Shown: positions 1 to 64,000 of the stretch, piece after piece
How positions within the stretch are numbered: the first letter of the stretch is position 1
How the letters are laid out: every line of letters begins with the position of its first letter
Virus record (IMG/VR): IMGVR_UViG_3300032053_000047
Location: 8,990-72,989 of that record
Source: a virus
DNA: 64,000 nucleotides
Reading direction: 5' to 3' (one strand)
Notes under the pieces: model-generated
Databases searched by the model: none
The model's input: the letters and a program-made list of their open reading frames with translations, nothing else
Told to the model about the DNA's origin: nothing
Made by a program: the position numbers and the translations under genes

Positions 1-174
1 ACGATGGTTCGGCACAATGGGGTGTGGCGGCCGCCACGGCGAGAACTCACGGTTAGGCAAACAATAGACGCCTTTCTTGAATGGACTTCCGCCGCCAAAC
101 TTCCTAGATCTTCACCCTCCCGGTGAACGCCCCGCCAGTGCGGAGTTGTGGCCGCAAAATAACTGGCGGGGCAC

Positions 175-195
175 TTTACAGTATCCGGTACACTT
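175..195 (+). promoter_or_regulatory. Candidate late promoter motif TTTAC-N5-CCGGTACACTT
   Basis: Same motif recurs at 14560-14580, 14759-14779 and (partly) 27524-27534, always intergenic in the structural region. Confidence 0.5.
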
Positions 196-211
196 GCCCA
201 TAAATCCCCGC

Positions 212-1666
212 ATGGCAATACAACTGACACCTGCTGATATCCTGACAATTTGGAATAATTCGGAAACCGACCGCACCTTACAGACGGAACGGGCCGAATA
301 TTATGCGGGCGACCAGGCGATTTGCGACGAAACAGTCGAACGATATGACGGCCAGGACCGCAATCTCGTTGTCACCAACTGGGTTAGATACATTGTTAAT
401 AAACATGTTGGGTTTCTAACTAGCAAACCCATTCGCTATACGGCGCGGGAAGGGCAAGAGCCGGAAGCGCTCGTTAACCTGGATGCCATTTCTCGATACA
501 ACTACCTAAACGCCATTGATGTTGAACATCTAAGAAATGCGATCCTCGCCGAATTTGGTGTCGAGGTCCACGGGTTTGATGGCGAGCAAATTGAGATCAC
601 CGGATACCCGCCGCACAACTGGGCGTTTCTTGAAGATGCAGACGGCAATATCTTGGCCGCAGTGTACTGCGCAACGTTGCCGATTGGTACATGGTGGCAG
701 GACAAGATCCTAATAGCCGAACTCGATGTTTACACCTGCTATACCGATACAGAAATCATAACCCTTACTCTTGTTACCCAAAATGCGTCTGTGCCGGTGC
801 AGGGAATCCCAACTTCAACGCCTGGCGCAACTGCGGCAGCACTTCAGATTGTTGGTGAACCCGTCAAACACGAATATGGCTGCGTCCCGGTTATCCGTAT
901 GGCGGTTAGTGCTGACCGTACCGCCTTCATAGACAACGCTTTCATAACCCAGCAGGACGTGTTCAATGAAACCCGCAGCCGCAACGCTGACGATGTTGAA
1001 TATAACGTTGATGCACTTCTGAAAATCATTGGATACGCCCCCGATGCGATGACTCAGGTAGATACGGATGGCAAGACGTTCCTAGAGAAAATGCGGGAAC
1101 ATCGAATCCTGCCGCTTAAAGAAGGTGGTGAAGCCGAGTTTCTTACTAAGGGCAATGAATATACGAAAGCTGAATTTGATCTAAACCTCACCCGCGACGC
1201 GATTCATCTGATGGGATCTGTTGCTGACACTGAGGCTATTGCGGGTGCGACAGGTGCCACATCGGGGATCGCCCTAAAGCTAAAACTCCAACCTCAGATA
1301 GCCCAAGCGGGCGTATTTACCTCGTATTTCGAGCAGGGTATCCGCGAACGTATTGACCTCATAAATATCATTTGGGCAGCTCAAGGTAAACCGCTCCTCG
1401 AAGATTATGACGTGTCATTCAGCCTGCAAATCCCCATCAATGAACAGGAGATTTGGCAGGGACTGCCTTATCTAGATCCCTATCTAACTAAAGAAGACAT
1501 CTTGAAACTTATCCCCAGCGTAGAGGACCCAGCGGCGGCGGCAGAAGCGAAACAGGCAGAACTGGACGCCAATACGCCGACGTTTGAACCCCTTAACCCT
1601 GTGGGTGAGATAGACGAAGAGGACGAAACGGAAACCCCAACTGAAGAGGAAAACGTAAATGCCTGA
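212..1666 (+). CDS. Phage portal protein (SPP1 gp6-like)
   Basis: ~485 aa; YYAGDQAI, NWVRYIVNKHVGFL and TSGIALKLKL motifs typical of SPP1-type portals; first gene of the head module; start moved to ATG 212. Confidence 0.9.
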   Translation: MAIQLTPADILTIWNNSETDRTLQTERAEYYAGDQAICDETVERYDGQDRNLVVTNWVRYIVNKHVGFLTSKPIRYTAREGQEPEALVNLDAISRYNYLNAIDVEHLRNAILAEFGVEVHGFDGEQIEITGYPPHNWAFLEDADGNILAAVYCATLPIGTWWQDKILIAELDVYTCYTDTEIITLTLVTQNASVPVQGIPTSTPGATAAALQIVGEPVKHEYGCVPVIRMAVSADRTAFIDNAFITQQDVFNETRSRNADDVEYNVDALLKIIGYAPDAMTQVDTDGKTFLEKMREHRILPLKEGGEAEFLTKGNEYTKAEFDLNLTRDAIHLMGSVADTEAIAGATGATSGIALKLKLQPQIAQAGVFTSYFEQGIRERIDLINIIWAAQGKPLLEDYDVSFSLQIPINEQEIWQGLPYLDPYLTKEDILKLIPSVEDPAAAAEAKQAELDANTPTFEPLNPVGEIDEEDETETPTEEENVNA

Positions 1667-2366
1667 AGAAAAAACCGAGGATCAAAAGGCCGCGACGGAT
1701 GACGCTGCAAAAACGTCAACGGACGGCGCTATTGACACTCAAGACAAAGAACCCGATCTGGACACGCTTCTGAAAGACAAGCGGATCCAGGGCGAGATTG
1801 ACCGGCGGATAGCTTCATTGCAAAAAACAATGGAGTTAAAAGCTAAGGAACGCGAGGCGGCTGCAGCAGATAAGGCCAAACGCGAATTCGCCGAGGCGAA
1901 GTTACTGGAAGACAAGAAATTCCAGGAACTTGCTGAACTCAAAGCGAAAGAAGCCACTGATGCCCTGGCCAAACTAGAACGCTATGAACATGAAGCGAAA
2001 GTTGCTGCACTTCTCGACAAGAAGGGCGTGACAGACCCCGAATTGCGCTTATTGTTCATGCGTTTTAACGGCGATTTAACCGAACTGGACCCGGTGATCG
2101 ACAAGTTCCATTCACAGATCGAGGTCCAGGTCGAGAAGCGCGTCAATGAACGCCTCAAGACGCCGCCACCGCCGTCCAAGAGCGAAGCGAAACCCAAGGA
2201 AGACACTTCGCTGGACGCCCAAATTGCCGCGGCAGAAAAGGCCGGCGACTACAAAGAGTCGCTACGACTCAAGCAGATAAAAAGCAACCAACTCAATCAA
2301 ATCATGCGGAAAGCACCCGCGTCAATAACGGAAGTAATAATGCCCCCAATGCCGGGGCAACAGTAA
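1659..2366 (+). CDS. Capsid scaffolding protein
   Basis: Charged coiled-coil protein between portal and major capsid. Confidence 0.8.
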   Translation: MPEEKTEDQKAATDDAAKTSTDGAIDTQDKEPDLDTLLKDKRIQGEIDRRIASLQKTMELKAKEREAAAADKAKREFAEAKLLEDKKFQELAELKAKEATDALAKLERYEHEAKVAALLDKKGVTDPELRLLFMRFNGDLTELDPVIDKFHSQIEVQVEKRVNERLKTPPPPSKSEAKPKEDTSLDAQIAAAEKAGDYKESLRLKQIKSNQLNQIMRKAPASITEVIMPPMPGQQ

Positions 2367-2403
2367 CGTGTAATGCCGTCGGTGCCCGCTAGGAGAACCA
2401 CAA

Positions 2404-3357
2404 ATGGCTTCTCAGACAGAGCCTATTTCAACGTATGATGTCCCCAATTATGTAGGCGAGGTTCTTTACCTCGGCGCTACACTGGGGAAAAGCCCACTCC
2501 TGTCCATGGCGGGCCTGACAGACGGTTATGAAACATCCCAGTGGAATGAGTATCCAATGGGCAACGTCCTCAGTGGTAACGCTGCCGCGCAGAACGTCGT
2601 AACTGAAGATGCTTCTATTGCGGCTATTGCCAGAACCAGTTATGCCGCAGCCCAGGCAACGAACTTCCTGGAAATCCACGACGTATCATACGTCCAGTCA
2701 TACGCCCGCGCAGCCCTTCAGGGCGGAATCAGCGGCGTGGCTATCAATGGTGCAAAAGCTGCCGTGATTGGCAGCCTGGAAACCCAGCGGACAGCCCACC
2801 TAAAACAGTTGGCGTGTGATCTCGAATTCTCAGCCCTCCGCGGCACGGTCCAAGCATGGACGAATGCTGCTACTGCCGGCGCGACCCGCGGTCTCGTAAC
2901 CGCCATCGAAGCCGGGTCCGAAACTGCTGCGGCTGGCGCATCGCTATCCAAGACGTTGATCGACACCGAGATCGCGCGTATGGCCGCGGCGGGTGCCGAG
3001 TTCACTCGCATGGTGATCGCGTGCAACGCTCACCAAATGCAGATGTTGAACACCTTGTACGGGTTTGCCCCCCAGAGCATTACCGTTGCGGGCGTCCAAC
3101 TTCAGCAGATCTGGTTGCCAATTGCGGGCCAGTGCGGCGTGGTCTATGACTCCGTACTCGCAACCGACGACCTAGTGTTCGTGGACATGGAGCATTTCCG
3201 GCCCGTGTTCGGAATCGTGCCGGGCAAACCGCCGATCTTCGTCGAACCGCTCGGCAAGATCGCGGCAGGCGAACAGGAACAGTTGTACTGCCTGTTCGGC
3301 ATCGACTACTCGAACATCATCTTCCACGGCATGGTGAGCGGACTTGCCACGTCGTAA
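2404..3357 (+). CDS. Major capsid protein (DUF5309/SU10-like HK97 fold)
   Basis: 317 aa, strong SD (AGGAG), follows scaffold; LKQLACDLEFSALRG and EPLGKIAAGEQEQ motifs; followed by a hairpin. Confidence 0.85.
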   Translation: MASQTEPISTYDVPNYVGEVLYLGATLGKSPLLSMAGLTDGYETSQWNEYPMGNVLSGNAAAQNVVTEDASIAAIARTSYAAAQATNFLEIHDVSYVQSYARAALQGGISGVAINGAKAAVIGSLETQRTAHLKQLACDLEFSALRGTVQAWTNAATAGATRGLVTAIEAGSETAAAGASLSKTLIDTEIARMAAAGAEFTRMVIACNAHQMQMLNTLYGFAPQSITVAGVQLQQIWLPIAGQCGVVYDSVLATDDLVFVDMEHFRPVFGIVPGKPPIFVEPLGKIAAGEQEQLYCLFGIDYSNIIFHGMVSGLATS

Positions 3358-3378
3358 GCAGTAAACAGTTGAAGTGCG

Positions 3379-3402
3379 GCGGGGTCTAATAATAGGCCCC
3401 GC
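3379..3402 (+). terminator. Hairpin after major capsid gene
   Basis: GCGGGGTCT-AATAAT-AGGCCCCGC; weak U tail. Confidence 0.5.
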
Positions 3403-3430
3403 TAATTAACCACAAATAGAGAGGATCTAT

Positions 3431-3874
3431 ATGGACGCGATACACATGCAAGCGAGGCTCGATGCGTTTTATCACGAAATGTCCGCGATGATCACTGATG
3501 TCGGGGTACAGGATGTTGCTGAAACCGACCTCGATGAAATCCTTGTGATATTACGGGAACGCTGCCTGTGGAAGAAAGAAAACGACACCACACTAAACGC
3601 TATGGGCACTGGTAGTAAATCCCGTGCGCAGGCGTTTGGAGAACTCAGTCTTGGCAATGCGCAAATCCAACGGATTCTCAAAGAGTTTTATGTGGGGCGA
3701 CCAAAACTGAAAATGCTGGTAACGGAAACACCTAAACCGGAAACACTAGAAGCGCTTCCGGCATTTCCGATTCCGGTAACGCCCCTAGTGAAACGCGGGC
3801 CGGGTAGGCCTCCTAAAGTACGTGATGCGGAACTTGCGCCCCCGGAATCTGCCCCTACGCCCGAAACTGAATAA
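3431..3874 (+). CDS. Hypothetical protein with C-terminal AT-hook-like motif
   Basis: KRGPGRPPK near C terminus; SD GAGGA. Confidence 0.6.
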   Translation: MDAIHMQARLDAFYHEMSAMITDVGVQDVAETDLDEILVILRERCLWKKENDTTLNAMGTGSKSRAQAFGELSLGNAQIQRILKEFYVGRPKLKMLVTETPKPETLEALPAFPIPVTPLVKRGPGRPPKVRDAELAPPESAPTPETE

Positions 3875-3925
3875 CCACGGAACCAATGGGGGCGTTCACC
3901 GCCCCCTACGTGAAAGGACCACGAA

Positions 3926-4552
3926 ATGAAAACACACGGTAGTATCCAAAACCCCGAACTACGCATGATCCTGAATGCCGAAGGGTTGAAGCAGGTGGCG
4001 TTCATGCCCCTAGCGCCGGATGATGACTGGTTTAAAGTCTCGACCGTGCCGACGGCACACGCAACTTCCAGCGTGACCACGTTACTCGCCGCAGCAATGA
4101 CGTTACCCTACTGCCCCGGCTGGCCGGTTGTTCCCGTGTTGACGTGCATCGAAGACACGCACGATACGTGGACGGTAGTTTCGGCACTCGTTACGGGCAT
4201 CAACCAGTTTGGCGATTGGTGCCAAGAAACAATTGCGGGTGTGAATAGTCCCGCGAAAACATGGACCGCAACGTGCTTAAACGCTTACCAGACCTTGATC
4301 AGCATCGTCATCACGATCACGGGCGATGTTGCTGCGGCTGACAGGTACAAACTCGGGTTCAATAAAACCTATGGCGTCGGCTACCACCTCGAAGCGGCCA
4401 CGGACCTGATCTGTTCACTGTTCAACTTCGCGGCGGACGCGGGCACGTTGTCTCTGGCATATCAGACATACATTATTGCGGGTACGCCAGCAGCAAGCGT
4501 CGCAACGAATGTGATCCTGCTCATGAGGCCGCAGCACTACTTCGGCAAATAG
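3926..4552 (+). CDS. Putative virion structural/decoration protein
   Basis: Thr/Ala-rich, beta-type composition; located in head module. Confidence 0.45.
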   Translation: MKTHGSIQNPELRMILNAEGLKQVAFMPLAPDDDWFKVSTVPTAHATSSVTTLLAAAMTLPYCPGWPVVPVLTCIEDTHDTWTVVSALVTGINQFGDWCQETIAGVNSPAKTWTATCLNAYQTLISIVITITGDVAAADRYKLGFNKTYGVGYHLEAATDLICSLFNFAADAGTLSLAYQTYIIAGTPAASVATNVILLMRPQHYFGK

Positions 4553-4573
4553 GCCGAGGAGAGGCGGTGCATC

Positions 4574-4966
4574 ATGGCACTAGCAGTTACCAGAGAAGAA
4601 TATTGCGAGGACTGGCTCGCCTGTTACACGCTCGAATGGGTATCGGCTGCTGATGGCACGTTAAGCGAAATCATTGCGGCCATCCAGGGCACGATAGAAC
4701 GTATTGTGTTCAAACCCTCAAGCGATGCCGGTGAAACCCCGTTCAGTCTCTATGACGTGACCCTACTTGATCGGGATGGTATCGACATACTATCCGGCAA
4801 AGGCGCAAACCTGAGCAACACGGCGGCATCCAGCGTGCTCGTTACAGACACCACGCCGGTACTGCCGATTGCGACTATAGGCCTGCTCACGTTGAACGTC
4901 GCCCATGCCGATAGCGGCGGTGCTGGTACACACTCGGGCACAATCCGCATTTACCTGAGACGATAA
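4574..4966 (+). CDS. Putative virion structural protein
   Basis: SD GGAG; beta-rich; located in head module. Confidence 0.45.
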   Translation: MALAVTREEYCEDWLACYTLEWVSAADGTLSEIIAAIQGTIERIVFKPSSDAGETPFSLYDVTLLDRDGIDILSGKGANLSNTAASSVLVTDTTPVLPIATIGLLTLNVAHADSGGAGTHSGTIRIYLRR

Positions 4967-5023
4967 AACCTCCGGGGCGGGGCGTTCGCATCCTGCCCCG
5001 GATAACTCTATTGAGGGCGTGTC

Positions 5024-5464
5024 ATGGCGAGCACATGGATTTCTGAAGTCGCTGCCGATACCTATTTCGCAACGCGGCTCGGCGCATCAACCTACTGGAG
5101 CAGCGGGGCAGAAAAAGAGGCCGCGCTAACTACGGCACAATGGCAGATCGAGAATTCCGATCTGTTTGGCGGTTATCCCGATGTATCCGTAACGGGCGAA
5201 GTTGCAACGCAGGCCATGGCGGATGCCGTGTGCGAGCAGGCGCTGTTCCTATTGCAAGACGCCGATGTCGATACCCGCGTGAACCTACAGGCGCAAGGAG
5301 TTCAGCAGGCAGGCATGGTGCAGGAGACGTACAAATTGGGCAACGGCAGGATCGCCATATCGGGCCGTGCTTATGCGTGTATGCAGAAAGCGGGCTACCT
5401 CAAATACGGTAAGGGGTTCCGGTATGACAGTCTGGCCAGCCAGAACGCCGATGATCTCGACTAA
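5024..5464 (+). CDS. Head-tail adaptor (DnaT-like/gp6-type)
   Basis: WISEVAADTYFATR...KEAALTTA...AVCEQALFLL pattern of phage head-tail connectors. Confidence 0.75.
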   Translation: MASTWISEVAADTYFATRLGASTYWSSGAEKEAALTTAQWQIENSDLFGGYPDVSVTGEVATQAMADAVCEQALFLLQDADVDTRVNLQAQGVQQAGMVQETYKLGNGRIAISGRAYACMQKAGYLKYGKGFRYDSLASQNADDLD

Positions 5465-6810
5465 TGAAGGCAACCCACGTAATGCTTTTACAGCGGCGTA
5501 ACGCGCAACGAAATCAAGTAGTTGATAATCAGGAAATATACAAGTCACAAATGTCGCCGCCGATCCCGCCCTGCCCCCTTTCCACACAACCGATTTGCGG
5601 ACAACCTCTATACACGGTCCTCGACGACGGGGCTTGGGCGGGACAACGTTGTTTTCTAATTGGCGGCGGACCCTCTTTGATCGGATTCGATTTCTCGCGT
5701 TTGGATGGCGAACTTGTTATCGGGATCAACCGGGCGTATGAAAAAATTGATCCGGCGATCATCTACACGATGGATACCCGTTTTATCGCATGGGCATCTA
5801 GCGGCACTATCAGTATTGAGGCACGCAAAAAACTCTATACGTCATTGGCTACCCGCGTTTTTTCTCGGGCATCTACAAAAAATTATCCTAAAGGTTTTTA
5901 CATTATCGAACGTTCAGGAAGCGACTTGTTTCAAGGCAGTTTACGCAAAGGGTGGTGTGGGCACAACAATTCCGGGTCCGGCGCATTATCTTTGGCGATA
6001 GCCCTCGGCTGTTCTGAAATTTACTTGCTTGGGTTTGACATGCACGGCGATCCGGTTACGGACAAACAAACCTGGTGGCATTCAGGGTATCCGGCGGACA
6101 GCATACAGAAAGCCAGCGTGGTCTACAAGGCAATGCGGAGCGCATTCGGACATCATGCGGATGCCATTAAAGAACGCGCGCGCGTTATTAACTGCAATCC
6201 CGATAGCGCACTTCGCTGTTTTGAGTTTGGAGATCTCCCTGAACCATGTCCGCCGCGCCCTACGGTTGTGGGTTTCTACACGGCTGGAACTGGGTATGAA
6301 GCCGAAGCGCGAGAGATGATCGCCAGCGCTCACCGTATGGGACTCAGGACTGATGTGCGGGCAATTGAGAATCAGGGTTGGCAACGGAACACCTCGTATA
6401 AGCCGCGGTTGTTGCAGGAAATGGTAGAGAAATATTGGGAATCCGCTATCGTCTATACCGACGCCGACTCCCGGTTTATGCGTTACCCGGCGTTATTCAA
6501 TGCCGATGGCGGTCTAGCCGATTTTGCCTATCACCGCCATAAGAGCAAAGAGGTTCTATCCGGCACGTTATTTATCCGCTGTAACGAATCCACCGCGGCA
6601 CTTATGCGGCTCTGGGCTAAAACGTGTGAGCAAAATCCGCAGACATGGGATCAACGAAACCTGGAAATCGCGCTGGGCAAATGGGACGGCAACTGTTCCA
6701 TATTGCCAGCCGAATATTGTTGCATCTTCGATTACAAACCCGCTCCCGATAAGCCCGTGGTAATTCACTATCAGGCGAGTCGGCGGCTGAAAAAGGAAGT
6801 AGGTGCCTAA
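5464..6810 (+). CDS. Two-domain glycosyltransferase (Maf/DUF115-like N-terminal domain + GT-A nucleotide-diphospho-sugar transferase)
   Basis: FLIGGGPSL, IGINRAY, NNSGSGALSLAIALGCSEIYLLGFDM; C-terminal YKP, YTDAD (DxD), WDQ, HYQASR. Confidence 0.8.
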   Translation: MKATHVMLLQRRNAQRNQVVDNQEIYKSQMSPPIPPCPLSTQPICGQPLYTVLDDGAWAGQRCFLIGGGPSLIGFDFSRLDGELVIGINRAYEKIDPAIIYTMDTRFIAWASSGTISIEARKKLYTSLATRVFSRASTKNYPKGFYIIERSGSDLFQGSLRKGWCGHNNSGSGALSLAIALGCSEIYLLGFDMHGDPVTDKQTWWHSGYPADSIQKASVVYKAMRSAFGHHADAIKERARVINCNPDSALRCFEFGDLPEPCPPRPTVVGFYTAGTGYEAEAREMIASAHRMGLRTDVRAIENQGWQRNTSYKPRLLQEMVEKYWESAIVYTDADSRFMRYPALFNADGGLADFAYHRHKSKEVLSGTLFIRCNESTAALMRLWAKTCEQNPQTWDQRNLEIALGKWDGNCSILPAEYCCIFDYKPAPDKPVVIHYQASRRLKKEVGA

Positions 6811-7031
6811 TGTACTTCCTAGTCACCGGCGTACTGCGTGGCAGACCGGGCAAACATCATTTTGCGATCTGCGCCGATGACCATGAGCAGGCGGCCACGA
6901 CGTTGCGGCGAACACGCCCGAATCTCTGCGATGTTCGGTTTGAAGCATGGAAAATGTTTGCTGGAGAATCCTGGTTTAGTTACGAACTTGATGAAGATAC
7001 AAAACAATGCCTGGTAAAACTACAAAACTAA
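6810..7031 (+). CDS. Hypothetical protein
   Basis: Translationally coupled (TAATG) to the upstream gene. Confidence 0.5.
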   Translation: MYFLVTGVLRGRPGKHHFAICADDHEQAATTLRRTRPNLCDVRFEAWKMFAGESWFSYELDEDTKQCLVKLQN

Positions 7032-7219
7032 AGAGCGGCAAAGTCCGCGTGCGATGGGGCGGCAAAGTCGTTGCCAAGAAGACGACAAAGAAGAAAGCCC
7101 AAGCCCAACTAAGGTTGCTCAGGGGAGTCGAACACGGATGGAAGCCAACAGGGAAAAAAGCGAGCAAAAAGAAGAGCAAGAAGGCGAGCAAAAAGAACCG
7201 GCGGAGTAAACGGAAATGA
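7007..7219 (+). CDS. Small Lys/Arg-rich basic protein
   Basis: KKAQAQLRLLRGVEHGWKP plus a KKASKK repeat tail; ATGA overlap with the next gene. Confidence 0.65.
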   Translation: MPGKTTKLKSGKVRVRWGGKVVAKKTTKKKAQAQLRLLRGVEHGWKPTGKKASKKKSKKASKKNRRSKRK

Positions 7220-8094
7220 TCGGCCACTACGTTACCGGCAATGACAAGGCCCATCTATATACGCCCACCTATGAACATTATTTCAACTGTCCCATCATAG
7301 GCACATTCAACGTCAAGATCGATGGACGCATTAACGATTACCGGCCCTGTATTGTAGATGAGCAGGAACTAGACCGCCGCTTTTGGGTTGTCCGTATCAA
7401 TGACAAATATTTCGCATGGGCGGTACGTTGGCGCGGTTCAAAAATGCCGTACAACATAATCGAACTCGTGTCCAAAATGCCGTTACCCGACGATCTCAAA
7501 GAAGGCGATCTATCTATCGAAGTGCTGGAACCGCTCATAGGCGCTGAACTCCAGAAGTGGATATCTCAGCAAACCTACTGGTTCCAAAGTTTCTCATGGT
7601 CGCCGCAACGGGCCGACTCGGCACTAGTATGGAACGCCGTCAAGGATCATGTGGATTGGTCTGGCAAAACATTACTCGATATCGGCGGGGCAAACGGGGC
7701 GCATTGTTTCCCGCCGTCGCGGCTGGGGGCGCGGGTTACGTGTTTTGAACCCGATACGCCCGCCCGCGAAAAAGGGATGTTCATAAACGACCATATTGAG
7801 ATGTGTGACGTGACCTTCTGCGATGCCGACTCCGATGGCGTGTTCGACGTGATTTTCTATTTCTCCGTGCATCACCAATGGGATGAAGCCTATTCGCATT
7901 TAGCGGAAACGCTTGCGCAGTTTAAGAATCGGGCGCGAGAGAAAGTCTTTGTCGAACTGATTGTACCTGACCTCACTAACAAACTCACTGAACTGCAGAT
8001 TGACGCGATTGTCGGCGGTCAACCACTTCTAACCTATCGGCACAAAGTACGGCGAGTGCGGCGGATTTATGAACTAATAGGGGAAGCCGAATGA
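7216..8094 (+). CDS. Class I SAM methyltransferase with N-terminal riboflavin-kinase-like domain
   Basis: LLDIGGANG motif I and FDVIFYFSVHH; N-terminal GTFNVK...IIELVS..L...LKEGD. Confidence 0.75.
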   Translation: MIGHYVTGNDKAHLYTPTYEHYFNCPIIGTFNVKIDGRINDYRPCIVDEQELDRRFWVVRINDKYFAWAVRWRGSKMPYNIIELVSKMPLPDDLKEGDLSIEVLEPLIGAELQKWISQQTYWFQSFSWSPQRADSALVWNAVKDHVDWSGKTLLDIGGANGAHCFPPSRLGARVTCFEPDTPAREKGMFINDHIEMCDVTFCDADSDGVFDVIFYFSVHHQWDEAYSHLAETLAQFKNRAREKVFVELIVPDLTNKLTELQIDAIVGGQPLLTYRHKVRRVRRIYELIGEAE

Positions 8095-8837
8095 TCTCTA
8101 TCGTCATGCCCACGTATAACCAAGGCTGGTATATCGCTGAATCCGTCCGCAGTGTTCTGGCGCAAACCTATAGCGATTTTGAATTGATCGTTGTGAATGA
8201 TGCTAGTACCGATGATACCGCGCAAGTGCTTAGTGCGTTTTTTCATCCCCGGATGATTGTCTTGACACGCACCGAAAACGGCGGCACGGGATTGACGTTA
8301 AACACCGGATTCAATGCGGCGTCACCCCAATCGGTTTATGAGACGTGGTGGGCATCAGATAACGTGATGTACCCGCAGAACCTGGCGATCCTTACGAAAT
8401 ACCTCGATGATCACCCTGAAATAGATTTCGTTTACGGCAACTGTGATATCCGGCAAATGGATGCGAACGGAAAAGAGATCGGGCGCAAAAACTTACTGGC
8501 TGAGGTTAAAACACAGACGTGGGATTTAGATCGCTTCTTACAGTCCTACCACCTCGGCATCTGCTGGTTATGGCGTCGGGCATTGCGGGAACGGGCCGGA
8601 TGCTGGTTTCAAAAAACACCTTGCGAAGACTATGACATGACCGTGCGTATGGCCGCTGTCGGCGGACAGTTTGCCCATATCCCGCAGACGCTCGGGTGGT
8701 TCCGGCGGCACAATCAGAATATGTCATGCCGCATCCGGGGCAAGGGGATCGCGCCGAATTACGCGCAGAACTTGCGCAAATTTCAGTATATCCAAGAACA
8801 CGGTATCAGTGCGTGGATGAAAGAAACGGCGCAATGA
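8091..8837 (+). CDS. Glycosyltransferase family 2
   Basis: ISIVMPTYN, SVLAQTYSDFELIVVNDASTD, CEDYD. Confidence 0.95.
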   Translation: MISIVMPTYNQGWYIAESVRSVLAQTYSDFELIVVNDASTDDTAQVLSAFFHPRMIVLTRTENGGTGLTLNTGFNAASPQSVYETWWASDNVMYPQNLAILTKYLDDHPEIDFVYGNCDIRQMDANGKEIGRKNLLAEVKTQTWDLDRFLQSYHLGICWLWRRALRERAGCWFQKTPCEDYDMTVRMAAVGGQFAHIPQTLGWFRRHNQNMSCRIRGKGIAPNYAQNLRKFQYIQEHGISAWMKETAQ

Positions 8838-9793
8838 AGATCCTACTCCTAAATTTGGAATTCGATTGCGGCGGCGCATCTTGGAATCTGATGGAGGCGA
8901 TCCGGACGTGCCACCCTGGGCACGAAGTCAGGCACGCCATATTCAAGACCACCTACGCCGCTCCTAATAGTGACATTCTATTCAAGCGAGTAGAAGATCT
9001 GTTGCCGTTCTGCGAATGGGCCGATGTGATTCACTTCAATAACTGGCTTTGGACACACAAACCCGGCAACAATCGGCTCGGGTTCTATCCCGTTAATGAG
9101 TATGGCGGACCCTCGCCGTTTGAATCCGTATTGCAGGACAAAAGCAAAACTATCGTTTATCATTTCCACGGCGGCAATCACCAACTCAACCCGAAATATT
9201 GGCTTGACGAATGCACTCGCATTGGCGTTCGTATCCTGAAATGCGACCCGTTGTGTCCGATACCCGGTGCAACATGGTTGCCAAACGTACTCGACCTGAA
9301 ACCCGCGCAGGTCTGCCGACATCAGCCGTTCGGCGTGGCTATCATGGGCAATGTTAGCGATCAACGCCGAAACAATTATGCTATCCAATCCGTGTTGAAA
9401 TACCTCGATATCCCGCACAAGTTTTTTGGTGAAGTTCCCCGTCAAATTGCTCTCGTGGAACGCCGCAAATACCCGGTGTGTATTGATAATCTCACCCAGG
9501 GGTTCGCAGGCATGTGGACGTGGGAAGCCCTCGCCATGGGACAGGTGCCGATTGCGCGGCTGGACCCGGCGGTAACGGTGCAATATCAGGGTGCGCCTAT
9601 TGTCCAATGTCCCAACCTCGATTGGGTATCATTTCGACTTCGGCGATTTCAGGATGACCCGGTATTCTGGGATCAATGGTCGCGGGCCGGGGTTGCGTGG
9701 ACGGAGGAACACAATTCATCTGCCGCGGTAGCGGGCCGGTATATCGAGTTTTACCAAAAGGCAAAAGATGATCCAGACAATCTCAATCATTGA
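8834..9793 (+). CDS. GT-B (GT4-like) glycosyltransferase
   Basis: MKILLL start, ADVIHF, HFHG, WEALAMGQVPI; ATGA coupling. Confidence 0.75.
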   Translation: MKILLLNLEFDCGGASWNLMEAIRTCHPGHEVRHAIFKTTYAAPNSDILFKRVEDLLPFCEWADVIHFNNWLWTHKPGNNRLGFYPVNEYGGPSPFESVLQDKSKTIVYHFHGGNHQLNPKYWLDECTRIGVRILKCDPLCPIPGATWLPNVLDLKPAQVCRHQPFGVAIMGNVSDQRRNNYAIQSVLKYLDIPHKFFGEVPRQIALVERRKYPVCIDNLTQGFAGMWTWEALAMGQVPIARLDPAVTVQYQGAPIVQCPNLDWVSFRLRRFQDDPVFWDQWSRAGVAWTEEHNSSAAVAGRYIEFYQKAKDDPDNLNH

Positions 9794-10310
9794 CATCTGC
9801 AACCTAATACTTAAAAAGTGGGGTGCTGAATCCGCCCTTGAACTCGGTTGCGGTATCTGCGGGATGATTTCCCGCCTGCATCTAAACGAACGCCGCGTCG
9901 GTATTGATAACTGGCAACCGTCTCTAGATGAAGCACGCGAGAAATTCCCTTTTGTAAAAACCATTTGCGCAGACATCCGCAGGGTAGGCGAGTTGTTCGT
10001 CCCCAGTAGTATAGATATCGTCTGCGGGTTCGATATCTTGGAACACCTCCTATATGCAGATGCTATGCAGGTTATGGATGCTGCCGAACGCATAGCCCGG
10101 AAAGGAGTCATTTGGTGGGGACCGCTCGAAGAAGACGAACCGCGCGATATTGAAACCCATGGCAACCCCGGCATGAAACACATACGGATTATCAACCTGA
10201 ATGAATTTGAGACACGGGATTATGAATTGATCACGTTTCCCCATTATTGGACAGAACTACCCATGTATGGGGCTACCGGATTTTTGGCATTCAAAGGAAG
10301 TGCGCAATGA
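9768..10310 (+). CDS. Class I SAM methyltransferase
   Basis: LELGCGICG, VGID, DIVCGFDILEHL. Confidence 0.9.
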   Translation: MIQTISIIDICNLILKKWGAESALELGCGICGMISRLHLNERRVGIDNWQPSLDEAREKFPFVKTICADIRRVGELFVPSSIDIVCGFDILEHLLYADAMQVMDAAERIARKGVIWWGPLEEDEPRDIETHGNPGMKHIRIINLNEFETRDYELITFPHYWTELPMYGATGFLAFKGSAQ

Positions 10311-11281
10311 CCCAATCAGGTCCGGCCTTAGTAACACAATATTTATCAGCCAGCACGTATCCGGCAAAACTGATTGCCGATCCGGGTACGATTGCGATGA
10401 TCAAACGCGGGTTTATCCCGCCCATTCACGTACAACTATCACCAACAAACCGTTGTACACGCGCCTGTAGTTTTTGCAACTGCCGGGGCCGCGACAAAGA
10501 CGCCGAACTATCATTAGCCCAGATCATGCAATGCCTCCGGGACTTTTTCTCGTTAGGTGCGCGGGCATTGACCATTACGGGCGGCGGCGAACCGCTTTGT
10601 TATCCCGATCTCGATGCCGTGATCGAGTTTGCTGCTAACCTCGGGTATGACGTGGGGCTGATCACAAACGGCGATTTACTGAGTGTGAAACCGTCAGATG
10701 CCGCGCTTCACCGCCTAACATGGTGCCGGATCAGTGCAAGCGATGAAACGAATCAGATAGCCGCACTGGAAGAGCGTGTTGCCGCCCATTTTTCCGTTGA
10801 CTGGGCGCTCAGTTATGTTGTCACGGCAAAATTCGATTCAAGTAACCTAATGGAACATATCGCATGGGCTGAACGCGCCAATATGACGCATATCCGCATC
10901 CTAGAAGATCACACCAATCTCGGCAAGACGCTGGGCATTGAACAGGTTGAAGCGCTTGTCGGGGTTGACAATCCGCGCATCATCTACCAGCACCGAAAAG
11001 AGTTCTTCCGCGGTCCCGCTAATTGCCGGATCGGATTGCTCAAGCCCTATGTCGGCTCTGAAGGAAACATATACCCCTGTTGCGGAATCCAATTCGCCCT
11101 CGGTGATAAACGATATGCTCTACCGAAAGAATTGTCTCTATGCGCTATTGAAGACATTAAAGAGTTCTGGCATAAGCCGACGCTATTCAACGGTTCCCAA
11201 TGCGTCCAGTGCTACTATCAAATGTACAATGACGTACTGCGGATTCTCACTTCCAATATTGCGCATGGGGGGTTTCTATAA
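10307..11281 (+). CDS. Radical SAM protein with SPASM/twitch-like C terminus
   Basis: CTRACSFC (CxxxCxxC), TGGGEP, ITNG, GNIYPCC, C-terminal CxxC. Confidence 0.92.
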   Translation: MTQSGPALVTQYLSASTYPAKLIADPGTIAMIKRGFIPPIHVQLSPTNRCTRACSFCNCRGRDKDAELSLAQIMQCLRDFFSLGARALTITGGGEPLCYPDLDAVIEFAANLGYDVGLITNGDLLSVKPSDAALHRLTWCRISASDETNQIAALEERVAAHFSVDWALSYVVTAKFDSSNLMEHIAWAERANMTHIRILEDHTNLGKTLGIEQVEALVGVDNPRIIYQHRKEFFRGPANCRIGLLKPYVGSEGNIYPCCGIQFALGDKRYALPKELSLCAIEDIKEFWHKPTLFNGSQCVQCYYQMYNDVLRILTSNIAHGGFL

Positions 11282-11452
11282 ATGGCCGACAAACCCAGAA
11301 CAATAAGCAGCGAGGAGTATCTGCGGCGTACTACCCAGTACGCGGCGGAATCTCAGGCCGAACGACTTGAAATGGAAAATAGTATGTTGCGGCAAGAAAA
11401 CGAGGAACTGAAACGGCGGTTAAAGTGCAAAGATAAAAAGGAGATACGCTAA
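11282..11452 (+). CDS. Small coiled-coil hypothetical protein
   Basis: 56-aa ORF (MADKPRTISSEEYLRR...) filling the gap; TAATG coupling to the next gene. Confidence 0.5.
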   Translation: MADKPRTISSEEYLRRTTQYAAESQAERLEMENSMLRQENEELKRRLKCKDKKEIR

Positions 11453-11778
11453 TGCGACAAGTAAGTTGGTATTTCAAGCAGATGTTACCGTTGCAATACA
11501 GGTCACGTTATAGTGAGGATGACAATGAATGTATAGCCATTTGGCGTATGTGGTTTGGTCGCGTATTTTGGCACCGGGTTTTTGCATTCCCAAGTAGCGG
11601 GTTTATTACTAGGGAATTTGCCAAAGCCATGACGCGAATTAAAAAGTTACAGGGAGCGATTCTTGCAATTGAACGTGCGCCATTAACCGAAATGAATTCC
11701 GATCTACGAACTGCAATCGGTGATGCAGTTAAGGTTGTATGGGAAGGTGCTAAATGCCTAAAGGAAGCGAATACGTGA
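11452..11778 (+). CDS. Hypothetical protein
   Basis: SD GGAG; in operon. Confidence 0.55.
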   Translation: MRQVSWYFKQMLPLQYRSRYSEDDNECIAIWRMWFGRVFWHRVFAFPSSGFITREFAKAMTRIKKLQGAILAIERAPLTEMNSDLRTAIGDAVKVVWEGAKCLKEANT

Positions 11779-11782
11779 AATC

Positions 11783-12202
11783 ATGAAACAAATCTATATC
11801 GGCACATGGGCGCTTAGCTGGCGAAACGTTGACCTATATGGACGCGAAGAATACGGAGGACATGGCGATGTACTACCCAAGGACAAGGGCAATGCCAGAC
11901 TCGAAATCTCTCTTGCGCCCAAAGAATGGGTTGATATTCTCTTTGCCCTGTTACATGAAACAGAAGAATTTCTATTAAACGAAGCTGGAGTAAGCTTCAG
12001 GAAGTTGCGCGATTGTTCAAACGATACAGGGAATAGATACTTTCAGTTTTCCCATCAGGAACTTACTTCAATCAACGCCCATCAAGCCGACTTCATCGCA
12101 GCCTGTGAAGACGCCGTGAAGAAGGCCTGGCGTGAGTTTAGGAAAAAACTCATGCCCCCTAAAGGCAAGAAGATTGCAAAAAAGAAAAAATCCACCAAAT
12201 GA
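11783..12202 (+). CDS. Hypothetical protein (degenerate HExxE zincin-like motif)
   Basis: ALLHETEE. Confidence 0.5.
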   Translation: MKQIYIGTWALSWRNVDLYGREEYGGHGDVLPKDKGNARLEISLAPKEWVDILFALLHETEEFLLNEAGVSFRKLRDCSNDTGNRYFQFSHQELTSINAHQADFIAACEDAVKKAWREFRKKLMPPKGKKIAKKKKSTK

Positions 12203-12474
12203 CTGCAACAGAAATTAGCGCACTCAATGCGACCGTAGACAAAATCCTCGGGGTTCTACAGGGTGAACCCGGCGAAACGGGACTTGTCAGTGAAGTTAAG
12301 GCTATTGGGGTAGAACTCGCTCAGCAAGGAGTCCGCCTTGAAATACACCTAACGGCACACAAGGAATGCGATACTAAAAAAGAAACTCGCATGTGGGATA
12401 TATTTAAGACCATACTTATTCCGCTTGCCGCCGGACTAGTTAGCGCAGCCCTCGTAGTATGGGGTCTAAAATGA
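12199..12474 (+). CDS. Small membrane protein (coiled coil + C-terminal TM helix)
   Basis: C-terminal ILIPLAAGLVSAALVVWGL. Confidence 0.6.
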   Translation: MTATEISALNATVDKILGVLQGEPGETGLVSEVKAIGVELAQQGVRLEIHLTAHKECDTKKETRMWDIFKTILIPLAAGLVSAALVVWGLK

Positions 12475-14348
12475 GCGCCCAGCGGGGTCGCCCCAACCTG
12501 CCGCCCGACGTGACGCGCGCGCAACAGGAACTTATCCGGGCATACCGAAATGCTACCCGGCGGCTAGAACGGCAACTCTCAGGAGCCGCCCTTACGGATT
12601 TCCAGCGGTTCCGAATCACCGAACAGCTTCAACAGATCCGAGTTATCATTGCAGCCCTTAATCAACAGGCCCAGGATGCCGCACAGCGCATGATCGGCCC
12701 ATCCTATAGGGTAGGGATCAAACTGTCCGCGGACGCCCTTGTACGGGCTGGTATCGAAGTGAATATGGGCAATGTATTGGCTACTGAGGCTATTGCGGTT
12801 GTTGCCGATCAAATGGCGATGGATCTTATTGCTGCGAATGCCAGTTTGGAAATACAGGCGCGGCGGTTTTTGCGGCTTACGCAACAAAAGTTGCTCACTG
12901 AACAACAGATTAACCAAGGGATCGCCCGAGGGATTATCGAAGGTGAAACCCGGAAACAGGTGAGCGACCGGCTGTTGAAGCAGCTTAAGGGGAAGATGGA
13001 AGAAGGCGCACGGATCGTTATCAAGTGCAAGGATGGCAAACTCCGGTCCTACGACCCGGCCCAATATGCCGAACTTGTAGCACGCACGCGCACGCGGGAA
13101 GCCGTTACGCAGGGGACGATCCGCACCGGCATGGACTATGAAGTCTACCTATTTCAGGTATCCGTGCATTCCGGGGCGTGTGAGATGTGTATCCCGTTTC
13201 AGGGCAAAGTGTTTGCTATAGTTGACGGTACGGGGTATCCGATACTAAAGGAAAGCCCCCCGTTTCATCCGAACTGCATTTTGCCGGAAACGCCTGTCTT
13301 TGCCCCTGGTAAGCGGGCCGCATTTGTTGCCGCCTACAACGGCCCGGTAATCGATATTATTCTGTCCAATTCCGCAAGGGTGTCCGTCACCCCGAATCAC
13401 ATGCTCCTGACCCCGACCGGGTTCGCTTTTGCAAAGGATCTTTGCGAGGGACAAGAGGTACTCTATAGCACCGCCTTTGAGAATGTAGTATTTGGACACC
13501 CAAATAATAACAACCGTCCATCCTTCATCGCGGATATAGTCGAATCGCTTTCTAAAACGAGCGGCATGTGCTCCAGTAGCGTGCCAGCTACCTCCGAAGA
13601 TTTCCACGGCGATGGGCGGTTCGTTAATAGCGACATCAATGTTATATGGGCCAATGGCCTTTTGCGAAGTAATATCGAATCCAAATCGGGCGAGGTGCCG
13701 AGCGAGAACGATTTCGATGGGACTGACATTGCTCTGTTTGGTCTCACGTGTTGTCGCACGACGGCAAAGATGCTCAAAACTTTGGCGCTTGCCGCGGACG
13801 GCATCATGGGCGGCTTTCGTGATGGCTGCGCGGCCCTCTGGCCCCATCTTCGCCATGGCAATTTTGGTGGCTTCGCTTCCAGTACGCTTCTTAATTTTAC
13901 CCCTGCGGAGAATTCCATCAATGACGCACTGAATTGTTCCGAATTCACGCATCAATTCTCCTACACTCTCTCCGGCACAATAGCGCGAGCAAATCTCATT
14001 CGCGGGCAACAACAGTCCCGGCCTTTGATTTCTCTTGATGCCCCGCCTTTTCAGGATGCCGTTAACATCAACGGGAAATTGTTTCTTGATTTCCTTAAAC
14101 GGAATTCTAGCCAAATAGGCGTTGCACACGTCGTCTTTAAGGGAATTCGGCAATATTCTGGGCATGTCTATGATCTCCAAACTGATTCATCATTATACCT
14201 ATGTAATGGCATAGTATCAAGTAATTGCGGCCATGTCCTAACTGCCTTTATCCCCCGCGACGACGAACAAAACACCGCCCTGCGCCAGTTTTCCCACACC
14301 CGGGGGGGCGTTGCAGATTATGAGGAATACCAGGCCGCAATAGCTTAA
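12471..14348 (+). CDS. Phage minor capsid protein (MuF/Phage_min_cap2-like), intein-containing
   Basis: YAELVARTRTREA, CEMCIPFQGK, and PPFHPN|CGH once the intein is removed. Confidence 0.88.
   Translation: MSAQRGRPNLPPDVTRAQQELIRAYRNATRRLERQLSGAALTDFQRFRITEQLQQIRVIIAALNQQAQDAAQRMIGPSYRVGIKLSADALVRAGIEVNMGNVLATEAIAVVADQMAMDLIAANASLEIQARRFLRLTQQKLLTEQQINQGIARGIIEGETRKQVSDRLLKQLKGKMEEGARIVIKCKDGKLRSYDPAQYAELVARTRTREAVTQGTIRTGMDYEVYLFQVSVHSGACEMCIPFQGKVFAIVDGTGYPILKESPPFHPNCILPETPVFAPGKRAAFVAAYNGPVIDIILSNSARVSVTPNHMLLTPTGFAFAKDLCEGQEVLYSTAFENVVFGHPNNNNRPSFIADIVESLSKTSGMCSSSVPATSEDFHGDGRFVNSDINVIWANGLLRSNIESKSGEVPSENDFDGTDIALFGLTCCRTTAKMLKTLALAADGIMGGFRDGCAALWPHLRHGNFGGFASSTLLNFTPAENSINDALNCSEFTHQFSYTLSGTIARANLIRGQQQSRPLISLDAPPFQDAVNINGKLFLDFLKRNSSQIGVAHVVFKGIRQYSGHVYDLQTDSSLYLCNGIVSSNCGHVLTAFIPRDDEQNTALRQFSHTRGGVADYEEYQAAIA
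13245..14165 (-). CDS. Vsr/DUF559-like homing endonuclease encoded antisense within the intein
   Basis: YNIDVAI...IAVEIFGGSWH...GWTVVIIW; N-terminal HTH-like repeats; alternative start at 14180. Confidence 0.8.
   Translation of the reverse strand: MPRILPNSLKDDVCNAYLARIPFKEIKKQFPVDVNGILKRRGIKRNQRPGLLLPANEICSRYCAGESVGELMREFGTIQCVIDGILRRGKIKKRTGSEATKIAMAKMGPEGRAAITKAAHDAVRGKRQSFEHLCRRATTRETKQSNVSPIEIVLARHLARFGFDITSQKAIGPYNIDVAINEPPIAVEIFGGSWHATGAHAARFRKRFDYIRDEGWTVVIIWVSKYYILKGGAIEYLLSLAKILCKSEPGRGQEHVIRGDGHPCGIGQNNIDYRAVVGGNKCGPLTRGKDRRFRQNAVRMKRGAFL
13275..14225 (+). mobile_element. Intein (317 aa) inserted in the HPN-C motif
   Basis: Starts CILPETPV; block B SVTPNHMLLT; ends YSGHVYDLQT...NGIVSSN, followed by Cys+1. 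Confidence 0.92.
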
Positions 14349-14357
14349 GCGGGTTTG

Positions 14358-14386
14358 TGGACAACTCAGGAAAGGTATGATATACT
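14358..14386 (+). promoter_or_regulatory. Sigma70-type promoter
   Basis: TGGACA-N17-TATACT with extended -10 TG. Confidence 0.65.
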
Positions 14387-14392
14387 ATTGCT

Positions 14393-14518
14393 GTGATTGG
14401 CTATGCCTGACAAGCGTAAGGTCGTCGTCTAGCTGGCTTAGGACAGTTCCAAAAAGGCAGTTTGTCGCTGCTGAGTACCGAGAAAACGCGGGTCCGAATC
14501 CCGCCGACCAGCCATCAC
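14393..14518 (+). ncRNA. tRNA-like structured RNA
   Basis: D-arm GTCT-AGCTGGCTT-AGGAC; T-arm GCGGG-TCCGAAT-CCCGC; acceptor GGTCG/CGACC; no canonical anticodon arm. Confidence 0.55.
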
Positions 14519-14716
14519 TCGCTTGCTTGAAAGCGATTTCCGCAATAACCTAACCCGCCTTTACCCAATCCGGTACAGTCCCCCATGCTTAATCTAATCC
14601 GCTAATGCGGAGGTGGAAGGCCCGTGCAGGGCCTTTGTTGCCACTGAAATCGCGTATGCGCCGTAGGTGACTTGGTGGTGGTGAAATTCACCTACCATAG
14701 AATAGGTAGAATTCTT

Positions 14717-14752
14717 GGCCCGCCAACATCATGGCGGGCCTTGTATTGTATT
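14717..14752 (+). terminator. Intrinsic terminator
   Basis: GGCCCGCCA-ACATCA-TGGCGGGCC followed by a T-rich tail. Confidence 0.6.
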
Positions 14753-14794
14753 CGCCTCTTTACCTTCCCCGGTACACTTCCCCACCCTATCCCC

Positions 14795-15091
14795 ATGTTG
14801 GACTCCTATCTGACAGATTCGATTGTGTGGGTTCAATCCACCGGAAACGATGAATTCGGCGATCCGCTGACTCCCACGTCCACCACGATCAAGGCCCGCG
14901 TCAATTGGGTTACGAAACTCGTAACGGACTTTGCGGGCGAACAGGTGCTTGCCGCGGGTCACGTGGACATGAAATCCAAACCGTCCCACGCTGATAACCT
15001 CACGATTAGCGGGGTAGATCACATCATTATCCGTATCGAAGAACTCAAATCCTACTCCCGCGTCTGGGGATACCGGGTGTATTTCCAATGA
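14795..15091 (+). CDS. Head closure protein
   Basis: NDEFGDP...IKARV pattern; first tail-joining gene; start moved to ATG 14795. Confidence 0.75.
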   Translation: MLDSYLTDSIVWVQSTGNDEFGDPLTPTSTTIKARVNWVTKLVTDFAGEQVLAAGHVDMKSKPSHADNLTISGVDHIIIRIEELKSYSRVWGYRVYFQ

Positions 15092-15558
15092 GCGCCGAAC
15101 GCGATCTATCTGCGGGCCTGGGCGCGGCTGATAAGGCCATGCGTGATGCGGCCATGTTCGGCATGGGCCGGGCAGGGTTGATGCTGTTACATGACTCAAT
15201 TTTAGAACAGCCGACAGTGCCGAAAAAAGAGGGTGATCTACGCGGGTCAGGTTCAGTTCATGTACAGGGCAAGTTCCTAGAGGCATCCCCGGCTATCGGT
15301 ATTGATTCAACGCCAAACACGGCCAACATTGACCCGCCGATTGGCGACGTTATCGAAGCCACGGTCGGATTCAACAAACCCTATGCGGCTGTCCAGCATG
15401 AAGGCACATGGCAGACCGGCCCGCTGGCAGGTGTCCAGATCGTCAACTACACCGAACCGTCAAGTGGGCCGAAATTTCTTGAATCCAAAATGGCGGCACA
15501 CGGCGAACGCTATATAGAAGAGGCAGCGGACACCATGCGGCGGAGGATGGGATCATGA
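15088..15558 (+). CDS. Neck/tail completion protein (HK97 gp10-like)
   Basis: VPKKEGDLRGSG, PYAAVQHE, PKFLE. Confidence 0.85.
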   Translation: MSAERDLSAGLGAADKAMRDAAMFGMGRAGLMLLHDSILEQPTVPKKEGDLRGSGSVHVQGKFLEASPAIGIDSTPNTANIDPPIGDVIEATVGFNKPYAAVQHEGTWQTGPLAGVQIVNYTEPSSGPKFLESKMAAHGERYIEEAADTMRRRMGS

Positions 15559-15968
15559 TGAAATCCTTCTGCTGCTGGCTGGTAGATCAGCTTCCCACGG
15601 GCGATCTCGTATTGGGTGATACATTGCACCGGGGGTTCATGCCGCAAGACGTTCCGAACCTTTGTACGGCAATTATGGAACGCACACCGGGCCGGACAAA
15701 TCCATATCTAGATCATCGGACGGAGAAATATTATCAGCTTTTGACGCGGGGACCCTCCTATACCGCCGCTGAAACTGAAGCCCGGAAAATCTATGCCGTT
15801 GTCATCAACCTTCGGGCGATTGATCTCACCCCTTATGTGAATACCGGCGAAGACATTTACACCATTCTGATTACTGAAGGCAATGAACCGGCGTATATCG
15901 GACAGGACCCGAAGAGCCGGTTTGTGTTCAGCGCAAACCTGACCCTGCGGGTCAAAAAGGAGAATTAA
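15555..15968 (+). CDS. Tail terminator protein
   Basis: YQLLTRG...PAYIGQD...FSAN; position before the major tail gene. Confidence 0.75.
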   Translation: MMKSFCCWLVDQLPTGDLVLGDTLHRGFMPQDVPNLCTAIMERTPGRTNPYLDHRTEKYYQLLTRGPSYTAAETEARKIYAVVINLRAIDLTPYVNTGEDIYTILITEGNEPAYIGQDPKSRFVFSANLTLRVKKEN

Positions 15969-15969
15969 A

Positions 15970-16521
15970 ATGTTTCCAAGCACAGACCTTGGCCCGTGCG
16001 AAATATGGGCCGGAACTAACATTGCGGCTGCCGTCAAAATCTGCGACACCGTTGGCGGATTCAAACTCGGCTATACCGAAGAATACGCCGAAACCAAAAT
16101 GGACAAAACAGGCAACCGCGGTCGATCTAAAGTAGTCATTGGCGGCGAATGCAAAGGCACTGGCGCAGCCGGTGAAGCAACTTTAACGCAGATTGCCGCA
16201 CTAGCAGGTCAAACCGTTGATACCGGGGGTACTCGGCTCGCGTTAAATTCACGTATTGGCGATGACCTTCGGGCCGACGCCCAGCTTGTCGTGATCAAGC
16301 CGATCATCAACAACGTAGTAAGTACTACGGCTGCCGACTGGTTCTATATCCCGGCGGCAACGTTTGAGGTCAACTGGGAGCTTGTGTGGGACGTTTCCGG
16401 CCAGCGCGTGTATGGATTCGCTATCGAAGGCCATCCCGTAACAGAAGATGAAATAGTCACTGGCGGACGCCTCATATCGGACGGGTATGACGAAGGCGAC
16501 ATCCTCGTACTCGGCAACTAA
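15970..16521 (+). CDS. Major tail (tube) protein
   Basis: DLGPCEI..., GGFKLGY; size and position. Confidence 0.8.
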   Translation: MFPSTDLGPCEIWAGTNIAAAVKICDTVGGFKLGYTEEYAETKMDKTGNRGRSKVVIGGECKGTGAAGEATLTQIAALAGQTVDTGGTRLALNSRIGDDLRADAQLVVIKPIINNVVSTTAADWFYIPAATFEVNWELVWDVSGQRVYGFAIEGHPVTEDEIVTGGRLISDGYDEGDILVLGN

Positions 16522-16584
16522 TTTCAAATAATGGAACTGGGGGCCGGTATGGTCCGGCCCCCGCATACAACGGAGGTTTTACTT

Positions 16585-16908
16585 GTGGCTCGACACATGA
16601 ATATTGATGAATTGCCCTCGGCTAACGAAGCAGTGACGTTTACGCTTGGCGGCAAAATCTACACAATTACCGATTATAGCCGCGAGATGTACGGGCGAGT
16701 CCTTGCTATTGAAGAAGAGGGACAGGCGAGCAATCAGAACCCTGGCGCAATCCACGCAAAACAGTTGGCCATGATGACGGGCCAGCCGGAGGAAGAGTTC
16801 CTAGTTGTGAATGATTTGCGCAAAACGGCAGCGGCAATTGGATTCGCCATGGGCGCCATTATCGAATCAGCGGATGCGGCCACAAATAGAAAAAAGCCGA
16901 GGCGGTAG
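16585..16908 (+). CDS. Tail assembly chaperone (gpG-like)
   Basis: SD GGAGG at 16572 before GTG 16585; between tail tube and tape measure genes. Confidence 0.75.
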   Translation: MARHMNIDELPSANEAVTFTLGGKIYTITDYSREMYGRVLAIEEEGQASNQNPGAIHAKQLAMMTGQPEEEFLVVNDLRKTAAAIGFAMGAIIESADAATNRKKPRR

Positions 16909-17207
16909 CTGATGTTTGGGGGACGTTCCCCGGATTTAGTTACCGTGAAATAAAGAGGCTTCCCGAACGCCCCATAGTGTTAGCGTCGTGGGTACGGCAG
17001 GCACAACGGATTGAAGCACGCCGACAGTTAGACGCGATGACAGCAGCGGATATCCCATTTATGGATAACGACAAACGCGAAAAGTTGCGCAGAACGTTGA
17101 TCCAGATCGCTGAGACAGAAGACATACGGGCGGAGGCCACGCAAGAAGCGCAGTGGGCGGCTAACCGCGAATCAGTACGGCGTGGGTTGAAGAGAAAAAG
17201 GATCTAG
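16890..17207 (+). CDS. -1 frameshift extension (gpGT-like)
   Basis: Slippery heptamer A-AAA-AAG at 16890-16896; the -1 frame is open to TAG 17207. Confidence 0.8.
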   Translation, partial: KKAEAVADVWGTFPGFSYREIKRLPERPIVLASWVRQAQRIEARRQLDAMTAADIPFMDNDKREKLRRTLIQIAETEDIRAEATQEAQWAANRESVRRGLKRKRI

Positions 17208-17209
17208 TC

Positions 17210-20170
17210 ATGGCCTATGACGCAGGTGCGGTGGTCGGCCATTTACGGATGGACATGTCCGGGTGGACGCAGAACGTCGCCAAGGCACAATCCGATTCAA
17301 CGTCACTCAAAGCGACTATGAAAAGCCTTGGCGATAGTGTCCGTATGGCGTCCCTGGCATTCGGCGCAATTGGTGCAGCCATAACCTTGCCTCTCAAAAA
17401 GATGATCATGTTGGCGGGTGAAGATCAGCGGATATTTGCGCGCCTGCAACGGGCTGTTGAAAACGTCGGCGTGTCGTGGTCGAGTGCCGCTAAACGTGTT
17501 GATGAATTTACCATGGCGATAGAACGGCAGTCCGTTTATAGTCACGATGAAGCGGCCGCATCTTTAACGCGCCTAATCATTATGACGGGCGATCTTGAGT
17601 CCGCCATGGGCGGCGTGAAATTGGCGGCTGATTTTGCTTCAAGCGGATTAGTTGATTTTCAAACTGCCTCTAAATACGTCGGTATGGCGATGTCTGGCCA
17701 GATATCTAAGTTGGGAAGAATGCTACCCGACATGTCGGTTGCCAATGATGAAATATTGAAGACGATGACCGGAGTGCAGTTAGCAGTATATGGGATTGAT
17801 CTACTACAAAAGAAATTCAGAGGACTATCTGAAGCCGAACTACAAACATTACCTGGCCAATTAAAACAGTTGCATAACTATCTTGATCTCGTACAGGAAT
17901 CTATCGGCGAGACGATGATTCCGACTGTAACGGATTTTGTGAAACGCATGGGGGATGCTGCAACCGGACTTACGCGATTCATAAAAGCCAATAGTGAGGC
18001 GGTCGGGAAAGTGACTTTAGTCGCATCGGGCGTAGGCGTTGCTTCACTTGCTATCGCTGCCATGGGTGCTACATTGACGCTAGTAGTCCCTGGTATAGTT
18101 ATGGGGTTTCATGCAATAGCTATTGCAGCGGGCGTAGCGTGGGCGGCGATACTTGGTCCCATCGGCCTTATAGTTGCCGGACTCGCGGGAGTTGCTGTTG
18201 CTGCCTATGTATTACGGGCGGAATTCAAACAGAATCTATATGGAATGAAAGCGGAATTCCAGGGGCTTGTTAATTTCATCGGCAAGGGTCTTGAAAACAT
18301 GGTGGGCAATTTTGGCGGGTTCTTTCACGTTGTCGGCAAAGGATTTATTAACCTATTTAATTCCATAGTCGGCGGTTGGATGGGGATCAATGCTGTAATC
18401 AATAGTAGTATTAGGAATATGTTTGATCCTAGTGGTCTTAATAAAGCTCTTGATGCTGGTCTTGCCGCAGTACGGAAGGACTATTTTGGGCCTCTATTCA
18501 ATTTTATAACAGATGAATTCAAAGCGGAATGGATGAATTTGAAAGAGATTGGTGCGGCAACTGCCGCACAAATGATAGCAGACATTGCGGTGATACGCGG
18601 AAAGTTTCCCGGTCAGTCCGTGGGCGAACAGATGCAATCCTGGTTTCCTGTTATACCTGAACCCAAACCCGCGCCTGGCGCATCCGATGTCGAAAAGGGG
18701 GCCGCTGATGCTGCTAAAAAGGCACTGGAAGATCTTATCGATGCGGGCAAAGCCGCCTATTACGCAATAAACCCGGTTGAGGGCATCTTTGCCAAACTAC
18801 AAGAGGATCTACTCGGTATAAAAGCCGCCGGATTACTTACCGATGACACGCGCAGCCTGCTCGGGGTTGCCTTATGGGACCAGATCAAAGAACTCGCACC
18901 TGCGTCTATACAGGCCATCATAGACAAGATCGCCGCACTTGACCCTGCAATTGCAGCCGCTACGGAATCGGTCCGCCAACTCGCCATAGCGGGCGAAGCC
19001 ACGAAGATCCTCACCGAAGCCCAACCCGATCTCATGGCGTTCCAAAAGATCACTGGCGAACTTGAAACGCTCAAAACGGCGGGCCGCATGGGCGACGAGA
19101 CTATGAACATCATGTCCGCCCAGTACTGGCGCGAATGGGGCGGCATGGCTGATGCGGAATTGCAGCGGCTCATAGATCGGCTCGACGAAATGGGTGGGGC
19201 GGCGGCGGAAGTTGGCGAACAGTTACGGACCAATATGGCGTTAGAAAGCGTTGAAAAAAAAGCCGATCCAGAACTGGCAAAAATCAATAGAAAAATAAAA
19301 GCGTGGGAGGATTTGCGCGGAATGGTAGGCAGTCTGGCAGGCGAATTATCTACCTTGGGATCAAATATGGGTAGCACGGCACTCCAGGCAATCGGACAAA
19401 TTATTAGTGCTCTACTTACTATGATAATCACCTACTATATGATGATGGCGGCGGCTATTGCTGCGGGAACGGCGGCGGCGATGGCATGGATGGCAATACT
19501 AGGACCAATTTATCTTGTTGTTGCAGCGATAAACCTTGTTATCAGTCTTTTCATGATGTGCGGTAGTACAGCCAAAAAAGAAATCACCACCATTCAAAAA
19601 TTGATGAAGGGCCTGCAAGACGTAATGAATTCCGCCATAGACAGTTTTGCCGACGCCTGGGTGGATTTCCTCGAAACCGGCAAGTTCGAGTTCAAGGAAT
19701 TTGTAGACAGCGTTTTGAAAGATCTTGCCCGTATGATGGCCCGGCTGGCCATGCAGGAAATTATCGGCGGTGTCTTTGGTCTAAGTGCAAGTGTGTTCAG
19801 CGCCAAAGGCAATGTGTTCAAGGCGGGCAACATCGTGCCGTTCGCACGCGGCGGCGTAGTTCCCTACCCCACCATGTTCCCCATGCCGGCCAACAAACGC
19901 GGCATGATGGGCGAGGCGGGGCCGGAAGCGGTGTTCCCGCTTACACGGACACGCGGGGGCGATCTCGGTGTGCGGGGACAGGTTGCGCCGGTCAACATCG
20001 TGGTCAACGACATGCGCCGGGGCGGCGAGCCGGTCCAGGTATCCGAACAGACGGCCCGCGACGGCACACGGCAATTACAGATCACAATCCGCGACGCCAT
20101 TGAGAGCATTGCCGCTGAAGGCGGGTTAAAGCGCACACTCCGGCTGGCAGGCATACAGGGGGCCTACTAA
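17210..20170 (+). CDS. Tape measure protein
   Basis: 986 aa, Ala/Gly-rich helical; lambda-type C terminus FARGG...MGEAGPEAVFPL. Confidence 0.95.
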   Translation: MAYDAGAVVGHLRMDMSGWTQNVAKAQSDSTSLKATMKSLGDSVRMASLAFGAIGAAITLPLKKMIMLAGEDQRIFARLQRAVENVGVSWSSAAKRVDEFTMAIERQSVYSHDEAAASLTRLIIMTGDLESAMGGVKLAADFASSGLVDFQTASKYVGMAMSGQISKLGRMLPDMSVANDEILKTMTGVQLAVYGIDLLQKKFRGLSEAELQTLPGQLKQLHNYLDLVQESIGETMIPTVTDFVKRMGDAATGLTRFIKANSEAVGKVTLVASGVGVASLAIAAMGATLTLVVPGIVMGFHAIAIAAGVAWAAILGPIGLIVAGLAGVAVAAYVLRAEFKQNLYGMKAEFQGLVNFIGKGLENMVGNFGGFFHVVGKGFINLFNSIVGGWMGINAVINSSIRNMFDPSGLNKALDAGLAAVRKDYFGPLFNFITDEFKAEWMNLKEIGAATAAQMIADIAVIRGKFPGQSVGEQMQSWFPVIPEPKPAPGASDVEKGAADAAKKALEDLIDAGKAAYYAINPVEGIFAKLQEDLLGIKAAGLLTDDTRSLLGVALWDQIKELAPASIQAIIDKIAALDPAIAAATESVRQLAIAGEATKILTEAQPDLMAFQKITGELETLKTAGRMGDETMNIMSAQYWREWGGMADAELQRLIDRLDEMGGAAAEVGEQLRTNMALESVEKKADPELAKINRKIKAWEDLRGMVGSLAGELSTLGSNMGSTALQAIGQIISALLTMIITYYMMMAAAIAAGTAAAMAWMAILGPIYLVVAAINLVISLFMMCGSTAKKEITTIQKLMKGLQDVMNSAIDSFADAWVDFLETGKFEFKEFVDSVLKDLARMMARLAMQEIIGGVFGLSASVFSAKGNVFKAGNIVPFARGGVVPYPTMFPMPANKRGMMGEAGPEAVFPLTRTRGGDLGVRGQVAPVNIVVNDMRRGGEPVQVSEQTARDGTRQLQITIRDAIESIAAEGGLKRTLRLAGIQGAY

Positions 20171-20538
20171 TGAGCGCGGGATCATGGCCTAGCGGGTTGC
20201 CGCAACTGCCGTTAGTCGGGGTAGCTGAAGAACATCTTGCCAACTATATTGAATCGGATGTTGATGCCGGACCCCCGAAACGCAGGCGCAACACTACCAA
20301 ACGCCGCATAATCCAGACCGTATCGTTGGAATTTACCGGCGCGCAATACGCCATTTTCAAGACATTCTATCAGGACACGCTCGAAGACGGGGCGCTCACG
20401 TTCGATTGGACCGATGCGGTTGACGATACGGCTGTTGAATTCCGGTTTGCAGAACCCCCCCAGGTCGGACAATGGACACCCGCACCCGACCCGGATGACA
20501 GGTTCTATACACTCACCCTGAAACTGGAGGTTATGTAA
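20170..20538 (+). CDS. Distal tail protein (lambda gpM-like)
   Basis: WPSGLP, DAGPPKRRR, FYQDTLEDGALTFDWTD. Confidence 0.8.
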   Translation: MSAGSWPSGLPQLPLVGVAEEHLANYIESDVDAGPPKRRRNTTKRRIIQTVSLEFTGAQYAIFKTFYQDTLEDGALTFDWTDAVDDTAVEFRFAEPPQVGQWTPAPDPDDRFYTLTLKLEVM

Positions 20539-21030
20539 ATGCCCCGCGTGGTGTCGGCACAAGTCAAGGCGGCGGCAAACGCGCGGGAAACCGGCGTCAT
20601 CCTGTTACAGACGATTGATATAGTGCTTCCGGGCGGAACTACGCTCTATGTGGTCAACAATCCCGAAGACATTTCGGTCAACGCCCAGCCCTATACGCGC
20701 GCGGGGTTCCAGTTCGATATGCCGGAGGAAACCGAAGAAGGATTTTCAACGGCTCGGATGGCGGTAGACAACGTCGAACAATGGTTAACGCCCCACATCC
20801 GAAATCTGTTCGGACCCGTAACCGTAATAGTCCGGGTAGTCTCGCAATCCAACCTGGCGGCAAGTCCGCCCGAATTTGACAACGTAGAATTCCTATCGCG
20901 TCCGCTTCAACTAAAAAATGTGACCTATGATACGCGGACAATGCGCGGCGTCCTGTCATACAACGATACGGCTAAACAATCGTGGCCGCACGATGGGTTT
21001 ACGCCAAACCATTTTGCGGGGTTGTTCTAA
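20539..21030 (+). CDS. Tail tip protein (DUF1833/gpL-like)
   Basis: VNNPEDI, VDNV, FTPNHFAGLF. Confidence 0.8.
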   Translation: MPRVVSAQVKAAANARETGVILLQTIDIVLPGGTTLYVVNNPEDISVNAQPYTRAGFQFDMPEETEEGFSTARMAVDNVEQWLTPHIRNLFGPVTVIVRVVSQSNLAASPPEFDNVEFLSRPLQLKNVTYDTRTMRGVLSYNDTAKQSWPHDGFTPNHFAGLF

Positions 21031-21410
21031 TGGACTGGACCAAATACATCGGAATCCCTTTCTCCTGGCATGGCCGCGACTGGACTGGCGTGGATTGTTA
21101 CGGCATTCTATGTCTCGTATTTGAAGCGCGCGGCATTATCCTACCCGACTATGGGTATTTGGACGCCCCCAATCTTACGCCACTTTTTAGTGCGGGTCTC
21201 CACGAATCGTGTTGGCGGCGAGTCGATAAACCCACTACATTCGATGCCGTACTGTTTTCGATCAACGGCCAGCCGCTTCATTGCGGCGTTATGGTGGATG
21301 ACACGCGATTCCTGCACGCCCGCGCGGGCGTGAACAGTTGTATTCAGCGCGTAGACGGTATGGCGTGGCGCAACCGCGTACTGGGGTTCTACCGATATGT
21401 ACAGCCCTAG
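21030..21410 (+). CDS. NlpC/P60 tail assembly protein (gpK-like)
   Basis: YIGIPF..GRDWTGVDCYG, HCGV, FLHA. Confidence 0.9.
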   Translation: MDWTKYIGIPFSWHGRDWTGVDCYGILCLVFEARGIILPDYGYLDAPNLTPLFSAGLHESCWRRVDKPTTFDAVLFSINGQPLHCGVMVDDTRFLHARAGVNSCIQRVDGMAWRNRVLGFYRYVQP

Positions 21411-24400
21411 AACAATAGATAAAGTTATCATAACAGCGGGTTCACTATTTTTCCCCGGTATCCGCACCCGCATGGAAGCTGAACCCGGCGGTTCGATTCT
21501 GGATCTTATCAGGTTGGCGAAAATCCCGGAACGGTATCATTCATACCTAACCGTATGGCTTGATGAAATGCCTATCCCAGAAACGTTCTGGCCGCGTGTC
21601 AGACCGCGGGCGGGCCATATTCTGGCTATCGGCATGGCACCCGCGGGCGACCTCACTGGCGCGAACGGGAAAGACACCCTGCAACTGGCGATTCCCGTCA
21701 TGCTCCAATTTGGCGCAATGGCAGGCGCGCTCGCGTTGGGCGCTCCGGGGATTCTCGCTGGCGCAGCGAGTCTTGCGGGCGGCGGGATCGGGGTATGGAT
21801 TGCACAAAACCTGATTCATGTGCCGGAACCCTATACGAATCCGGGGTTCAGCACAATCGTTGGGGCACGCAACCAGGTCCGTAAATATGAATGTGTTCCC
21901 CGCGTTTACGGGCGTATCCGGTATGCGCCGCCGCTTGCAGCTATGGCAGATATGCCATTCGAGGGGGCGGATCAATATGCCAAACTATTATTGACGCCCG
22001 GACACGCGCCTTTGGCGATTAGTGCGATCCGTATTGGCGATATTCCAATTGTTGACGCTGAGGCTGTAAACATTCAGATTGAACGTGTATGTCACTGGCA
22101 CGACCAGGATACGATTACACTATTCAGCCGCGACGTTCATACTATTATGCTTGAAAAGCAACTCAATTATGCCGATAGTTGGATAAATACTGAAGATCGA
22201 TCCGGCGCAGAATCTCCACACCTAAACGTCGTCACTGCTGCAACGCAGGAAAAAACCACGGAAGTCACGATAGATTTCTTGTTTCCCGATGGATTATGGA
22301 AGGAAAATAACAAAGAGGTTGAATCGCGTACAGTTACGCTTGCCATTCGATACCGGCTCAGGGGTGCTACCGGGTCTAACTCTTGGATGTTATATTCAAC
22401 TAGAGAGTTGGTATCCCCAAAACCTAAATCCGCTTGGGTTGCCGATCCGTGGACCTATACAAGCCTTGCGACGTGCAACAGCGTGCTTACAACAGCCGAC
22501 GCCGCAATGACGCTTATTGATGTAGGATCTAGGACCGTTTCGATGACTGTATGGACGTATTTCTTGGCGAAACTATCCAGCGTTGATGCTCGACTAGCGG
22601 CGAACATTGCACAGGGTTTTCTTACATCTAATCAAGAAACAGAATCTATAACTGCCCGCGTCCTAATTGCCTCAATATCTGCAACACTCAACACGGCAAC
22701 AATTACAGCAGACATGACGGAATCCACCGCCTCTGATTTTAATGATGCGCTATCAGGTTTAACGTTTGTCCTCGATGCCATAGACTGCATAGAGCAAATG
22801 TTAGAGGCCCGCAACAATAACCTAGATTGGGATTCCCTTCCGGCATGTCACCGTCTTTGTATGTATGAATTGGGACTTACATTAGTGTGGCCACCGCGCC
22901 CATCTAATACAAGCGCGATTATCGTGACTGCGGCAAGCGCTGCGCCTTTGCCATACGCGGTTTCATGGTATGTTCCCGAAGGCCAGTATGATATTCAGGT
23001 CCGCAAGACTTCAGCGGATAACTATGGCGATCAAACCGTCCATGCAGTCATCGAGTTGTTTGCCTACCGGAGCACCTCGTTGGAAGCGGCTGTATCCGAG
23101 GCAATGAAACAAAAACTGGCATTCGTAGCCATGAAGATCAAGGCGACTGACGAGTGGAACAACCAGATCGACCAGATCACCATGCTGTGCGAGTCACCCT
23201 TGTACTGGCATGACGGATTAGTATGGCGCGGCCCGGATCTCCTAGATGACGCCGGATATGAAGTATCCCGCAATCCGGCGTGGCAGATGTGCGATATCCT
23301 GCGGGGCGGCGCGGCCAAAGAACCCATTACGGACGACGATGATCTCGATCTTGTGCGGATTCGGGAGTTTGCCAATTATTGCAACACGCACAAGTACACC
23401 TGCGATATCGTATTTGACAAACGGGTTAGCGCCGAAGAAGCGATGATGACCGTATGCCGGTGCGGGAAAGCCACCCCGAGTAAAACGGGTGAAGGCAAGT
23501 ATACTGTAATTATAGATCAACCTCAAACTACTCCCGTTGCCCTTATAACCCCGCGCGTGAGCAGCAATTTTGTTGCCACAAAAAATATGGAGGAACGCCC
23601 GCACGCACTCCGGGTGAAATTTCAAAATGCCAATAAAGATTATCAGGAAGATGAGGCATATGTTTATGCGGACGGATACGGGATAGAACACGGACTTGCC
23701 GAACCGACCGTCATAGAAGATGTTGAAATGCCCGGCGTTACCAGCCCCACGATGATCAAACATTTGGGCCGGTATTTCCTTGCTTGTTCCCAGTTGCGGC
23801 CCGAGATTTTTCAGGTTGACATAGATTTCAAAGCCATTGTATTCGAGCGCGGCGATCAGGTCCTGCTCCAGCATGATGTGCCGTTATTTGGCCGCGGGTC
23901 AGCCCGTATAACGGCGTTGGAAGTCATTGGGGCACGCACGTTCGTAACGCTCGACGAACACCCAACAGCATGGGCGTGGGGTGCGGGTGCGTCAAATGCG
24001 ATCCGTATTCAGACAGGAGGCAACCTGTTTGCCTATACGCCGTGTATTTACGATATTGAGGTTGATGCGGATCGGCTTTATGTTGATGAACCATACCCGA
24101 CTAACTGGGGAAGTATCGCAGTAGGCGATCTTATTGCAGTTGGCGCAATTGACCTGGAAACGGTTGAATGTATTGTGCGCGGGATTTCGCCCGGCCCGGA
24201 CCTGACATACCGCGTCACATTCCTCGATCATGCGCCCGAAGTCCATGACGCCGACGACGATATCCCGGAATACGATTCGCACATCACTTTACCGTATCAT
24301 CCCGAACTTGCACGGCCCCCACGCCCTGAAGTCATCGGGATTTCAACGGCTGATTCCGCAACGGTGCGGCAGACTGATGGAACCAAAGCAGCGCGTATCC

Positions 24401-25788
24401 TGCTATCGCTCCGGTTATCGCGTGGTGTAACGCCAATCGAACGGGTAGCGGCACAGAATGTTACGGGCGTCGAAGTCCAGTATCAGCGCATTAGTAGTTC
24501 CGGGTCCACTAATGACCCCTGGCAGGTTATGCCGGTATTCACCCGCGATCTCAGTAACGTCTATGTGGACCCGATAGAGAAAGGGAAACCGTACAACATC
24601 CGGGTGCGCAGCGTCACCCGCACGGGCGTACCATCGGAATGGTTTTTACTCCTAAACATAATCGCGCTCGGCAAACAGGCGCGCCCGCCGGATGTTACTA
24701 GCTTGAAATATGAAAACGGCGTGTTGACATGGAACACTTTTATCTCGCCGGACTTCGCCGGGTTTGAAGTGCGAATGGTTATTGGCAACGGAAACACCTG
24801 GGGTACTGCGGCCACGGCGCACAGCGGACTCCTCTATGCGGCCCGGTTTGAATGTCCAAAGATTGACCGCGTACAAGTGGAGTATTTTGTCAAAGCGTTT
24901 GATACATCCGGCAATGAATCGCATCGTGCCGCCTATCTGGCTATCACAATTCCGGCGTCGAAAGAAATGTATGATCTGGGCGGCTATGCTGACTGCCTAT
25001 TATTCTCCACTCTTAATGGAATGGAGGCATATTTTACGGGGGATGGGGGCGTCCGTGCAGTCTCCGGTCGGTCTACGCGCTTCTATGACGGTTCCGGCGA
25101 ACCGCTCTACCGCGCCGCAGGCACGCCTTTTTATGGAACTCTTTATGGTGCCTGTTCACTCATCACGCCTATCTTAGATGCCTATACTGATGCCACAGAA
25201 GAAAGCAATGCCAATGTGACCCATGATAACACGGAGTTTATCTGGTTCCGGTTGACTCAGACCAGTGATAAATGGCGCTTGCTTTATCGGAATACGGCTA
25301 AAGATCTTTGGCCGGCAGATCTCGATAATAATCTTTGGCCCGATGATATGAATGCCGATTTTTGGCCGGACCATTCGGCGAATTTCGAGGTTTTAATGGA
25401 AAAACCGCGGACGCCGCTTCATCCCGATGCCAGTACATACGGGCATCAATTCAAATTTGAGTTTCCGCCGTGTGATACGCGGCCTGACATGACTAGTCTG
25501 CGAATAGTACGCGAGTTCCGCCGTCTTGAAGAAAGCGGACAAGGCCTTGCTGTGGCAGATAGTGGGAACGTATATATTCCGATAAAACTACCTTGGCAAT
25601 ATTGTGATGAACATACTGTTGCATTAAGCAACGATCCTGACCAGAACGTTAACGCCGTAGGCGCATTAGCCCTTACGGCGACGCCCAATAGCGATACCGA
25701 AGGCCCGAAAGTTGTTGTTTACGGCGCAGGCGGATATCCGGCAGATCGTGTTGAAGGTATTATTGATTTTCACCTTGTGGGGTTTTAA
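21397..25788 (+). CDS. Central tail tip/host specificity protein (gpI-like N terminus fused to gpJ-like body)
   Basis: 1463 aa; PRVYGR, SRNPAW, FNIII-like YNIRVRSV and YFVKAFDTSGNES. Confidence 0.88.
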   Translation: MYSPRTIDKVIITAGSLFFPGIRTRMEAEPGGSILDLIRLAKIPERYHSYLTVWLDEMPIPETFWPRVRPRAGHILAIGMAPAGDLTGANGKDTLQLAIPVMLQFGAMAGALALGAPGILAGAASLAGGGIGVWIAQNLIHVPEPYTNPGFSTIVGARNQVRKYECVPRVYGRIRYAPPLAAMADMPFEGADQYAKLLLTPGHAPLAISAIRIGDIPIVDAEAVNIQIERVCHWHDQDTITLFSRDVHTIMLEKQLNYADSWINTEDRSGAESPHLNVVTAATQEKTTEVTIDFLFPDGLWKENNKEVESRTVTLAIRYRLRGATGSNSWMLYSTRELVSPKPKSAWVADPWTYTSLATCNSVLTTADAAMTLIDVGSRTVSMTVWTYFLAKLSSVDARLAANIAQGFLTSNQETESITARVLIASISATLNTATITADMTESTASDFNDALSGLTFVLDAIDCIEQMLEARNNNLDWDSLPACHRLCMYELGLTLVWPPRPSNTSAIIVTAASAAPLPYAVSWYVPEGQYDIQVRKTSADNYGDQTVHAVIELFAYRSTSLEAAVSEAMKQKLAFVAMKIKATDEWNNQIDQITMLCESPLYWHDGLVWRGPDLLDDAGYEVSRNPAWQMCDILRGGAAKEPITDDDDLDLVRIREFANYCNTHKYTCDIVFDKRVSAEEAMMTVCRCGKATPSKTGEGKYTVIIDQPQTTPVALITPRVSSNFVATKNMEERPHALRVKFQNANKDYQEDEAYVYADGYGIEHGLAEPTVIEDVEMPGVTSPTMIKHLGRYFLACSQLRPEIFQVDIDFKAIVFERGDQVLLQHDVPLFGRGSARITALEVIGARTFVTLDEHPTAWAWGAGASNAIRIQTGGNLFAYTPCIYDIEVDADRLYVDEPYPTNWGSIAVGDLIAVGAIDLETVECIVRGISPGPDLTYRVTFLDHAPEVHDADDDIPEYDSHITLPYHPELARPPRPEVIGISTADSATVRQTDGTKAARILLSLRLSRGVTPIERVAAQNVTGVEVQYQRISSSGSTNDPWQVMPVFTRDLSNVYVDPIEKGKPYNIRVRSVTRTGVPSEWFLLLNIIALGKQARPPDVTSLKYENGVLTWNTFISPDFAGFEVRMVIGNGNTWGTAATAHSGLLYAARFECPKIDRVQVEYFVKAFDTSGNESHRAAYLAITIPASKEMYDLGGYADCLLFSTLNGMEAYFTGDGGVRAVSGRSTRFYDGSGEPLYRAAGTPFYGTLYGACSLITPILDAYTDATEESNANVTHDNTEFIWFRLTQTSDKWRLLYRNTAKDLWPADLDNNLWPDDMNADFWPDHSANFEVLMEKPRTPLHPDASTYGHQFKFEFPPCDTRPDMTSLRIVREFRRLEESGQGLAVADSGNVYIPIKLPWQYCDEHTVALSNDPDQNVNAVGALALTATPNSDTEGPKVVVYGAGGYPADRVEGIIDFHLVGF

Positions 25789-25790
25789 CC

Positions 25791-26684
25791 ATGGCCTTTC
25801 CAGCAGCAGGTACGTTTGAAGTCCCGGCAACGCCCGCCGATTTTATAGCAGACGATTTTGAGATAGCGCAAGAGGCGTTTTTGGCCGCGACTAAACAACT
25901 CATTGGCGCGGCGACACGAACAGAACTAACGTTATCCGCCGGAATCATTGTGCCGACAATCGGTTCGCACACCGTCGATACCGAAGCGGGCGCGGCAACC
26001 GATGATCTGACAAACATCCAATATACCAATTTTGAAGACGGAGCCGCAATAGTCCTTTGGCCGGAAAATGCCGCGCGTGTTGTAACCCTAAAACACCTGG
26101 CGGGCGGCGTTGGTCAAATCAGCGTCTTAACGGAAGTGGATTTAGAGTTAACTATCCCGGTAGTTCTACAACGCCATGGCTCAGTCTGGTACGAGATGTT
26201 TCACGGGGAAGGCGTTGGCGTGCATATTGCAATACTCGCAACCATCGCAACACTTGGCCGCTGGCTAATCCGGGCGGCAGGCGGTTCAATCACGGACGAC
26301 TATACTGGCGGGTACGCGGGCGGCACGAGCGGTTATAACGCCATGTTGGTGACGCAAACGGCCCCCGCATCGATGAAAGTCGCGGTTGCCGCCGGACTCT
26401 TTGCGATTGACAATGTTCCCTATACGTTTATTGCCGCCGGCGATAGCGCCGTAATGACCGCGCCAAATGCTCAGCCGCGGATAGATAAAATCTGTTTGGA
26501 TACCGACGAGACGATTCAAGTAACGACCGGCGCTGAAGCCGGTTCGCCAGTTACTCCCGCAACCCCGGTAGGACAGTTTGCACTCGCCACGATCTATCAC
26601 CGCGTTGGCGAAACCAGTATCAAGACAGTTGATGATACCGTGAACGGCTATGTCTATACCGACGAACGACATTTCTTCAATTAA
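25791..26684 (+). CDS. Tail accessory/fibre protein
   Basis: PRIDKI...PVTPA...LATIYHRVGE domain. Confidence 0.6.
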   Translation: MAFPAAGTFEVPATPADFIADDFEIAQEAFLAATKQLIGAATRTELTLSAGIIVPTIGSHTVDTEAGAATDDLTNIQYTNFEDGAAIVLWPENAARVVTLKHLAGGVGQISVLTEVDLELTIPVVLQRHGSVWYEMFHGEGVGVHIAILATIATLGRWLIRAAGGSITDDYTGGYAGGTSGYNAMLVTQTAPASMKVAVAAGLFAIDNVPYTFIAAGDSAVMTAPNAQPRIDKICLDTDETIQVTTGAEAGSPVTPATPVGQFALATIYHRVGETSIKTVDDTVNGYVYTDERHFFN

Positions 26685-26697
26685 AGGAGCGTGACCC

Positions 26698-27498
26698 GTG
26701 GCATATGAATTCCCTGGACCTAACCCCATGGCGGAAGTGATCCCCAGCCGGAAAGCTCAAGACTTTTTTGACTGGCTGGAAGACAACGTGGGAGTCGCAT
26801 TTGTGGATGTGCAACAAGCCGTGTTTTGGATGATCTCCAACGCCATTGCGGGTACTGGCGATTGGTATTTCCGTTCTGATGGCGGCTCCAACGTTTTAGC
26901 GACAACCCCAACTTCAATGCAGGTGACGTTGAAAGCCGGGTTTGGTTTTTTGAACGGCGTACCGTTATACATAGCCGCTGATATTACGAGCGACGTGTTT
27001 GTCGCACCGAATTCTGATCCCCGGATCGACGTACTGGCAATTGACGCCGATACCCGCCTCATTGTAATTTTCGAGGGCGCAGAAGATCCGGCTCCAGTAG
27101 CGCCAGCCGTTACGGGCAATTGCGTTGGGGTTGCGGAAATCTATCATAGGGTCGGTGAAACTACCATTAAACAACTTGATGATAGCGTGAACGGATACAT
27201 TACGAATCTCTATATGTCCATACAGGCATTCACGGACGCTGACGCTACCCCGTCGGTGCTAGCCGCAAAACTCATTAGTACCCCGACAACAGTTGCGGCT
27301 CCCTACAACATAACCATGTTCCATGACGGCTACAGAGGCCAGGAGATTACGCTGATTGGCTATAATCCCGATTGCACGGTAAAACAGGGAAGCAACCTGA
27401 AAATCAATGGTGATTGGACCGCCACGGCATATTGCACGTTACGGCTCCTATTCGGCGGGACGAACTGGTTTGAAATCTCGCGGTCCCCAAATGCCTAA
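26698..27498 (+). CDS. Tail accessory/fibre protein
   Basis: Shares the PRID...IYHRVGE domain with the upstream gene and its C-terminal domain with the downstream gene. Confidence 0.6.
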   Translation: MAYEFPGPNPMAEVIPSRKAQDFFDWLEDNVGVAFVDVQQAVFWMISNAIAGTGDWYFRSDGGSNVLATTPTSMQVTLKAGFGFLNGVPLYIAADITSDVFVAPNSDPRIDVLAIDADTRLIVIFEGAEDPAPVAPAVTGNCVGVAEIYHRVGETTIKQLDDSVNGYITNLYMSIQAFTDADATPSVLAAKLISTPTTVAAPYNITMFHDGYRGQEITLIGYNPDCTVKQGSNLKINGDWTATAYCTLRLLFGGTNWFEISRSPNA

Positions 27499-27570
27499 AC
27501 GGTTATTGTGTTATTGTATTTTCCCGGTACAATTCGCCACCATGTAACTAATAGATAAAGGATCGATTCA

Positions 27571-35574: not shown

Positions 35575-36672
35575 TCAGGTAAATCGCGCCTGCGCCGCGT
35601 CTAATTTCGGCTTGCAATTTCCGGGGTGGACGTAGTGCATTGTCATGCGGATATCGCTATGCCCGGCCTGTCTCTGGACATCCGGCAGGGGTATTCCCCA
35701 AACGTTGACGGCCAGACTGCAAAACGTGTGGCGGAGGTCTTTGACGTTGCACCGCCGCTCGAATCCCTCAGCTGCCAATGCCCGCGTGAGGCCATTGTAG
35801 AGGATGTTGTTCGTGAGGGGATATCCCTCAGTCCCAGTAAACACAATTTCACTACTGATCCCCCGCACCCGTTCCCGTTCCAGGACAGCAATCACGGCCC
35901 CGCTGATTTCAAATGTTGCTAGTCGCCGCGCCTTCTTTTGAGTCCGTTCCACAATTCCCGTTTTCAGGTTTACTTGCCGCCATTTCAGCGCCGTCGCGTC
36001 CGAAGGCCGCTGGCCAGTCAATCCAATCCATCGGATACAATTGGCAATGTGTGGCGCTCGTTGGGCGACAATTTCAAAGACGCGGGCGAGTTGATCCTCA
36101 GTCAGCGGCCAGATCTCCGGTTCCTCGCATTTCGGCAGGAGCCATTTGCGGATCGGCGACTGGCCTATCAGTTCCCGATCCACAGCGGCGTTCAGACAGG
36201 CCCTCAACATCATCAGCCGGTTCCGCGTCGTCTTGGCCGCATGGCCATCCCGGATGCGGCTGTCGGCGGCCCAGGCGTCCACAGTAGCCGGTGTGAGTTG
36301 GGATACCCGCCCGATATTGCGGCCCGCGCAGAATTGTTGGAAATCATATAGGACGCGGTTCGCCAGCGCGATTGTGCCGTCCGCAGCATTTTTCGCAGGT
36401 AGCACTTTATCTACATAATGGTCAACAATATCCCGAATACGGGGCCCCGCCGGGTCTTCCCCATCGGTCTGGGCCTCAGCAGCATGGTCTGTTATGAGTG
36501 CCGGCACGACTTCTTCCTTATATTGAGTCAGTGCGGCGTGGGCCTCAGCCTCCGACTGGGCGTTTATAAGCCGCCGGGTCCGCTCCTTTGTCCCCGGCCA
36601 ATAAGTACTAATCCCCCAGCGGTTTTTGGCGCGGTTGCGGTAGAGTGAGACGATAGGTTCGTTACGGCGCAT
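35575..36672 (-). CDS. int: Tyrosine integrase
   Basis: TGQRPSD (catalytic R), KDLRHT, AGHSDIRMTMHY. Confidence 0.95.
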   Translation of the reverse strand: MRRNEPIVSLYRNRAKNRWGISTYWPGTKERTRRLINAQSEAEAHAALTQYKEEVVPALITDHAAEAQTDGEDPAGPRIRDIVDHYVDKVLPAKNAADGTIALANRVLYDFQQFCAGRNIGRVSQLTPATVDAWAADSRIRDGHAAKTTRNRLMMLRACLNAAVDRELIGQSPIRKWLLPKCEEPEIWPLTEDQLARVFEIVAQRAPHIANCIRWIGLTGQRPSDATALKWRQVNLKTGIVERTQKKARRLATFEISGAVIAVLERERVRGISSEIVFTGTEGYPLTNNILYNGLTRALAAEGFERRCNVKDLRHTFCSLAVNVWGIPLPDVQRQAGHSDIRMTMHYVHPGNCKPKLDAAQARFT

Positions 36673-36947
36673 GGGGCGACTCGGTTTTGACGACTTCAAC
36701 TACGTCATCACCCGGCGCAGCATCGACTATCCGCATACTCATTTTTATCTTGTTTGGGGCGCATGGTAGGGCGGTTAGGACGACCTTTTTCCCAGCTTCC
36801 CGCAATGTGTCCGCGGGGAGTTTATCCGGCCATGCCCGTATGTGGCGGCGGTGGATTTCCGCATAGGTTTCCCGTTGCGTTCGGGCGATGACCTCCCCTT
36901 CACGTTCACGGAATGAACGGGTATCAGGCGGATCTTGCCGGATCATG
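36662..36947 (-). CDS. Hypothetical protein upstream of the integrase
   Basis: ORF overlapping the integrase start; start uncertain. Confidence 0.4.
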
Positions 36948-37078
36948 AAAACATGAATAATGCTGCTATACCGAAGACGGCTAACATAATTGATGACCAC
37001 ATGTTTTCAAACGCATTACCCATTCCAAAGAATAGAGGACCAAGGGCACCAATGAATATTCCGAGTAAATCCCACATG

Positions 37079-37450
37079 TCAATTCTCCTCTTTTATCGCT
37101 GCTAAAATCCGTTCGATGTTTCGTTTGTTCTTTCCATATGCGACAATTTGGCCTAATGTCTTAGAATTGGCCTCGATACGCGTAGTTTTTTCGTCTACGG
37201 GGGTGAGAATCAGCGTGACTTCATCACCCCATGTCCAGAGACTTACCGGCGTACCTGCTGTGATTATGCCCGCCTGTTTATCACTGAACTTGACGGTCCA
37301 ACCAAGATCGGCGACTGCACGGACCGCCGCAGAGAAAGCCGTATCTATATTTCCGCCGTAAACGACAGGGTCAATGCCGCCGCGCCCCGTACTCGTGGAA
37401 GCACACCCGAAGAGGAACAAAACTAAAACAATACACAATCCGCGTTTCAT
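37079..37450 (-). CDS. Lipoprotein
   Basis: MKRGLCIVLVLFLFGC lipobox. Confidence 0.8.
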   Translation of the reverse strand: MKRGLCIVLVLFLFGCASTSTGRGGIDPVVYGGNIDTAFSAAVRAVADLGWTVKFSDKQAGIITAGTPVSLWTWGDEVTLILTPVDEKTTRIEANSKTLGQIVAYGKNKRNIERILAAIKEEN

Positions 37451-37453
37451 CGC

Positions 37454-37966
37454 CTACCGACCTCCGTAGTTGCTCGCGCGCGCTTCCCGTTTATGCGTCA
37501 CCGCCTCAATGGCTTTTTGTCGCCATAATGCTGTATCTCCGGCATTTCCGGGCGCAGTCTGAGTGATCGGCACAAGATCTGTATGAATGCCGTCTGGCAG
37601 ATTGGCAGATGCACCACTTGCCGCGTCAATCCCTATGCCTATAGGCGCAAGCAGGCCGATTAGTAATAGGTTGCCAAAACCCGATCCCGCCGCGTTCTTT
37701 CCTACTGTTCGGTTAATAGGAGAGGTGACGGTATGATATCCGTCAAGAGTGTAGGTAGCAAAATAGTTCTTCTTTTTGGAGAGTTTTATTGTCCCCGGTG
37801 TGGTAGTCGTAAAGTAAAGACCCGGCTTTTTCGATTCCACGGCCACCTTTGCGCCGCGAGGTTCAGAGGTAAAAGTAACGTTCTTGCTCGTATTGCCTAG
37901 AATTGTAGCGCAACTCGCCAAAGAAACGAGCATAATTATAATCACTGCAACCCTAACCCTTCTCAT
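37454..37966 (-). CDS. PEGA-domain lipoprotein
   Basis: Lipobox LASC; FTSEPRGAKV...TTPGTIKL. Confidence 0.8.
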   Translation of the reverse strand: MRRVRVAVIIIMLVSLASCATILGNTSKNVTFTSEPRGAKVAVESKKPGLYFTTTTPGTIKLSKKKNYFATYTLDGYHTVTSPINRTVGKNAAGSGFGNLLLIGLLAPIGIGIDAASGASANLPDGIHTDLVPITQTAPGNAGDTALWRQKAIEAVTHKREARASNYGGR

Positions 37967-38170
37967 AATGTCCCCTTTCTCGGTTTTTCCACTAGCTTTG
38001 TCCAGTGTTTCCTTCAATAATACCGTATTACTTATAACTCCTATTGACAAAGAAACCTATTGGTGATAAAAGGATTCCGCTGCGGTGCAGGCCACTCCTG
38101 AGTCTGCCGGGGTGCCGCCGATCCTGCCTAAATGATTTGGGGAGGTACGGGCATGAAGTCACAATACGAG

Positions 38171-38581
38171 TCATTTTTTGCCTGTCTTAAACGGCATCTC
38201 GGCGCGATCCATCGCGGTCGCATAGCAGGTTACAAACGTGCCAAGCTTTTCGATCTTTCGGTCGAGGCTGAACTCGCGGTCGGGCAAATTAAGAGCAGCG
38301 GCAAGCGCATTCGCGTCAAGCCTGGCAACCCTAAGCGGGTCCGAAGTTGAATCGCTAATTTCAGCGGGCGGCATTATCTTCATAATAAATCCATGTTCAC
38401 GCAACCAAGGCTCTAGGCTGGAACGCTTCTCTGGGCCAAGAACGCCACGGCTCACAAAATCATACAGCGGCTGCGGAGTTTTCAATCCAATTGCTTTGGC
38501 GATATCTGTTACGTGAATTCGCTTAGACGCGGCGGAAAGCGCCGCTCGTAGCCGTTCTTTTTCCGGTTCCATGTTGAACAT
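38171..38581 (-). CDS. CI-like repressor (HTH)
   Basis: VTDIAKAIGLKTPQPLYDF; divergent from the Cro-like gene. Confidence 0.65.
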   Translation of the reverse strand: MFNMEPEKERLRAALSAASKRIHVTDIAKAIGLKTPQPLYDFVSRGVLGPEKRSSLEPWLREHGFIMKIMPPAEISDSTSDPLRVARLDANALAAALNLPDREFSLDRKIEKLGTFVTCYATAMDRAEMPFKTGKK

Positions 38582-38649
38582 TGTAAACGCTGTAAGTCCT
38601 TATCACAAGCCTCTCTAGAGCAATCTAGACACCCCAGTCAAAATTCCTC

Positions 38650-38678
38650 TTGACAAATCTAGGTAAATCGTCTAAGAT
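38650..38678 (+). promoter_or_regulatory. Rightward early promoter with repeated (AA)TCTAG operator-like half-sites
   Basis: TTGACA-N17-TAAGAT; TCTAG repeated four times within 38613-38695. Confidence 0.75.
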
Positions 38679-38704
38679 TCTAAACGGAATCTAGGAGGTA
38701 CACG

Positions 38705-39016
38705 ATGAACAAAGACAATAATGACCGCCCGCCGAGGGCTGAACGGCTTCGTGAATTACGCGGTGAACGAACCCTCCGCGAAGTAGCTAAACAGTTGGGG
38801 CTTTCACCTGCAACCATATCACTTAATGAAAATGGATACCCAATTTCCGCCGAGGTAGCCAACCTCTACAGCCAATTCTATGGCGTCGAAGTATCCGAAT
38901 TTTGGACGCCACCGGAACTTCCAATGGCCGACGCGGCCCAATCCGCGTCCTCTTGCGCTGACAATAGTTTACCACTGGCCGACGAAAATTTCAACCTGGA
39001 AGATGTCCATGCCTAA
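38705..39016 (+). CDS. Cro-like XRE HTH regulator
   Basis: LRELRGERTLREVAKQLGLSPATISLNENG. Confidence 0.9.
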   Translation: MNKDNNDRPPRAERLRELRGERTLREVAKQLGLSPATISLNENGYPISAEVANLYSQFYGVEVSEFWTPPELPMADAAQSASSCADNSLPLADENFNLEDVHA

Positions 39017-39299
39017 AGTCGCAACTGCCGATCTCGCGATGCGCGAGTACTGGACCCCCGCCCAGGCGGCGCGGGTGCTCGGCCACGGGGCGGCATTCTG
39101 GCGGGCCGCGTTTGACCGCGGCGACGTCCAGGGGCAACTCGCGGGGGATCGCCGGTATCTAGTCGCCGGTTCAGCCCGCGTCTACCTGACTGGCCTATGC
39201 CGGGCCACTGCGCCCACAAAACCGCTGCAAACCCGCGGAGAAGCGGCTGTAGCGCGGTTCATGGCCCAACATGGGGCGCGGCCAGTTAGTACGAATTGA
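39009..39299 (+). CDS. Excisionase-like HTH protein
   Basis: YWTPAQAARVLG...DRGDV...RRYLV. Confidence 0.7.
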   Translation: MPKVATADLAMREYWTPAQAARVLGHGAAFWRAAFDRGDVQGQLAGDRRYLVAGSARVYLTGLCRATAPTKPLQTRGEAAVARFMAQHGARPVSTN

Positions 39300-39341
39300 C
39301 GAAAACGGAGGGGATCTGAAATTTGAATCGGCAACGCCGAC

Positions 39342-39415
39342 GGCAGGCTTGGCGCGGCTAGGCACGGCGAGGAATGGCCTGGCTAGGACCGGCTGGGCAC
39401 GGCATGGGATGGTTT
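39342..39415 (+). repeat. GGN-NN pentamer array 1 (candidate guide RNA)
   Basis: GGCA followed by 14 in-phase pentamers, all starting GG (10 of 14 GGC). Confidence 0.9.
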
Positions 39416-39434
39416 ACAAAATGGAGGAAACAAC

Positions 39435-40106
39435 GTGAAGAAGACAGAGGAAGCGGAAGCGGCACCAAAACAAAAGACGGTTTTAATTGAAAAGCCAAAC
39501 ATGGAAATCGGGCTTTTCCGTATCCGTGGAACGGCTCCTTATGTGCAACACCGTTTCGCCACGAAAGCCAAGGAAATGATGAAGGCGAAACAGGAAGCCG
39601 GATCAACGGCAGCAAAAGGCGCAAAGCGAGAAGCTAAAAACTTCATGGCAGAGTATGAGGCGGCGATGTACAAGATCGGCGCAAACGGGAAACCGGTGGA
39701 ACATGGCATTCCCGCGCCTGCATTCCGTAACGCCATGATCTCGGCTTGCCGGGTTGTCGGCTTCCCTATGACGCGCGGCAAGTTGGCCGTGTTTGTGGAG
39801 GCCGATGCGTTCGATGAAAGCGACGGCACGCCCTTGGTGCGCATCATCAAAGGCAAACCCCACTGTACTGAAATGCCAGTGCGCCTCGAAACAGGCGTGA
39901 TCGATATTAGGGTACGCCCGATGTGGGACGCGGGGTGGGAAGCCGAAGTGCGTATCCGATTCGATGCCGACATGTTCACGTTGGAAGACATCGGAAATCT
40001 GTTGTTCCGGGCGGGCGTGCAGGTAGGTATCGGTGAAGGACGGCCCGACAGCAAAAAGTCCTGCGGGATGGGCTGGGGGTTATTCGAGGTTGTCAAAAGC
40101 AAGTAG
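39435..40106 (+). CDS. Stand-alone RAMP/Cas7-like protein
   Basis: FRIRGTAPY strand, GIPAPAFRNAMISA helix, C-terminal G-rich loop GIGEGRP...GMGWGLFEV; SD GGAGG. Confidence 0.75.
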   Translation: MKKTEEAEAAPKQKTVLIEKPNMEIGLFRIRGTAPYVQHRFATKAKEMMKAKQEAGSTAAKGAKREAKNFMAEYEAAMYKIGANGKPVEHGIPAPAFRNAMISACRVVGFPMTRGKLAVFVEADAFDESDGTPLVRIIKGKPHCTEMPVRLETGVIDIRVRPMWDAGWEAEVRIRFDADMFTLEDIGNLLFRAGVQVGIGEGRPDSKKSCGMGWGLFEVVKSK

Positions 40107-40134
40107 CCGCCGCTGTGTGTGATAGTTGAATCAA

Positions 40135-40280
40135 GGCAGGCACGGCGGGGCCGGGCATGGCGGGGCTCAACGGGGTTCGGCTTGGCGCGACTTGGCGAGA
40201 TAGGCTTGGCAGGCGCGGTTCGGCGGGGCGGGGCGGGGCGGGGCGGGGTATGGCACGGTTCGGCAAGGCATGGCAGGCAT
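40135..40280 (+). repeat. GGY-NN pentamer array 2 (two candidate guide units)
   Basis: ~26 pentamers punctuated by 4-nt GGCA units at 40135, 40208 and 40272. Confidence 0.9.
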
Positions 40281-40321
40281 GAAACGGTTGAGTGAGCGAA
40301 ACGACGAAAGGACAGAACGGA

Positions 40322-40774
40322 ATGGACAGTTCAGTGTTGGATGAACTTGAGATGATCCGCGTCAAAAGCGGCGGCGTGCTCAAGCCAGAAGATGTAGTCC
40401 AGCGGGCGAAGGGCAAAAGCAACCCGCTACACAAGTATTTCACATGGGATGATACGGCGGCGGCGCGTGAATACCGCCTGTGGCAGGCCCGTGAGTTAAT
40501 CCGCGTTCATGTGCGTATCGAATCACCGGGGCAAACATTTCCAACCCGCGTGTACGTCAGTCTCGATGCCGACCGGCAAGATGCGGGCGGCGGGTATCGC
40601 CACATCGACGACGTGTTAACCAATACAGACTTGCGCAGCCAACTACTTGACGAGGCCGACCGCGACTTCCGGTATTGGGAAGCCAAGTATTCACACTTGA
40701 AAGAACTCGCTGGCGTTATCGAATCAATGGATATGGTGCGGACAAGACGTAGCAAGAAATCCAAGGCGGCGTAA
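40322..40774 (+). CDS. Conserved phage protein, putative partner of the RAMP-like gene
   Basis: LKPEDVV...PLHKYFTWDDTAAAREYRLWQARELIR. Confidence 0.7.
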   Translation: MDSSVLDELEMIRVKSGGVLKPEDVVQRAKGKSNPLHKYFTWDDTAAAREYRLWQARELIRVHVRIESPGQTFPTRVYVSLDADRQDAGGGYRHIDDVLTNTDLRSQLLDEADRDFRYWEAKYSHLKELAGVIESMDMVRTRRSKKSKAA

Positions 40775-40784
40775 CGGAGGCCAC

Positions 40785-41060
40785 ATGACGGCACGTAAGT
40801 GGAAACAGAAACGGGCATTACAGCGGTTCGCGGAGGCGGTCCAGGCGCTACCCGGATTAGCCTTATGGGGAAAATGCAAAACGCTTGAAGACGTTCTGTA
40901 TCGCGTTGCCCATCCCGCTTGGCTGCCAATTGTAGATGCATGTACGGAAAGAACTGGTTTTGCGCCAATGGATGCGGCCAACATCGAATCCCGCAAGGAT
41001 ATTCGCTGGCTCTACCGGAGGTTACTTACCGCCTGCGGTGTTGATGCACGGCACGTATAG
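40785..41060 (+). CDS. Hypothetical protein
   Basis: SD GGAGG. Confidence 0.6.
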   Translation: MTARKWKQKRALQRFAEAVQALPGLALWGKCKTLEDVLYRVAHPAWLPIVDACTERTGFAPMDAANIESRKDIRWLYRRLLTACGVDARHV

Positions 41061-41240
41061 GAGAGGGGCATGAAAACGGCGATAGTCGCGTGTAAATGCG
41101 CACACGCATGGCAGGACGCCCGTTACGGCGCACACAACCGCGTGCATAACTACTCCCCGAACAAAACTTCGCCGAAATGGGTTTGCACAGTATGTCGCGC
41201 TGAAAAACCAGCGCCTAATATTTAAGAAAGGAGAGGAACT

Positions 41241-41474
41241 ATGAGACTAGAACTCTACGGCAGTGGACCACCGCAAGAGCAGGTGACACGGATTCGGGTG
41301 CGGCAAAATACTGACGCCATCATTATTGACGCAGTTGATGCCAATGGCAACCAAGTAGAGCATGGACTTTTGTTCGAGTTGACACCTAAAGGCCTTGAAT
41401 GTTTTTGCAAGGTTAATAAGACATTGGGATTTCCCCTTGAAGGTGCTGGTTATATCAAGGTCATTAACAAATAG
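41241..41474 (+). CDS. Hypothetical protein
   Basis: SD AGGAG. Confidence 0.6.
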   Translation: MRLELYGSGPPQEQVTRIRVRQNTDAIIIDAVDANGNQVEHGLLFELTPKGLECFCKVNKTLGFPLEGAGYIKVINK

Positions 41475-41531
41475 CCTCCTTCCGCCGCGAGCCGGGGCGC
41501 GGAGTAGTACCCCGGCATAGAATTGAACTGT

Positions 41532-41604
41532 AGTCGTGTAGCGCAATAGGTAGAGCGCGGCGCTGTTAACGCCGAGGTTGTAGGTTCGAGTCCTACCGCG
41601 ACTG
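41532..41604 (+). tRNA. tRNA-Asn(GTT)
   Basis: Full cloverleaf; anticodon arm CGGCG-CTGTTAA-CGCCG; T-arm GTAGG-TTCGAGT-CCTAC; no encoded CCA. Confidence 0.93.
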
Positions 41605-41629
41605 TTAAAAGTTGAAGAACCGATCCCCG

Positions 41630-41727
41630 GTGTGCCGCTGGGCACGTTCATCCTCACCATCCAACCCAGTAGCCGATTCACTCAGATAGGGACGCGCCAC
41701 CCTCGCGTCCCATGCTCAGCGGCACAC
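41630..41727 (+). ncRNA. Structured RNA with a 15-bp closing stem and C-rich interior
   Basis: GTGTGCCGCTGGGCA/TGCTCAGCGGCACAC. Confidence 0.55.
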
Positions 41728-41749
41728 TATAAAAATTGAATAGCTTTTT

Positions 41750-41814
41750 GATGTGCTGGGAAATGGTATAGCGGAGTTTGATAGTAAACAGGTTTCGATT
41801 CCTGCCAGCACATC
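41750..41814 (+). ncRNA. Minimal tRNA-like RNA
   Basis: GATGTGCTGG/CCAGCACATC stem plus a CAGG-TTTCGATT-CCTG T-arm; no anticodon arm. Confidence 0.55.
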
Positions 41815-41987
41815 GAGTTTGCGAGGATGTCACCGGGATTACCCGATGGCATTTCCGCAAAGTGGCGTCACCTGCCGTGCTCCGTTTATGCCTAGGCTGA
41901 GCGAAGTGGTGAGGGAACGCCGCCAGACTAGGCGTGACTTAATGCCACGGTTCAGAGTAACCGAGGCGAAGAAATTGAATAGTTCTT

Positions 41988-42175
41988 GATGTGTTGCGGC
42001 GTGGTGGGACACGCTAAAAGGCGGCAACGACCGGCTAGAACCACAAAGGGGTAGTGACCCTTTCGATTGTCGGTAAGTAGGTGAGCTACTTGTAAGACGA
42101 GCGCGGAAAGTGCCGATATTGACCCGCGCATGTGGAACCGAACAAACGGGCAGGTTCAAATCCTGCCAGCGCATC
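41988..42175 (+). ncRNA. tRNA-like RNA with a ~135-nt insert
   Basis: 9-bp acceptor-like stem, D-arm GCGT/ACGC, T-arm GCAGG-TTCAAAT-CCTGC. Confidence 0.6.
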
Positions 42176-42269
42176 GAGTTTTTGCCCGCCGAATGAGGGC
42201 AGTAGAACGCGAGAGAGGAGGTGGTCCGCGAGACGGCTAAGCGGACCCCATGACACAGTTGAATCTGAT

Positions 42270-42371
42270 CTTTGGCGTGCTACCGGCTACCCTTGCGGAA
42301 CATGCGCGAACCCTGCGGACTGTCTAGACAGCGCCGTAGCAAGTATGCACTAACGGTTTAGCACACCAAAG
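42270..42371 (+). ncRNA. Structured RNA with a 13-bp closing stem
   Basis: CTTTGGCGTGCTA/TAGCACACCAAAG (one mismatch); TTGAA leader and T-run trailer. Confidence 0.45.
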
Positions 42372-42493
42372 TTTTTGCGGCCTGTGATGCCGCGAGCGGC
42401 GACACCAAGGATTCAATCTAGCCGCATAGTGCGTGCGGTGCCGGGTTTGTGGAAACTTTCCCGGCACCGCCCTCCCCAACGAAAGGAGAACTA

Positions 42494-42850
42494 ATGTTCA
42501 GGTTAACGACAAACGACGATACTGTTGTGTTTCAGGTCCCGTGTGGAGAGGGAACTATCCGCTTTGAATGTTATTGCGGAAGCGGAGGCGCTGCATTAGT
42601 CGTTGCTAATGCACTTCGCAATGCCCATCCGGTTCTCTTCGACACCATTGAAACGGAACCCCATGTGTTAAAAAGTGAAGGGGATTGGCTACGTGAACGG
42701 TTACATGAAGTACAGACGAAAATGGATCGTGCCGTGGCGGAGATACGCGATTTGGAGAAGATAGCGAAAAATACATCACCTATCCCTACACTTCAAGAAT
42801 TTGGATTGTTTCGAGACGCCGTGTTCGCGGCGGTGAAAAGAATCGAATAG
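42494..42850 (+). CDS. Hypothetical protein within the RNA cluster
   Basis: SD AAGGAG before ATG 42494. Confidence 0.6.
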   Translation: MFRLTTNDDTVVFQVPCGEGTIRFECYCGSGGAALVVANALRNAHPVLFDTIETEPHVLKSEGDWLRERLHEVQTKMDRAVAEIRDLEKIAKNTSPIPTLQEFGLFRDAVFAAVKRIE

Positions 42851-42869
42851 TTACCAAAGTTGAATTCGT

Positions 42870-42958
42870 GGGCGAGTGGCGAAATTGGCAAACGCAGCGG
42901 ACTTAAAATCCGCTACCCCGGCCAGGGGTTTTTGTAGGTTCGAGTCCTGCCTCGCCCA
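42870..42958 (+). tRNA. tRNA-Leu(TAA)
   Basis: GGGCGAG/CTCGCCC acceptor; GCGGA-CTTAAAA-TCCGC anticodon arm; long variable arm; T-arm. Confidence 0.93.
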
Positions 42959-43373
42959 TCTTATGAATTATTAAACTATTAGGTTTTGGCTAATAGTTGC
43001 CCCGGAGAGTACGGGTATACAGTTGAATATTTTTAGGTGTGCTGTGGCCGAAGGAATGCGTGACGGGCGCGAGAAATCGCGTTGGTAGTGCGACGACGGC
43101 CCCAACGGTCGGCTCAATGATGGAGTAAGGAACAAACCCCTAGAGCAGCAAGCAGGTCAGCCGGGCGCGGGTGATTTTACCCGTAATGACAGTACAGGCC
43201 GAGATAATCGCCTGATAGCCATAGTATACCGATTTCCCAGCAGCGACCTTGCGGGGCCGTGCGGTGACATGGCGTAGCTCTCCCATAGAGAACGTCATGG
43301 CATCGTTACATCAACCCGTTCCGGTTCTATCACGGCTGAGGCCGGACGCCGCTCGGATAACAGTTGACGGGTA

Positions 43374-43487
43374 TCGGCGGATGTCCCAATGGCACTGTCC
43401 AGGAACAGTGGTCGGGCTTCGTGCGGTGCGTCCCTGGCGGGTGCGTGGGGTTCGATTCCCCAACGCACAGAATGCAGCATCCGCCGA
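43374..43487 (+). ncRNA. T-loop-containing structured RNA
   Basis: TCGGCGGATG/CATCCGCCGA 10-bp stem; GGGG-TTCGATT-CCCC hairpin. Confidence 0.5.
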
Positions 43488-43549
43488 GTTTTAGCGATGC
43501 CAAGGAGCGGGTCAACAGCGGCCCGCCCCCGCAAAGAAAGGAAAATGAT

Positions 43550-43780
43550 ATGAAAATCGTAGACAATAGAATCACTAAAACATCAATAATGGTAAATTCA
43601 GAAGATATTAAAGTGGGCATATATTTTATGGGACGCATCAATGAATGTAACGGCCTTTTCTTGCGTATCTATGAGGGAGTCGTATTTATCGATGATCCGG
43701 CCTATACGTGGAATGGATCGTGTGATGTAAGTGAGTACGAGCCTATCGAGGTCGAGATCCACATTGAACGGAACCCGTAA
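43550..43780 (+). CDS. Hypothetical protein
   Basis: SD AAGGA before ATG 43550. Confidence 0.55.
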   Translation: MKIVDNRITKTSIMVNSEDIKVGIYFMGRINECNGLFLRIYEGVVFIDDPAYTWNGSCDVSEYEPIEVEIHIERNP

Positions 43781-43907
43781 TGGCTAACTTCACGCGCCAG
43801 ATCCGCCTGAAGCGTAGGCGTAGTAAACCTAAATTCAGAGGTACGAAAGCGGGCAAAGAATCGGGTTACACACGGGCGGTTAAACGGGCGTTTGGAGGAA
43901 CGCGGTA

Positions 43908-44810
43908 ATGGCAGAGTTCATATCAAAAAGCGAGATTTTAGAAGCTATCAAAAGCGCACGAGCGACAATGCGGTCCGCAGATGAAGCCGCGAACGACATG
44001 GCTATCCTACTGATTGGTAGATTGCATCATGTTGGCTCATATGCCCTGAACGAGCTAAAGCACGAACTTGCGCGGTACAACATGCATACGCAGATGTGGA
44101 TATGACAACCCCACGCCCGATCTTCGCCAAGACGATCAAACCGGATAACCCGCCCCGGTCCACGCGCATCGCAGCCAGCCACTACCATTTTCAGGGCGCA
44201 TACTACGACGCCGATCCTATCCACCAACCTGACAAACCCACCCGCAAACGCCCACCCGATTACGATTATGACCGCCGCTGTACCGGGTGTGGCAAAGTGC
44301 CCGAATGTTGCGAATGTGATGAGGAAGACGCACGAAACTACCGGGAAAGGCACGGATTATGAACCAGACCATCAAAGAGGGTCTCGACCGCTATACACAA
44401 CACCATGTACAAACAGGTTCGTTTCTACGGGCTGTGCTTGAAAACGATCTCAGAGACGCCGTGTGTAGGGCTGATGATGACAATATGCGTGATCTGCGGG
44501 AGATCGTCATGTACGTATACTGGGAACTACCGGGCCAGTGTTGGGGATCGCCTGAACTTGTCCGGGCATGGCTTGCACAGAAACCGGCGACAGCGGAAGC
44601 AACAGTATGATCACCGAGCGCCACTTAGCTCTAACTGAAATAATGATCGCCATTCTTGAGGAAATGACTCGCGTATGCGGTGCGCTATCACCACTGGCGT
44701 GCAAATATTACGCGACCCTGGAGGGCTGTTACACTGGTATTGCGCATAGCCGCGCAGTCGAGGTTCTGCATGTGCGGAACTGTGGCGGTGCTACGGGGTG
44801 TACTGAATGA
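43908..44810 (+). CDS. Four coupled small hypothetical genes (43908-44105, 44102-44362, 44359-44610, 44607-44810)
   Basis: Successive ATGA overlaps. Confidence 0.55.
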
Positions 44811-44879
44811 ACTGAAACGGGTCGCCAGTGCGGGCACCGCGCTAGCGGATACAACGAAGACAACGAAGGGAGACTCGGA

Positions 44880-45830
44880 ATGGGAACTGAATTAGTAGCA
44901 CAAAATGAACGTGATCTCGCAACTCGCTCAGACGTATGCCATATGCTGAGCGTTGCCGAGGTCAAGGCGCAAATGGATGCACTTGAAGAACTCATGCGTA
45001 TCTGCCTGAAAAAGGGCGATCTTGCCAAGGGCAATGAGGGCGATTACTACACGTTGCCCGGTGGCAAAAAGCCCTGTCTAAGTAAGGCGGGCGCACAAAA
45101 AGTAGCGACGATGTTTCGCTTTGCCGCATCCTACCCGATCATCGAAGATCTGAGCACAGCGAATGAATCGCGGTATCGCGTCCTGTGCCGCCTCACCCGG
45201 CCCGATGGTTTATTCGTTGGCGAACAATGGGGCGAGGCCAGTTCGGCGGAATCAAAAAATCGGTGGCGTAAGGCGCTCGATGACGAAGAGTTTGACAGTT
45301 CACATGAAGATGAGAAACGGATCGTAAAACGCAAGAACCAAAACGGCGACGTGTACGAAGTGAAGCAGATCATGGTAAACCGCGCCGATAGTACAACGAA
45401 CGTGTTGCCAAAGGCGCAGAAACGTGCCTACGTTCAAGTTGTGCTTGCCGCCTCGGGCGCGTCCTGCCTGTTTACGAGCGGCCTTGAACCGGATGATCCC
45501 GATTCTGCTGGTGATGGTAACGGCAAAGAGCCGCACAAACCGATTCAGAAACCCCAGGCGAAAAAGGAGTCCGCGCCCGCATCCGACAGTAGTGATATCA
45601 AAACGATCCAAGGCGTGGTTACGCGAGTAGCTGAAAAACCAACAGCCAAGGGTGGTACTCGCTTTGGTGTCTGCATTTTGGATGCATGGTACAACACATT
45701 TGATGACAAAATCGCGGCAGTGTGCGCAAAGGGCGTGATCATCACGCTGGTCTATAAAGTCGGTCAGTACGGCAACGATATTGTATCGGCGGAAATATTC
45801 AACGAACAACCAGGCGAGGCGGCGGAATGA
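44880..45830 (+). CDS. Putative single-strand annealing/recombination protein
   Basis: KPCLSKAGAQK...KAQKRAYV...ASCLFT; C-terminal OB-like domain; adjacent to an exonuclease gene. Confidence 0.6.
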   Translation: MGTELVAQNERDLATRSDVCHMLSVAEVKAQMDALEELMRICLKKGDLAKGNEGDYYTLPGGKKPCLSKAGAQKVATMFRFAASYPIIEDLSTANESRYRVLCRLTRPDGLFVGEQWGEASSAESKNRWRKALDDEEFDSSHEDEKRIVKRKNQNGDVYEVKQIMVNRADSTTNVLPKAQKRAYVQVVLAASGASCLFTSGLEPDDPDSAGDGNGKEPHKPIQKPQAKKESAPASDSSDIKTIQGVVTRVAEKPTAKGGTRFGVCILDAWYNTFDDKIAAVCAKGVIITLVYKVGQYGNDIVSAEIFNEQPGEAAE

Positions 45831-46408
45831 TCGTCTGTACCTCCGACCACACTTACGTTGATGATGCTACCGGGCGCACCTACCCCGGCGTCACGCAAAT
45901 TATCTATGAGGCCGGACTCATGGGGTACATGCCCGGTGATGATTGGTACATGACGCGCGGTACGCTTGTTCATGAATGCACCGCCATGTGGGATTGCGGC
46001 ATATTGTGGGAGGAGGCACTCGACCCCGCGCTGACCGGGTTTCTGGCGGCATGGAAACGATACCGGGCCGACACCGGGTTTACGCCCGCGCCGGACTTCA
46101 TCGAGCGGATCTGTTTCGATCCGGTGTTGGGGTACGCGGGCACGATTGACCGTGATGGATTGGACATTAAAGCGGGTGTGCCCACCAAGTGGTTTTTGAT
46201 TCAGGCTGCCGCCTACTGGCATTCGCCCGAGGTAAATAAGGGGCCGTGGCGAACGGTCTTTCTCCGCGAAGAGGGTACCTATAAGGTCATCGTTTACAAC
46301 CCGCAAGATTTGTATAGGGCATTTCAGGTGTTTACCGCCGCACTTACCCTATACGCATGGAAAGCCCAGAACGGGTTATTAACATCAAATCAAGGGGTTA
46401 TATTGTGA
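45827..46408 (+). CDS. PD-(D/E)XK exonuclease
   Basis: YPGVTQI, RGTLVHE, GYAGTID..LDIK, QAAAY. Confidence 0.85.
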   Translation: MIVCTSDHTYVDDATGRTYPGVTQIIYEAGLMGYMPGDDWYMTRGTLVHECTAMWDCGILWEEALDPALTGFLAAWKRYRADTGFTPAPDFIERICFDPVLGYAGTIDRDGLDIKAGVPTKWFLIQAAAYWHSPEVNKGPWRTVFLREEGTYKVIVYNPQDLYRAFQVFTAALTLYAWKAQNGLLTSNQGVIL

Positions 46409-47016
46409 ACACCCGAACACCATATTGTCTAAGTAATAGAGCAGCAAAGCATGGAAATACATGGAGTGGTTTTACAAAGACTGCAAGCTGGAGAGAGTTG
46501 TCCGTGAGAAGTCGGTGGTTTGTGCTCGCCGGGTGCGGTGAGAAAAATGATTGCTGGTTATGGCGCGGTTGTATCAACGAGAATGGCTATGGATCGTTAA
46601 ACTTCCATCATTCAAATATTTTAGCTCACCGCATCGCCTATGAATTGTTCATCGGTCCAATTCCGCCAGGGCTAGTAATTGATCACCTTTGCCGTAATAA
46701 GGGGTGCGTAAATCCACTTCATCTTGAGGCCGTCACTGATAGGGTAAATATTCTGCGCGGCGAAGGACCGGCTGCAATTGAGGCGAGACAAACCCACTGT
46801 ATCCATGGCCATGAACTGAGTGGCGAAAACCTTCGCATTACCATGTTCAAAGGTAGAACTTATCGTGGCTGCATGGCGTGTCAAAGACAACGCAAGCCTA
46901 AAGACCGTGAGAAATACCTGGAGTATCAGCGCCAATATAACATCGATAGGCATGATGCAAAGTTGGCATATATGAAGGAATATAGAAAAAGGAAAATGGA
47001 GAACAAAATCCGATGA
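46405..47016 (+). CDS. HNH homing endonuclease
   Basis: CWLWRG, AHRIAYELFIGPIP..IDHLCRNKGCVNPLHLEAVT. Confidence 0.92.
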   Translation: MNTRTPYCLSNRAAKHGNTWSGFTKTASWRELSVRSRWFVLAGCGEKNDCWLWRGCINENGYGSLNFHHSNILAHRIAYELFIGPIPPGLVIDHLCRNKGCVNPLHLEAVTDRVNILRGEGPAAIEARQTHCIHGHELSGENLRITMFKGRTYRGCMACQRQRKPKDREKYLEYQRQYNIDRHDAKLAYMKEYRKRKMENKIR

Positions 47017-47720
47017 GTGCAATTATCGAAGAACCTCCGCAGGTAAAAACCTTACGCGCGATTGTGCCGTTCACAGAAAATACTGAGAGCGCGATAGCCC
47101 TTGTAAACATGGCCCGGTCATTCAAGATTGTCACGGTGGACGATCGTGTATATGCCGAGCGATTGATTCAAGCCCTCGATGCCGCATCAACATGGTGGCA
47201 TAACGAACACATCGACAATAAAAACAAGGCGTATGCAGCGTATCAATCCGCGCTCCGGTTGCACGATGACAAAATCACGGAACTTGATGATGCCCGCAAG
47301 AAACATCTGAAACAGGAGTGCATCCGGTGGGATGCCGAGCAGGAAGCAATTCGCCGCGCAGAGGAAACGCGATTACAGGCCATTGCGCAGAAACAAGCCG
47401 AAGATGAGGCGCTGGCAATGGCCGCACAAGCCGAAGCCGCGGGCGACCACGAGATCGCCGAGGCTATTGTAGCCGCGCCCGTGGTTGCACCTACCGTGCG
47501 AATCATCCCAACCGCGCCCACGCCGTCTAGGTTGACCGCTGGACGTTCTGATTGGACCGCCGAGGTAGTTAACCTCATGACGCTAGTCCAGGCCGTGGCG
47601 GCTGGTACACAGCCGATAGAACTGCTCCTGCCGAACCAGGTGGCATTGAACAGAATGGCGAAGGCGCTGCATTCGGGGTTCAAGGTCCCTGGCGTCCGCG
47701 CCGTGGAAAGGAAAGTATGA
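47013..47720 (+). CDS. Conserved phage coiled-coil protein
   Basis: Long helical region; C-terminal WTAEVVN...VPGVR. Confidence 0.65.
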   Translation: MSAIIEEPPQVKTLRAIVPFTENTESAIALVNMARSFKIVTVDDRVYAERLIQALDAASTWWHNEHIDNKNKAYAAYQSALRLHDDKITELDDARKKHLKQECIRWDAEQEAIRRAEETRLQAIAQKQAEDEALAMAAQAEAAGDHEIAEAIVAAPVVAPTVRIIPTAPTPSRLTAGRSDWTAEVVNLMTLVQAVAAGTQPIELLLPNQVALNRMAKALHSGFKVPGVRAVERKV

Positions 47721-47772
47721 CAGACACACAGGTAGTTACCGTACCGCACTTCAAGGCCGAAGAGGAGAAAGT

Positions 47773-48716
47773 ATGATTGAACTCAACCATGTGCCGCCGC
47801 TGACGGATGACGGCATAACCGCAATAATGCAAAAGTGGAGTACCGGACATGACGCATTAACGATACTACGCCGGTATCTGCCCGATGGCCTAACCCATAG
47901 GCAAACACTAGAATATCTCGATACTATTTGCCAGCAAGCCGCGAAGTGGCGGGAATTTGTGAGCCTCATAACACTCACCGATGCCATTCACAGAACAGAG
48001 AAAGCCGTATCCGATCTTGAACAGCGCGTGGAATTCCTTGAACAGATCATACGAGACGGGAGAGTGGAATGATTGAACTGAGACAGGGCGTGGAACCGTT
48101 GACGGTAAATAGTCCCGAGATAAGAAACTGTGCTTTAAACACAAGTGAGCCAGCCTTTCATCAAATGTGGTCCGACTGGATGGATGTCGTTGCGCGCTAT
48201 TTACCGGCCTTTGAGTCTGAATCTATAGTCTACCGCGAATCCCTTCTTTTGCTCGACGGTATCTGCGAGCAGGCCGCACAGGCGCAGGCCATCGAAGCGG
48301 AACTCGTGCGACTTAAGGCCATAAACGACTTCGGGCGCGTGGTCAGGCCAGCTTTATCAGAAGACGAAATCGACGCCGTGATTGACGATTTTGCCGAGAA
48401 TGGCGCTAAACCACGGGCCGACGTGCGCGATGCGGAGACGTGGAAGCGGGAATTGTGCGACGAGGTTCTGCTAGATCATAACATGTACATTACTATTGAA
48501 CTTGCCACGTTCAACAAACTTGTCGATGCCGCTGCGAACCGGGGCGGTAAGACGTTGCGGGATGAACTCGCAATGGAAGTCATGAAGAAAATGCTGGAGT
48601 TTGTTTTAACACATGAAAATCGCCCCGATGTGCCGGTTGAACGGATCGCAAAACAAGCCTACGGTCTTGCTGACGCCATGCAGGTCGCATCGAAACAGAA
48701 AGAGAGTAATAAATGA
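47773..48716 (+). CDS. Two partly paralogous hypothetical genes (47773-48072, 48069-48716)
   Basis: Both start MIEL and share RYLP...LD.IC.QAA. Confidence 0.55.
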
Positions 48717-48997
48717 AACTCGATGTCTATGGAAAACCCGGTGATTTTGCAGCAAGCGGCGAATATGAAAACGCTATTATCGATGGCGTTCTTTCTCCAT
48801 GTCCGTTTTGTGGGAGCGTCGTTTTAGAAGTAGGCAATACACATACGCCGCACTATACGGTGATATGCGCTGATTGTGGTGCAGAAAAACCGTGTGCAAT
48901 AGGTAGTGGAAAGCATTTTAAATCGAAGGACGCCTGTGTTCGGGCACACCGCCAAAGTTTTAGGTCAGCAATCACGGAATGGAATACGCGGGCATGA
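48713..48997 (+). CDS. Lar-like restriction alleviation Zn-finger protein
   Basis: LSPCPFCG...CADCGA...AITEWNTR. Confidence 0.75.
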   Translation: MKLDVYGKPGDFAASGEYENAIIDGVLSPCPFCGSVVLEVGNTHTPHYTVICADCGAEKPCAIGSGKHFKSKDACVRAHRQSFRSAITEWNTRA

Positions 48998-49359
48998 GCA
49001 AACATAGCAATCTCAAATGCCCCGACTGCGGAGCCCTCATGATTCTGCGGAAAAGTCAGCATGGCCCATTTTTCGGCTGTACTAGTTGGCCTAATTGCGC
49101 GGCCACGCACGGCGCACACCCGGACGGTACCCCGCTTGGCATTCCCGGCACACGTGAGGTTAAAGATGCGCGGATCGCCGCGCACGCCGCATTTGATGCG
49201 TTCTGGCGCGGGGCCGGTATGACGCGAAAACGAGGGTATGCGTGGTTACAAGATCTACTCGGCTTGATACCGGAAGCATGTCATTTTGGGCGGTTTGACG
49301 TGGCGACGTGCGAGCGGGTAATTGAGATCATTGTAAATGCGCGGGGGAAACTGGTATGA
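48994..49359 (+). CDS. DUF3268-like zinc-finger protein
   Basis: CPDCG..GC...C...GAHPDGTPLG...AHAAFD..W, CHFGRFD. Confidence 0.75.
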   Translation: MSKHSNLKCPDCGALMILRKSQHGPFFGCTSWPNCAATHGAHPDGTPLGIPGTREVKDARIAAHAAFDAFWRGAGMTRKRGYAWLQDLLGLIPEACHFGRFDVATCERVIEIIVNARGKLV

Positions 49360-49643
49360 ACGCGCCCGCCCGCACACGCGCTGATTTCATCCGCATAACG
49401 CGGTCCTACCGGCTGTTGCGCGAGTTCATGCGCGACGGCCAGCCACACACGTTGCGCGAAATGGCGGTGGCTGCGGAATGTTCGGAATCTGCCGTATCGG
49501 CCCGGTGGCGCGAGTTGAAATACCCGTGTTCATTGGACAGGTTCGCCGGGTATGAACAGTACAAAGTTAAAATACGCGATACTGGCGTTTGGGTATATTG
49601 GATAAGACTGCGGGGTGTAGAGCAGATAATGTTAGCAGTGTGA
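49356..49643 (+). CDS. HTH protein
   Basis: HTLREMA...[13 protein letters not shown]. Confidence 0.65.
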
Positions 49644-49707
49644 CAACAATGCCCGGCGCACGGATGCGCGGGCTTGGGGGCAGGGACGCCGAATGCGGGG
49701 AGTTGAT

Positions 49708-50388
49708 ATGCAGATTAAAAGCCGATGGAATGGCGAAGTACTGTATGAATGTGAGGCCGATAGTCTAATCGAGGTTGTCATTAAGGCCGTAGAAGCGGAG
49801 GCCAACCTCGCGGGGGCCAACCTCGCGAGGGCCGACCTCACGAGGGCCGACCTCACGAGGGCCGACCTCGCGGGGGCCAACCTCACGAGGGCCGACCTCA
49901 CGAGGGCCAACCTCACGGAGGCCGACCTCGCGGGGGCCAACCTCGCGGAGGCCAACCTCACGAGGGCCGACCTCGCGAGGGCCAACCTCGCGGGGGCCGA
50001 CCTCACGAGGGCCTACCTCGCGAGGGCCGACCTCACGAGGGCCAACCTCGCGGGGGCCGACCTCACGGGGGCCGAGTTACCACATTTCCAAATCTGTCCT
50101 GAAGTCGGTAGTTTTATCGGCTTCAAAAAGCTAGACAACGGCATAATTGCCACACTATTGATCCCAGACGGTGCGCGGCGTATGACGCCGCTCGGTTATC
50201 GGAAATGCCGGGCTGAACGTGTGCGTGTATTAAGCGGCAATGGCAAAAGTCCAACCGCCAATACCAAACTGGAATACCGCGAGGGCGACATGGTTGAGGC
50301 GGACTCGTTTGATGATGATATCCGGGTCGAATACAGCCACGGGATCGCGTTTTTTGTGACGCGGAAGGAAGCTGAGGAGTGGATATGA
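49708..50388 (+). CDS. Pentapeptide-repeat protein with a DUF5758-like C terminus
   Basis: ~18 A(D/N)Lxx repeats (15-bp DNA repeats at 49801-50075); RKCRAE, SHGIAFF. Confidence 0.9.
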
Positions 50389-50729
50389 AAGTCATCTATA
50401 TCGGCGGCCCGTTCCGCGCACCTAACGCATGGGAACGCGAGAACAATATCCGTGAGGCGGAAACGCTGGGGTTTGAAGTTGCAAAACTCGGGGCAATGCC
50501 CGATATCCCACACGCAGGCACACGATTTTTCGACGGCACATTGACGCCGGAATTCTGGTTAGCGGGTACGCTTGAAAAGATGCGACGTTGTGACGCCATA
50601 CTACTCACGCCGCACTGGCGTGAATCCGAGGGCGCGTGTATGGAAGTAGACGAGGCGGAACGGTTAGAAATGCCAATATTCGATAACCTGGACGATCTAC
50701 AAGAATGGCTAAAAAGTGAAGGGGTTTGA
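50385..50729 (+). CDS. DUF4406/nucleoside deoxyribosyltransferase-like protein
   Basis: IYIGGPF, CDAILL..W..SEGA..E. Confidence 0.8.
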
Positions 50730-50787
50730 TATTGAATAGTAAGTGTAAATTGCACCGGCCAGGGGCGTTCTGGTTGAGGTCCGCTTG

Positions 50788-51519
50788 ATGAATAAATCCC
50801 CCGGCTTCCACTTTTACCCTGATAAGTATATTTCACATACGAAGCACTTATGTCATCTGGCCGGCAGAATTTACATGGATATCCTGTGTTGGATGTGGGA
50901 TCACAGTCCGTCTCATTGTCAGATTTCTACCGACCCAGGCACTATCGCGTTGCTAACCGGACATCCGCTCGAAGATGTTAAAGCAGCTATTTTTGAAATA
51001 CAAAACCCCGCCATGAAACTGCTAAAAGAAAAAGGGAAATTATACATTAGTAACGGACTTAAAAAGGAAGCAGACAAACAGGCGACATTTGCCCAAAAAC
51101 AAAGTAACTCTGCTAAAGCGTTGTGGGCACAAAGGAAAGCATTGAAGTCTAGTACAACTAAAGTAAGCCAACCTTATGCCCGCGCGAAGAAAGAGAAAGA
51201 GAAAGAGAAACGGAAAGATCCTAATGATCTTCCAGAGGGATTTAAAGACTTCTGGGTAGCCTATCCTAAGAAGAAGGCCAAAGATGATGCGATCCGGGCG
51301 TGGGTAAAACTTAACCCAACCTCGGAAATCGAAGTAGCCATCCTTGCGGCATTGAAGTGGCAATGCCAATTGCCCGACTGGAAAAAAGAAAACGGACAAT
51401 ACGTTCCTTTTCCGGCGAGCTACCTGAACGGGCGGCGGTGGACCGACGAACAGGAAGTCAAACGGGTTATCAAAATGACCGATGTTGAAATTTTACGAAT
51501 CCAACAAGGCGGGTGTTAA
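50788..51519 (+). CDS. Replication initiator (DUF1376-like N terminus)
   Basis: FHFYPDKY..T; FWVAYPKK..K..A..AW; PASYLNGRRWTDE. Confidence 0.8.
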   Translation: MNKSPGFHFYPDKYISHTKHLCHLAGRIYMDILCWMWDHSPSHCQISTDPGTIALLTGHPLEDVKAAIFEIQNPAMKLLKEKGKLYISNGLKKEADKQATFAQKQSNSAKALWAQRKALKSSTTKVSQPYARAKKEKEKEKRKDPNDLPEGFKDFWVAYPKKKAKDDAIRAWVKLNPTSEIEVAILAALKWQCQLPDWKKENGQYVPFPASYLNGRRWTDEQEVKRVIKMTDVEILRIQQGGC

Positions 51520-51580
51520 TGGACATCTCGTGTGAGTGGACCCAATAGACCCGCGGCGTGTGGGGATACGGAGGATGGGA

Positions 51581-52054
51581 ATGAAAAAAGAATACGTAGT
51601 TGGGTTTTTCTTAGAGGGTACAGGGGCGGAATTTCCCGAGGATGTGTATGTGGTTCTTATCCGCAAGAGCAAACCGCTATGGCAAGTGGAGCGGCTAAAC
51701 GGTATCGGTGGCAAAATAGAACCGGGCGAGTTGCCCATAAATGCAATGGCGCGTGAATGGTATGAGGAAACCGGAACCATGTGGACCTCATGGGGCGCAC
51801 TTTTTACGCTACAACACCCCGATCCCGCCGGCAAAAATGAATATACCCTCTACGGTTTTTTCACAACGTCAAATGACACGCGGGCCAGTGAATTACTTCA
51901 TGGCAGGCTCGTATCAGGTGAAGGGGTAATTGAAATTTGTAATGCCCGCCATCTACCTGATGCCATTATTGGCAATCTGCGGTGGATGATCGGACTTGCA
52001 CTTGATGCCGATATTTCAAAACCCGTTCTCCTGAATGACAACGGGGGCAACTAA
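51581..52054 (+). CDS. NUDIX hydrolase
   Basis: GGKIEPGELPINAMAREWYEETG Nudix box. Confidence 0.92.
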   Translation: MKKEYVVGFFLEGTGAEFPEDVYVVLIRKSKPLWQVERLNGIGGKIEPGELPINAMAREWYEETGTMWTSWGALFTLQHPDPAGKNEYTLYGFFTTSNDTRASELLHGRLVSGEGVIEICNARHLPDAIIGNLRWMIGLALDADISKPVLLNDNGGN

Positions 52055-52106
52055 TGAACCGCAACTTTCAGACCCGCGGCGAGTTCGCGTGGGGCGGGTG
52101 GGAACA

Positions 52107-52544
52107 ATGAACGGTTTCCCCGCACACTGGCCCGCGGAACTCGTGGAACGGTTACGATTTCAGCGGCAAATGCGGCATACGGACTTGCCGCCCGTTCCGC
52201 CAAAGCATTGTCGTTGGTGCGGAAAACCCGTTGCTGGACGGCGGCAATGTTAGTGTAGCGATAAATGTGTGCATGAATACGAGTTGAGGGCAAATAGGGG
52301 GGCTGTTCTTAATGCCGTTATCCAACGTGACGGTTATATATGCGCGATCTGTGGCAGGCGACCTTGGAACCCGCAGGTTGATCATGTGGTTCCCATTGCC
52401 GAAGGTGGCGGTTGTTGTGGGCTGGAAAATCTGCGCTTATTGTGCTGGGAATGTCACAACCGTGTAACCGCCGAACTTGCAGCGCGGTTAGCGGCGAAAC
52501 GGAGAGTAGACGCGGGACAACCCGTACAGGAGGTGCTTGTATGA
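52107..52544 (+). pseudogene. Zn-finger/HNH endonuclease interrupted by an in-frame TAG
   Basis: CRWCG...RRQC*CSDKC...RDGYICAICG..VDHVVPIAEGGG...NLRLLCWECH; TAG at 52251-52253. Confidence 0.75.
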
Positions 52545-52559
52545 AAACGGAGAACCATA

Positions 52560-53243
52560 ATGGATATTTTTAGAATCAAGAGTATTAGTGACTTTGAGCA
52601 ATTCAAAACTGAAATCGGCTACCACGTGAAAGGACATCTGAAAATCGAATGTCCTATCTCACTCTGTGGATCGTTAATCGTTGATGGGTCCATCCATGCG
52701 GGCGAGTCCATCAAGGCGGGCGGGTTCATCGAGGCGGGCAGGTCCATCCATGCGGGCGAGTTCATCAAGGCGGGCAGGTTCATCAAGGCGGGCGGGTTCA
52801 TCGAGGCGGGCAGGTCCATCCATGCGGGCGAGTCCATCAAGGCGGGCGGGTTCATCGAGGCGGGCAGGTTCATCAAGGCGGGCGGGTTCATCGAGGCGGG
52901 CGGGTTCATCGAGGCGGGCGGGTCGATCCAGGCGCATGAGTCCATCCATGCGGGCGAGTACATCCATGCGGGCGGGTTTGTGTTTTCCTTCACCTTCTCT
53001 TTGTCCTGTAAGTGGCTTGAAACGCGCCTACTGCCGTTTTGGCGCGAATTCTATGCAACTATGCCACCGTTGCAAAAGTGGCGAGACAAGATTCTCAGCA
53101 AATCTTCTTGTTGGGGTGATCTACAAACATTAGTCACGCCTGATGAGGCTATGACTATCTGTGCATGGGATGGCTGGCATCCAATCATTAAGGCGCAACT
53201 GGAAATGTTTTTCGGTCTCAAAAAGCGCGTTGACTTTACCTAA
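52560..53243 (+). CDS. Hexapeptide-repeat (G.SI.A/G.FI.A) beta-helix-like protein
   Basis: ~16 tandem 18-bp repeats at 52686-52975. Confidence 0.8.
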   Translation: MDIFRIKSISDFEQFKTEIGYHVKGHLKIECPISLCGSLIVDGSIHAGESIKAGGFIEAGRSIHAGEFIKAGRFIKAGGFIEAGRSIHAGESIKAGGFIEAGRFIKAGGFIEAGGFIEAGGSIQAHESIHAGEYIHAGGFVFSFTFSLSCKWLETRLLPFWREFYATMPPLQKWRDKILSKSSCWGDLQTLVTPDEAMTICAWDGWHPIIKAQLEMFFGLKKRVDFT

Positions 53244-53496
53244 ATCGGCACAAAAGGAAACACAATGATAGCCCCTACACGCCCCGCGCCGTGCCCTAAG
53301 CCCCGTTACCCCTACGGCGGGGGTGATCGTGCCGTACGTGGCAGCGTAGGCGGCTCCAGCACGGCCCTGATGGACGAGTGGATACGCAATGTCGGGACCA
53401 CGGCGGACATCCCGGTGATGATCCCGATCTTGTGGACCCTCATGAAGGATGACGGTTTATGAACGACGCGATTGACGGAACAAAAGGAGATTCGTA

Positions 53497-55330
53497 ATGA
53501 GACAAAAAGCGAAGGCGATACTTAATGCGGTGTATGAAGCATCGAACTACATGGCTTGTAGTGAGGCGGCAGATCATGCCAATCAAGCGGCGGCGACTCT
53601 AGCTGTTGGCGCTGGCATGGAGTGGATGCTTGCTGATTTTGGCGAGGTACAAGGATATTGGCGTAAGCATTGTTACCCGTTCGACCGCGAATACTGTTAT
53701 GCCCTGGCAATAGCCGTTGGAAATACGAGTTATATCAAAGCATTTGAAAAAAGTGAGGGTCGTAAGCCGTTCTTTGCGAATAAGGTGGAACCTGCTAATA
53801 GTCGCGGCTATCTGCACATGGTCGGTATACGGATGCGCGAACGTCTCGGGATTGGATCGCAGGTTTGTCTGAATCTCCCTGGCTGTTACGCATGGGCAGA
53901 AGTCACAAGTATCGATAATGAGCGCGTAGTGTTGACCGCGAAGAAAATGGACGGCGAGGATGGGGTGCGCAGGATTTTAAAACTCGATCATGACGCCTGC
54001 GCGAAAATGTTCCCCGCGCCGAAACGGGCGAAGGTGAAAGCGGCCGAAGAGACAGAGGTGCAGAGCGCATGACGCCCGCCCGTATCGAGGCCGCGATCCG
54101 GGGCGGCGTACAAGGAGAGTTGGTATGAGACTTATAGAAATTGGAGCATCACAGTCCGTAGGGATTTTCGGATTGCATTTGCAACTTGTAGACACAGCGC
54201 GAGTACAAACGTTTTATCTGATGCGTAAACAGGCCCAGGAACTCATACCCCTCTTGCAGCACTTCGCAGACACGGGCGAGTTACCCATAGATGACCCTAC
54301 CGCGCCACTGATCTGGAAAGTGATTGAGGAGTTTGGGGAATCAATACCGGAGATCGAATGGGACAAGAGGAAACAGAAACAGACTATTTCTGATGCCACG
54401 AAACAGGCCGGGGGCGATGATAATGCCCACTGAACATGCGGAATGGATGGAAGCCGAAGTGCGTGTGCTGAAACGCAAAGAGCGTGAAAGTAAAAAGGCA
54501 TTGCTTGTTTTGGTTGATGCCACTGGCGCGTTCCTAGAACAGTTCGCGGCCACCATGAAACAACCGGAATCAAAGAAACGCAATAAAGCCATTATAGAAC
54601 TCTTCAGCGAACTGAATATGGCACGAGATCGCGCACGTTATTTTGCACTAAATATCGACTACAGAACCGATAGCCTGAACACCAAATACAAACCGCTCGG
54701 GTGCTATGACTGCGAACTGAGGGCCGAAAAGGAGAGCGACAATGGCTAACGTGACGCCGTTGAGCGATGCGGAAATGCGGATGTTAGAGGCCGTTCAGGA
54801 TTACATGTATATTGAACTACACTGTTGGAATTGTGAGGTATGTAAACAGAAGGGCGATCCCAATCCCGAAAATGAACCGTGCAAAACATGTATATCTGCG
54901 CGTATGCCGTTCAGCCGCCTTGTTGCCGCTCTGCGCGACCGCGACAGGAAGCTGGCCATACTCCGGGCGCACCGGCTTGATCCCGATTACCTATGGGCGC
55001 AGACACGCGGACTCCTGAATGAACTGGACCCGGTTGACAAGACATGGACCCCAGAACAGCGGCGGCGTGAGGTAGATCGCCTGATTGCCTTCGCCCGCGG
55101 CGAACAGGACAACCCCGATGCCCACTGAACGCAAGAATGACACTTTCATAATTGGCCCCGATGGCCATATGGATTACCAGCCACCCGCACCGTATCTGTC
55201 GGATATCGGCAGGCCATGTACATGCCAATGGGAAACCCTAAGAGACCCCTATGGCCCAGATAGGCGTGTACTAATATTCGCGTGCTGCTTGGTCCATGCA
55301 CAAGAATGGGAAAACCGTAATGCCCACTGA
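53497..55330 (+). CDS. Hypothetical genes (53497-54072, 54125-54433, 54423-54749, 54742-55128, 55118-55330)
   Basis: SD sites and overlapping start/stop junctions. Confidence 0.55.
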
Positions 55331-55697
55331 ACGCATGACAGCCGCCGAATATCGCGCCCTACCAAAAGCACGGGGCAATAAGTACCACGCACGAGGCGAA
55401 TACTATAAGGCCGTGTGGTTCCCATCACAATTAGAGTTAAAGTTTTATCAACTCTGCGAACTGCGGCAACAGGTCCGTGATATTTCTAACCTCGAAATAC
55501 ACCCGAAGTTTTGGTTAGATGCAATGGACTGCTGGTACGTAGCTGATGTTGGATTCCGGGAGTGTAGCAAAACTGTAATCGTTGACGTGAAAAGTAAACC
55601 GACAATGACGGCGCTATGGCAAGCGAAGTGGAAGGCGGCAAAGAAACAATACCCACAATATGAATGGCGGGTGGTGACAAGGAAGGATATCGGATGA
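55320..55697 (+). CDS. DUF1064-like PD-(D/E)XK endonuclease
   Basis: NKYHA, FPSQLE, LEIHPKF, YVAD, IVDVKS. Confidence 0.8.
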   Translation: MPTERMTAAEYRALPKARGNKYHARGEYYKAVWFPSQLELKFYQLCELRQQVRDISNLEIHPKFWLDAMDCWYVADVGFRECSKTVIVDVKSKPTMTALWQAKWKAAKKQYPQYEWRVVTRKDIG

Positions 55698-56173
55698 TCC
55701 AGATTGCATATGTGGTAGAAGAACAACTTCCATGTGAACCCGGCGCGGAACTGTGCGGGGCGTGTGATGTCAGAATCAATCATGCAGTTTGTGAACGCTT
55801 TGGTGAGTTAGTGAATCACAGAGATGATTCATGGGAACTTGACCGCCGTTGTCCCGCGTGTCTACGTGCGGAGAGGCGGGCGGTACTGCGGGCGCGGTTT
55901 GTGGAACAAAAGGAGCAGAAATGAAACAGTGTTCGACGTGCGCCCATTGGATAGCTATAACGAGCGGTTGTTCGTTGATTCGCGGGTTTAAAACTTTCGC
56001 TACGGATGGCTCAGAATGCCGCGGGTGGAAAGAAAAAGAAAAGGAACAAGAGACATGAACATCCTAATAATCTCGGTAGTATTGCTCGGGATATCAACGG
56101 CGTTTCTTGCATTGGCCTTCTACAGGCTTAACAAGAATTACGGACTGGGTGCGGCGTGCGGGAAATATAAGGC

Positions 56174-56203
56174 TTGACAACGCGGATAGAAAGGAGTTAA
56201 GAT
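56174..56203 (+). promoter_or_regulatory. Possible internal promoter
   Basis: TTGACA-N18-TAAGAT, same hexamers as the Cro promoter. Confidence 0.4.
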
Positions 56204-56212
56204 AATCTTGCC

Positions 56213-56638
56213 ATGAAGATCGCTACATGCTACAATAACCTTGACGGTCACAAAACGGTGAAGGACGCCCCTGGCGATCTTCATGGCAACCGCGGCGTGG
56301 CCGTCGCTGTTTGCGCCCGCTGCGAACGCACCCTGCCCATCACCGATTTCCCCTACATGGTCAAAGGCAAACAACCGCCCGATTCGCCACGGCAGGACGT
56401 GTGCCGGAAATGCAGGGCTGTTCTACATAGCCGCGCTTATGGACGGCAACAACGTGCCGAATATTTTGACGCGCGGTGCATGGATTACAAACGCCATGGG
56501 CGGCGTGACCAACAAGCGTTTCGGTGGAAACTTACACAACCGCAACGGCGCGAGATCGAACTTATGGAGGAACTAATGGATGTACGCGGGATGACTGATC
56601 CGCTATGGCTGGACCTGTGCGAAGGGGTAGCGGTATGA
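56213..56638 (+). CDS. Zn-finger protein
   Basis: CARC...F...CRKC. Confidence 0.55.
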   Translation: MKIATCYNNLDGHKTVKDAPGDLHGNRGVAVAVCARCERTLPITDFPYMVKGKQPPDSPRQDVCRKCRAVLHSRAYGRQQRAEYFDARCMDYKRHGRRDQQAFRWKLTQPQRREIELMEELMDVRGMTDPLWLDLCEGVAV

Positions 56639-56754
56639 CACGCAGGACGCCGTGGACAATCATAGCCGTGGCCGTGTGGCTGTTCGTGGTGCTGGCCCCG
56701 GCGCTGGCAAGGACGTTATGAACAACAGCGGCCTATGCCGCAAGGAGACCTGAC

Positions 56755-59700
56755 ATGTATATGGTTATCAGCGATGGCGGGAATGCGTTCAAACTGCCAT
56801 GCGGTATTGATGAACAACCTGAATATGATTGTCCATCACCGGGTATATTAACGCCGTTCGATATTTGTCCCAAAAATCGAATCGCTCTGTTTGCAGAACG
56901 GACGGATGCGATGAACGCGATCCGCATTGCACACGATTATAACCGCCTATGGTATCCGGCAGATGGGCAAGAACCGTACAAAATAGTGCGCGCTGAAGTC
57001 GTGCGCGAGGAGGAATGACATGGGAAAGTCTGTATCGATTAATTCGGAAGTGCTGGCTGAGATTCTGCGCACACATTCGCCAGCCTGTTGTCTCGTGGCC
57101 ACTGGTATTATCGCCGCTGCTGGCTGCGACGAGAAGGGCGAGGTCGCGCCGCTGACGGTAGGCGAAATTCAAGTAGTGATTGACGAGACGAGATCGCAAA
57201 CTTGGCCAGTACGCAAGATTTCTGACGGGGAATCGCTGAGTGATCGTGAATGGGTGCTGGCCACCCCCGCCGAACTCGTCCGTCTACGCAAGGAGCTTGG
57301 CGTGCCGGAACCGCAACGGACATGCGCGACATGCAGCAAGAGAGACGCCCACTGTGCGCCGCTGAACGGCGTTGTATGCGACATGTGGGAGGCCGCGCCA
57401 TGACTGATAGAAGGATACAATATGAGTAATCCAATCGACGATAACGCCCGTGCCACCGATGAGAAAAATCAAGACACACTTGCGCGGGTCAACAAACACC
57501 TCAATGAGTTTAGACGTATGCACCAGTATAGCCTAGAACGGGCTAATCTGCTAGATGCCTACAACGCTATGCTGGAGAAAGTGAGGCGCGGCCATGACTG
57601 ACATCGAACTCCAAGAACGCGCCGAGTGGCTGTATAAAGAGCACGGGGAGAAGTGTATTGAGTTTCTTGACTGGGAATTGTCACCTCCAAGCCATAAAGG
57701 AGGCCCATTGCCTCAACGGTTTGAAAAACTAGGATCAGACATAGATCAGGTATGCCAAGGTTTCTCAATGAATTGGAAACGTATCATTTTCCACGCCGCC
57801 CTGCTTGCCGCCCAGCACGAGGTTGTTAGCAAATGTATGAACGGGGTTCCAGCTATTTGTTCCGCACACCAAATGCCTAATGCCGCCTGTGATACTTGTA
57901 ATCCAGCGATTAGAGAGGCCCGTGCGGACGAGCGGGGGATGATTCAATCTGCACTGGCAGATGTTAAAGAGGAAGCCACGTTAAAGGAGCGGGAACGGTG
58001 GGAAAAGATAATCGAAGACGAACTAAGTAGGATTAAATCATGTAGCTGTGTCCAATGTGAAGAGATAAGGATCGTTCTGAACCACGTACTTACAAAAGCT
58101 GAAAAATTCAACGCCATCCACAACCCGCCCGCCGGAGACAACGCCAAATGAACACATGCGATGAACACCGAAATACTATAGTAGTGCATCAGGCGCAGAA
58201 CTGTCCGCTGTGCGATGAAATTGATGCACGTCAAAAAGCTGAACTTGAAGTTGATGATCTACGGGCGCGTGTCGAAATTCTTGAAAGGGAACTCAAGGAT
58301 GCTCACGGGGGATAACGTCAATGCCTAGAAATGAAATTCACAACCCGCCCGCCGAAACGGAGAAGGAACAAAACGATGAATAAAACTGACTGGTTAGCCA
58401 TTCTTGGACTCATTGGGTGTGTGCTACTCGTTGTCGAAATACAACTGTACATTCTCTACAAAGGGCTTTTAGGTCTTATGAAGGCTCTAATAGGAGATAA
58501 GCCCGATGTCGAATAACCCGATGACCCCTCGGCGCCTGGCGGAAATCAAGGCGCGGTACGATGCTGTACCAAAAGGTGTATGGGCGTGGCGCGTCAACCG
58601 CGCAACAAAGCATGTCTCACTTGAGGCGGGATGGGATACCGTGATGCAGTTCGTGCGATGGGGTATGCAGAGTGCAACAGTCAGATTCCCCGTAGGGGGC
58701 ATTATGGAGGCAGCGCAAGATTTGGTTAAGCCACATCTAGGCGAGAACCATCATTTTCACTGGAACGCTGACATCGACCACCCAGTAGCGCAGTTTATCA
58801 CCCACGCCCACGCCGACGTTCCCGACCTCTACGCTGAAGTCGAGCGGCTACAGGCGGAGGTCGAACGGTTTGATGTGCGAAAGCAGGAAATGAACGATGC
58901 CGCCGAAAAGCACGCACCAAAGGAATACCAGCGTGGTCTTGATGAGGGATCTTCTTGTCAGGCAATCCTTGAAATTCAAGGCCGCGAAAGGTTTATGAAT
59001 TCTCTCACTGAAAAGGAGATCAAGACACATGCTGATAGTGCAGCCAAGGAGCAGATCGAGCGGCTAGAAGCGCGGGTGGCGGAGTTGGAGAAGGAAACAA
59101 CGGAGGTCGTCCGGGGATGCAGCAGCAGAAGTGCGGCCACGATGCCGCTGGTAACACTAAAGGAGACCCTCGATGCCTGATGCGACGCCGTTTAGTAACG
59201 AAGAACTTGCAAAATTCATCGGCAAATTCAAACATGATTCGCCATGCGAATGTGCAAGATGCCGCTTCCTCGCCACCCTCGACGCCGCGAACAAGCGGAT
59301 CGCGGAACTGGAGCGTCACAACGCCCCACGCTATGTCACTGGAACGTGGATATGCCCGGTGTGCGAGACGTCGGCGGCGAAGTCCGGCTGCCTGTGCTAC
59401 GAGTGCGCGGGGAAGCGCATTGCAGAACTGGACAAGTGGCGTCTGGCAGTAGAAAACCTAACGCCAGGCGGTAGCGAATATCACAATGATCTAGAACAGT
59501 GTCTGAACGCGATCAACTATAAGATTTATGACGGTCCGCAGGCGTTTAGAAAAGTGTTATTTGATAAATTAGAGAGGGCCAATAAGCGCATCGCGGAAGT
59601 AGAAGCCGAAATAGACAGACAGTATGGTGTAATTCATGGAATGCACGGTGAATATCAACAGATATGGCTTGAAAAAGACAAACGCATCGCGGAACTGACG

Positions 59701-61101
59701 CGACTGCTGGCGGCATACAGACTACGGGATGCTGGCGTCCTAGAAGGGGTGCCAGACGTATATACGGAGGCTTGCAAAATCCTTGATGAGATTGACCCAG
59801 CCGATGACTGGCCTATTATCGAAGAATTGCTTGCCATCGCGCGAGCAGAGACCCCGAACGCGGGCGGAGAGGAGAAGTGAGAATTTCAGCGGCGGCAATA
59901 CGCATAGCGGACGGCACAGTCCATACCGGCAAATCACACGCAGAGATTATTCTTTCATTGGCTAAAGGATGTTGTAAATTCTCAAACTTAACCCAAGGAT
60001 TTGTAACTGATACGGGCGAGTTCTTAACGCGCAGCGAAGCCGCAAAGATTGCCTATGAAGCAGGGCAAATTTCAGAACCGGCAGAGACTGTGTTGTCAGA
60101 AGATTTTAACCACTGGCGAGGAGAGGAGAAGCCATGAGCGTACAAGTATATCGAGCGAACTCACAATACCCGCCGCTGCCAAATAAGTATGCGGACGAGT
60201 CGGATGGGTGGGTTAAGTTGTGCGACTACACCGCCCTCAAGACCCGCTGCCAGCAGGCGGAACAGGAACGGAACGATATGCGCGAGGGCCGAGTTGCTGC
60301 GTGTGAGGACGAAAACATACTGCGGGTGCAGTATAACCGCTTGCGCGACACGCTCGTGCTGCTAGGGGAGCAGGCGAAATCCGCGCTAGACATCTACGAT
60401 AAGGAAATTATGGTTACGATGTTAAAGGCCGTCATCGCGGCGGCGGAAAAGCTACCCAATGTCTAGTCAAGAGCATGAAGCAAATGTATAACACGGATTA
60501 TCTGTCACAGTTTGAGAAGTTTGAACGAGACTTGCTGTCACAAAAGGAGAGACAAATGATGGGAACGTTTCACATTGATCGTGAATGCGATGCGGCTTTT
60601 ATCCGCCTAAATGACGCGCTGTGCTCATTTGAGCGTGCAACGAGCCGCGACTACACATTGATTCTGGTGCCTGAGACGCCAGATGAGAAGATTCAAATGT
60701 CACTAAGCGGTAAGCCCATTCCTAGTGATTTCGACCCTAAAGAAACCTTGGAAGCGGCGCTACAACGACGTGCGGCCAACGCCTAATCGCGGCGGCGGAA
60801 AAGGCGAAACCGTGACGTGCCAATGCCAAACCGAGCAGGATTTGAAACGGTTGGCGAAACGCGCCCGGAAAATTTACCGCGTCCGCAAAAGACGATTCAT
60901 CGGTTGGCGAACAACCGCGCAACTATACGCAGACGCGCTAGGCGAGCTTGTAGAAGCCGTCCATGCGGCGGAGAGAGGAGAGGCGTGATGCTTGGACTTG
61001 GGATCTCATTGTCGATAATGGGTGTAATCCTAGTCTTGGCGAGTATTTCTAGTGAACTATGCCGCATAGCCAACGCACTTGAGCGGAGAAAGGACAAGTG
61101 A
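56755..61101 (+). CDS. nin-like run of small hypothetical genes, including Ead/Ea22-like 58506-59180 and 59173-59880
   Basis: Dense coupled ORFs; LAEIKAR...FITHA..DVP.L.AEVERL and repeated KRIAEL. Confidence 0.55.
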
Positions 61102-61255
61102 TGAACCACAATCCCGAGCAACAGGCGTGTGCCCGCGCATACCTCGAGGCCCGCCAACGCGGCGTGAAACCGGACCCGTTGGACGTGTTGGATAAATGGA
61201 TGCGCGCCGTACTGGATGACGTACCGATGGAAAGGGAAACGAAAGGAGCGAATCC

Positions 61256-62041
61256 ATGATTTGCTTACAGTGTGGTTATGAGACGCAGGTGATCATGAAG
61301 GTGAGTGGCCTATGTCCAGATTGCGCCATAAGTGCCCTCCGCGCCGACAATGCACGGCTGACTGATGCGCTACAAAAGGCAAGTCACCTCTATACACAGC
61401 TTGAAGTCAAAGAATTTCATCTGACTGAGGAACTGGCGCAGGCGCAGCGGGAACGCGATGCGCTATCAGCCCAGCGAACGGCTGATGCACAATCGATCCA
61501 GGAGCTCCAGATTCAGGCATCACGTGACGTTGCGCGCCACAATATGGAGTTGTGTAATCAGCGTGACGTCGCCCGCGCCGAACTTGCCGCGGTCCAGCAG
61601 CGGCTTGACCACGTGCTCGCTGAGGTGCCGGGACTATGTGAACATGCCTACCGAGACGGGCAAACTCATGGCGAGAACCAGATCGACAGATGGACAGAAA
61701 GCCCCGCCTATGCCGACCTCCAAGCCCTACTCACCCTGTCCGCAGAGCCGAAGGAGGCTACGCGACAGCCCACGGAGGTGTTCCCGCCGAGCCATTACAT
61801 CCGCCAAGAGATGGACAAGCGCGGGTGGGGTAAGTTATGGATACTATCTCGGGAAACTGGACTGTCGCGCCTCACGCTAGAACTAATTTTGGAGAATCAT
61901 CCCGCTGTCCCGATCACCCCCGAGATCGCCGCCGCCCTTGGCCGCGCGTTCGGCACCTGCGCGGAAAGGTGGCTGAATTTTGACCGCCGGTGGCAGAAAC
62001 GGAAACAGGCGCCCGCGCAGGCGGAAGGAGAGGCGCCGTGA
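61256..62041 (+). CDS. Coiled-coil protein with a C-terminal HigA-like HTH
   Basis: EVFPPSHYIRQEMDKRGW...ITPEIAAALGRAFGTCAERWLNF. Confidence 0.7.
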   Translation: MICLQCGYETQVIMKVSGLCPDCAISALRADNARLTDALQKASHLYTQLEVKEFHLTEELAQAQRERDALSAQRTADAQSIQELQIQASRDVARHNMELCNQRDVARAELAAVQQRLDHVLAEVPGLCEHAYRDGQTHGENQIDRWTESPAYADLQALLTLSAEPKEATRQPTEVFPPSHYIRQEMDKRGWGKLWILSRETGLSRLTLELILENHPAVPITPEIAAALGRAFGTCAERWLNFDRRWQKRKQAPAQAEGEAP

Positions 62042-62625
62042 AGATCAAGCGGTACTGCACATGTGGCGGATACCAGACCGGAACAATCGTGCGGATGCCC
62101 CGGTTACAGGCCCAAGCGGATGCAATCTGGGCGGAACATACCGGACCCGGCCATGCCCCGTGTGACGCCAAGACCGCGACAAATGCGAGGCGTAACCAGG
62201 AGCGCCGCGCCGAGAGGGCGGAAGGAGAGGCGACGTGAATCAGGAACGTATAGATAATCTGTTAAGCGGTATCCTAAACGTTGCATTGGCCCTTAGAAGG
62301 ACAATCGAAAATGTCGAACCAGGCGAGTCCGTCAGAAAGTTGAGCGAGGAAGAATGGATCGAACTTTATAGACTCGTTGGGCTCCTTCAAAAGAACGTGC
62401 AACAGATTCAGCAGGAACAGGGGTTGCCATTATTAGTGGTCGAAACGGAGAAAGGGACGGTATGAAAACGTGTAAAGAATGCCAGTTCAAACCTGGCTGT
62501 TTCTGGCCACACGTCCCACCAGCGAGCATTTCATTTAACGGCCCGGAGTGGAATGTGCTTGAACGGATACTTGAACAACTGGCTATGGATGTGGCAGAGA
62601 GTTGCCCGCAGTATGAGGGAGCACC

Positions 62626-63144
62626 ATGATCCAGCCCGGCTTGTTTGACACCAACACGGCCGTCTTCAGCGAGGATCGGAGGTACCGCTACCTGCTAACT
62701 CGCCAGTGGGGGCCGAGCACATCGCACGTCCTGTTTATCATGTTGAACCCGAGCACGGCGGATGATGTTTCGGACGATCCGACTATCCGCAAGTGCATCG
62801 GGTTCGCCCGCGCATGGGGATACGACGGACTGAGCGTCTGCAATCTGTTTGCATACCGCGCCACATCGCCACAGACCATGAAGGCTGCGCCTGATCCGAT
62901 CGGGCCACGAAATGACTTACAGATTCTGCGAGCGGTAGAACGGGCAAAGATCATAGTTGCGGCATGGGGTACGCACGGGGATTTTATAAATAGGGCTTGT
63001 CACGTCTTGGGCTTAATCCGTCACCCAGTATGGTGTCTTGGAACCACGCAAACGGGAGCGCCGCGACACCCGCTGTATGTGCCTGCCGCGCAACCGCTGG
63101 TGTTGCTGAGAAAGCTGGTGTTGCTGAGAAAGGGCGCACTATGA
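62626..63144 (+). CDS. DUF1643 family protein
   Basis: YRYLLTRQW, FIMLNPSTAD..DDPTIRKC, NLFAYRAT, AAWG, PRHPLY. Confidence 0.92.
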   Translation: MIQPGLFDTNTAVFSEDRRYRYLLTRQWGPSTSHVLFIMLNPSTADDVSDDPTIRKCIGFARAWGYDGLSVCNLFAYRATSPQTMKAAPDPIGPRNDLQILRAVERAKIIVAAWGTHGDFINRACHVLGLIRHPVWCLGTTQTGAPRHPLYVPAAQPLVLLRKLVLLRKGAL

Positions 63145-63578
63145 ACCCCGTAGGCGTAGCCCAATCCGCCCCGGCTGTGCGCGGCCTGCTAGACGGCGGG
63201 ACCGTGCTGTGGGTGCCAGTCAGGTGCAAGAGCGCGAACATCAATGACTACGAAGGCCACTGGCATTGCGATTTCGGCAAGTGGTACTACGATTCAGTCC
63301 ACGGTTGCAGCGATCTCATCAAGCCGCCTGTACAGCCCGGCGACGTGGTGTGGGTGAAGGAGACGTGGTGCGAAATACCGTGGGAAGATGGCATGGGCAA
63401 ACGATCTACACGGGTTCTGTATCGGGCGACAGAGCCAGAACTATTTGACCGGACTGTTGGCGATAAATGGCGTTCCCCTGTCACCATGCCTCACTGGGCC
63501 GCGCGCATCGAGCGCACTGTCGTGACTATTGGCGTTGACCAGCGTGACGGGGTGTGGCAGTGGAGGATCAAGACGTGA
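63141..63578 (+). CDS. Conserved phage protein (ASCH/PUA-like)
   Basis: PGDVVWVKETW...YRA...WRSPVTMPHWAARI. Confidence 0.7.
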   Translation: MNPVGVAQSAPAVRGLLDGGTVLWVPVRCKSANINDYEGHWHCDFGKWYYDSVHGCSDLIKPPVQPGDVVWVKETWCEIPWEDGMGKRSTRVLYRATEPELFDRTVGDKWRSPVTMPHWAARIERTVVTIGVDQRDGVWQWRIKT

Positions 63579-64000
63579 TCCGATACCGCAAAAGAAAGAC
63601 GGCGCGGGTATTCTTTTCAACATCATGTGAGATTTTTGGCATCACTACTGACATTGAACCCGGCGACATCATTGTGGATATCAATGGAAAGATGTTCCGG
63701 TGTGAAAAACCGTCATCGTGGTGTAAGCGAAGCATCGGGGAACTCTACCCGCGCAGGATTAAGCCGCCGAAGCTTGGTATGAAGGCCACCCTTATAGATG
63801 GCGAAGCGTATTGGATTCAGGCGGAGGTAAAGGTATGAGCGCAACACAACGGCGGGCGAAACGCGAGGCGCGGGAAGCATATGAGCGGGCGCACCAAGAG
63901 CGGGTCGAGTGTGAGAGCGCGATCTTAGCGTCCTACCGCGGTAGCCTGGTTCCACGCCATCCACAACGGGTCATAAAAGCATTCTACCGCGCCCTACTTG

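Follow-up and report, generated by a model that had tools for sequence, protein, structure and literature searches.

The minor head gene of an uncultured sediment virus is interrupted by an intein-like insert whose opposite strand carries, on the same triplets, a gene for a protein with a predicted Vsr-like nuclease fold. We consider it likely that the insert is a mobile class-1 intein lodged in the HPN/C(R/G/K)(C/H) motif of a MuF-like gene, and that its homing endonuclease is a separate gene of the opposite strand. It would then be an example of a selfish nuclease housed in an intein and yet outside the intein protein. The window, that is the whole stretch of 64,000 nucleotides analysed here, comes from a 72,989-base IMG/VR virus record, and sediment-metagenome runs were the only ones matching its DNA. 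A search of this record for further copies revealed no second intein and no second nuclease. The anatomy of the locus (Table 1), its homologies and the predicted folds of its products are direct observations.

Table 1. Features of the intein-containing locus (window coordinates)
Feature	Position	Strand	Basis or remark
MuF-like minor head (head morphogenesis) gene, intein-containing precursor	12459..14348	+	Pfam, PHROG
N-extein, 272 aa, end ...PPFHPN	12459..13274	+	junction reading
Putative class-1 intein, 317 aa; Cys1, TPNH block B, ...GHVYDLQT..LYLCNGIVSSN end	13275..14225	+	
Predicted splicing (Hint) domain, N-terminal part, intein residues ~1-70	13275..13480	+	pLDDT 85-97
Predicted splicing domain, C-terminal part (blocks F and G), intein residues ~277-317	14103..14225	+	pLDDT 85-97
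C-extein, 40 aa, CGHVLTAFIP... plus stop codon	14226..14348	+	aligns with CKHVLTAWIP of intein-less L085
Sigma-70-type promoter-like site: -35 TTGATA (14220-14215), 17-nt spacer, -10 TATAAT (14197-14192)	14192..14220	-	
GGAG ribosome-binding motif, 9 nt upstream of ATG 14165	14175..14178	-	
Putative homing endonuclease gene, 306 aa, ATG 14165 (MPRILP...) to stop 13247-13245	13245..14165	-	
Two helix-turn-helix repeats, antisense residues ~11-45 and 60-93 (TTG numbering)	13902..14150	-	
Vsr-like nuclease domain, antisense residues ~150-270; D182, E193, W199, H200	13371..13733	-	
Low-confidence C-terminal tail, antisense residues 272-311	13248..13367	-	

The host ORF codes for 629 aa and reads PPFHPN/CILPETPV...NGIVSSN/CGHVL, with the slashes at the two junctions. 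Its product matches the Pfam families Phage_min_cap2 (PF06152; 35.2 bits, cut-off 26.3) and Phage_Mu_F (PF04233; 30.5 bits, cut-off 29.6) and the PHROG 4611 minor head protein (E 2.9e-38); a match to TIGR01641 phageSPP1_gp7 of NCBIfam, at 21 bits, stays under the family cut-off. A curated family match combined with an HPNC-type C-terminal motif places it among the MuF / SPP1 gp7-type proteins, and MuF or minor-capsid-2 families were also recovered in 51 of the 59 related host ORFs scanned. The window protein is distant from those of cultured phages (identity at most 29%), the closest MuF genes being those of Bacillus phages (28-29%). Two intein-less relatives, L085 and L086, have HPN or HPW directly joined to C(K/R)HVL, the junction reading PPYHPNCKHVLTAWIP in L085 and PPYHPWCRHVL in L086. 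Excision of the insert would therefore regenerate a contiguous host motif, as in these two insert-free genes. Metagenome contigs covering 12300-14500 displayed no joint removing the intein.

An earlier note, made from the letters of the sequence alone, had proposed that an intein of this length splits the HPN/C motif of the minor capsid protein, that its penultimate residue is Ser rather than His and that its sense middle is devoid of LAGLIDADG and HNH motifs; each of these points is borne out. Cys occupies the first intein position (13275-13277) and is invariant in a 55-row alignment. The block B signature T-x-x-H takes the form TPNH at intein residues 39-42, where H42 is invariant and at least 90% of the rows retain T39 and N41. 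The block F Asp is also kept, and the intein ends in SSN/C (14223-14228), with a terminal Asn in 65 of 67 mapped relatives, a Cys at +1 in 65/65 and the pairing of Cys1 with Asn retained in 65/67. The predicted structure of the insert has a Hint fold. These features point to a class-1 intein, splicing activity itself being predicted.

The canonical His at the penultimate position is replaced by Ser in the window and in most of its kin (Ser in 60 of 65 relatives, His in 3, Lys and Arg in 1 each). A penultimate His is common in inteins but not universal, and many active inteins lack it. The sole Pfam match of the insert is to Intein_splicing and scores 23.8 bits where the cut-off is 35.8; the same family was detected in 42 of 59 related host ORFs at E<=0.001, three of them above the cut-off. 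The Ser and the low score could be taken to mean that the insert does not splice and is either a tolerated insertion or, its penultimate His being absent, a cleavage-only element. We hold this to be very unlikely, since all the other splicing residues listed above are kept, since the insert interrupts the motif that is best conserved in a head-assembly protein and since a Ser is usual in this lineage, where a -35 box, discussed below, would account for it. The insert has a middle part for which Pfam (E<=1 for the LAGLIDADG and HNH families, both absent) and further comparisons gave no nuclease match, and residues 66-276 found no usable match in the ESM Atlas. Residues 81-127 reach a pLDDT of 81-88 in the prediction, and parts of the sense middle may accordingly be more than a connector.

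The putative nuclease is encoded on the other strand. The minus-strand ORF (13245..14180) would give 311 aa if begun at TTG 14180 and gives 306 aa from the ATG; its stop lies 30 nt past the N-terminal splice junction, and sense and antisense frames share triplets (both phases 0 mod 3). The length of about 306 aa, the common register and the place of the stop agree with the earlier note, which had also recognized helix-turn-helix-like repeats and a Vsr/DUF559 nuclease signature. The repeats correspond to helices at residues 12-45 and 60-93 of the antisense model; the antisense profile matches the tandem-HTH protein 2lvs_A (E 4e-7), and homologues carry the Pfam domains HTH_7, HTH_23 and HTH_38. 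The ORF matches REase_MTES_1575 (E 2e-9) and DUF559 in Pfam. The REase_MTES_1575 score straddles the cut-off of 38.2 bits (39.2 for the domain alone, 37.8 for the whole ORF), and the family was found in all 42 related nuclease domains scanned, with DUF559 in 18 and Vsr in 3. Across 39 sequences D182 and H200 are invariant, and at least 90% retain E193 and W199. Profile alignment to 1cw0 places D182, E193, W199 and H200 at Vsr D51, the F62 position, W68 and H69, with no placeable equivalent for Vsr D97. In its predicted structure the antisense product adopts a Vsr-like fold, which together with these motifs suggests a member of the family of Vsr-like homing endonucleases, cleavage itself being predicted. 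In NCBIfam, there are weak domain-level matches to the nuclease domains of the anti-phage proteins ProA and Hhe.

The majority of the 142 antisense homologues begin with MPRK.... Their ends are less uniform: relatives stop at differing places in the tail region, where selection acts on the sense frame and where pLDDT of the window protein falls below 50 (residues 272-290 and 301-311). The tail is probably read-through over the N-terminal splicing block and nine extein codons. Past the antisense stop there is only one terminator-like site, a weak one at 12906-12890, about 340 nt off.

Both frames stay open for more than 900 nt, as noted earlier, which exceeds what chance would give. Over the 313 triplets spanned by the open antisense frame, the sense codons TTA, CTA and TCA never occur, for which P = 0.015 at the frequency in the gene's own exteins (4/302) and P = 2e-5 at that of 12 other window genes, where the longest run free of these codons is 213 triplets. 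Homology and selection tests provide stronger evidence than this open-frame probability. The ratio of diversity at sense position 3 to that at position 1 is 1.2-1.5 in the exteins and the splicing ends; it is 1.2 in the N-terminal splicing part (sense identity 0.46, antisense 0.36) and 1.13-1.25 in the C-terminal part, indicating selection on the sense frame. Over 13460-14000 it drops to 0.46-0.87, and in the intein middle variation is greatest at sense position 1, the equivalent of antisense position 3. In the nuclease core, identity is 0.53 in the antisense frame versus 0.35 in the sense frame. An alignment based on the sense translation left the selection pattern unchanged. Since L016/L017 (98.7% identity) is the only close pair, raw pN/pS was used on diverged pairs in place of dN/dS; in the middle region it was 0.35-0.48 for the antisense and 0.72-1.11 for the sense frame, the antisense value being lower in six of six pairs. 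Purifying selection thus switches strand along the insert, and the dual coding proposed in the earlier note, together with the comparison of selection in both frames that it called for, is upheld. The locus is a clear-cut example from nature of some 0.9 kb being read both ways, with selection visibly passing from strand to strand.

With the two frames sharing triplets, every sense codon corresponds to a single antisense codon, and conservation therefore partly carries across frames; the antisense VIRGDG, for instance, mirrors the TPNH of sense block B. One might accordingly regard the antisense ORF as a by-product of selection on the sense frame alone. This is contradicted by the wobble of the middle region, which follows the antisense frame, by the higher antisense identity in either alignment and by the pN/pS values. 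It is further contradicted by the nuclease family matches in every domain scanned and the confident Vsr-like fold, set against a sense middle that matches nothing, and we judge it extremely improbable. The antisense ORF is best read as a selected gene.

The start of this gene lies within the stretch that codes for splicing blocks F and G. A promoter-like site with the sigma-70 layout, and with promoter activity that is predicted, overlaps the codons for LYLCNGIVSS; it matches the consensus at 11 of 12 positions and ends 27 nt upstream of the ATG. GGAG is the antisense of CTCC in the block F codons for Asp-Leu-Gln. A promoter score of at least 11/12 is reached in 41 of 66 loci, 21 of them with 12/12, while a score of 11 is attained by 0.03% of 19,576 background windows, and the spacer is 17 nt in 58/66. 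By fixed-offset count across the same 66 loci, GGAG occurs at the matching offset in 49, and an ATG (36) or GTG (6) follows 9 nt downstream. When codons were resampled with amino acids fixed and the synonymous usage of the exteins, a mean of 0.16 loci reached a score of 11, with a maximum of two in 300 replicates. Rare codons are fixed where the boxes require them (TCA for 41 of 48 Ser, TTA for 37 of 52 Leu, CTC for 52 of 57 Leu), and sense third positions elsewhere in the region have diverged (0.54). The loci are kin, so binomial P values on codon choice overstate independence. Nevertheless, these codon choices indicate that the promoter-like box, the ribosome-binding motif and the start codon are under selection at synonymous sites.

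The same motifs might be conserved for other reasons, such as RNA or DNA structure, a recognition sequence of the nuclease or codon choice inherited within one lineage. Matches to a consensus are by themselves no proof of function, the loci are related, and relatives with a penultimate His keep the gene without the motif. We find this explanation unlikely: the spacing is canonical in the great majority of loci, GGAG stands 9 nt before an ATG or GTG in 42 of the 66, the motifs lie immediately upstream of a conserved ORF start, the rare codons are fixed at the box positions amid diverged third positions, and the boxes hardly ever reappear when codons are resampled. We therefore keep to the reading of the motifs as probable expression signals. 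Relatives ending with a penultimate His or Arg have no promoter at the corresponding place (scores 6-9), and the promoter would thus be a trait of the Ser-Ser-Asn lineage and not of the whole family. The Ser-Ser-Asn end supplies the -35 box, which could be why Ser prevails in this lineage, and the embedded promoter offers a testable reason for the odd intein terminus.

Expression of the nuclease uncoupled from the head gene is a prediction well supported by the Vsr-like fold, the MTES_1575 matches, the nuclease-free sense middle and the conserved promoter-like box, GGAG and ATG. A more extensive proposal, to which we give about even chances, is that the last ~20 intein codons perform triple duty, encoding blocks F and G and at the same time the antisense promoter, ribosome-binding site and nuclease start, with the penultimate Ser (AGY) and the preceding Ser (TCA) kept to spell a -35 box TTGACA. 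The host polymerase would then make the nuclease transcript early in infection and without dependence on the late head gene, and this 0.9-kb RNA, able to pair with the MuF mRNA over its full length, might also dampen the expression of MuF or set its timing. The sequencing runs matching 12900-14400 were three sediment-metagenome DNA runs, one perhaps the source, and no RNA run.

Conservation of the antisense ORF, whose loss would have spoken against the earlier note, is extensive. In all 83 loci collected (80 from IMG/VR plus L001-L003) the nuclease ORF is nested antisense, in matching register, within a longer open frame. At least 552 relatives exist in IMG/VR, and 121 records of cultured phages contain a homologue, including phages of Salmonella, Pseudomonas, Klebsiella and Vibrio; in two cultured phages, Vivi2 of Gordonia and Snoke of E. 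coli, it sits on the strand opposite the MuF gene of the annotation. A single-protein search of bacterial genomes found no close relatives, and a profile search found 45 loci, each opposite a long open frame in matching register. The phage records inspected give this gene either no annotation or a partial one, and automatic gene calling and annotators will thus go on overlooking it.

When relatives are ordered by how closely their exteins resemble those of the window, alleles with and without the intein are intermingled (L004 with intein, 59%; L085 without, 56%; L086 without, 48%; L005 with intein, 46%). In many pairs the inteins are more similar than the exteins, as for the window and L018 (0.51 versus 0.23), and extein and intein identities are weakly correlated (Spearman 0.31). 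No sampled pair combined nearly identical inteins with exteins that clearly differed, and no recent transfer was seen among them. The closest hint of one, a weak one, comes from a second sediment run (depth 4-7), which has no differences over 13307-14154, five in the N-extein and at least two in the C-extein.

That no recent transfer was seen bears on the possibility that the antisense protein is real and selected but is not, or is no longer, a homing enzyme, and is instead a domesticated DNA-binding or nuclease protein, serving in regulation, in attack on host DNA or in competition between phages, that happens to reside in an intein. Cleavage and homing are predictions, the matches to ProA and Hhe, weak as they are, would fit such a role, and most VSR-type inteins look vertically inherited according to a recent preprint (bioRxiv 10.1101/2025.01.02.630785). 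Against it, the gene sits inside an intein in every locus collected and opposite a long same-register frame in all 45 bacterial-genome loci, and the interleaved alleles and the pairs with inteins closer than exteins also speak against it. We consider the domesticated protein quite unlikely and retain the homing endonuclease as the preferred reading.

Under the homing reading, in which splicing, cleavage, homing, promoter activity and expression timing are predicted steps, the late MuF mRNA would be translated across the entire insert, and the compact Hint domain formed by the two ends of the intein would excise itself, restoring HPN-C. The ~200 intervening sense residues would be a mostly poorly structured connector needing only freedom from stop codons. 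The minus-strand promoter, GGAG and ATG would drive the 306-aa protein, which, with its two HTH repeats and Vsr-like nuclease, would cut intein-less MuF genes at HPN/C during co-infection, and repair after cleavage would copy the intein into the cut MuF allele.

The layout is not new, and the suspicion voiced in the earlier note that similar non-canonical phage inteins had been reported proved justified. Antisense VSR-like nucleases in actinophage inteins are described by Gosselin, Arsenault and Gogarten in the above preprint (version 2025-10-20), the only source in which our literature search for opposite-strand intein nucleases found this layout. As in those inteins, the window has a VSR-like nuclease ORF antisense within a contiguous intein; the inteins of the preprint are from actinophages and that of the window from an uncultured sediment virus, and the distribution above indicates that the layout is far commoner than the actinophage survey suggests. 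The main text of the preprint does not mention a promoter, a Shine-Dalgarno sequence, a ribosome or the penultimate residue, and the embedded promoter, ribosome-binding site and start, their link to Ser-Ser-Asn and the test for a strand switch in selection thus go beyond that text. Antisense LAGLIDADG inteins are known from Synechocystis DnaX and a Chloroflexus SpoVR-like protein (Gorbalenya 1998; Gogarten et al. 2002, as cited in the preprint); they share with the window an endonuclease gene opposite a contiguous, presumably splicing intein and differ in host gene and in nuclease, which is Vsr-like in the window.

In the 'fractured genes', mainly of phages, the intein is split, and its two halves flank a free-standing endonuclease gene of the Vsr-like or GIY-YIG type (Dassa et al. 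2009, PMC2677866). The Vsr-like signature given there, an Asp, a Trp-His pair and, where Vsr has Phe62, an invariant Glu, is matched by D182, W199-H200 and E193 of the window, and in both settings the nuclease is a separate gene with control elements of its own, putative ones in the window. In fractured genes, host gene and intein are split into two ORFs with the endonuclease between them and un-overlapped, whereas in the window the intein frame is open throughout the nuclease gene. I-Bth0305I (PDB 3R3P), the intron-encoded homing endonuclease of Bacillus phage 0305phi8-36, differs in being encoded on the sense strand of a group I intron and in its N-terminal part (PMC3239194), and its sequence similarity to the window nuclease is marginal (profile E 0.33).

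A cultured counterpart is CPT_Snoke_004 of E. coli phage Snoke (MK931441.1), an 'intein-containing capsid morphogenesis protein' with the same host gene and HPN/C motif as the window. Its intein has a His-Asn end and no promoter box at the corresponding position (score 7). The record annotates the intein and not the antisense gene, whose nuclease frame is homologous to that of the window with 32% identity.

The window holds a further case of a known arrangement, an antisense Vsr-like homing-endonuclease gene lying within a MuF intein, here in an uncultured sediment phage. As the earlier note had suspected, similar non-canonical phage inteins have already been reported: Gosselin, Arsenault and Gogarten (bioRxiv 10.1101/2025.01.02.630785) describe 63 actinophage inteins with non-canonical nucleases, including antisense VSR-like ones, list minor capsid proteins among the hosts of non-canonical intein types, note an HHpred link to 3R3P and propose an origin by invasion of an intein by a free-standing nuclease gene. 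Among the precedents they cite are antisense LAGLIDADG inteins (1998, 2002) and the Vsr-like nucleases that Dassa et al. (2009, PMC2677866) describe between the halves of split inteins. Beyond the preprint and its cited antecedents, our literature search found no paper on the antisense-nuclease intein layout, and the words promoter, Shine-Dalgarno, ribosom- and penultimate are absent from the main text of the preprint. Both the observation in the earlier note and the interpretation given there stand up. The present analysis adds a map of selection switching between strands, shows how far true double coding reaches at either end of the nuclease gene, and identifies a promoter-like site, ribosome-binding site and start codon apparently written in the splicing blocks and linked to the Ser-Ser-Asn end of the intein. 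That the precursor splices, the nuclease cuts, the intein homes and the promoter is active is inferred.

Features of the intein-bearing head gene and its surroundings in the window
Feature	Position	Strand	Basis or remark
Sialyltransferase-like gene	5464-6807		upstream of structural module
GtrB-like glycosyltransferase	8091-8834		upstream of structural module
Radical-SAM gene	10247-11278		upstream of structural module
MuF-like minor head (head morphogenesis) protein, 629 aa	12459..14348	+	Pfam, PHROG matches
Antisense nuclease ORF, 311 aa from TTG	13245..14180	-	ORF listing
Intein, 317 aa	13275-14225	+	junctions PPFHPN/CILPETPV and NGIVSSN/CGHVLTAFIP
GGAG, then ATG 14165	14178-14175	-	
Promoter-like site: -35 TTGATA, 17-nt spacer, -10 TATAAT	14220-14215, 14197-14192	-	consensus scan, 11/12
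Tape-measure gene	17210-20167		structural module
Tail J-like gene	21397-25785		structural module

The host protein exceeds the Pfam cut-offs for both Phage_min_cap2 (35.2 bits) and Phage_Mu_F (30.5 bits) and matches PHROG 4611 'minor head protein' (E 2.9e-38). Its gene lies in a siphovirus-like structural module; the source is an IMG/VR virus record of 72,989 bases rated complete by CheckV, and the window DNA was found in sediment-metagenome DNA runs only. Directly upstream of the module stand the sialyltransferase-like, GtrB-like and radical-SAM genes (5464-11281), unusual surroundings for a head gene. The intein, with Cys at residue 1, TPNH at 39-42 and Cys following its Ser-Ser-Asn terminus, divides the HPN/C motif as originally proposed; the two closest MuF relatives by N-extein search read directly across the site (L085, PPYHPNCKHVLTAWIP; L086, PPYHPWCRHVL) and thereby fix the intein ends.

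The opposite-strand frame recognized in the earlier note shares its triplets with the sense frame and encodes 306 aa (MPRILP...) from the ATG, the position at which its relatives begin. Its stop (13247-13245) does lie 30 nt past the N-terminal junction, and both frames stay open for more than 900 nt, with no TTA, CTA or TCA sense codon in the 313 triplets beneath the antisense open stretch. The probability of such a stretch is 0.015 with the codon frequency of the gene's own exteins and 2e-5 with that of 12 other window genes, where the longest comparable run is 213 triplets. Sequence homology argues far more strongly against chance than these open-frame statistics. The product matches REase_MTES_1575 (E 2e-9; nuclease domain alone 39.2 bits, cut-off 38.2); in a word-indexed search 142 homologues reach E<=0.001, and several of them carry the source name 'very-short-patch-repair endonuclease'; 1,854 cluster representatives reach E<=0.001, 208 of those E<=1e-30.

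Profile searches of PDB sequences agree with the HTH-like repeats and Vsr signature of the earlier note: tandem-HTH protein 2lvs_A is hit by the N-terminal half (E 4e-7), and the protein matches 3hrl (E 0.0028), Vsr (E 0.0032) and 3r3p (E 0.33). Residues D182 and H200 are invariant and E193 and W199 almost so; they align with Vsr D51, H69, F62 and W68, respectively, which is the signature, with its Glu in place of Phe62, that Dassa et al. (2009, PMC2677866) give for Vsr-like homing endonucleases. The model of the antisense protein (39-sequence alignment; mean pLDDT 83.4) is confident at 11-270 and falls below 50 in the tail, at 272-290 and 301-311. The sense-intein model (55-sequence alignment; mean pLDDT 70.0) has high confidence in its two end parts (1-70, 270-317) and drops under 50 at 128-161 and 197-259; thus neither it nor the family matches give any sign that the sense insert is itself a nuclease. 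Sense residues 81-127 (window 13515-13655) reach 81-88 although they face the nuclease core. They probably lie outside the roughly 106 Hint-aligned residues, of which the aligner reports only the first and last, and may form a real sub-domain, or may owe this confidence artefactually to covariation that the antisense protein imprints.

Selection changes strands along the gene. In a codon alignment of 70 unique sequences, with diversity computed per triplet position, the ratio of sense position 3 to position 1 is 1.2-1.5 in the exteins and both splicing ends, where sense identity is higher (0.46 against 0.37 antisense in the N-terminal splicing part), and 0.46-0.87 across 13460-14000, where antisense identity is higher (0.53 against 0.35 sense in the nuclease core, 0.42 against 0.25 in the helical linker). 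An alignment based on the sense translation yields identical figures. The two-frame comparison bears out dual coding, as had been suggested: in six diverged pairs, pN/pS of the middle region is 0.35-0.48 antisense and 0.72-1.11 sense, and at the splicing ends sense pN/pS is usually below antisense. Constraint seems to act on both frames in two short stretches: 13341-13409, where block B TPNH lies opposite antisense VIRGDG (ratio 0.84-0.98; identities about 0.53 in both frames), and 13581-13649, encoding antisense PIAVEIFGGxWH, which has the lowest diversity of any stretch at all three triplet positions.

The promoter-like boxes, GGAG and ATG all fall within the codons of splicing blocks F and G. 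When 66 loci (65 relatives and the window) were scored over a 66-nt span against 19,576 background windows, 21 reached 12/12 (background share 0), 41 at least 11 (0.0003) and 48 at least 10 (0.0034). Of the 66 loci, 58 have a 17-nt spacer and 51 have the box at the same offset; GGAG occurs at a fixed offset in 49, followed 9 nt on by ATG (36) or GTG (6). The codons spelling the boxes are fixed contrary to extein usage: counted from the junction, Ser -3 is TCA in 41/48 (extein share 0.17), Ser -2 AGY in 55/61 (0.31), Leu -11 TTA in 37/52 (0.07), Leu -17 CTC in 52/57 (0.25) and His -21, the mirror of the ATG, CAT in 38/44 (0.49). With the amino acids of each locus kept and synonymous codons redrawn from extein usage (300 replicates), a mean of 0.16 and a maximum of 2 loci scored at least 11, against the 41 observed, and the window itself did so in 0/300. 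Since the 66 loci are related, they are not independent trials; despite this kinship, sense third positions elsewhere in this region have diverged (0.54).

The penultimate Ser in place of His, singled out in the earlier note, recurs in 60 of 65 relatives (His 3, Lys 1, Arg 1). The -35 box TTGACA mirrors (N)TG-TCA-A(GY), i.e. Leu/Val-Ser-Ser, so the unusual Ser-Ser-Asn end and the promoter-like box occur together. Inteins ending His-Asn or Arg-Asn (L070, L069 and those of phages Snoke and Vivi2) score 6-9 at this place; among bacterial-genome loci, the scores are 12 and 10 for the only two Ser-Ser-Asn inteins and 6-9 for the His-Asn and Val-Ser-Asn ones. On the minus strand of the Snoke host gene (His-Asn intein), no -35/-10 pair stands at the usual offset near the intein C-terminal end; an extended -10-like motif, TGCTATAAT, lies nearer the junction and could be an alternative promoter.

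The layout is a conserved one. At least 552 relatives emerged from a profile scan of IMG/VR, and in all 83 loci compared (the best 80 of these plus L001-L003, some duplicates) the nuclease frame is nested in the same register in a longer opposite-strand open frame of 378-1249 codons, several truncated at contig ends. After duplicates, near-duplicates, contig-end-cut frames and two annotated phages were left out, 59 host frames were scanned: 51 matched Phage_Mu_F or Phage_min_cap2 at E<=0.001 and 8 did not, and Intein_splicing matched in 42. The extent from Cys1 to Asn holds in 65 of 67 inteins with mappable ends, the next residue being Cys in 65/65. Homologues occur in 121 cultured-phage records (Salmonella 62, Pseudomonas 15, Gordonia 11, Klebsiella 8, others); in Gordonia phage Vivi2 and E. 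coli phage Snoke the homologue is antisense to an annotated MuF gene, and the Snoke record carries an intein annotation. In Salmonella phage vB_StyS-sam (L088, 1604-2005), a 133-aa 'hypothetical protein', ORF43, annotated antisense within the head morphogenesis gene is part of the nuclease frame, met by annotators without recognition. Bacterial genomes and MAGs from many phyla add 45 loci with the same arrangement. Strict nesting holds in 35; the ten others are mostly on high-GC contigs (8/10 at GC >=0.67), where the nuclease-strand frame simply continues.

Some host frames have further peculiarities. One head gene (L010:2429-5440, - strand ORF, 1004 aa) seems to carry two inteins: besides the antisense-nuclease intein at about residues 673-993, Intein_splicing matches a second time further upstream, at 276-620. 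In L012, L024, L042 and L050 (host ORFs of 964-1060 aa), the intein-bearing MuF domain shares one open frame with a Phage_portal domain, a possible fusion read from stop-to-stop frames. In L066:1358-4060 (- strand ORF, 901 aa), the MuF host ORF runs on into a C-terminal match (E 1.5e-14) to PF01028, the catalytic core of eukaryotic-type topoisomerase I.

Intein-bearing (+) and intein-less (-) alleles interleave in N-extein identity to the window (L004+ 59%, L085- 56%, L086- 48%, L005+ 46%). Intein identity often exceeds extein identity (window-L018, 0.51 vs 0.23), and the two correlate weakly (Spearman 0.31, 2,080 pairs). This interleaving and weak correlation are consistent with gain and loss; no recent intein transfer was seen among the compared loci. 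A near-identical strain from a second sediment run (depth 4-7) shows no difference over 13307-14154, against 5 differences in the N-extein and 2 or more in the C-extein, which is at most a weak hint of transfer. In all three sediment runs, further contigs match the window at the VEIFGGxWH core alone (13578-13664), some of them at much higher depth, reaching about 120-134; the habitat is therefore shared by many relatives of the nuclease.

Follow-up and report, generated by a model that had tools for sequence, protein, structure and literature searches.

The window analyzed here, a 64-kb stretch of phage DNA from a sediment metagenome, carries a gene for a 223-aa protein that is flanked by arrays of 5-nt units, and it raises the question of whether the protein and the arrays together make up an RNA-guided system. 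An earlier note on this DNA had proposed such a system and had named a recently reported viral one of the same architecture. The system so named is in print and matches the locus: VIPR (Viral Interference Programmable Repeat), a DNA silencer that is guided by RNA in the manner of CRISPR and was first described in 2026 (10.64898/2026.04.26.720920). As set out in the text and legends of that preprint, VIPR consists of a single-RRM RAMP protein encoded by the phage (Vipr), in most cases together with one accessory gene (vap), and of guides (vrRNAs) built from 9-16 YNNGG units, each with a constant GGY and a hypervariable NN, with no CRISPR array; it silences double-stranded DNA, and its code skips one target base per unit (10.64898/2026.04.26.720920). 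Later preprints on VIPR are 10.64898/2026.10.15.759431 and 10.64898/2026.10.21.760802. We filed the locus as VIPR because every testable defining feature was found in it, and we consider it highly probable that the locus is a VIPR system in the early operon of a temperate phage of ~73 kb. The features of the region were as follows.

38171-38581, minus strand: 136-aa ORF, divergent from the cro-like gene, without family match
38650-38678, plus strand: promoter-like site TTGACA-17-TAAGAT preceding the cro-like gene, found by a consensus scan; candidate for the operon's early promoter
38705-39016, plus strand: cro-like HTH gene, the operon's first gene; its match to Pfam HTH_3 (E 6.4e-8) passes the curated cut-off
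39009-39299, plus strand: 96-aa ORF (the 'xis' of the earlier note), no Pfam or PHROG match
39342-39413, plus strand: putative vrRNA tract U1; GGCAGGC junction at 39342-39348, then 13 NN-GG-N units; 14 perfect GG units in total
39435-40106, plus strand: vipr, predicted 223-aa single-RRM RAMP protein; GTG start, GGAGG 8 nt upstream
40135-40210, plus strand: putative vrRNA tract D1; GGCAGGC junction, 6 perfect units, then a degenerate stretch; unit span 40137-40210
40208-40278, plus strand: putative vrRNA tract D2; GGCAGGC junction, 13 perfect units, terminal GGCAGGC at 40272-40278; unit span 40210-40274
40322-40774, plus strand: vap-like accessory gene, 150 aa from ATG 40322; alternative of 160 aa from GTG 40292

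Vipr, its family and its accessory gene

The 223-aa ORF at 39435-40106 and the 150-aa gene behind it, which ends at 40774, were as the earlier note had described. A Pfam search with the 223-aa protein gave no match, and comparison with PHROGs placed it in phrog_4652 (function unknown; E 6.5e-14). We modeled the protein with AlphaFold2, and with an 89-sequence alignment as input the model reached a pLDDT of 93.0 and a pTM of 0.86 (single-sequence model: pLDDT 37.9). The best Foldseek match to the model was the Csm3 chain 8do6_E (E 2.9e-5), one of 43 matches at E <= 0.001. An exhaustive VIA-align comparison likewise returned Cmr4, Csm3 and gRAMP as the best matches (Z 11.7-10, 141-158 residues aligned), including 6s6b_I at Z 11.7 (rmsd 3.2, 152 residues aligned), 9g9a_D at Z 11.5 and the Csm3 chain 6ae2_B at Z 10.8. 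CRISPR RAMP proteins occupied 49 of the 50 best-listed VIA-align rows, and the Cas7-group matches, at Z 11.7-9, extended over residues 19-223. On the basis of this model, we confidently assign a Cas7-type RAMP fold to the protein, as the earlier note had proposed. The three RAMP motifs that the note had named sit where they are expected in the model: the first strand at residues 23-32, the helix at 94-108 and the glycine-rich loop at 198-215. Five residues, G194, G202, R203, G211 and G215, were invariant in the 89-sequence alignment.

A family profile searched against PDB sequences found SUSP1 Vipr (36pp_D) as the sole significant match (E 1.5e-5, 27.8 bits; next match E 0.22), and this match spanned the region from the thumb to the G-loop. 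The pairwise comparison with SUSP1 Vipr was not significant by itself (E 0.42). In the cryo-EM structure of the SUSP1 complex, the preprint's account names H17, R138, D177, W178 and R179 as the residues that hold GGY, and W178 is said to stack on G2 (10.64898/2026.04.26.720927). Using HMMER alignments, both pairwise and through the family profile, we mapped these contacts onto the present protein as follows.

SUSP1 H17 to H39: mapped from a short, non-significant aligned stretch
SUSP1 R138 to R161: conservation of at least 90% across the 89 sequences
SUSP1 D177 to E201: conservatively changed; the same residue in all of the 20 closest relatives
SUSP1 W178 to G202: Trp not kept; Gly invariant in the present clade
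SUSP1 R179 to R203: invariant in 89 sequences

On these alignments, four of the five contact positions were kept or conservatively changed here, with the weak aligned stretch underlying the H17 mapping.

The family to which the protein belongs was found to be very large: of 7,610 candidates, 7,027 proteins reached E <= 0.001, and 2,209 clusters were counted at 50% identity. A search of IMG/VR that started from a 20-sequence alignment gave 488 confirmed stretches with the vipr clade, and clade members also occurred in cultured mycobacteriophages, in Gordonia phages and in one cyanophage. At least one cultured phage of the clade has its guide array annotated as a protein-coding gene.

Around the homologues we gathered 142 loci, 125 of which had distinct vipr DNA. 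A vap homologue was present in 116 of these 125, and in 108 it immediately followed vipr on the same strand, indicating that the accessory gene is conserved with vipr. The vap-like protein of the window was 37% identical to g33 of Cy-LDV1 and belonged to phrog_15946 (function unknown; E 5.7e-27). Its 150-aa form is present letter for letter in the protein atlas; searches of Pfam, the PDB (with the single sequence and with a 52-sequence profile) and the protein atlas returned no informative match for it.

Putative pentamer guide tracts at the locus and in its relatives

On the plus strand, GG recurred at an exact 5-nt period in 14 units at 39346-39412, in 6 units at 40139-40165 and in 13 units at 40212-40273, so that pentamer arrays lie on both sides of the ORF as the earlier note had described. 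Elsewhere in the window, on both strands, the longest run of GG at this period was 4 units (7 such runs), and the GG frequency of the window (0.0755) leads one to expect ~1e-11 runs of 14 units. The note had also called GGC or GGT nearly constant. This held insofar as the third fixed base was C in most units, but a few units had A or G, and T was likewise found in few. The downstream array was present as claimed but consisted of two guide modules, D1 and D2, and not of one. A coding role for the mechanical ORFs that run across the tracts (39271-39438, 40119-40295 and 40157-40282) was rejected on account of the 5-nt period and the 4-nt steps.

Every module opens with a GGCAGGC junction (at 39342, 40135 and 40208), and a closing copy stands at 40272. 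Adjacent modules meet at GGC-A-GGC, a step of 4 nt that shifts the pentamer frame by one, and the array ends with the terminal CAGGC followed by the ribosome site of the next gene. Read unit by unit, U1 spans 39344-39413 and ends 21 nt ahead of the vipr start codon. The RNA folds of U1, D1 and D2 were not clearly better than those of shuffled sequences (z -2.0, -1.8 and +0.9, respectively). An Rfam search of 38600-41300 gave no match at E up to 1, so that neither a hammerhead ribozyme nor another known family of RNA was recognized there. The invariable structured 3' tail that characterizes type II VIPR was not found in the three tracts, where the guides abut directly at GGCAGGC.

The tracts differ in quality. 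D1 contains 3 degenerate units, in which AA, GA and GA replace GG, together with one extra 4-nt step, and in D2 the variable pair is itself GG in 5 of the 13 units, producing a perfect 5-copy repeat by TRF (100% matches). Since D1 is partly degenerate and D2 partly of low complexity, either or both may work poorly or not at all as guides. The same traits, with the frame slip in D1, the simple repeat in D2 and the lack of a terminal CAGGC after U1, could be taken to mean that the locus is a decaying relic in which vipr is intact and the guides are dead. The 14 perfect units of U1 and the intact vipr and vap genes, with family-conserved residues retained, argue against decay and make a relic very unlikely.

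The homologous loci showed the same association of arrays with vipr. A run of at least 5 perfect units lay within 600 nt on the vipr strand in 106 of the 125 loci, upstream in 34, downstream in 96 and on both sides in 24. Among the 19 loci with no such run within 600 nt, 5 had runs farther off and 3 had less than 600 nt of downstream flank. Across 604 kb, the vipr strand carried 582 runs (4,877 units) and the opposite strand 10 (58 units), and the units were NN-GG-C in 82%, with T in 8% and A in 7.5%.

We then measured variability at the alignable array positions of 11 close pairs of loci whose vipr DNA was 86-99% identical. The two N positions mismatched in 37% and 45%, the two G positions in 3% and 5% (values biased somewhat low, since GG in one of the two loci had served to define the units) and Y in 12%, while the vipr gene itself differed by 6.6%. 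The NN positions therefore differed 6-7 times as often as the vipr gene, indicating that NN is hypervariable, and arrays flanking the homologues with variable NN were what the earlier note had predicted. The number of modules also varied between near-identical loci, so array length changes quickly. This rapid change, and the potential of GG at every fifth nucleotide to give G-rich structures, would suit a reading in which the tracts act as DNA, whether as protein-binding repeats, as G-quadruplex-prone elements or as recombination hot spots, with the RAMP protein a mere neighbor. We regard that reading as extremely improbable. The strand bias of 582 to 10 runs speaks against it, a fixed GGY combined with freely varying NN is what characterizes a guide and not a binding site, and the tracts of SUSP1 are described as transcribed and as co-purifying with Vipr (10.64898/2026.04.26.720920).

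The junction seen at the locus recurred among the relatives. CAGGC was the first unit in 326 of the 582 runs, and junction-to-junction spacing peaked at values of 5n+4 nt between 39 and 74 nt. After the last unit, a terminal CAGGC was present in 62 of 193 array clusters of the homologous loci, followed by the ribosome site of the next gene. No conserved or stable tail after the arrays was found in the 193 clusters or in the folds of the three tracts. We tentatively suggest, as a possibility that falls well short of probable, that guide ends in this clade are set by the conserved 4-nt GGC-A-GGC step instead of by a structured tail or ribozyme. At the 4-nt step, the spacing of one protomer per 5 nt falls out of register, and the step could therefore stop a Vipr filament or mark a cleavage site. 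If this were true, one unprocessed transcript could bear several independent filaments, and multiplexed guides would be made more simply than in any tested VIPR or CRISPR system.

Phage context, proposed action and target searches

The contig that bears the locus is a temperate siphovirus-like phage of ~73 kb. We compared 66 of its 101 ORFs of at least 70 aa with PHROGs and found genes for portal, head, tape-measure, tail, integrase, recombination exonuclease, HNH and replication functions. The contig ends in a 254-nt repeat, and since the first and last 254 nt are identical at 253 positions the phage genome is probably complete. A count of repeated 23-mers revealed no CRISPR-like repeat-spacer array in the contig; the 23-mers present at least 3 times came from two short tandem repeats alone, at 58.8 kb and 61.7 kb of the contig. 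No cas-like family was seen among the 66 of 101 ORFs compared with PHROGs. The claim of the earlier note that the locus stands apart from CRISPR arrays and other cas genes thus held over these searches.

The earlier note had placed the locus just after cro and xis. The cro-like assignment of the first gene was borne out by its HTH_3 match, but the supposed xis ORF had no family match. The locus adjoins an HTH gene pair, and in cyanophage Cy-LDV1 and mycobacteriophage Donkeykong the corresponding locus likewise lies next to the immunity region. The promoter consensus scan gave 3 sites against 1.7 expected from shuffled sequences, and downstream of the site at 38650-38678 the plus strand had no terminator-like site before 41197-41214. 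Because this promoter-like site precedes the cro-like gene and no terminator-like site intervenes before 41197, expression of the VIPR genes from an early promoter is plausible, as judged from the consensus match and the gene order. When sequencing runs were searched for the stretch, no RNA run was listed, and the sole run containing it in full was a DNA run, possibly of the source sample.

By analogy with the SUSP1 system, the locus would act in the following manner. Transcription of the operon would take in the three GGY/NN tracts. Vipr protomers would then polymerize along each tract, one per 5-nt unit, as the cryo-EM account of the SUSP1 complex describes (10.64898/2026.04.26.720927), with the GGY bases buried. 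The NN pairs would be displayed and would base-pair with double-stranded DNA of the pattern NN-x-NN-x, one target base being skipped in each unit. Such binding would silence transcription of the target, which would most likely be a competing phage or satellite.

Targets were sought by this NN-x rule with a 1-nt skip, by exact seeds and subsequent extension, in IMG/VR and metagenome contigs. With the first 8 and the last 8 pairs of U1, IMG/VR yielded 46 and 10 stretches, respectively, the best of which matched at 21 of 26 bases, or 5 of 10 outside the seed. The middle 9 pairs of U1 gave 20 stretches in metagenome contigs; 16 of these were one identical sequence matching at 23 of 26 bases (5 of 8 outside the seed). 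Exact-seed searches returned 88 stretches for D2 (best 21 of 24) and 12 for D1 (best 19 of 24). We judged all seed extensions of U1, D1 and D2 to be at chance level. When 279 distinct guides, drawn from the 125 loci and the contig of the window, were compared with these very sequences under skips of 0, 1, 2 and 3 nt, the result was equal to that of shuffled guides. Similarly, two sibling contigs of one MAG (vipr 98% identical), compared whole with each other's 18 guides, showed no excess over shuffles. Because the searches used exact seeds, partial collections and 2.5-kb flanks, this blank result says little either way and is no argument against the code.

That the seed and cross-target searches found no competitor target would fit a ribonucleoprotein of the VIPR type with some role other than attack on competitors, either regulating genes of the phage or its host or binding RNA rather than double-stranded DNA. 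The position of the locus within the immunity and early region points the same way, and so does the reported ability of the SUSP1 complex to pair with single-stranded RNA too (10.64898/2026.04.26.720927). No site on the contig of the window, however, scored above shuffled guides. The text and legends of the first preprint report no self-targeting at an NN match of at least 80% in the clades analyzed (10.64898/2026.04.26.720920), and in SUSP1 both full filaments and silencing are described as requiring a DNA triplex (10.64898/2026.04.26.720927). We consider a role of this kind very unlikely.

Relation to known systems and meaning of the locus

The nearest published counterpart of the locus is described in the first preprint as 'staggered arrays with overlapping vrRNAs', with overlaps of 1 nt according to the legend of fig. 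S18; in that account, the staggered architecture stands outside those confirmed by small-RNA sequencing (10.64898/2026.04.26.720920). The locus and this counterpart both have a RAMP gene for Vipr together with an accessory gene, and in both the GGY/NN pentamer tracts lie on the same strand. In a comparison made with the preprint's text and legend, the 1-nt guide overlap corresponds to the 4-nt GGC-A-GGC step seen here, and a ribozyme between guides is absent from both (here, by the lack of an Rfam match). Vipr, the accessory gene and three GGY/NN tracts with 4-nt steps and no structured tail thus fit a staggered array. The conserved CAGGC junction may already be described in the data files of the VIPR paper.

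The experimentally tested systems are of type II, one of the types I-VII of VIPR, from Escherichia phage SUSP1 and a Pseudomonas fulva prophage (PDB 36pp). Like them, the locus encodes just one small RAMP protein (~200 aa) and lies in a phage early region; its guides comprise 9-16 pentamer units, with one placed upstream and further ones downstream. On the alignments above, the GGY-holding Arg of the thumb is retained, as are the acid and the Arg of the G-loop. The locus differs in several respects. Similarity to SUSP1 Vipr is detectable by profile only (E 1.5e-5, as compared to 0.42 pairwise), and Gly stands in place of the G-loop Trp. The vrRNAs of type II end in an invariable 3' tail (a pseudoknot in the SUSP1 clade), whereas none was found here. 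The accessory gene belongs to another family, with no detectable DNA-binding domain, and the downstream array lies between vipr and vap. With the Cas7 group of class 1 CRISPR (Csm3, Cmr4, Csf2 and gRAMP domains), the predicted protein shares an RRM core, a glycine-rich loop and a thumb, at Z 9-11.7. In contrast to class 1 CRISPR, the contig has no repeat-spacer array, no other cas gene was found in the 66 of 101 ORFs, phage early genes adjoin the locus, and the period is 5 nt, not 6, with three fixed bases per unit.

Taken together, the analysis confirmed what the earlier note had observed and supported its interpretation. The kind of system is already known, and no new principle emerges from the locus. 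What it contributes is a complete temperate-phage example, from sediment, of VIPR, which was newly reported as a class of programmable DNA binders and is said to predate CRISPR. The clade of the locus is shown to be very large and to reach cultured phages, which offer a direct route to testing the staggered guide architecture. The point worth experiment is how guide boundaries arise in a tail-less, junction-joined array.

Contig ends, repeats and neighbouring phage genes

The termini of the full contig from which the window derives (positions 1-254 and 72736-72989) were found to be identical at 253 of 254 nucleotides. This match suggests that the contig is a complete genome of about 72.7 kb, either circular or terminally redundant. 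The other phage features located in the window were the following.

Window 5464-6807: sialyltransferase-like gene, within the phage head-gene module
Window 10307-11278: weak radical-SAM-like gene, within the same module
Window 41531-41605: phage-encoded tRNA-Asn(GTT), just 3' of the VIPR operon
Window 42869-42960: phage-encoded tRNA-Leu(TAA), also just 3' of the operon
About window 49825-50020: second short tandem repeat

Few convincing ORFs were noted in the stretch holding the two tRNA genes. At about window 52708-52896 (contig 61697-61885), a repeated sequence 23 nt or more in length occurs in 4-5 copies, with spacings of 72, 54, 36 and 18 nt. These copies lie 3' of a replication-initiator-like gene, within or adjoining an ORF (52560-53240), and they look like origin iterons.

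Guide sets of sibling contigs and the G-loop residue

Two phage-like contigs of a single MAG, C34 and C44 (loci L319-L322), encode vipr genes that are 98% identical and carry different guide sets. In one of the contigs, just one run, of 8 units, lies between vipr and the accessory gene vap; the other has five runs with 46 units in total. Targeting of C34 and C44 by each other's guides was not detected. With respect to the protein itself, a G-loop Trp of the characterised type II protein, SUSP1 Vipr, stacks on the second of the two Gs in GGY, whereas the window Vipr (gene at 39435-40106) and its aligned relatives have an invariant Gly at this position (residue 202). Despite this difference, the fixed letters are GGY in both.

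VIPR loci in annotated phage genomes

The loci collected around vipr homologues include the following in named phages.

L001 3977-5562: complete VIPR locus, Cyanophage Cy-LDV1 (BK059895.1)
L002 2498-2884: gp48, annotated CDS ("hypothetical protein"), Mycobacterium phage Donkeykong (NC_051648.1)

The vipr of Cy-LDV1 is 55% identical to that of the window. One array was observed between vipr and g33, the vap homologue, and another 3' of g33; the parts of this locus are annotated as hypothetical or not at all. In Donkeykong, gp48 is immediately 5' of gp49, the vipr homologue, and gp50 is a vap homologue. Seven GGY/NN runs (2517-2859, 64 units) make up nearly the entire gp48 CDS. Overall, a vipr homologue was present in 25 mycobacteriophage and five Gordonia phage records. 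We consider that gp48 of Donkeykong is probably a guide array that has been wrongly annotated as a gene.

Follow-up and report, generated by a model that had tools for sequence, protein, structure and literature searches.

A ten-letter leader word that probably marks the beginnings of vrRNA arrays, tRNAs and structured RNAs in a sediment phage

The tRNA cluster of phage T4, with its extra stable RNAs (species 1 and 2), is released by host RNases, whereas the tRNA region of phage T5 contains many internal promoters. Promoters that consist of a -10 element only include the mycobacterial ANNNT type and the T4 late TATAAATA. RNase E has the minimal consensus RN|WUU (PMC5222698), and its cleavage in intergenic linkers is described as being stimulated by an adjacent tRNA or simple stem-loop, including a downstream one (PMC9841416). 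In the VIPR system, which combines a Vipr RAMP protein, vap and GGY/NN vrRNAs, the vrRNAs of SUSP1 are reported to be ~100-nt small RNAs by sRNA-seq (preprint 10.64898/2026.04.26.720920). Legend S18 of that preprint describes staggered arrays, and legend S19 describes hammerhead ribozymes between the vrRNAs in other VIPR types.

The stretch of DNA analyzed here (the window; 64,000 nt of IMG/VR record IMGVR_UViG_3300032053_000047) comes from a sediment phage and carries the features listed in Table 1. The “pentamer arrays” of the initial annotation are identified here as an already-known element, the vrRNA guide arrays of VIPR, and every VIPR feature that could be tested was found at the locus. 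The genes flanked by the two arrays are a Cas7-like RAMP gene and an accessory-like gene. The AlphaFold2 model of the Vipr-like protein (pLDDT 87.8) matches Cas7/Csm3-type chains in Foldseek (E 1e-4, prob 1.00); the protein is 33% identical to Mattes gp52 and gives an E value of 0.42 against SUSP1 Vipr 36pp_D in phmmer. Arrays are present at 52/88 loci with a homologue of the vap-like gene. The GGCAGGC phase slips suggest that array 2 represents two abutting vrRNAs; at its internal boundary (40208), the leader motif described below is absent and GGCAGGC is found instead. The earlier proposal that the arrays are made as discrete RNAs would fit the vrRNA length reported for the homologous SUSP1 system.

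Table 1. Leader sites, VIPR-like module and RNA units in the window
Feature	Coordinates	Strand	Remarks
Eleventh motif copy ACAGTTGAAG	3365..3374	+	8 nt past capsid-gene stop; 5 nt 5' of hairpin
Canonical sigma-70-like promoter TTGACA-17-TAAGAT	38650..38678	+	Heads rightward early operon holding all ten sites
Leader AAATTTGAAT	39319..39328	+	TTGAA at 39323; 2 nt 5' of first GGC of vrRNA array 1
GGCNN pentamer array 1, vrRNA-like	39330..39415	+	~17 units; GGCAGGC phase slip at 39342; upstream of Vipr-like gene
Vipr-like RAMP gene	39435..40106	+	223 aa; Cas7-like
Leader ATAGTTGAAT	40122..40131	+	TTGAA at 40126; 4 nt 5' of array 2
GGCNN pentamer array 2	40135..40281	+	~29 units; GGCAGGC phase slips at 40135, 40208, 40272
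vap-like accessory gene (phrog_15946)	40292..40774	+	34% identical to Mattes gp53
Leader AGAATTGAAC	41519..41528	+	TTGAA at 41523; 4 nt 5' of tRNA-Asn
tRNA-Asn (gtt)	about 41532..41604 (ARAGORN/Rfam 41531/2-41604/5)	+	CCA not encoded
Leader AAAGTTGAAG	41608..41617	+	TTGAA at 41612; 3 nt past tRNA-Asn 3' end; 12 nt 5' of U1
U1	41629..41728	+	RNA; 16-bp closing stem; z -5.46
Leader AAAATTGAAT	41732..41741	+	TTGAA at 41736; 6 nt 5' of U2
U2	41747..41817	+	Small RNA; 13-bp closing stem; T-arm-like element; 3' end GAGTTT; U3 paralogue
Leader GAAATTGAAT	41971..41980	+	TTGAA at 41975; 5 nt 5' of U3; G at -4
U3	41985..42178	+	194-nt RNA; z -3.93; 3' end GAGTTT
Leader ACAGTTGAAT	42255..42264	+	TTGAA at 42259; 6 nt 5' of U4
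U4	42270..42371	+	Closed-stem RNA; z -0.84; AAGTTT then follows
Leader AAAGTTGAAT	42856..42865	+	TTGAA at 42860; 5 nt 5' of tRNA-Leu
tRNA-Leu (taa)	about 42870..42958 (ARAGORN/Rfam 42869/70-42958/60)	+	CCA not encoded
Leader ACAGTTGAAT	43019..43028	+	TTGAA at 43023; 8 nt 5' of U6
U6	43036..43230	+	~195-nt RNA; 13-bp closing stem; z -1.34
Leader variant ACAGTTGACG	43360..43369	+	TTGAC at 43364; 5 nt 5' of U7
U7	43374..43487	+	Closed-stem RNA; extended T-arm-like hairpin; z -2.45; 3' end GAGTTT

A ten-letter word found on the 5' side of the RNA units probably marks the beginning of each RNA, either through cutting or as a transcription start. All ten sites reported in the initial annotation are present on the plus strand, and both array sites indeed read TTGAATC. 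Their alignment yields the consensus A(9/10)-N-A(10/10)-R(9/10)-T-T-G-A-A(9/10)-T(7/10), with an information content of ~15 bits and no conservation outside positions -6 to +5. Counted from the end of TTGAA, each site lies 2 to 12 nt 5' of a unit, be it a tRNA, a GGCNN array or a closed-stem RNA, and never within one; the spacing first given was ~4-15 nt. TTGAAT was rejected as a -35 box: when the flanks were read, none of the sites had a -10-like hexamer 16-18 nt further downstream. The eleventh copy, past the capsid gene, precedes an 11-bp hairpin (3378-3403; -22.1 kcal/mol for 3358-3415).

Enrichment of the motif over background is local and strand-specific, not window-wide. Across the whole window and on both strands, ADTTGAA occurs 37 times compared to 28.9±5.1 in shuffled sequences, which is no enrichment (37 copies were reached in 7/100 shuffles). 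In the 39300-43400 region, by contrast, A[AGT]TTGAA has 10 copies on the plus strand against 1.23±1.13 expected (shuffle maximum, 6) and 1 on the minus strand, and the stricter A.A.TTGA[AC] has 10 against 0.64±0.79 (maximum, 5; 1,000 dinucleotide shuffles) and 0, respectively. These ten strict matches include a coding site at 40693, inside the ORF at 40292-40774; because the 41975 site, with its G at -4, falls outside the strict pattern, 9/10 of the originally reported sites match it. Seven more plus-strand copies of TTGAA in this region, all of them within ORFs, do not count as leaders. The maximum for any 4.1-kb stretch of the genome is 10 motif copies; in 200 shuffled genomes it never exceeds 5.

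Both ARAGORN and Rfam confirm that tRNAs follow the tRNA-Asn and tRNA-Leu sites. The description of the other units as structured holds for U1, U2, U3 and U7, is weaker for U4 and U6, and fails for array 1 (z -0.24). For U1, U2 and U3 (z of -5.5, -4.0 and -3.9), equal folding was obtained in 0/200 shuffles; U3 shares its ends with U2; it contains a large insert, and its T-loop arm is of the canonical 7-nt kind. Ten units are preceded by a leader, but the statement that nearly every unit has one was too strong, because there are leaderless structured segments (41821-41968, z -4.0; 42381-42472, z -3.3; 42182-42252; 42961-43016; and 43250-43358). The GAGTTT/AAGTTT ends noted earlier occur at U2, U3, U4 and U7, which account for 4 of the 5 plus-strand RAGTTT copies in 41500-43600; the entire 73-kb plus strand contains 36.

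In relatives found in a second metagenome (run X2), modules of motif plus RNA have been gained and lost. An X2 relative keeps AGTTGAAT 5' of its tRNA-Leu, with a spacer of 9 nt instead of 5 nt and with the neighbouring ORF absent, and U7 and its motif have been lost together in a relative. In other phages, TTGAA is found within 30 nt upstream of 0/70 vrRNA arrays; only 5/80 IMG/VR matches to the pattern are then followed by an array, none of these with the A.A prefix. Judged from these sequence comparisons, the leader motif is lineage-specific.

We tentatively favour the view that A-N-A-R-UUGAA-U is an RNA-level cleavage signal, RNase E/G-like yet more specific, over the view that it is a minimal promoter; its action on RNA, the enzyme and the position of the cut are what we infer. 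In the early, rightward transcript of this temperate siphophage, the motif would serve as a punctuation signal. A single long RNA would start from the canonical promoter at 38650 and extend, with no intrinsic terminator in between, through the cro-like gene, the VIPR module (array 1, vipr, array 2 and vap), small ORFs, both tRNAs and six or more structured RNAs. The motif would lie in a short, A/U-rich and mostly unpaired linker immediately 5' of every non-coding unit, where an endoribonuclease preferring single-stranded A/U-rich RNA beside a folded element, either RNase E/G-like or more sequence-specific, would cleave, most economically between R and UU. Each RNA module would thus be freed from the upstream RNA. 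RNase P would then trim the 5' ends of the tRNAs and tRNA-like units, and the CCA-less 3' ends with U-rich trailers (RAGUUU) would be finished by RNase Z or by exonucleases and CCA addition.

Several observations are consistent with cleavage. Among them are the local, one-strand excess of the motif, its constant place ahead of a unit, its retention before tRNA-Leu in the X2 relative, and the stimulation of RNase E by adjacent structured RNA cited above. A terminator scan of 37000-45000 returned 6 sites compared to 9.0 expected, none of them at any unit boundary, and since the unit ends have no terminator-like site, the units are probably co-transcribed and must be cut out. In other phages with the same VIPR type, arrays often begin a few nucleotides past the upstream stop codon, which leaves no space for a promoter; such arrays, together with the ribozymes, suggest that excision of vrRNAs from longer transcripts is normal for the family. 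The consensus of RNase E, an enzyme that the host may or may not have, is matched at 4/5 positions in all ten sites, the mismatch being the same each time (A-R|U-U followed by G, not U, at +3). The motif 9-mers are predicted to be unpaired at a higher rate than the transcript's other 9-mers: 10/10 reach at least the 71st percentile and 6/10 at least the 90th (P = 0.001 when compared with transcript 9-mers of any kind), although the excess is not significant against A/U-rich 9-mers only (P = 0.067). However, ~15 bits far exceeds the degenerate RNase E consensus, which leaves the A at -4 and the GAA(T) unexplained. An extra endonuclease would be unnecessary for the tRNAs if RNase P and RNase Z act, no motif is found within 60 nt downstream of tRNA-Leu, and array 2 has a single motif though it seemingly holds two vrRNAs. 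A cut at 3365-3373 would also part the capsid mRNA from its 3' hairpin.

A further point against cleavage is that the conserved upstream A's coincide with positions -11 and -9 of a -10 element, and because of this, the core of a minimal, -35-independent promoter makes an almost equally good, if doubtful, reading. On this view, n-A-n-A-R-T, whose last base is the first T of TTGAA, would be the -10 hexamer, with its first A at -11 and that T at -7; TGAA(T) would be a conserved discriminator, and transcription would start ~7 nt past the same T. Each RNA module would be its own moron-like transcription unit for the host RNA polymerase, which may be assisted by a phage or alternative factor. Over 11 sites (the ten and 3369), the -7 T and the -9 A of the hexamer are invariant (11/11 each) and the -11 A is present in 10/11; 3-5 positions agree with TATAAT (TAGAAT before tRNA-Asn), but T at -12 occurs in only 2/11. 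TGn likewise precedes the hexamer in 2/11 sites (40126 and 42259), and the columns upstream of -6 carry no information that would indicate a -35 element, although TTGACG, 16 nt upstream of the hexamer at array 1, speaks for a promoter there. The units start at least 7 nt from the -7 T, 9/11 of them at 7-11 nt, which is at or just past the expected start, and the base at +7 is a purine in 8/11 sites. A promoter would account for one motif per array rather than per vrRNA, for the behavior of motif and unit as a self-contained cassette in relatives (joint loss with U7, retention at tRNA-Leu) and for the capsid-gene site, which poses no problem here. Against it, a sigma-70 scan that found the canonical promoter at 38650 reported 0/10 leader sites, the strongly conserved TGAA(T) is not explained by sigma-70 rules, and scans of 74 ORFs with Pfam and of 36 with PHROGs revealed neither a sigma factor nor an RNA polymerase. 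It would also imply tRNA leaders of only ~2 nt, and such a leader makes a poor RNase P substrate.

It is unlikely that the motif is an RNA or DNA binding site for a dedicated phage or host protein, neither cut nor start site, such as a nut-like loading site before a hairpin or a handle for the Vipr RAMP or another RNA-binding protein; the bound protein would mark each unit on its 5' side or protect it there. A directional motif of ~15 bits a few nucleotides before a folded element does resemble a linear box plus hairpin, a RAMP-fold RNA-binding protein is encoded at the locus according to its predicted fold, and the conserved leaders before the SUSP1 vrRNA tracts indicate that vrRNA leaders exist elsewhere. 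The motif core also looks similar to the 8-nt 5' tag found on many type I/III crRNAs; with no conservation farther upstream, the motif does not qualify as a CRISPR-like repeat. However, the units that follow the motif also include ordinary tRNAs and the capsid-gene hairpin, neither with an obvious tie to VIPR, the motif is rare at arrays elsewhere (the 0/70 and 5/80 above), and no candidate binding protein was identified.

Least probable is a recombination or descent scar with no role of its own in expression, that is, a short boundary sequence common to cassettes spread by duplication and microhomology-mediated exchange; the leaders of the paralogues U2 and U3 share 16 nt, a degenerate extra copy AATCGAATAGTT is found at 42841, joints in relatives fall at short repeats (RAGTT, 41817/42372; AACAG, 43361/43519; paralogous 5' arms, 41641/41748), the phage encodes a RecE-like exonuclease, and GTTGAAT matches GTTRRRY, the integron core consensus, at 4/10 sites. 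This reading fails to account for a motif that precedes non-paralogous units with wholly different flanks (two arrays, two tRNAs, U1, U4, U6 and the capsid hairpin) and whose strict strand bias and fixed 5'-side position indicate function; a 10-nt word is too short for homologous exchange to be efficient, neither an inverse core nor an attC-like structure was seen (complementary TTCAA/GTCAA lies downstream at only 2/10 units), and the integrase is located elsewhere and has a tRNA-like att site. The interpretation in the initial annotation is partly supported: the local one-strand excess and the placement of the motif support a directional signal tied to RNA-unit starts.

Compared with known systems, the cleavage reading is closest to RNase E processing of enterobacterial polycistronic tRNA and sRNA precursors: here, too, a tRNA or stem-loop is flanked by a single-stranded A/U-rich linker, 10/10 sites contain the R-N|W-U core, and the units would lie in one terminator-less transcript. 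It differs in that the phage motif is much more specific (~15 bits, with G at +3) and the phage tRNAs have no encoded CCA; the motif lies 5' of the unit that follows, whereas the RNase E site is described as 1-3 nt after the CCA (PMC2190699). The two arrays and two genes fit the VIPR locus, as do the viral context and the repeats per GGCAGGC-bounded stretch, which are within the 9-16 range; ribozymes and staggered boundaries are the only signals for vrRNA 5' ends in the portion of the VIPR preprint available to us, which does not describe a short leader common to vrRNAs, tRNAs and other RNAs (10.64898/2026.04.26.720920). SUSP1 (NC_028808.2) shares with the window an array upstream of vipr and has a conserved leader directly before the vrRNA repeat tract in 4/4 cases, but that leader, at ~36 nt, is longer, is able to fold into a hairpin and does not resemble our motif in sequence, and a canonical promoter (TTGACA-17-TATACT) lies upstream of vrRNA1 only. 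The motif resembles -10-only promoters in being a short single box that has no -35 partner and carries the invariant A (-11) and T (-7), and differs from them in missing the T at -12 in 9/11 sites, in the conserved TGAA(T) after the box and in the presence of a canonical -35/-10 promoter in the same phage. To our knowledge, a shared 10-nt leader is not known in the T4 or T5 tRNA clusters. As in those clusters, the tRNAs here are mixed with structured RNAs of obscure role; unlike them, this cluster belongs to a temperate phage and adjoins a VIPR module.

Aligned on TTGAA, the ten leader sites that precede two GGCNN pentamer arrays, two tRNAs and six uncharacterised structured RNAs (U1 to U4, U6 and U7) conform to A(9/10)-N-A(10/10)-R(9/10)-TTGA-A(9/10)-T(7/10), about 15 bits, with all positions listed in the initial annotation correct. 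An eleventh copy of this short leader lies 8 nt after a capsid-gene stop codon, with a strong hairpin 5 nt downstream. Conservation is confined to 10 to 11 nt, which is not the pattern of a CRISPR-type repeat (about 28 to 37 nt conserved upstream of a 5' handle), and besides the paralogy of U2 and U3 no longer repeat family contains the motif sites. Enrichment over the genome background, raised in the initial annotation as a check, is absent from the whole window (37 against 28.9±5.1), but the local cluster stands far above chance. Within 39300-43400, the + strand carries 10 copies of the strict pattern A.A.TTGA[AC], where 1000 dinucleotide shuffles give 0.64±0.79 and never more than 5, and the minus strand has none; these ten include one intragenic copy and leave out the site at 41975, which has G at -4. 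In 200 shuffled genomes, no 4.1-kb stretch holds more than 5 copies of this pattern, and elsewhere in the whole genome the + strand carries only two copies of A.A.TTGAA, one of them the eleventh copy at the capsid gene. Two near-copies of the leader are also found: AATCGAATAGTT, which overlaps the stop codon of the ORF before tRNA-Leu, 19 nt upstream of the real site, and GAAGTTGAATC, on the + strand of the repressor-side region, antisense to an ORF.

Coordinates (window positions) of the features discussed
Feature	Position	Remark
Motif copy before the capsid-gene hairpin	3365-3374	
Glycosyltransferase-like protein	5464-6810	
Radical SAM protein	10247-11281	
tRNA-Ser-like segment	35497-35517	adjoins integrase
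ORF antisense to GAAGTTGAATC	38171-38581	
Near-copy GAAGTTGAATC	38343-38352	
Canonical promoter	38650	TTGACA-17-TAAGAT
Motif before array 1	39323	
Array 1	39330-39415	+ strand
Vipr-like ORF	39435-40106	
Motif before array 2	40126	
Array 2	40135-40281	+ strand
GGCAGGC	39342, 40135, 40208, 40272	
GGGGC run	40226-40255	in array 2
Vap-like ORF	40292-40774	
Intragenic motif copy	40693	
Motif before tRNA-Asn	41523	
T-arm segment of tRNA-Asn	41578-41600	
Motifs before U1-U4, U6 and U7	41612, 41736, 41975, 42259, 43023, 43364	
Leaderless structured segments	41821-41968, 42381-42472	
ORF before tRNA-Leu	42495-42850	
Near-copy AATCGAATAGTT	42841-42852	
Motif before tRNA-Leu	42860	
T-arm segment of tRNA-Leu	42932-42954	
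Pentapeptide-repeat protein with DUF5758	49693-50388	

The units begin 2 to 12 nt after TTGAA. At 8 of the 10 sites, a tRNA or a closing stem lies 4 to 12 nt downstream of the motif, with folding z scores as low as -5.5; strong structure is lacking next to the two array sites. The earlier statement that the leader precedes nearly every unit thus stands for many unit starts but not for five structured stretches that have no leader, among them the two segments listed in the table. The tRNAs are Asn-gtt and Leu-taa, neither of which encodes CCA. In the six remaining units, the 5' and 3' ends pair as a long closing stem. Compared with shuffled sequences, U1 (z = -5.5), U2 (-4.0) and U3 (-3.9) fold far better, U7 (-2.45) moderately so, and U4 and U6 only weakly. 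U2 and U3 are paralogues that share their ends, U3 having a large insert; in U2, U3 and U7, a T-arm-like hairpin stands beside the 3' strand of the closing stem. The ending GAGTTT/AAGTTT, previously ascribed to several units, does follow U2, U3, U4 and U7 (as RAGTTT).

Neither ARAGORN nor the Rfam tRNA model (E up to 10) calls a cloverleaf in U2, U3 or U7, with only the Asn and Leu tRNAs called, and ARAGORN reports no tmRNA. Rfam searches of 39200-43600 at E values up to 10 return the two tRNAs and one chance match, with no ribozyme, tmRNA or Y RNA-like family; punctuation by self-cleaving ribozymes (hammerhead, etc.) was discarded, as no Rfam ribozyme lies between the units in that interval. 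Cut site or promoter alike, the motif points to six unannotated candidate RNA genes absent from Rfam, next to a VIPR module. Several further likenesses are seen among the units. The 5' arm of the closing stem, G-R-Y-GTGC, is common to five of them (41629-43487), and the T-arm-like hairpins of U2, U3 and U7 resemble acceptor/T minihelices. A 23-nt T-arm segment is shared by the two tRNAs at 91% identity, and TCCTGCC, the 3' half of this segment, is found again in U2 and U3, which hints at gene conversion or at a tRNA ancestry of the tRNA-like units.

The window spans bases 8990-72989 of one 72,989-bp contig. Genes for a portal, a major head protein, a tape measure, a J-like tail protein and a tyrosine integrase (Pfam, PHROGs) identify the phage as a temperate siphophage. 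Products of other genes include a radical SAM protein, a pentapeptide-repeat protein and a protein resembling glycosyltransferases. Neither the 74 ORFs searched with Pfam nor the 36 searched with PHROGs yielded a recognisable RNA polymerase, sigma factor or RNase. Among sequencing runs, 39200-43600 is matched only by DNA runs of two sediment metagenomes, one of them probably the source, and by no RNA run. The names of homologues, on short MAG contigs, point to different phyla for the host. Adjoining the integrase is the reverse complement of a tRNA 3' end with CCA, whose acceptor is tRNA-Ser-like and which is likely the attP core; a CCA at this putative attP would mean that the host encodes CCA in its tRNA genes, unlike the phage's own tRNAs. 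A prophage-like locus among the fetched homologues likewise adjoins tRNA-Ser. Within the divergent immunity region, a canonical promoter faces a rightward operon whose first gene is of the HTH_3 type (cro-like) and in which all ten motif sites lie.

The GGCNN arrays are vrRNAs of a VIPR system and, as a kind, were already known; VIPR guide RNAs were first described in 2026. The Vipr-like ORF has a weak phmmer match to the “SUSP1 Vipr protein” (E = 0.42). As described in a 2026 preprint, VIPR loci combine a vipr gene for a RAMP-like protein and an accessory gene, vap, with vrRNAs, which consist of 9 to 16 pentamers with GGY alternating with variable NN and which were detected in SUSP1 as RNAs of about 100 nt by small-RNA sequencing (10.64898/2026.04.26.720920). 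The model of the Vipr-like protein (pLDDT 87.8) has a RAMP fold. Its best Foldseek matches, in a library older than the Vipr entries, are Cas7/Csm3-type chains of type III and VII complexes, with E = 1e-4 and a probability of 1.00 at TM-scores of only 0.37 to 0.48. Database searches with this protein give 7027 relatives at E<=1e-10. The arrays follow the GGY/NN pattern, lie before and after the Vipr-like gene and are found on the + strand only. The vap-like ORF, a candidate accessory gene, is syntenic with the Vipr-like gene both here and in Mycobacterium phage Mattes. A 2.8-kb JGI contig codes for a Vipr/vap pair with 82-83% identity. Arrays are present in 52 of the 88 fetched loci with a homologue of the vap-like ORF, always on the strand of that gene. 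In Mattes, an array lies directly upstream of gp52 and gp53, homologues of both window genes; this is the same VIPR module, annotated there as “hypothetical.” A literature search on GGCNN or pentanucleotide repeats in phages and mycobacteriophages returned nothing relevant.

The heptamer GGCAGGC, a one-base slip of the pentamer phase, is enriched 26-fold in or near arrays (13.65 versus 0.52 per kb in the 88 loci) and stands at array starts in many phages. In the window, the stretches it bounds have about 13 to 15 units each, and array 2 is thereby split into two guide-sized stretches. GGCAGGC probably marks vrRNA boundaries in staggered arrays, a term used in legend S18 of the preprint (10.64898/2026.04.26.720920) that the split of array 2 fits. 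Within array 2, GGGGC is also repeated five times in succession, a run that could fold into a G-quadruplex, either as RNA or in the non-template DNA strand. Given the VIPR identity of the arrays and the published SUSP1 RNAs, the earlier suggestion that the arrays of this phage would be made as discrete RNAs agrees with homologous systems.

A relative from the second sediment run, whose contigs were aligned at 80% likeness, is a mosaic in which whole modules have been gained or lost across the RNA cluster (38600-44000). A segment with two motif copies and tRNA-Asn (41472-41624) has 4 differences in 153 positions. The relative lacks U7 together with its motif, at a joint of 43361 to 43519 with AACAG ends on both sides; the first leaderless segment, U3 and U4 are absent between two RAGTT words; and most of the VIPR module is missing (joint 39358 to 40735). 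Before tRNA-Leu, AGTTGAATCGCAGT replaces the absent ORF. The tRNA-Leu motif is retained there with a spacer of 9 nt versus 5 nt in the window, so the motif belongs to the downstream unit, at a flexible distance.

We tentatively rank first the reading of the motif as a cleavage signal. Since there are no terminator-like sites at unit ends within the one operon, the units would have to be cut out. Accessibility is predicted for this A/U-rich motif, all 10 sites being at or above the 71st percentile of unpaired probability (P = 0.001 against all 9-mers, 0.067 against A/U-rich 9-mers). The motif also lies next to folded elements, and RNase E is stimulated by such elements on either side (PMC9841416); vrRNAs of related phages leave no room for promoters of their own; many arrays in other loci begin within a few nucleotides of an upstream stop codon. 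The RNase E-like site proposed in the initial annotation finds R-N↓W-U in 10/10 sites, but against the core RN↓WUU the sites read A-R↓U-U-G, with R, W and U(+2) in 10/10 and U(+3) in 0/10, and the core is so degenerate that the match says little. Besides the G at +3, this reading has to face a motif specificity far above that of RNase E, tRNAs that can do without such a signal, an internal vrRNA boundary without a motif and the fact that a cut after the capsid gene would strip the mRNA of its 3' hairpin. If the motif is a cut site, its specificity would exceed that of known RNase E sites.

The next most probable reading, possible though less so, is that of a minimal promoter. The upstream A's that are conserved and the first T coincide exactly with positions -11, -9 and -7 of a -10 hexamer, which matches TATAAT at 3 to 5 of 6 positions (A-11 in 10/11 sites and T-7 in 11/11), and units start at or just past the expected start point. 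A single motif per array and the joint movement of motif and unit in relatives would also suit a promoter. However, T-12 is found in only 2/11 sites, no column upstream of -6 is conserved and a -35 box is absent (only at array 1 does TTGACG lie 16 nt upstream of the hexamer), and a sigma-70 scan reports 0/10 motif sites. This reading also leaves the conserved TGAA(T) unexplained and the tRNAs with leaders of merely about 2 nt, in a phage that has a canonical promoter nearby. If the motif is a promoter, it would be of an unusual, single-box type.

A dedicated binding site is unlikely and a scar of recombination or descent even less so; both explain less than cleavage or a promoter. Just as improbable as the scar is a role of the 10-nt leader as the element recognised in a dedicated route of RNA maturation that in this phage lineage serves both VIPR guide RNAs and private tRNAs and tRNA-like RNAs. 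In that case the Vipr RAMP itself or a sequence-specific nuclease, and not bulk RNase E or RNA polymerase, would read it in the manner of a CRISPR repeat handle. Such a leader would be the first 5'-end signal defined for vrRNA biogenesis in a ribozyme-free VIPR type and would couple the making of guide RNAs to a set of new structured RNAs.

Other candidates were rejected. TTGAAT as a -35 box has no -10-like hexamer 16 to 18 nt downstream at any site. The Bacteroidetes-type promoter has the consensus TAnnTTTG with TTTG at -33; here, the register is only partial, the upstream TTTG is absent and the genes have GGAGG ribosome sites. Downstream complements of the leader that could close the units, TTCAA/GTCAA, are present in 2/10 units (42412 and 43511), the chance level, and pairing with T-loops reaches at most 6/7 pairs, with no T-loop in half the units. 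Stop codons in three frames are inconsistent among sites, and an integron-like GTTRRRY core fits 4/10 sites, with attC features absent.

Outside this phage, the motif cluster is absent from 87 loci with vap-like homologues (34 copies on the + and 17 on the - strand in 420 kb), and blastn of 41480-43520 against 89 fetched loci finds nothing at E up to 0.01. In a protein scan of viral contigs, the vap-like query matches 2 distant loci and the portal none; the portal has no close isolate (4 records at 23 to 26% identity). Exact-pattern scans for U2/U3, tRNA-Asn and the leader with tRNA-Leu yield 0 matches. Titles and abstract openings from a literature search on TTGAAT with phage tRNAs offered nothing relevant, and neither the literature search nor the text of the VIPR preprint describes this lineage-specific motif.

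The text of the preprint states how vrRNA 5' ends form only for ribozyme-interspersed and staggered arrays (10.64898/2026.04.26.720920). In other loci, TTGAA is found within 30 nt upstream of 0/70 arrays. In IMG/VR, TTGAAT within 15 nt of GGCAGGCNNGGC gives at least 118 matches; among the 80 loci examined, an array follows in 5 and the A.A prefix is present in none. SUSP1 (NC_028808.2; minus strand, 27670-28010 and 29120-29260) has a conserved leader of its own, about 36 nt long, ahead of all 4 vrRNA tracts, in two hairpin-capable variants and unrelated to the window motif, with a canonical promoter (TTGACA-17-TATACT) before the upstream vrRNA only. Thus, the window motif is a lineage device and not a general VIPR part. 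Judging from the sequence, it is used alike for vrRNA arrays, tRNAs and other RNAs in this phage lineage, and we hypothesise that a single signal starts or releases all of these from one early operon.

Follow-up and report, generated by a model that had tools for sequence, protein, structure and literature searches.

VIPR (Viral Interference Programmable Repeat) is an RNA-guided gene-silencing system related to CRISPR (bioRxiv 10.64898/2026.04.26.720920). In that preprint, the guide RNAs (vrRNAs) are defined as tandem GGY/NN repeats (YNNGG) of at least 4 and typically 9–16 units, located in intergenic DNA flanking the vipr gene. For the VIPR of Escherichia phage SUSP1, the NN code with its 1-nt skip, the alignment with codon wobble and DNA silencing were demonstrated in experiments. 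The preprint distinguishes types I–VII and, besides vap1, the accessory genes vap2–6. There, natural targets are those in which at least 80% of the NN positions match, without gaps and with a 1-nt skip, and the published systems are said to have no self-targets in their own contigs (10.64898/2026.04.26.720920). The legend of fig. S18 describes "staggered" arrays, in which vrRNAs meet at 1-nt overlapping positions; in the accessible text, this is the only array type without a statement of confirmation by small-RNA sequencing (10.64898/2026.04.26.720920). The cryo-EM analysis of SUSP1 Vipr is reported separately (10.64898/2026.04.26.720927), and the pocket of this protein is said to exclude purines at the third pentamer position.

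We analysed a window of 64,000 nucleotides, positions 8,990 to 72,989 of the IMG/VR virus record IMGVR_UViG_3300032053_000047. The arrays, their 4-nt units, the two genes beside them and the promoter-like site described below all lie on the + strand. Parsing the sequence revealed three runs of GG(C/T)NN pentamers with 14, 12 and 12 units, at positions 39346–39415 (array A), 40139–40198 (array B) and 40212–40271 (array C), which we predict to be the vrRNA guides A, B and C. A 4-nt GGCA unit precedes each of them: at 39342–39345, where it forms the boundary, or register break, 5' of array A, at 40135–40138 on the 5' side of array B, and at 40208–40211 on the 5' side of array C. Array C is followed by a closing GGCA and a single last unit, GGCAT (40272–40280, with GGCAT at 40276–40280), and arrays B and C are separated by an irregular junction of nine bases, GATA plus GGCTT (40199–40207). 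Two of the pentamers of guide B have a degenerate scaffold (AACGG and GACTT). Five of the pentamers of guide C are GGCGG, and these form a perfect period-5 repeat in TRF. The NN strings are TT GC TA AC GA AT CT TA CC TG AC AT AT TT for guide A, AC GG CG AT GG TC GG TC TT GC TT GA for guide B, and GC TC GG GG GG GG GG AT AC TC AA AT for guide C. This parse reproduced what an earlier sequence-only reading had listed: GGCA followed by GG at 39342, 40135, 40208 and 40272, identical NN strings, and a phase maintained across AACGG and GACTT. The GATA plus GGCTT junction and the GGCAT after the last GGCA had been left out of that reading.

The division of each pentamer into a fixed and a variable part is clear from base counts. 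Among the 38 pentamers of the window, G is found at position 1 in 37 and at position 2 in 36, and position 3 is a pyrimidine in 35 (C in 30, T in 5). At positions 4 and 5 all four bases occur (G13/T11/A11/C3 and C12/T11/G10/A5, respectively). The best run over 12 pentamer slots had in-phase GG in 12/12 slots in the window versus 5–7 after mononucleotide shuffling of the window (20 shuffles), and no other run with 7/8 in-phase GG was found on either strand of the whole 72,989-base contig. None of the three arrays showed significant RNA structure (z = −0.5, −1.8 and +0.1 for A, B and C). An Rfam search at E≤1 over positions 35000–45000 matched two tRNAs and, by chance, an miRNA, and nothing else: the arrays had no family match, and the hammerhead ribozymes that lie between vrRNAs in the ribozyme-interspersed form of VIPR were not detected. 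TRF revealed no CRISPR-type repeat-spacer array (period about 60–79 nt) in the window.

The gene between arrays A and B (39435–40106, phrog_4652) encodes a 223-aa protein that, by profile comparison, appears to be a Vipr protein, a minimal RAMP; its start codon lies 19 nt from the end of array A. We ran hhalign between two profiles, one built from 36 relatives of this protein and the other from 30 of SUSP1 Vipr. The two families aligned over nearly their full length (175 columns) with a probability of 97.2% and an E-value of 3e-11. The match to SUSP1 Vipr as a single sequence was weak (probability 63%, E 7e-5, 46 columns), as was the match to the PDB entry 36pp_D, "SUSP1 Vipr protein" (E 0.42). 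In the profile alignment, residues that hold GGY in the SUSP1 structure correspond to invariant residues of the 223-aa family: R138, the thumb arginine, to R161, D177 to E201, and R179 to R203. H17 of SUSP1 Vipr aligns with H39. The tryptophan that stacks on G2 in SUSP1 (W178) aligns with G202 in the 223-aa protein. The protein carries a G-rich loop, GIGEGRPDSKKSCGMGWG, near its C-terminus, and the comparison with SUSP1 Vipr placed GIGEGRP...GMGWG of the G-loop against GVGDWRP...FGRF. RAMP hallmarks are an RRM core, a glycine-rich loop and a thumb; by this profile alignment, the loop and the thumb of the 223-aa protein are putative. The protein has no Pfam match, an ESM Atlas search with it returned only viral clusters without names, and one UniRef relative is called "CRISPR-associated protein". 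Relatives at E≤1e-5 fall into 7027 protein clusters.

We wondered whether the arrays accompany vipr in other phages. Pentamer arrays on the same strand adjoin a vipr homologue in 8/9 related loci, including those of Cyanophage Cy-LDV1 and Mycobacterium phage Donkeykong; in the exception (L005), the sequence stops before the site that holds the arrays in its twin (L006). The Vipr proteins of the related phages are 33–66% identical to the 223-aa protein. In the cyanophage and mycobacteriophage relatives, the arrays either lack an annotation or are labelled as a protein gene. The window and 7 distinct related loci together hold 532 pentamers, in which position 1 is G in 97%, position 2 is G in 95%, position 3 is C in 73%, T in 6% and A in 20%, and the NN positions are mixed. 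GGA makes up a third to half of the units in two relatives, in contrast to the purine exclusion stated for the SUSP1 pocket. Across the same 8 loci, 43/45 internal 4-nt units read GGCA or CGCA: the boundary between guides is a nearly invariant (G/C)GCA. The guides of at least 8 units (n = 44, window and relatives) range from 8 to 17 units, and 37/44 have 8–12, against 9–16 in the preprint. Short pieces of 1–2 units flanked by two 4-nt units, similar to the GATA plus GGCTT junction of the window, also occur in two of the relatives (L007 and L009). The very large Vipr clade whose staggered arrays are tail-less and built from GGC/GGA units extends to cyanophages and cluster-F-type mycobacteriophages.

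A second gene is conserved beside vipr. The candidate vap (Vipr accessory protein) gene at 40322–40774 encodes a protein of 150 aa (phrog_15946, function unknown); its ATG lies 41 nt after the end of the array C region, and a start at the upstream GTG (40292) would lengthen it to 160 aa. This partner adjoins vipr in 9/9 related loci with 36–45% identity. It has no similarity to SUSP1 vap1 and no NCBIfam match; in Pfam it matched only at noise level (MFAP1 at E 0.047), and among PDB sequences nothing fell below E 0.1. The neighbourhood is that of a phage early region, with the arrays directly after the immunity genes and surrounded by an HTH gene, small unknown ORFs and tRNAs, without a cas operon. 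A consensus scan found a promoter-like site, TTGACA-17-TAAGAT (38650–38678), ahead of the ORF at 38705–39016, which matches HTH_3, and no terminator-like site between this promoter-like site and 41197. The promoter-like site probably starts a rightward early operon containing the arrays. The record is rated 100% complete and represents a temperate tailed phage of ~73 kb, with portal, head, tape measure and integrase genes on the contig. The portal protein matched four records, all from Enterococcus and Streptococcus phages and at 23–26% identity, and no others.

Taken together, these results suggest, with a probability that we put at about 90%, that the arrays are guide-RNA (vrRNA) genes of a VIPR system in a temperate tailed phage. 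Judging from gene order and strand, an early rightward operon would transcribe array A, vipr, arrays B and C, and the accessory gene. A search for sequencing runs that contain this DNA listed a single one, a DNA run from a sediment metagenome that is possibly the source sample, and no RNA run. By homology with SUSP1 Vipr, Vipr protomers would then polymerise on the RNA, one per pentamer, gripping GGY and exposing NN. The exposed NN would base-pair with double-stranded DNA as NNxNNx: every third base being skipped, a guide would track codon positions 1 and 2 and ignore the wobble position. The bound filament would silence its target at the level of transcription; targets are typically genes of competing mobile elements. 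The 4-nt unit GGCA or CGCA would move the 5-nt register by one base, so that one guide ends and the next begins, and this staggered architecture would take the place of the structured 3' tail with which type II vrRNAs end. Guides could be separated either by RNA cutting at GGCA or by the register break alone; the one-base register break may by itself, without a tail or a nuclease, set the length of a guide.

Much of this had been proposed from the raw letters. The idea of guide-sized RNA units that carry their information in NN pairs gains support from the apparent membership in the VIPR family, and the proposed NNxNNx reading with the wobble base skipped gains support from the Vipr homology, given that such a reading is shown experimentally for SUSP1 VIPR. 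The suggestion that GGCAGG delimits the units also agrees with the published "staggered" arrays, which a 4-nt unit in a 5-nt register resembles. If the locus is a VIPR member, then the mechanism inferred by the sequence-only reading, wobble skip included, is essentially the published one.

Could the arrays have another function? Their position near genes fits a cis-regulatory RNA leader, in which a TRAP-like wrapping protein or two-tetrad G-quadruplexes would control downstream translation: arrays A and C end 19 nt and 41 nt before start codons, so that a bound protein could occlude ribosome binding sites. The period-5 grammar of triplet plus spacer resembles TRAP sites, and the sequence of the GGN3 repeats, like that of (GGGGC)5 in array C, would in principle allow quadruplexes. 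However, the neighbouring gene is a Vipr homologue, and for Vipr the same grammar was shown to guide DNA binding. Moreover, regulation alone does not need a variable NN on an invariant scaffold, nor a regular 4-nt punctuation in 8 loci. We therefore consider a purely regulatory role very unlikely, although autoregulation could exist alongside the guide function. A role as double-stranded DNA (replication-origin iterons, a partition site or a packaging site) would be in keeping with the early-region position next to the immunity genes, and short unspaced repeat arrays are protein-binding DNA in some plasmids. Yet the arrays are co-oriented with vipr in 8/8 array-bearing loci, as befits a transcribed element, and the adjacent protein appears by profile to belong to the RNA-binding RAMP family; we give this explanation almost no credence. 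The TRAP-like ring binder, G-quadruplexes and iterons, together with CsrA sponges, were demoted as candidates after the Vipr homology was found.

The two remaining explanations concern the repeats themselves. The five identical GGCGG units of array C have the look of replication slippage, as in a functionless, drifting pentanucleotide microsatellite. Slippage homogenises units, but outside the GGCGG run the NN change from unit to unit while GG is held in 36–37/38 pentamers: varied NN with a fixed GG argues against a microsatellite. The same grammar, strand and punctuation also recur beside vipr from cyanophage to mycobacteriophage, in phages whose Vipr proteins are 33–66% identical. Drift is thus hardly conceivable, in agreement with the sequence-only reading, which had disfavoured it because the phase is kept through degenerate units. 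Finally, the arrays might encode small Gly/Arg/Ala-rich repeat proteins. Open frames do run across them (39271–39438, 40119–40295 and 40157–40282), and in Donkeykong an annotated CDS, gp48 (positions 2498–2884 of L009), spans the array. A 5-nt period with 4-nt shifts, however, can sustain neither a single reading frame nor a repeated peptide, the constraint falls on pentamer nucleotides 1–3 independently of frame, and G-rich sequence lacks stop codons through its composition, making a coding role extremely improbable. The gp54 repeats of mycobacteriophage Tweety are a 12-bp coding repeat and therefore unrelated to the pentamer arrays.

If the arrays are vrRNA genes, what do the guides target? 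We scanned large sequence collections, at skip 1 only, with exact 10-unit windows of the guides. In viral contigs, windows A1–10, A5–14, B1–10, B3–12, B2–11 and C3–12 gave 0 matches each, and C1–10 gave 3. Guide A had no exact 10-unit match across viral, metagenome and genome contigs (window A3–12: 0 in metagenome contigs and 0 in genome contigs). Window B2–11 matched 7 times in metagenome contigs and 5 times in genome contigs. Six of the 7 metagenome matches are singletons with only the pattern in common, and in two of these six the matched frame runs into stop codons within 10 codons; one of the 5 genome matches (L022) lies within a 29-codon open frame.

The guide B matches led to a candidate target in the DUF6997 family. 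The 10-unit core of guide B corresponds exactly, and in frame, to the motif SGRMGSGSFAF of a DUF6996-DUF6997-DUF7226 gene. Over the full guide, 5 genes of this one family match at 21–23/24 positions, 23/24 being the best full-length candidate match. The DUF6996-DUF6997-DUF7226 gene lies after a Dam-class methyltransferase in 24/24 loci examined, and we therefore regard it as a putative type II restriction enzyme. With ≤3 mismatches allowed, full guide B was found in 1/301 genomes of the family to which the match genome (G001) belongs, namely in G001 itself, and the reversed-pattern control in 0. Full guides A and C, also with ≤3 mismatches, were found in 0/5 genomes that carry the guide B match. 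The Vipr profile had no match in the class of G001 (0/399 genomes). GATC is not avoided in the phage contig (355 observed versus 359 expected), and no D12 methylase is present on it.

The candidate targets of guide C are three phage tail-fibre-like ORFs that match at 22/24 positions. The 10-unit window that holds the GGCGG run matches ASGGGGGITS exactly and in frame in these 3 tail-fibre-like genes, and the skip rule would read the run as five glycine codons. This makes it doubtful that the five GGCGG copies reflect decay, as the sequence-only reading had considered. In the 10-unit matches of both guides B and C, x falls at the codon wobble, and the candidate matches of both guides lie above the published threshold of 80% NN identity. 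As for the phage itself, the earlier reading had seen no convincing full target in the window by eye, and we detected no self-target of the guides in their own contig at skip 0–2. A scan of the 44 guides against the contig and 9 loci, a tiny target set, yielded mean best identities of 0.725, 0.726 and 0.725 at skip 0, 1 and 2, with no skip-1 signal there. We tentatively propose, as a doubtful possibility, that guide B is aimed at a host defence gene and not at a rival phage, in a form of RNA-guided anti-restriction, and that guide C is aimed at competing phages. If true, the restriction-modification target of guide B would widen the known uses of VIPR.

Preprints dated April to October 2026 have already described VIPR, and the locus thus adds a member and not a principle. 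The reading of raw sequence recovered a whole RNA-guided system, including its noncontiguous code. The locus and its relatives add a very large tail-less staggered clade, a near-invariant (G/C)GCA boundary and a candidate restriction-modification target of one guide.

How does the locus compare with known systems? Like VIPR, according to the preprints, class 1 CRISPR-Cas (the Cas7 filament on crRNA) assembles RAMP protomers into a filament along a guide RNA, with a thumb that interrupts the pairing of guide and target at regular intervals. It differs in its pairing, which involves 5 of every 6 bases, whereas VIPR pairs noncontiguously through 2 of every 5, and the present locus has two conserved genes only, without a repeat-spacer array or a cas operon. 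TRAP on the Bacillus trp leader contacts about 11 triplets, each through one subunit of the oligomer; with 2 nt between the triplets, the period is 5. Unlike VIPR, TRAP is a closed ring that regulates the RNA of its own operon, it has no RAMP fold, and its spacers carry no information.

Type II VIPR (Escherichia phage SUSP1 and a Pseudomonas fulva prophage) is much closer: it has a homologous Vipr and pentamer guides that flank a gene pair. By analogy with it, we presume that the mechanism here involves one protomer per repeat, 1-nt-skip reading of double-stranded DNA and transcriptional silencing. Several features set the two apart. SUSP1 has GGT-rich units in separate vrRNAs of ~100 nt, each with its own leader, while the units here are GGC-rich and the guides abut. 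SUSP1 vrRNAs are described with a 3' tail of ~40 nt that holds a pseudoknot; the guides here have no tail and no room for one. The SUSP1 accessory protein vap1 and the partner gene here are unrelated. The staggered form of VIPR, as the text and the legend of fig. S18 describe it, shares with our locus the GGY/NN arrays in intergenic DNA on both sides of a phage vipr in a two-gene locus, and in both the registers of adjacent guides overlap by one base, an overlap that here takes the form of the 4-nt GGCA/CGCA unit.

The contig is a single virus record of 72,989 bases, rated 100% complete, and the window covers most of it. It encodes a portal, head proteins, a tape measure and a tyrosine integrase (35575-36699). 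The integrase is followed by a leftward ORF (38171-38581), a promoter-like site (38650-38678) and an HTH gene (38705-39016). Downstream of the HTH gene, the + strand carries in order array A, a 223-aa ORF (39435-40106; phrog_4652, unknown function), arrays B and C, and a 150-aa ORF (40322-40774; phrog_15946, unknown function). Given this same-strand layout downstream of the promoter-like site, and because we found no terminator-like site upstream of 41197, the arrays are most simply part of an early rightward transcript. The stretch separating the integrase from the leftward ORF holds two small ORFs (37079-38050, - strand), possibly cargo expressed in lysogeny; one of them has a lipoprotein-like signal (…LFLFGCAS). 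Two tRNA genes (Rfam; 41532-41604 and 42870-42958) lie just 3' of the locus. Farther along, long tandem repeats at 49800-50075 (period 15, 18.4 copies) and 52686-52978 (period 18, 16.3 copies) are probably coding peptide repeats.

The sequence-only reading had described pentamer runs delimited by a GGCA unit, and had proposed that they are guide RNAs. A dynamic-programming parse allowing units of 3-7 nt returned the same split at the same positions: GGCA, followed by GG, occurs on the + strand at 39342, 40135, 40208 and 40272, and the GG-initial units form array A (14 pentamers, 39346-39415), array B (12, 40139-40198) and array C (12, 40212-40271). Absent from that description were the gap between B and C, nine irregular bases (GATA GGCTT), and one final unit, GGCAT, after the fourth GGCA. 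Of the 38 pentamers, 37 begin with G, 36 have G at the second position and 35 have C or T at the third; the last two positions hold mixed bases. The best run of in-phase GG in the window is 12/12, whereas 20 shuffled versions reached 5-7, and nothing else in the 72,989-base contig approaches it. A heptamer, TTGAATC, stands ahead of GGCA at both array starts (39323-39329 and 40124-40130, ending 12 nt and 2 nt before it); it was not seen at the listed array starts of relatives.

VIPR systems are described in four preprints (10.64898/2026.04.26.720920, 10.64898/2026.04.26.720927, 10.64898/2026.10.15.759431, 10.64898/2026.10.21.760802). In these accounts, a minimal RAMP protein encoded by phages, Vipr, acts with an accessory gene, vap, and with vrRNAs of 9-16 GGY/NN pentamers. 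Each repeat binds one protomer, which holds GGY and exposes NN. The NN pairs engage double-stranded DNA read as xNNxNN, the skipped base being mostly the codon wobble position, and competing phages and satellites are silenced at transcription. We compared the 223-aa protein with Vipr of the Escherichia phage SUSP1, a type II system in which GGT-rich pentamer arrays flank a 195-aa and a 146-aa gene on both sides. A profile of 36 relatives of the 223-aa protein matched PDB 36pp_D ('SUSP1 Vipr protein') weakly, with an E value of 0.42. Aligned by hhalign with 30 relatives of the SUSP1 195-aa protein, the same profile gave a probability of 97.2% and an E value of 3e-11 over 175 columns. The residues that grip GGY in SUSP1 Vipr, as reported in 10.64898/2026.04.26.720927, align with invariant residues of the 223-aa family (R138 with R161, D177 with E201, R179 with R203), and H17 aligns with H39; SUSP1 W178, however, corresponds to G202. 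From the profile alignment and the matching GGY-gripping residues, we identify the 223-aa protein as a predicted Vipr and the arrays, by all sequence criteria tested, as vrRNA genes. The locus shows every membership feature of VIPR that can be read from sequence and is predicted to work as a VIPR system. In substance, the guide-RNA interpretation of the sequence-only reading holds.

Among 7610 candidates, 7027 are related to the 223-aa protein at E<=1e-5. Relatives are encoded by seven IMG/VR loci (46-66% identity) and by 31 records of a phage collection (25 Mycobacterium, 5 Gordonia and 1 cyanophage). We compared nine loci, the seven from IMG/VR and two of the 31 phage records, Cyanophage Cy-LDV1 and Mycobacterium phage Donkeykong. 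GGNNN arrays directly adjoin the gene on the same strand in eight of the nine; the ninth, L005, stops 12 bases short of the position that the arrays occupy in its twin, L006. A homologue of the 150-aa ORF adjoins the gene in all nine (36-45% identity). The pooled parse of 532 pentamers gave G (97%), G (95%), then C (73%), A (20%) or T (6%), then mixed bases. Internal 4-nt units were GGCA or CGCA in 43 of 45 cases, and guides of at least 8 units (n=44) ranged from 8 to 17 units, 37 of them having 8-12.

Two relatives carry GGA, in place of GGC/GGT, in between one-third and one-half of their pentamers (L001, 2081-3295, 43/133; L002, 3898-4315, 49/95). The SUSP1 Vipr structure is said in 10.64898/2026.04.26.720927 to exclude purines at this third position. 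The pocket predicted for this clade may differ from that of SUSP1, since W178 aligns with glycine. In Donkeykong (L009, NC_051648.1), an annotated CDS, gp48 ('hypothetical protein', 2498-2884), covers a GGCNN array of 310 nt that GGCA interrupts six times, and gp49 (the Vipr homologue, 2851-3597) is annotated to start within the array. Each of these annotations is probably an artefact, as judged from this one Mycobacterium record examined among the 25 Mycobacterium and 5 Gordonia records.

We searched for targets using the published 1-nt-skip rule and its 80% threshold. Within the contig, no self-target was found: the best scores at skips of 0-2 target bases were 16-19 of 24-28, inside the range of shuffled guides. 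Perfect matches at skip 3 were the arrays themselves. Collections were scanned with exact 10-unit windows (20 fixed bases). Guide A had no match in the viral (two windows), metagenome or genome collections. Guide B had none in viral contigs (three windows), seven in metagenome contigs and five in genome contigs. Five of these 12 (L013, L018-L021) fall at one identical site of a gene family with DUF6996-DUF6997-DUF7226 domains, in frame, with the skipped base at wobble and 21-23 of 24 bases matching over the full guide; the other seven are singletons. Guide C had no match with window 3-12 and three with window 1-10, all in frame at 'ASGGGGGITS' (22 of 24) in long tail-fibre-like ORFs; of two ORFs scanned among the three, one matched tail-fibre PHROGs and one had no PHROG match.

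The family matched by guide B (loci L013, 8603-10745; L018-L021; L024-L043) encodes proteins of ~430 aa. The gene lies directly 3' of a D12-class N6-adenine methyltransferase gene in 24/24 loci, so its product is probably a restriction enzyme, one that looks like an uncharacterised type II family. Of 399 genomes sampled from one class, 20 carry the family. A search of the text of 10.64898/2026.04.26.720920 found no mention of restriction or defence genes as VIPR targets.

How far could chance account for these matches? By our own arithmetic, assuming uniform base composition, a genome collection of 596 billion bases should hold about one match of 20 fixed bases, and all the sequence scanned should hold about one at 23 of 24. 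The five family genes are 47-83% identical to one another, and their matches amount to a single event, since a conserved motif is matched or missed as a whole. Across an unbiased sample, the 20 of 399 genomes, guide B reached at least 80% in only 1 of 19 family members that had not been pre-selected. The 399 genomes yielded no Vipr of this clade, and guides A and C had no match in the five genomes with guide B matches. Guide C includes a low-complexity (GGN)5 run. For these reasons, the guide B and guide C matches, which reach the published 80% threshold, are candidate targets only.

The locus is not type II VIPR. Whereas type II has a tail of ~40 nt, there is no room for one here: the arrays abut each other or end 19 and 41 nt ahead of the next start codon. 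The array RNAs lack significant structure, being no more stably folded than shuffled sequences (z -0.5, -1.8 and +0.1), and the partner protein, a candidate vap product, is unrelated to vap1 of type II. No hammerheads were found at the locus. The 5' flank of array B (40107-40150, CCGCCGCUGUGUG) can pair with the array's first units; this is the only array part with a mildly low folding score (z -1.83), and 7 of 200 shuffles fold equally well.

The text of 10.64898/2026.04.26.720920 mentions 'staggered arrays with overlapping vrRNAs', and its fig. S18 legend places vrRNAs at 1-nt overlapping positions, the end of one marking the start of the next; by the same text, small-RNA sequencing confirmed only the hammerhead and single-guide architectures. 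Compared by legend text, such a 1-nt overlap would appear in the sequence as a 4-nt unit interrupting a 5-nt register, and the GGCA 'phase shift' of the sequence-only reading is thus the staggered-array boundary. A Vipr filament with one protomer per pentamer would be unable to run on across a 4-nt unit, and the register break would therefore set guide length, the role played by the tail in type II. The VIPR class, its code and the staggered boundary are already in print as 2026 preprints. What may be new are the (G/C)GCA boundary, which hardly varies between distant phages, the GGA units in two relatives, the arrays annotated as a gene in cluster-F-type mycobacteriophages and the candidate restriction-gene target.

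What the first reader, a model, noticed from the sequence alone, without database searches (positions are those of the whole stretch)
41475..43540. Two-kilobase cluster of tRNAs and at least six unexplained structured RNAs
Seen: only one credible ORF in ~2 kb. Besides tRNA-Asn and tRNA-Leu there are units closed by 9-15 bp stems (41630, 41750, 41988, 42270, ~43035, 43374), three of them with T-loop hairpins, plus further hairpin-rich spacers (41820-41970, 42185-42250). The cluster starts 700 nt after the RAMP locus, probably in the same transcript. Inference: a phage small-RNA arsenal of tRNA mimics and decoys.
Basis: partly seen in the sequence, partly recalled or inferred. Interest (0 to 1): 0.75.

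Follow-up and report, generated by a model that had tools for sequence, protein, structure and literature searches.

The report
Phage array of tRNA-like small RNAs
A temperate phage from sediment carries a 2-kb stretch with almost no protein genes that encodes two ordinary tRNAs and at least six other folded RNAs, three built on pieces of a tRNA; each starts behind the same short sequence tag, and their job is unknown.

Summary
Window 41475-43540 has one credible ORF (42494-42850), two true tRNAs (Asn, Leu) and six units closed by 11-16-bp stems. Five of the six stems are longer than about 99% of stems at random positions. Three units (C, D, H) carry tRNA T-arm hairpins. All 4 plus-strand GGTTCRANNCC matches in the 64 kb lie in this cluster.

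New findings:
- Every unit, both tRNAs included, sits 3-11 nt behind a conserved tag, aAmA-RTTGAAY.
- The same tag precedes the GGY/NN guide-RNA tracts of a VIPR system 1.4-2.2 kb upstream.
- One relative (L007) keeps unit C at 98.5% identity, against 79.9% for the neighbouring coding gene. It keeps B's stems while B's interior has diverged to 50%.
- Units come and go as cassettes among relatives.

No unit matches Rfam, tmRNA, a Y RNA or a VIPR guide.

Best reading: an array of small RNAs, partly tRNA-derived, that share one maturation signal. A decoy or mimic role is inferred and untested. No covariation statistics were possible (one relative) and there are no RNA data.

Verdict: a real, uncatalogued variant of the non-tRNA RNAs known from phage tRNA islands. 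Interest 0.55.

The parts
41476..41521 (+). Leader region with a GC-rich hairpin (CCGGGG...CCCCGG) between the stop of ORF 41241-41474 and the first tag
   Evidence: Read. Region 41472-41530 matches L007 at 58 of 59 positions. Folding z is only -0.9.
41522..41528 (+). Tag ATTGAAC, 3 nt before tRNA-Asn
   Evidence: Identical in L007.
41531..41605 (+). tRNA-Asn(GTT), no encoded CCA
   Evidence: ARAGORN. Rfam RF00005 65.2 bits. 75 of 75 identical in L007.
41611..41617 (+). Tag variant GTTGAAG, before unit B
   Evidence: It reads ATTGAAT in L007, closer to the consensus.
41629..41728 (+). Unit B: 16-bp closing stem, C/A-rich interior of about 44 nt predicted unpaired, and an inner 8-bp hairpin at 41689-41711
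   Evidence: z -5.1; 0 of 1500 controls reach it. In L007 the stem (13 bp) and hairpin are kept while the interior is 50% identical with indels. The A>G and T>C changes in the 3' strand keep the pairs (T-A to T.G, G.T to G-C).
41735..41741 (+). Tag ATTGAAT, before unit C
41747..41817 (+). Unit C: 13-bp closing stem; a 4-bp T-like stem with an 8-nt loop (CAGG-TTTCGATT-CCTG) directly against the 3' strand; a D-loop-like AATGGTATAG; no anticodon arm
   Evidence: z -3.5; 0.002. 64 of 65 identical in L007. No tRNA call by ARAGORN at default settings or by Rfam at E<=10.
41818..41972 (+). Spacer module sp1: a long hairpin at 41818-41862 plus further hairpins
   Evidence: z -3.8. Absent from L007 and X2. 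Its start is present in X3 (record 21).
41974..41980 (+). Tag ATTGAAT, before unit D
41985..42178 (+). Unit D: tRNA-shaped scaffold. It has a 12-bp closing stem (3 G.U), a D-arm-like hairpin GCGTG-GTGGGA-CACGC, a branched domain of about 125 nt where the anticodon arm would be, and a perfect T arm directly against the 3' strand
   Evidence: z -3.1 on +, -1.7 on -; 0.012. ARAGORN calls it only at an 80% threshold with a forced 105-nt intron. No comparative data: it is absent from L007 and X2.
42179..42256 (+). Spacer module sp2 (two hairpins)
   Evidence: z -2.6. Partly present in X3 (record 22).
42258..42264 (+). Tag GTTGAAT, before unit E
42270..42371 (+). Unit E: 6+6-bp closing stem with a C/A mismatch and a three-hairpin interior. 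This is the weakest unit
   Evidence: z -2.1; 0.15. The X3 relative lacks 42287-42365.
42374..42480 (+). Spacer module sp3: three hairpins, including the 11-bp GCGGTGCCGGG/CCCGGCACCGC, followed by CCTCCCC
   Evidence: I19; z -3.3. 93.6% identical in L007, with the changes in loops.
42494..42850 (+). 118-aa ORF with a ribosome-binding site: an insertion within the array
   Evidence: No Pfam, PHROG, PADLOC or NCBIfam hit. Absent from L007 and X2, where 14 nt carrying the tag stand in its place.
42859..42865 (+). Tag GTTGAAT, 4 nt before tRNA-Leu (8 nt in L007)
42869..42960 (+). tRNA-Leu(TAA), no encoded CCA
   Evidence: 96.8% identical in L007, with both substitutions in the T loop.
42961..43021 (+). 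Two small hairpins after tRNA-Leu
   Evidence: z -1.8. Not conserved in L007.
43022..43028 (+). Tag GTTGAAT, before unit G
43036..43230 (+). Unit G: 13-bp closing stem (3 G.U) enclosing about six hairpins; no T loop; GCCGAAG directly after the 5' strand
   Evidence: z -3.0 on +, 0.0 on -; 0.003. No comparative data.
43233..43361 (+). Hairpin-rich stretch between G and H; weakly supported
   Evidence: z -2.0.
43363..43369 (+). Tag variant GTTGACG, before unit H
43374..43487 (+). Unit H: 11-bp closing stem, two hairpins, and a 10-bp minihelix capped by a T loop (GTGCGTGGGG-TTCGATT-CCCCAACGCAC)
   Evidence: z -2.2; 0.012. Only a chance-level Rfam match (mascRNA E=7). The X2 relative skips 43362-43518.
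43488..43545 (+). Spacer module sp4 (hairpin), then the ribosome-binding site of ORF 43550-43780
   Evidence: z -2.0.
39322..40285 (+). Context, not part of the finding: a VIPR system. It comprises tag TTTGAAT at 39322; a GGY/NN tract from 39346; vipr at 39435-40106; tag GTTGAAT at 40125; and GGY/NN tracts at 40139-40168 and 40212-40276. The vap candidate 40292-40774 follows
   Evidence: Results section of preprint 10.64898/2026.04.26.720920.

Best explanation
The region is a plus-strand array of small structured RNA genes in the early region of a temperate siphovirus.

It contains two working-type tRNAs. It also contains three RNAs that re-use tRNA parts but cannot decode:
- C is an acceptor-like stem plus T arm with no anticodon arm.
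- D is a tRNA body whose anticodon arm is replaced by a ~125-nt branched domain.
- H is a T-loop minihelix inside a larger fold.

The remaining units are non-tRNA folds (B, E, G, and spacer hairpin modules sp1-sp4).

Each unit is a cassette with the same layout: an A-rich tag (aAmA-RTTGAAY), then 3-11 nt, then a long closing stem that brings the unit's two ends together. In C, D, E and H a U-run and a hairpin follow.

Shown: the folds are favoured on the plus strand, the tag is conserved, the cassettes are gained and lost among relatives, and the same tag precedes the guide RNAs of the phage's VIPR system.

Inferred: the tag and closing stems are the signals by which the units are matured from a longer early transcript. 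Host endonucleases would cut at the single-stranded A/U-rich tag and at the long stems, and RNase P would act on the true tRNAs. The products would be stable small RNAs.

More weakly inferred: the tRNA-part units present a tRNA elbow (T loop with D loop) without an anticodon. They would then act by binding proteins that recognise tRNA shape. Given the neighbourhood (VIPR, an accessory and variable region), this most plausibly serves phage-host or phage-phage conflict.
For: 1. Non-coding. There is one ribosome-binding-site ORF in 2 kb. The 7 overlapping ORFs have 0 Pfam hits. The indels against L007 are 8, 2 and 1 nt, not multiples of 3.

2. Closing stems. Five of six are at or beyond the 99th percentile of 1500 random positions.

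3. Strand. Among the non-Watson-Crick positions in the six window stems, 11 are G.U on the plus strand and 1 is C/A. If the stems were DNA inverted repeats the two kinds should be equally frequent (binomial about 0.003, my calculation). D and G fold better on + than on - (z -3.1 vs -1.7 and -3.0 vs 0.0).

4. tRNA parts. All 4 plus-strand GGTTCRANNCC matches in 64 kb are in the cluster. In C and D the T arm abuts the 3' strand exactly as in a tRNA.

5. Tag. There are 6 RTTGAAY matches in the 2066 nt, against 30 in the other 61,934 nt of the + strand (Poisson P about 6e-4), plus 2 one-base variants. All 8 lie 3-11 nt before a unit. Across 15 sites from the window and L007, TTGA is invariant. One of the 15, L007_1785, lies inside unit X and is not a boundary. 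The flanks of the tag vary.

6. Selection. Identity to L007:
- tRNA-Asn 100%
- leader 98.3%
- C 98.5%
- tRNA-Leu 96.8%
- sp3 93.6%
- B stems and inner hairpin 82-88%
- B interior 50%
- B-C spacer 71%
- neighbouring coding gene 79.9%
The B stem substitutions keep pairing.

7. Cassettes. L007 and X2 lack sp1-D-sp2-E and the ORF. X2 also lacks H; L007 ends before that region. L007 also lacks ORF 41241-41474 and carries an extra tagged unit X with a 12-bp stem (z -3.6). X3 lacks E's interior.

8. Shared tag with VIPR guides. TTTGAAT at 39322 lies 17 nt before the GGY/NN tract at 39346. GTTGAAT at 40125 lies 1-7 nt before the next tract.
Against: - There are no RNA data. No listed sequencing run is RNA, so discrete transcripts, ends and processing are all unshown.
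- Only one relative with usable sequence was found, plus fragments in two metagenomes. There are no covariation statistics and no fully compensatory pair change between orthologues. Compensatory changes are seen only between paralogous stems, whose homology is assumed.
- D, G and H have no comparative support at all, and D, E and H are missing or truncated in relatives, so none of these is essential.
- The single substitution in C (C>G at 41788/9) weakens the proposed T-like stem.
- Phage genomes are mosaic, so high identity of C and sp3 could partly reflect recent exchange rather than selection.
- The tag also fits a weak -10-like hexamer (nAnAnT ending at its first T), so each unit could have its own promoter instead of being processed.
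- No binding partner or target is known. No antisense target was found in the phage (best E 1.6).
Confidence: 0.5

Rival explanations
1. Each unit is an independent small-RNA gene with its own promoter and terminator. The conserved tag would be promoter DNA: a -10-like hexamer nAnAnT ending at the first T of TTGAA, followed by a conserved TGAAY. The closing stem plus U-run would end the transcript. This differs from the best explanation only in how the RNAs are made.
For: - In the 15-site matrix the positions that would be -11, -9 and -7 are A 13/15, A 13/15 and T 15/15.
- Good hexamers occur: TAGAAT before tRNA-Asn, TATATT before L007 unit X, TACAGT before G.
- The predicted start, about 7 nt on, falls 0-8 nt before most units and at the start of the VIPR guide tract at 40133.
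- C, D, E and H are followed directly by 3-5 U.
- In SUSP1, VIPR guide RNAs are discrete transcripts of about 100 nt (preprint Results).
Against: - The most conserved letters are TTGAA (15/15, 15/15, 15/15, 15/15, 14/15). These would lie mostly downstream of the hexamer, where sigma-70 promoters are not conserved.
- The position that would be -12 is T in only 4 of 15 sites.
- No -35 partner exists, and the sigma-70 scan finds no promoter on the + strand inside 41475-43540.
- Reading TTGAAT itself as a -35 fails, because no -10 follows at 16-18 nt in any unit (read).
- B and G lack a U-run.
Confidence: 0.2
2. The non-tRNA units are decaying leftovers of a turning-over tRNA gene array: pseudo-tRNAs and debris with no function of their own.
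For: - Units are present or absent among close relatives, and E is truncated in X3.
- C, D and H contain recognisable tRNA pieces but fail tRNA models.
- D, G and H have no conservation data.
- Phage tRNA regions are known to vary in content. In T-even phages tRNA genes and ORFs differ between T4 and T2L (passages of PMC2330249).
Against: - C is 98.5% identical in L007, whereas the adjacent coding gene is 79.9% and the adjacent spacer 71%.
- B keeps its stems while its interior diverges.
- Closing stems are 11-16 bp, longer than a 7-bp acceptor stem, so they are not simply inherited from tRNAs.
- The G.U-over-C/A bias points to selection on RNA pairing.
- The tag is kept before every unit in both genomes.
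Confidence: 0.15
3. The cluster is part of the upstream VIPR system: further guide RNAs, guide tails, or decoys for Vipr.
For: - It lies in the same orientation, 0.7 kb after the vap candidate.
- The tag is identical to the one before both GGY/NN tracts.
Against: - No run of 4 or more GGY-NN units occurs anywhere in 41475-43540 on either strand. This repeat is the defining feature of VIPR guides.
- The held part of L007 keeps the RNA cluster but has no vipr or vap match; a different repeat module sits upstream.
- Cyanophage Cy-LDV1 has a vipr homologue (54.8% identity) with GGY/NN tracts, but no tag, and no annotated tRNA or sizeable unannotated stretch follows it (not scanned for tRNAs).
- The three VIPR preprints contain 0 occurrences of 'tRNA'.
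Confidence: 0.07
4. The units are DNA-level elements: miniature inverted-repeat transposable elements, recombination sites or integron-like cassettes. The inverted repeats would then not be RNA stems.
For: - Terminal inverted repeats share a core (GRTGTGCTG).
- Unit sizes are 65-200 bp.
- Units are present or absent among relatives, with deletion end-points in repeated flanks (41817>42372 lies between two GAGTTT copies).
- GTTGAAT fits the letters of an integron core site (recalled).
Against: - Mismatches are 11 G.U to 1 C/A on the plus strand.
- There are no target-site duplications (flanks read).
- No inverse core site pairs with the tag.
- T arms sit in tRNA geometry.
- The true tRNAs carry the same tag.
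- No transposase or integron integrase is nearby.
Confidence: 0.03

Closest known systems
Phage T4 small RNAs RNAC and RNAD (species 1 and 2) of the tRNA gene region
   Same: Stable non-tRNA RNAs encoded among phage tRNA genes, with unknown roles. [quoted passage not shown] That they have paired ends and are processed with the tRNAs is recalled, not read.
   Different: There is no sequence or Rfam link. The phage here is temperate and lambda-like. It has many more units, three of them carrying T loops. A shared 5' tag and cassette turnover are not described for T4.
Bacterial and phage Y RNAs of the YrlA type (Chen et al. 2014, PMC4201824; sections 5 and 6 and passages read)
   Same: Non-coding RNAs with a long closing stem and an internal tRNA-like module (T and D arms). 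Some occur in phages, and some are cut by RNase P.
   Different: YrlA lies within 4 kb of a Ro60/TROVE gene, and none is in this record. YrlA's order is 5' motif GNCGAAN0-1G, then V, T, acceptor-like hairpin, D. In C and D the T arm is last and abuts the closing stem, and H has no D arm after its T hairpin. Only G carries the short motif, and G has no T or D arm.
tmRNA (a tRNA-like domain interrupted by a large folded insert)
   Same: Unit D has an acceptor-like stem, a D-like hairpin, a large insert and a T arm in that order.
   Different: ARAGORN makes no tmRNA call at default settings, and no Rfam tmRNA family matches at E<=10. D is 194 nt. The third pair of its stem is U.G, not G.U. It has no plausible tag reading frame.
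VIPR guide RNAs (vrRNAs) (preprint 10.64898/2026.04.26.720920; Results read)
   Same: Phage small RNAs in arrays next to a RAMP-like gene. In this phage they carry the same 5' tag as the cluster units.
   Different: vrRNAs are defined by 9-16 GGY/NN repeats plus a 3' tail. The cluster has none.
Other phage tRNA islands holding tRNA-scaffold and unknown folded RNAs, noted earlier in this scan (AI notes e1-5984107, e1-5922364, e1-6056211, e1-6058348, e1-5842295)
   Same: The same theme: ordinary tRNAs alternating with tRNA bodies that lack a decoding loop and with other folded RNAs. They match no Rfam family and their function is unknown.
   Different: They come from other genomes and no sequence likeness was found. 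None of the notes shown mentions a shared leader tag or a VIPR neighbour. These notes were not checked here.

Membership tests
tRNA (Rfam RF00005 / ARAGORN) | Cloverleaf with an anticodon arm, scoring above the model threshold | tested here: met
   This row covers only 41531-41605 (Asn, 65.2 bits) and 42869-42960 (Leu, 60.3 bits).
tRNA (Rfam RF00005 / ARAGORN) | The same feature, applied to units C, D and H | tested here: not met
   No RF00005 match at E<=10 in 2.7 kb. No ARAGORN call at default settings, with introns allowed, or in mitochondrial mode. D is called only at an 80% threshold with a forced 105-nt intron and a poor anticodon stem.
tmRNA | tRNA-like domain with G3.U70, a tag reading frame and pseudoknots; detection by ARAGORN or Rfam | tested here: not met
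   The only low-threshold ARAGORN 'permuted tmRNA' calls span several units.
YrlA / bacterial Y RNA | Encoded next to a Ro60 (TROVE) gene on the same strand | tested here: not met
   PF05731 gives 0 matches in the whole 72,989-nt record, and the controls rang.
YrlA / bacterial Y RNA | Order: 5' GNCGAAN0-1G, V, T arm, acceptor-like hairpin, D arm | tested here: not met
   Read against and the paper's section 6. In C and D the T arm is last. H has no D arm after its T hairpin. G has the motif (GCCGAAG at 43046-43052) but no T or D arm.
VIPR vrRNA | Tract of alternating GGY/NN units (9-16) followed by a conserved tail | tested here: not met
   A regex scan for 4 or more units on both strands finds none in 41475-43540. 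The tracts lie at 39346-39370, 40139-40168 and 40212-40276.
VIPR system (upstream locus, context) | RAMP-fold Vipr protein with a glycine-rich loop, flanked by GGY/NN RNAs and an accessory gene | tested here: met
   The AF2 model has pLDDT 80.6. Foldseek gives 38 PDB hits at E<=1e-3, the 29 shown being Csm3/Cas7-type chains or complexes holding them, with TM 0.33-0.48. The C-terminus is GIGEGRPDSKKSCGMGWG. A 13-unit GGY/NN run is present. A 160-aa gene follows. Direct sequence likeness to SUSP1 Vipr is weak (E 0.49).
Self-cleaving ribozymes, GOLLD/ROOL and other Rfam families | Covariance-model match | tested here: not met
   Apart from the two tRNAs, the only matches up to E 10 are Plastid-ycf2 (E 3.2, antisense to tRNA-Leu) and mascRNA (E 7). 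L007 likewise has none.
allo-tRNA (8/4 or 9/3 acceptor/T branch; Mukai et al., PMC5389517, abstract only) | 12-bp acceptor branch with a lengthened acceptor stem and shortened T stem, in an otherwise complete tRNA with an anticodon | tested here: not met
   C has a 13 + 4 bp branch and no anticodon arm. The paper's criteria were seen only in the abstract.
RNA anti-CRISPR (repeat mimics; recalled, named in the abstract of PMC13687109 in the listing) | Sequence and structure mimic the host's CRISPR repeat | not testable with these tools
   The host is unknown and no CRISPR array is available to compare. The likeness of the tag to common crRNA 5' handles is recalled only.

The most novel reading that the evidence does not exclude
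The NUUGAAY tag is an address label for a dedicated small-RNA pathway of this phage lineage. On this reading the tag marks VIPR guide RNAs, tRNAs and the tRNA-scaffold RNAs alike for cutting or loading by one factor, of phage or host origin. The swappable cassettes behind the tag would form an RNA-only counterpart of an anti-defence gene island. The tRNA-shaped members would act as decoys for tRNA-directed nucleases or for rival phages' RNA-guided systems.
Probability: 0.12. Interest if true: 0.8.

Novelty: new variant of a known kind. Interest (0 to 1): 0.55.

Why it matters
Phage tRNA islands have been known since T4 to hold extra stable RNAs whose roles remain unknown. This locus adds three things that make the problem more tractable:
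- a short conserved tag that marks every unit and also the guide RNAs of a neighbouring VIPR system, giving a concrete handle on how the RNAs are made;
- natural variants that differ by whole cassettes, which amount to ready-made deletion mutants;
- clear examples of tRNA parts re-used as scaffolds for non-decoding RNAs.

If the tRNA-shaped units bind host or rival-phage factors, they would be RNA-level weapons in the same genomic neighbourhood as an RNA-guided inter-phage system.

Tried and rejected
Searches for relatives that gave nothing useful:
- blastn of the cluster against 50,697 phage records found only tRNA-sized matches.
- Protein-anchored scans of viral contigs used ORF118, the vap candidate, the 316-aa ORF, ORF76 and ORF77. 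The loci returned (L002-L004) have no tRNAs and no tag or T-loop cluster.
- The genome-contig scan gave one weak hit, L005, with no cluster.
- DNA patterns for the C/D 3' end and for tag plus tRNA-Leu gave 0 hits in viral contigs.
- A closing-stem pattern gave 5 hits. That is about the number expected by chance (my estimate, about 5), and none has a T loop, a tag or a tRNA.
- Of the two metagenome hits, L006 is an unrelated AT-rich chromosome.

No RNA holder is listed among the 3 sequencing runs that hold the stretch.

Antisense targets of the cluster in the rest of the window: best E 1.6, so none.

ARAGORN with introns or lowered thresholds gave only forced, overlapping calls.

Readings of the tag that were considered and dropped:
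- As a sigma-70 -35 box: no -10 follows at 16-18 nt.
- As an integron core site: no inverse core site, and no integron integrase.
- As a binding site of a T4 RegA-type repressor, whose SELEX consensus in PMC3014915 shares AAAAUUG: PF01818 gave no match in the record, but the control genomes did not ring either, so this is inconclusive.

Other attempts:
- The 11-nt complementarity between unit C (41754-41764) and 43232-43242 (I12) is at chance level for 2.2 kb (my estimate).
- Ro60 partner: absent.
- The genome search on relatives or on L007's record was not possible.
- Supplementary files of the bioRxiv VIPR preprints were not consulted. They may hold guide 5' ends or locus tables that bear on the tag.


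Full report
CONTEXT
The window is bases 8990-72989 of a 72,989-nt virus record that CheckV rates complete. The only runs that hold it are sediment metagenomes. It is a temperate tailed phage:
- SPP1-type portal at 77-1666
- SU10-type capsid protein
- tape-measure protein at 17210-20170
- J-like tail protein
- tyrosine integrase at 35575-36699 on the minus strand

A consensus sigma-70 promoter-like site at 38650-38678 is followed by a Cro-like HTH gene at 38705-39016. All genes from there to beyond 48 kb are on the plus strand. The finding lies in this early rightward region.

ARAGORN and Rfam find tRNA-Asn(GTT) at 41531-41605 and tRNA-Leu(TAA) at 42869-42960, and nothing else at curated thresholds. 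Between the stop of ORF 41241-41474 and the start of ORF 43550-43780 only ORF 42494-42850 has a ribosome-binding site. The seven other ORFs of 60-144 aa on either strand have no Pfam hit.

I searched for the best contiguous stem starting within 14 nt after each tag and spanning 45-230 nt. Among 1500 random window positions, the fraction that does as well is 0, 0.002, 0.012, 0.003 and 0.012 for B, C, D, G and H, and 0.15 for E.

The T-loop word GGTTCRANNCC occurs four times on the plus strand of the 64 kb. All four are here: Asn, D, Leu and H. C has a one-base-longer variant. Fold z-scores run from -5.1 (B) to -2.1 (E), but the true tRNAs score only -0.9 and -2.9, so I give these little weight.

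THE STEMS ARE RNA STEMS ON THE PLUS STRAND
Of the 12 non-Watson-Crick positions in the six stems, 11 are G.U as read on the plus strand and one is C/A. Imperfect DNA inverted repeats would show the two kinds equally. D and G also fold markedly better on the plus strand than on the minus strand.

A SHARED TAG
Every unit, the two tRNAs included, lies 3-11 nt downstream of RTTGAAY or a one-base variant. The sites are 41522, 41611, 41735, 41974, 42258, 42859, 43022 and 43363. Six exact matches fall in 2066 nt, against 30 in the remaining 61,934 nt of that strand (Poisson about 6e-4).

Pooling 15 sites from the window and from relative L007 gives the consensus a-A-m-A-R-T-T-G-A-A-Y. TTGA is invariant, while the bases between the tag and the stem vary. 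One of the 15 lies inside L007 unit X and is not a boundary.

The outer pairs of the C and D stems use the YTT before GATG and the GAG after CATC. This explains the conserved GAG that follows them. C, D, E and H are then followed by a U-run and a hairpin module (sp1-sp4).

RELATIVES
Most searches failed (see Tried and rejected). A pattern joining the tag to the 5' end of tRNA-Leu found one true relative, L007, the last 2231 nt of a 6007-nt metagenome contig.

Identity to the window, segment by segment:
- neighbouring coding gene 79.9%
- leader 98.3%
- tRNA-Asn 100%
- B closing strands 82-88% and B inner hairpin 87%
- B interior 50%, with indels of 8, 2 and 1 nt
- B-C spacer 71%
- C 98.5% (64 of 65)
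- sp3 93.6%, with the changes in loops
- tRNA-Leu 96.8%, with both changes in the T loop

B' still folds with a 13-bp closing stem and the inner hairpin. Its two 3'-strand substitutions convert T-A to T.G and G.T to G-C.

L007 lacks ORF 41241-41474, sp1-D-sp2-E and ORF 42494-42850. It carries an extra tagged unit X with a 12-bp stem (z -3.6) between B and C, and a different unit after tRNA-Leu.

Contigs of two other sediment metagenomes show the same kind of variation:
- 41817>42372 skipped
- 42479>42868 replaced by 14 nt that carry the tag
- 43361>43519 (unit H) skipped
- in a third variant, 42286>42366 skipped, removing E's interior

The units therefore behave as cassettes, and none of D, E or H is indispensable.

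WHAT THE UNITS ARE NOT
- No Rfam family matches at E<=10 apart from two chance-level hits.
- They are not tmRNA.
- They are not tRNAs with introns, except by forcing ARAGORN.
- They are not YrlA-type Y RNAs. There is no TROVE gene in the record, and the order of arms differs from that described in PMC4201824.
- They are not VIPR guides (see the next section).

THE NEIGHBOUR
The 223-aa protein at 39435-40106 has over 7000 metagenomic homologues, the best 120 listed being 58-82% identical, and one is labelled CRISPR-associated. Its AlphaFold model (pLDDT 80.6) matches Csm3/Cas7-type subunits: 38 PDB hits at E<=1e-3, with TM 0.33-0.48 among the 29 shown.

It is flanked by tracts of alternating GGY/NN at 39346-39370 (continuing, by eye, to about 39410), 40139-40168 and 40212-40276. 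This is the architecture of VIPR systems described in preprint 10.64898/2026.04.26.720920, whose Results I read.

Both tracts are preceded by the same tag as the cluster units: TTTGAAT at 39322 and GTTGAAT at 40125. Several facts nevertheless separate the cluster from VIPR:
- The cluster contains no GGY/NN run.
- The held part of L007 keeps the cluster without any vipr or vap match.
- Cyanophage Cy-LDV1 has a vipr homologue with GGY/NN tracts, but no tag, and no tRNA is annotated after it (not scanned).
- The three VIPR preprints never mention tRNA.

The tag therefore looks like a lineage-specific signal for small RNAs in general, and not a VIPR component.

MECHANISM
Shown:
- plus-strand folds
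- the conserved tag
- tRNA parts in C, D and H
- cassette turnover
- stronger conservation of C, sp3 and B's stems than of nearby coding and spacer DNA

Inferred (about 0.5): the array is transcribed with, or like, the early genes. The single-stranded A/U-rich tag and the long closing stems direct endonucleolytic release of each unit, as flanking stems do for rRNAs, and RNase P acts on the true tRNAs.

The alternative (about 0.2) is that the tag is promoter DNA and each unit is its own gene. Against it, conservation peaks at TTGAA, not at the would-be -11 and -7 positions alone.

Weakly inferred: C, D and H display a tRNA elbow without an anticodon. They would therefore work by occupying proteins that read tRNA shape. 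The accessory, variable nature of the locus and its VIPR neighbour make a conflict-related role the most likely.

NOVELTY
Extra stable RNAs in phage tRNA regions are known from T4. RNAC and RNAD have unknown roles (PMC3014915, passage). Earlier AI notes of this scan list several other phage tRNA islands with tRNA-scaffold RNAs (not checked here). I found no description of the features below. The full-text searches for phage tRNA-like or tRNA-cluster RNAs turned up no such array, which searched Vipr/Cas7/phage, brought up the VIPR preprints.

What is new here:
- the shared tag
- its use by VIPR guides in the same phage
- the cassette behaviour
- the particular folds

LIMITS
- Only one relative was available, and there are no RNA data.
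- D, G and H have no comparative support.
- The host is unknown.
- The compensatory changes I list between paralogous stems (A-T vs G-C at the second pair; C-G vs T-A at the eighth) assume the stems are homologous.

Noticed in passing
window 39322-40774: A complete VIPR-type locus. It has a guide tract of GGY/NN units upstream of a Csm3/Cas7-fold gene (39435-40106), about 30 further units in the 185-nt gap after it, and then a 160-aa candidate accessory gene (PHROG 15946, no Pfam hit). The protein family has over 7000 metagenomic homologues.
   Followed up: partly
L007 1-1160: In the relative, the slot upstream of the ORF 40785-41060 homologue holds something other than VIPR. There is a 5'-truncated ORF with a weak IS110-type Transposase_20 match (E 0.0014, below cut-off). 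It is followed by about 13 repeats of 36 nt of the form AGCGAGYCA-N9-AGACAMCCA-N9, which are open as a 173-aa ORF (SEPxxxRQPxxx repeats). The conserved words are invariant even at synonymous positions, so this may be another programmable-repeat RNA array and not a protein. TRF does not see it.
   Followed up: partly
window 42494-42850: A 118-aa ORF with no family match is inserted between sp3 and tRNA-Leu. It is missing from two relatives, where only the tag remains. It behaves like a moron-type insertion inside the RNA array.
   Followed up: partly
window 41629-41728 (unit B interior 41645-41688): The unpaired interior of B is C/A-rich (CAUCCUCACCAUCC...) in the window, and C-rich though different in L007. 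It could pair with purine-rich ribosome-binding sites. No target was found in the phage itself.
   Followed up: partly
window 12459-14348: The Mu-F/minor-capsid-like protein (629 aa) has a weak intein splicing-domain match (E 2.5e-4, below cut-off) spanning residues 288-588.
   Followed up: no
window 5464-11281: Sugar- and cofactor-type genes sit among the structural genes: a sialyltransferase-like PHROG hit, a family-2 glycosyltransferase, a methyltransferase-like protein and a radical-SAM protein.
   Followed up: no
window 32401-32440: A near-consensus sigma-70 promoter (TTGACT, 17 nt, TATAAT) shows that the unknown host uses ordinary bacterial promoters.
   Followed up: no
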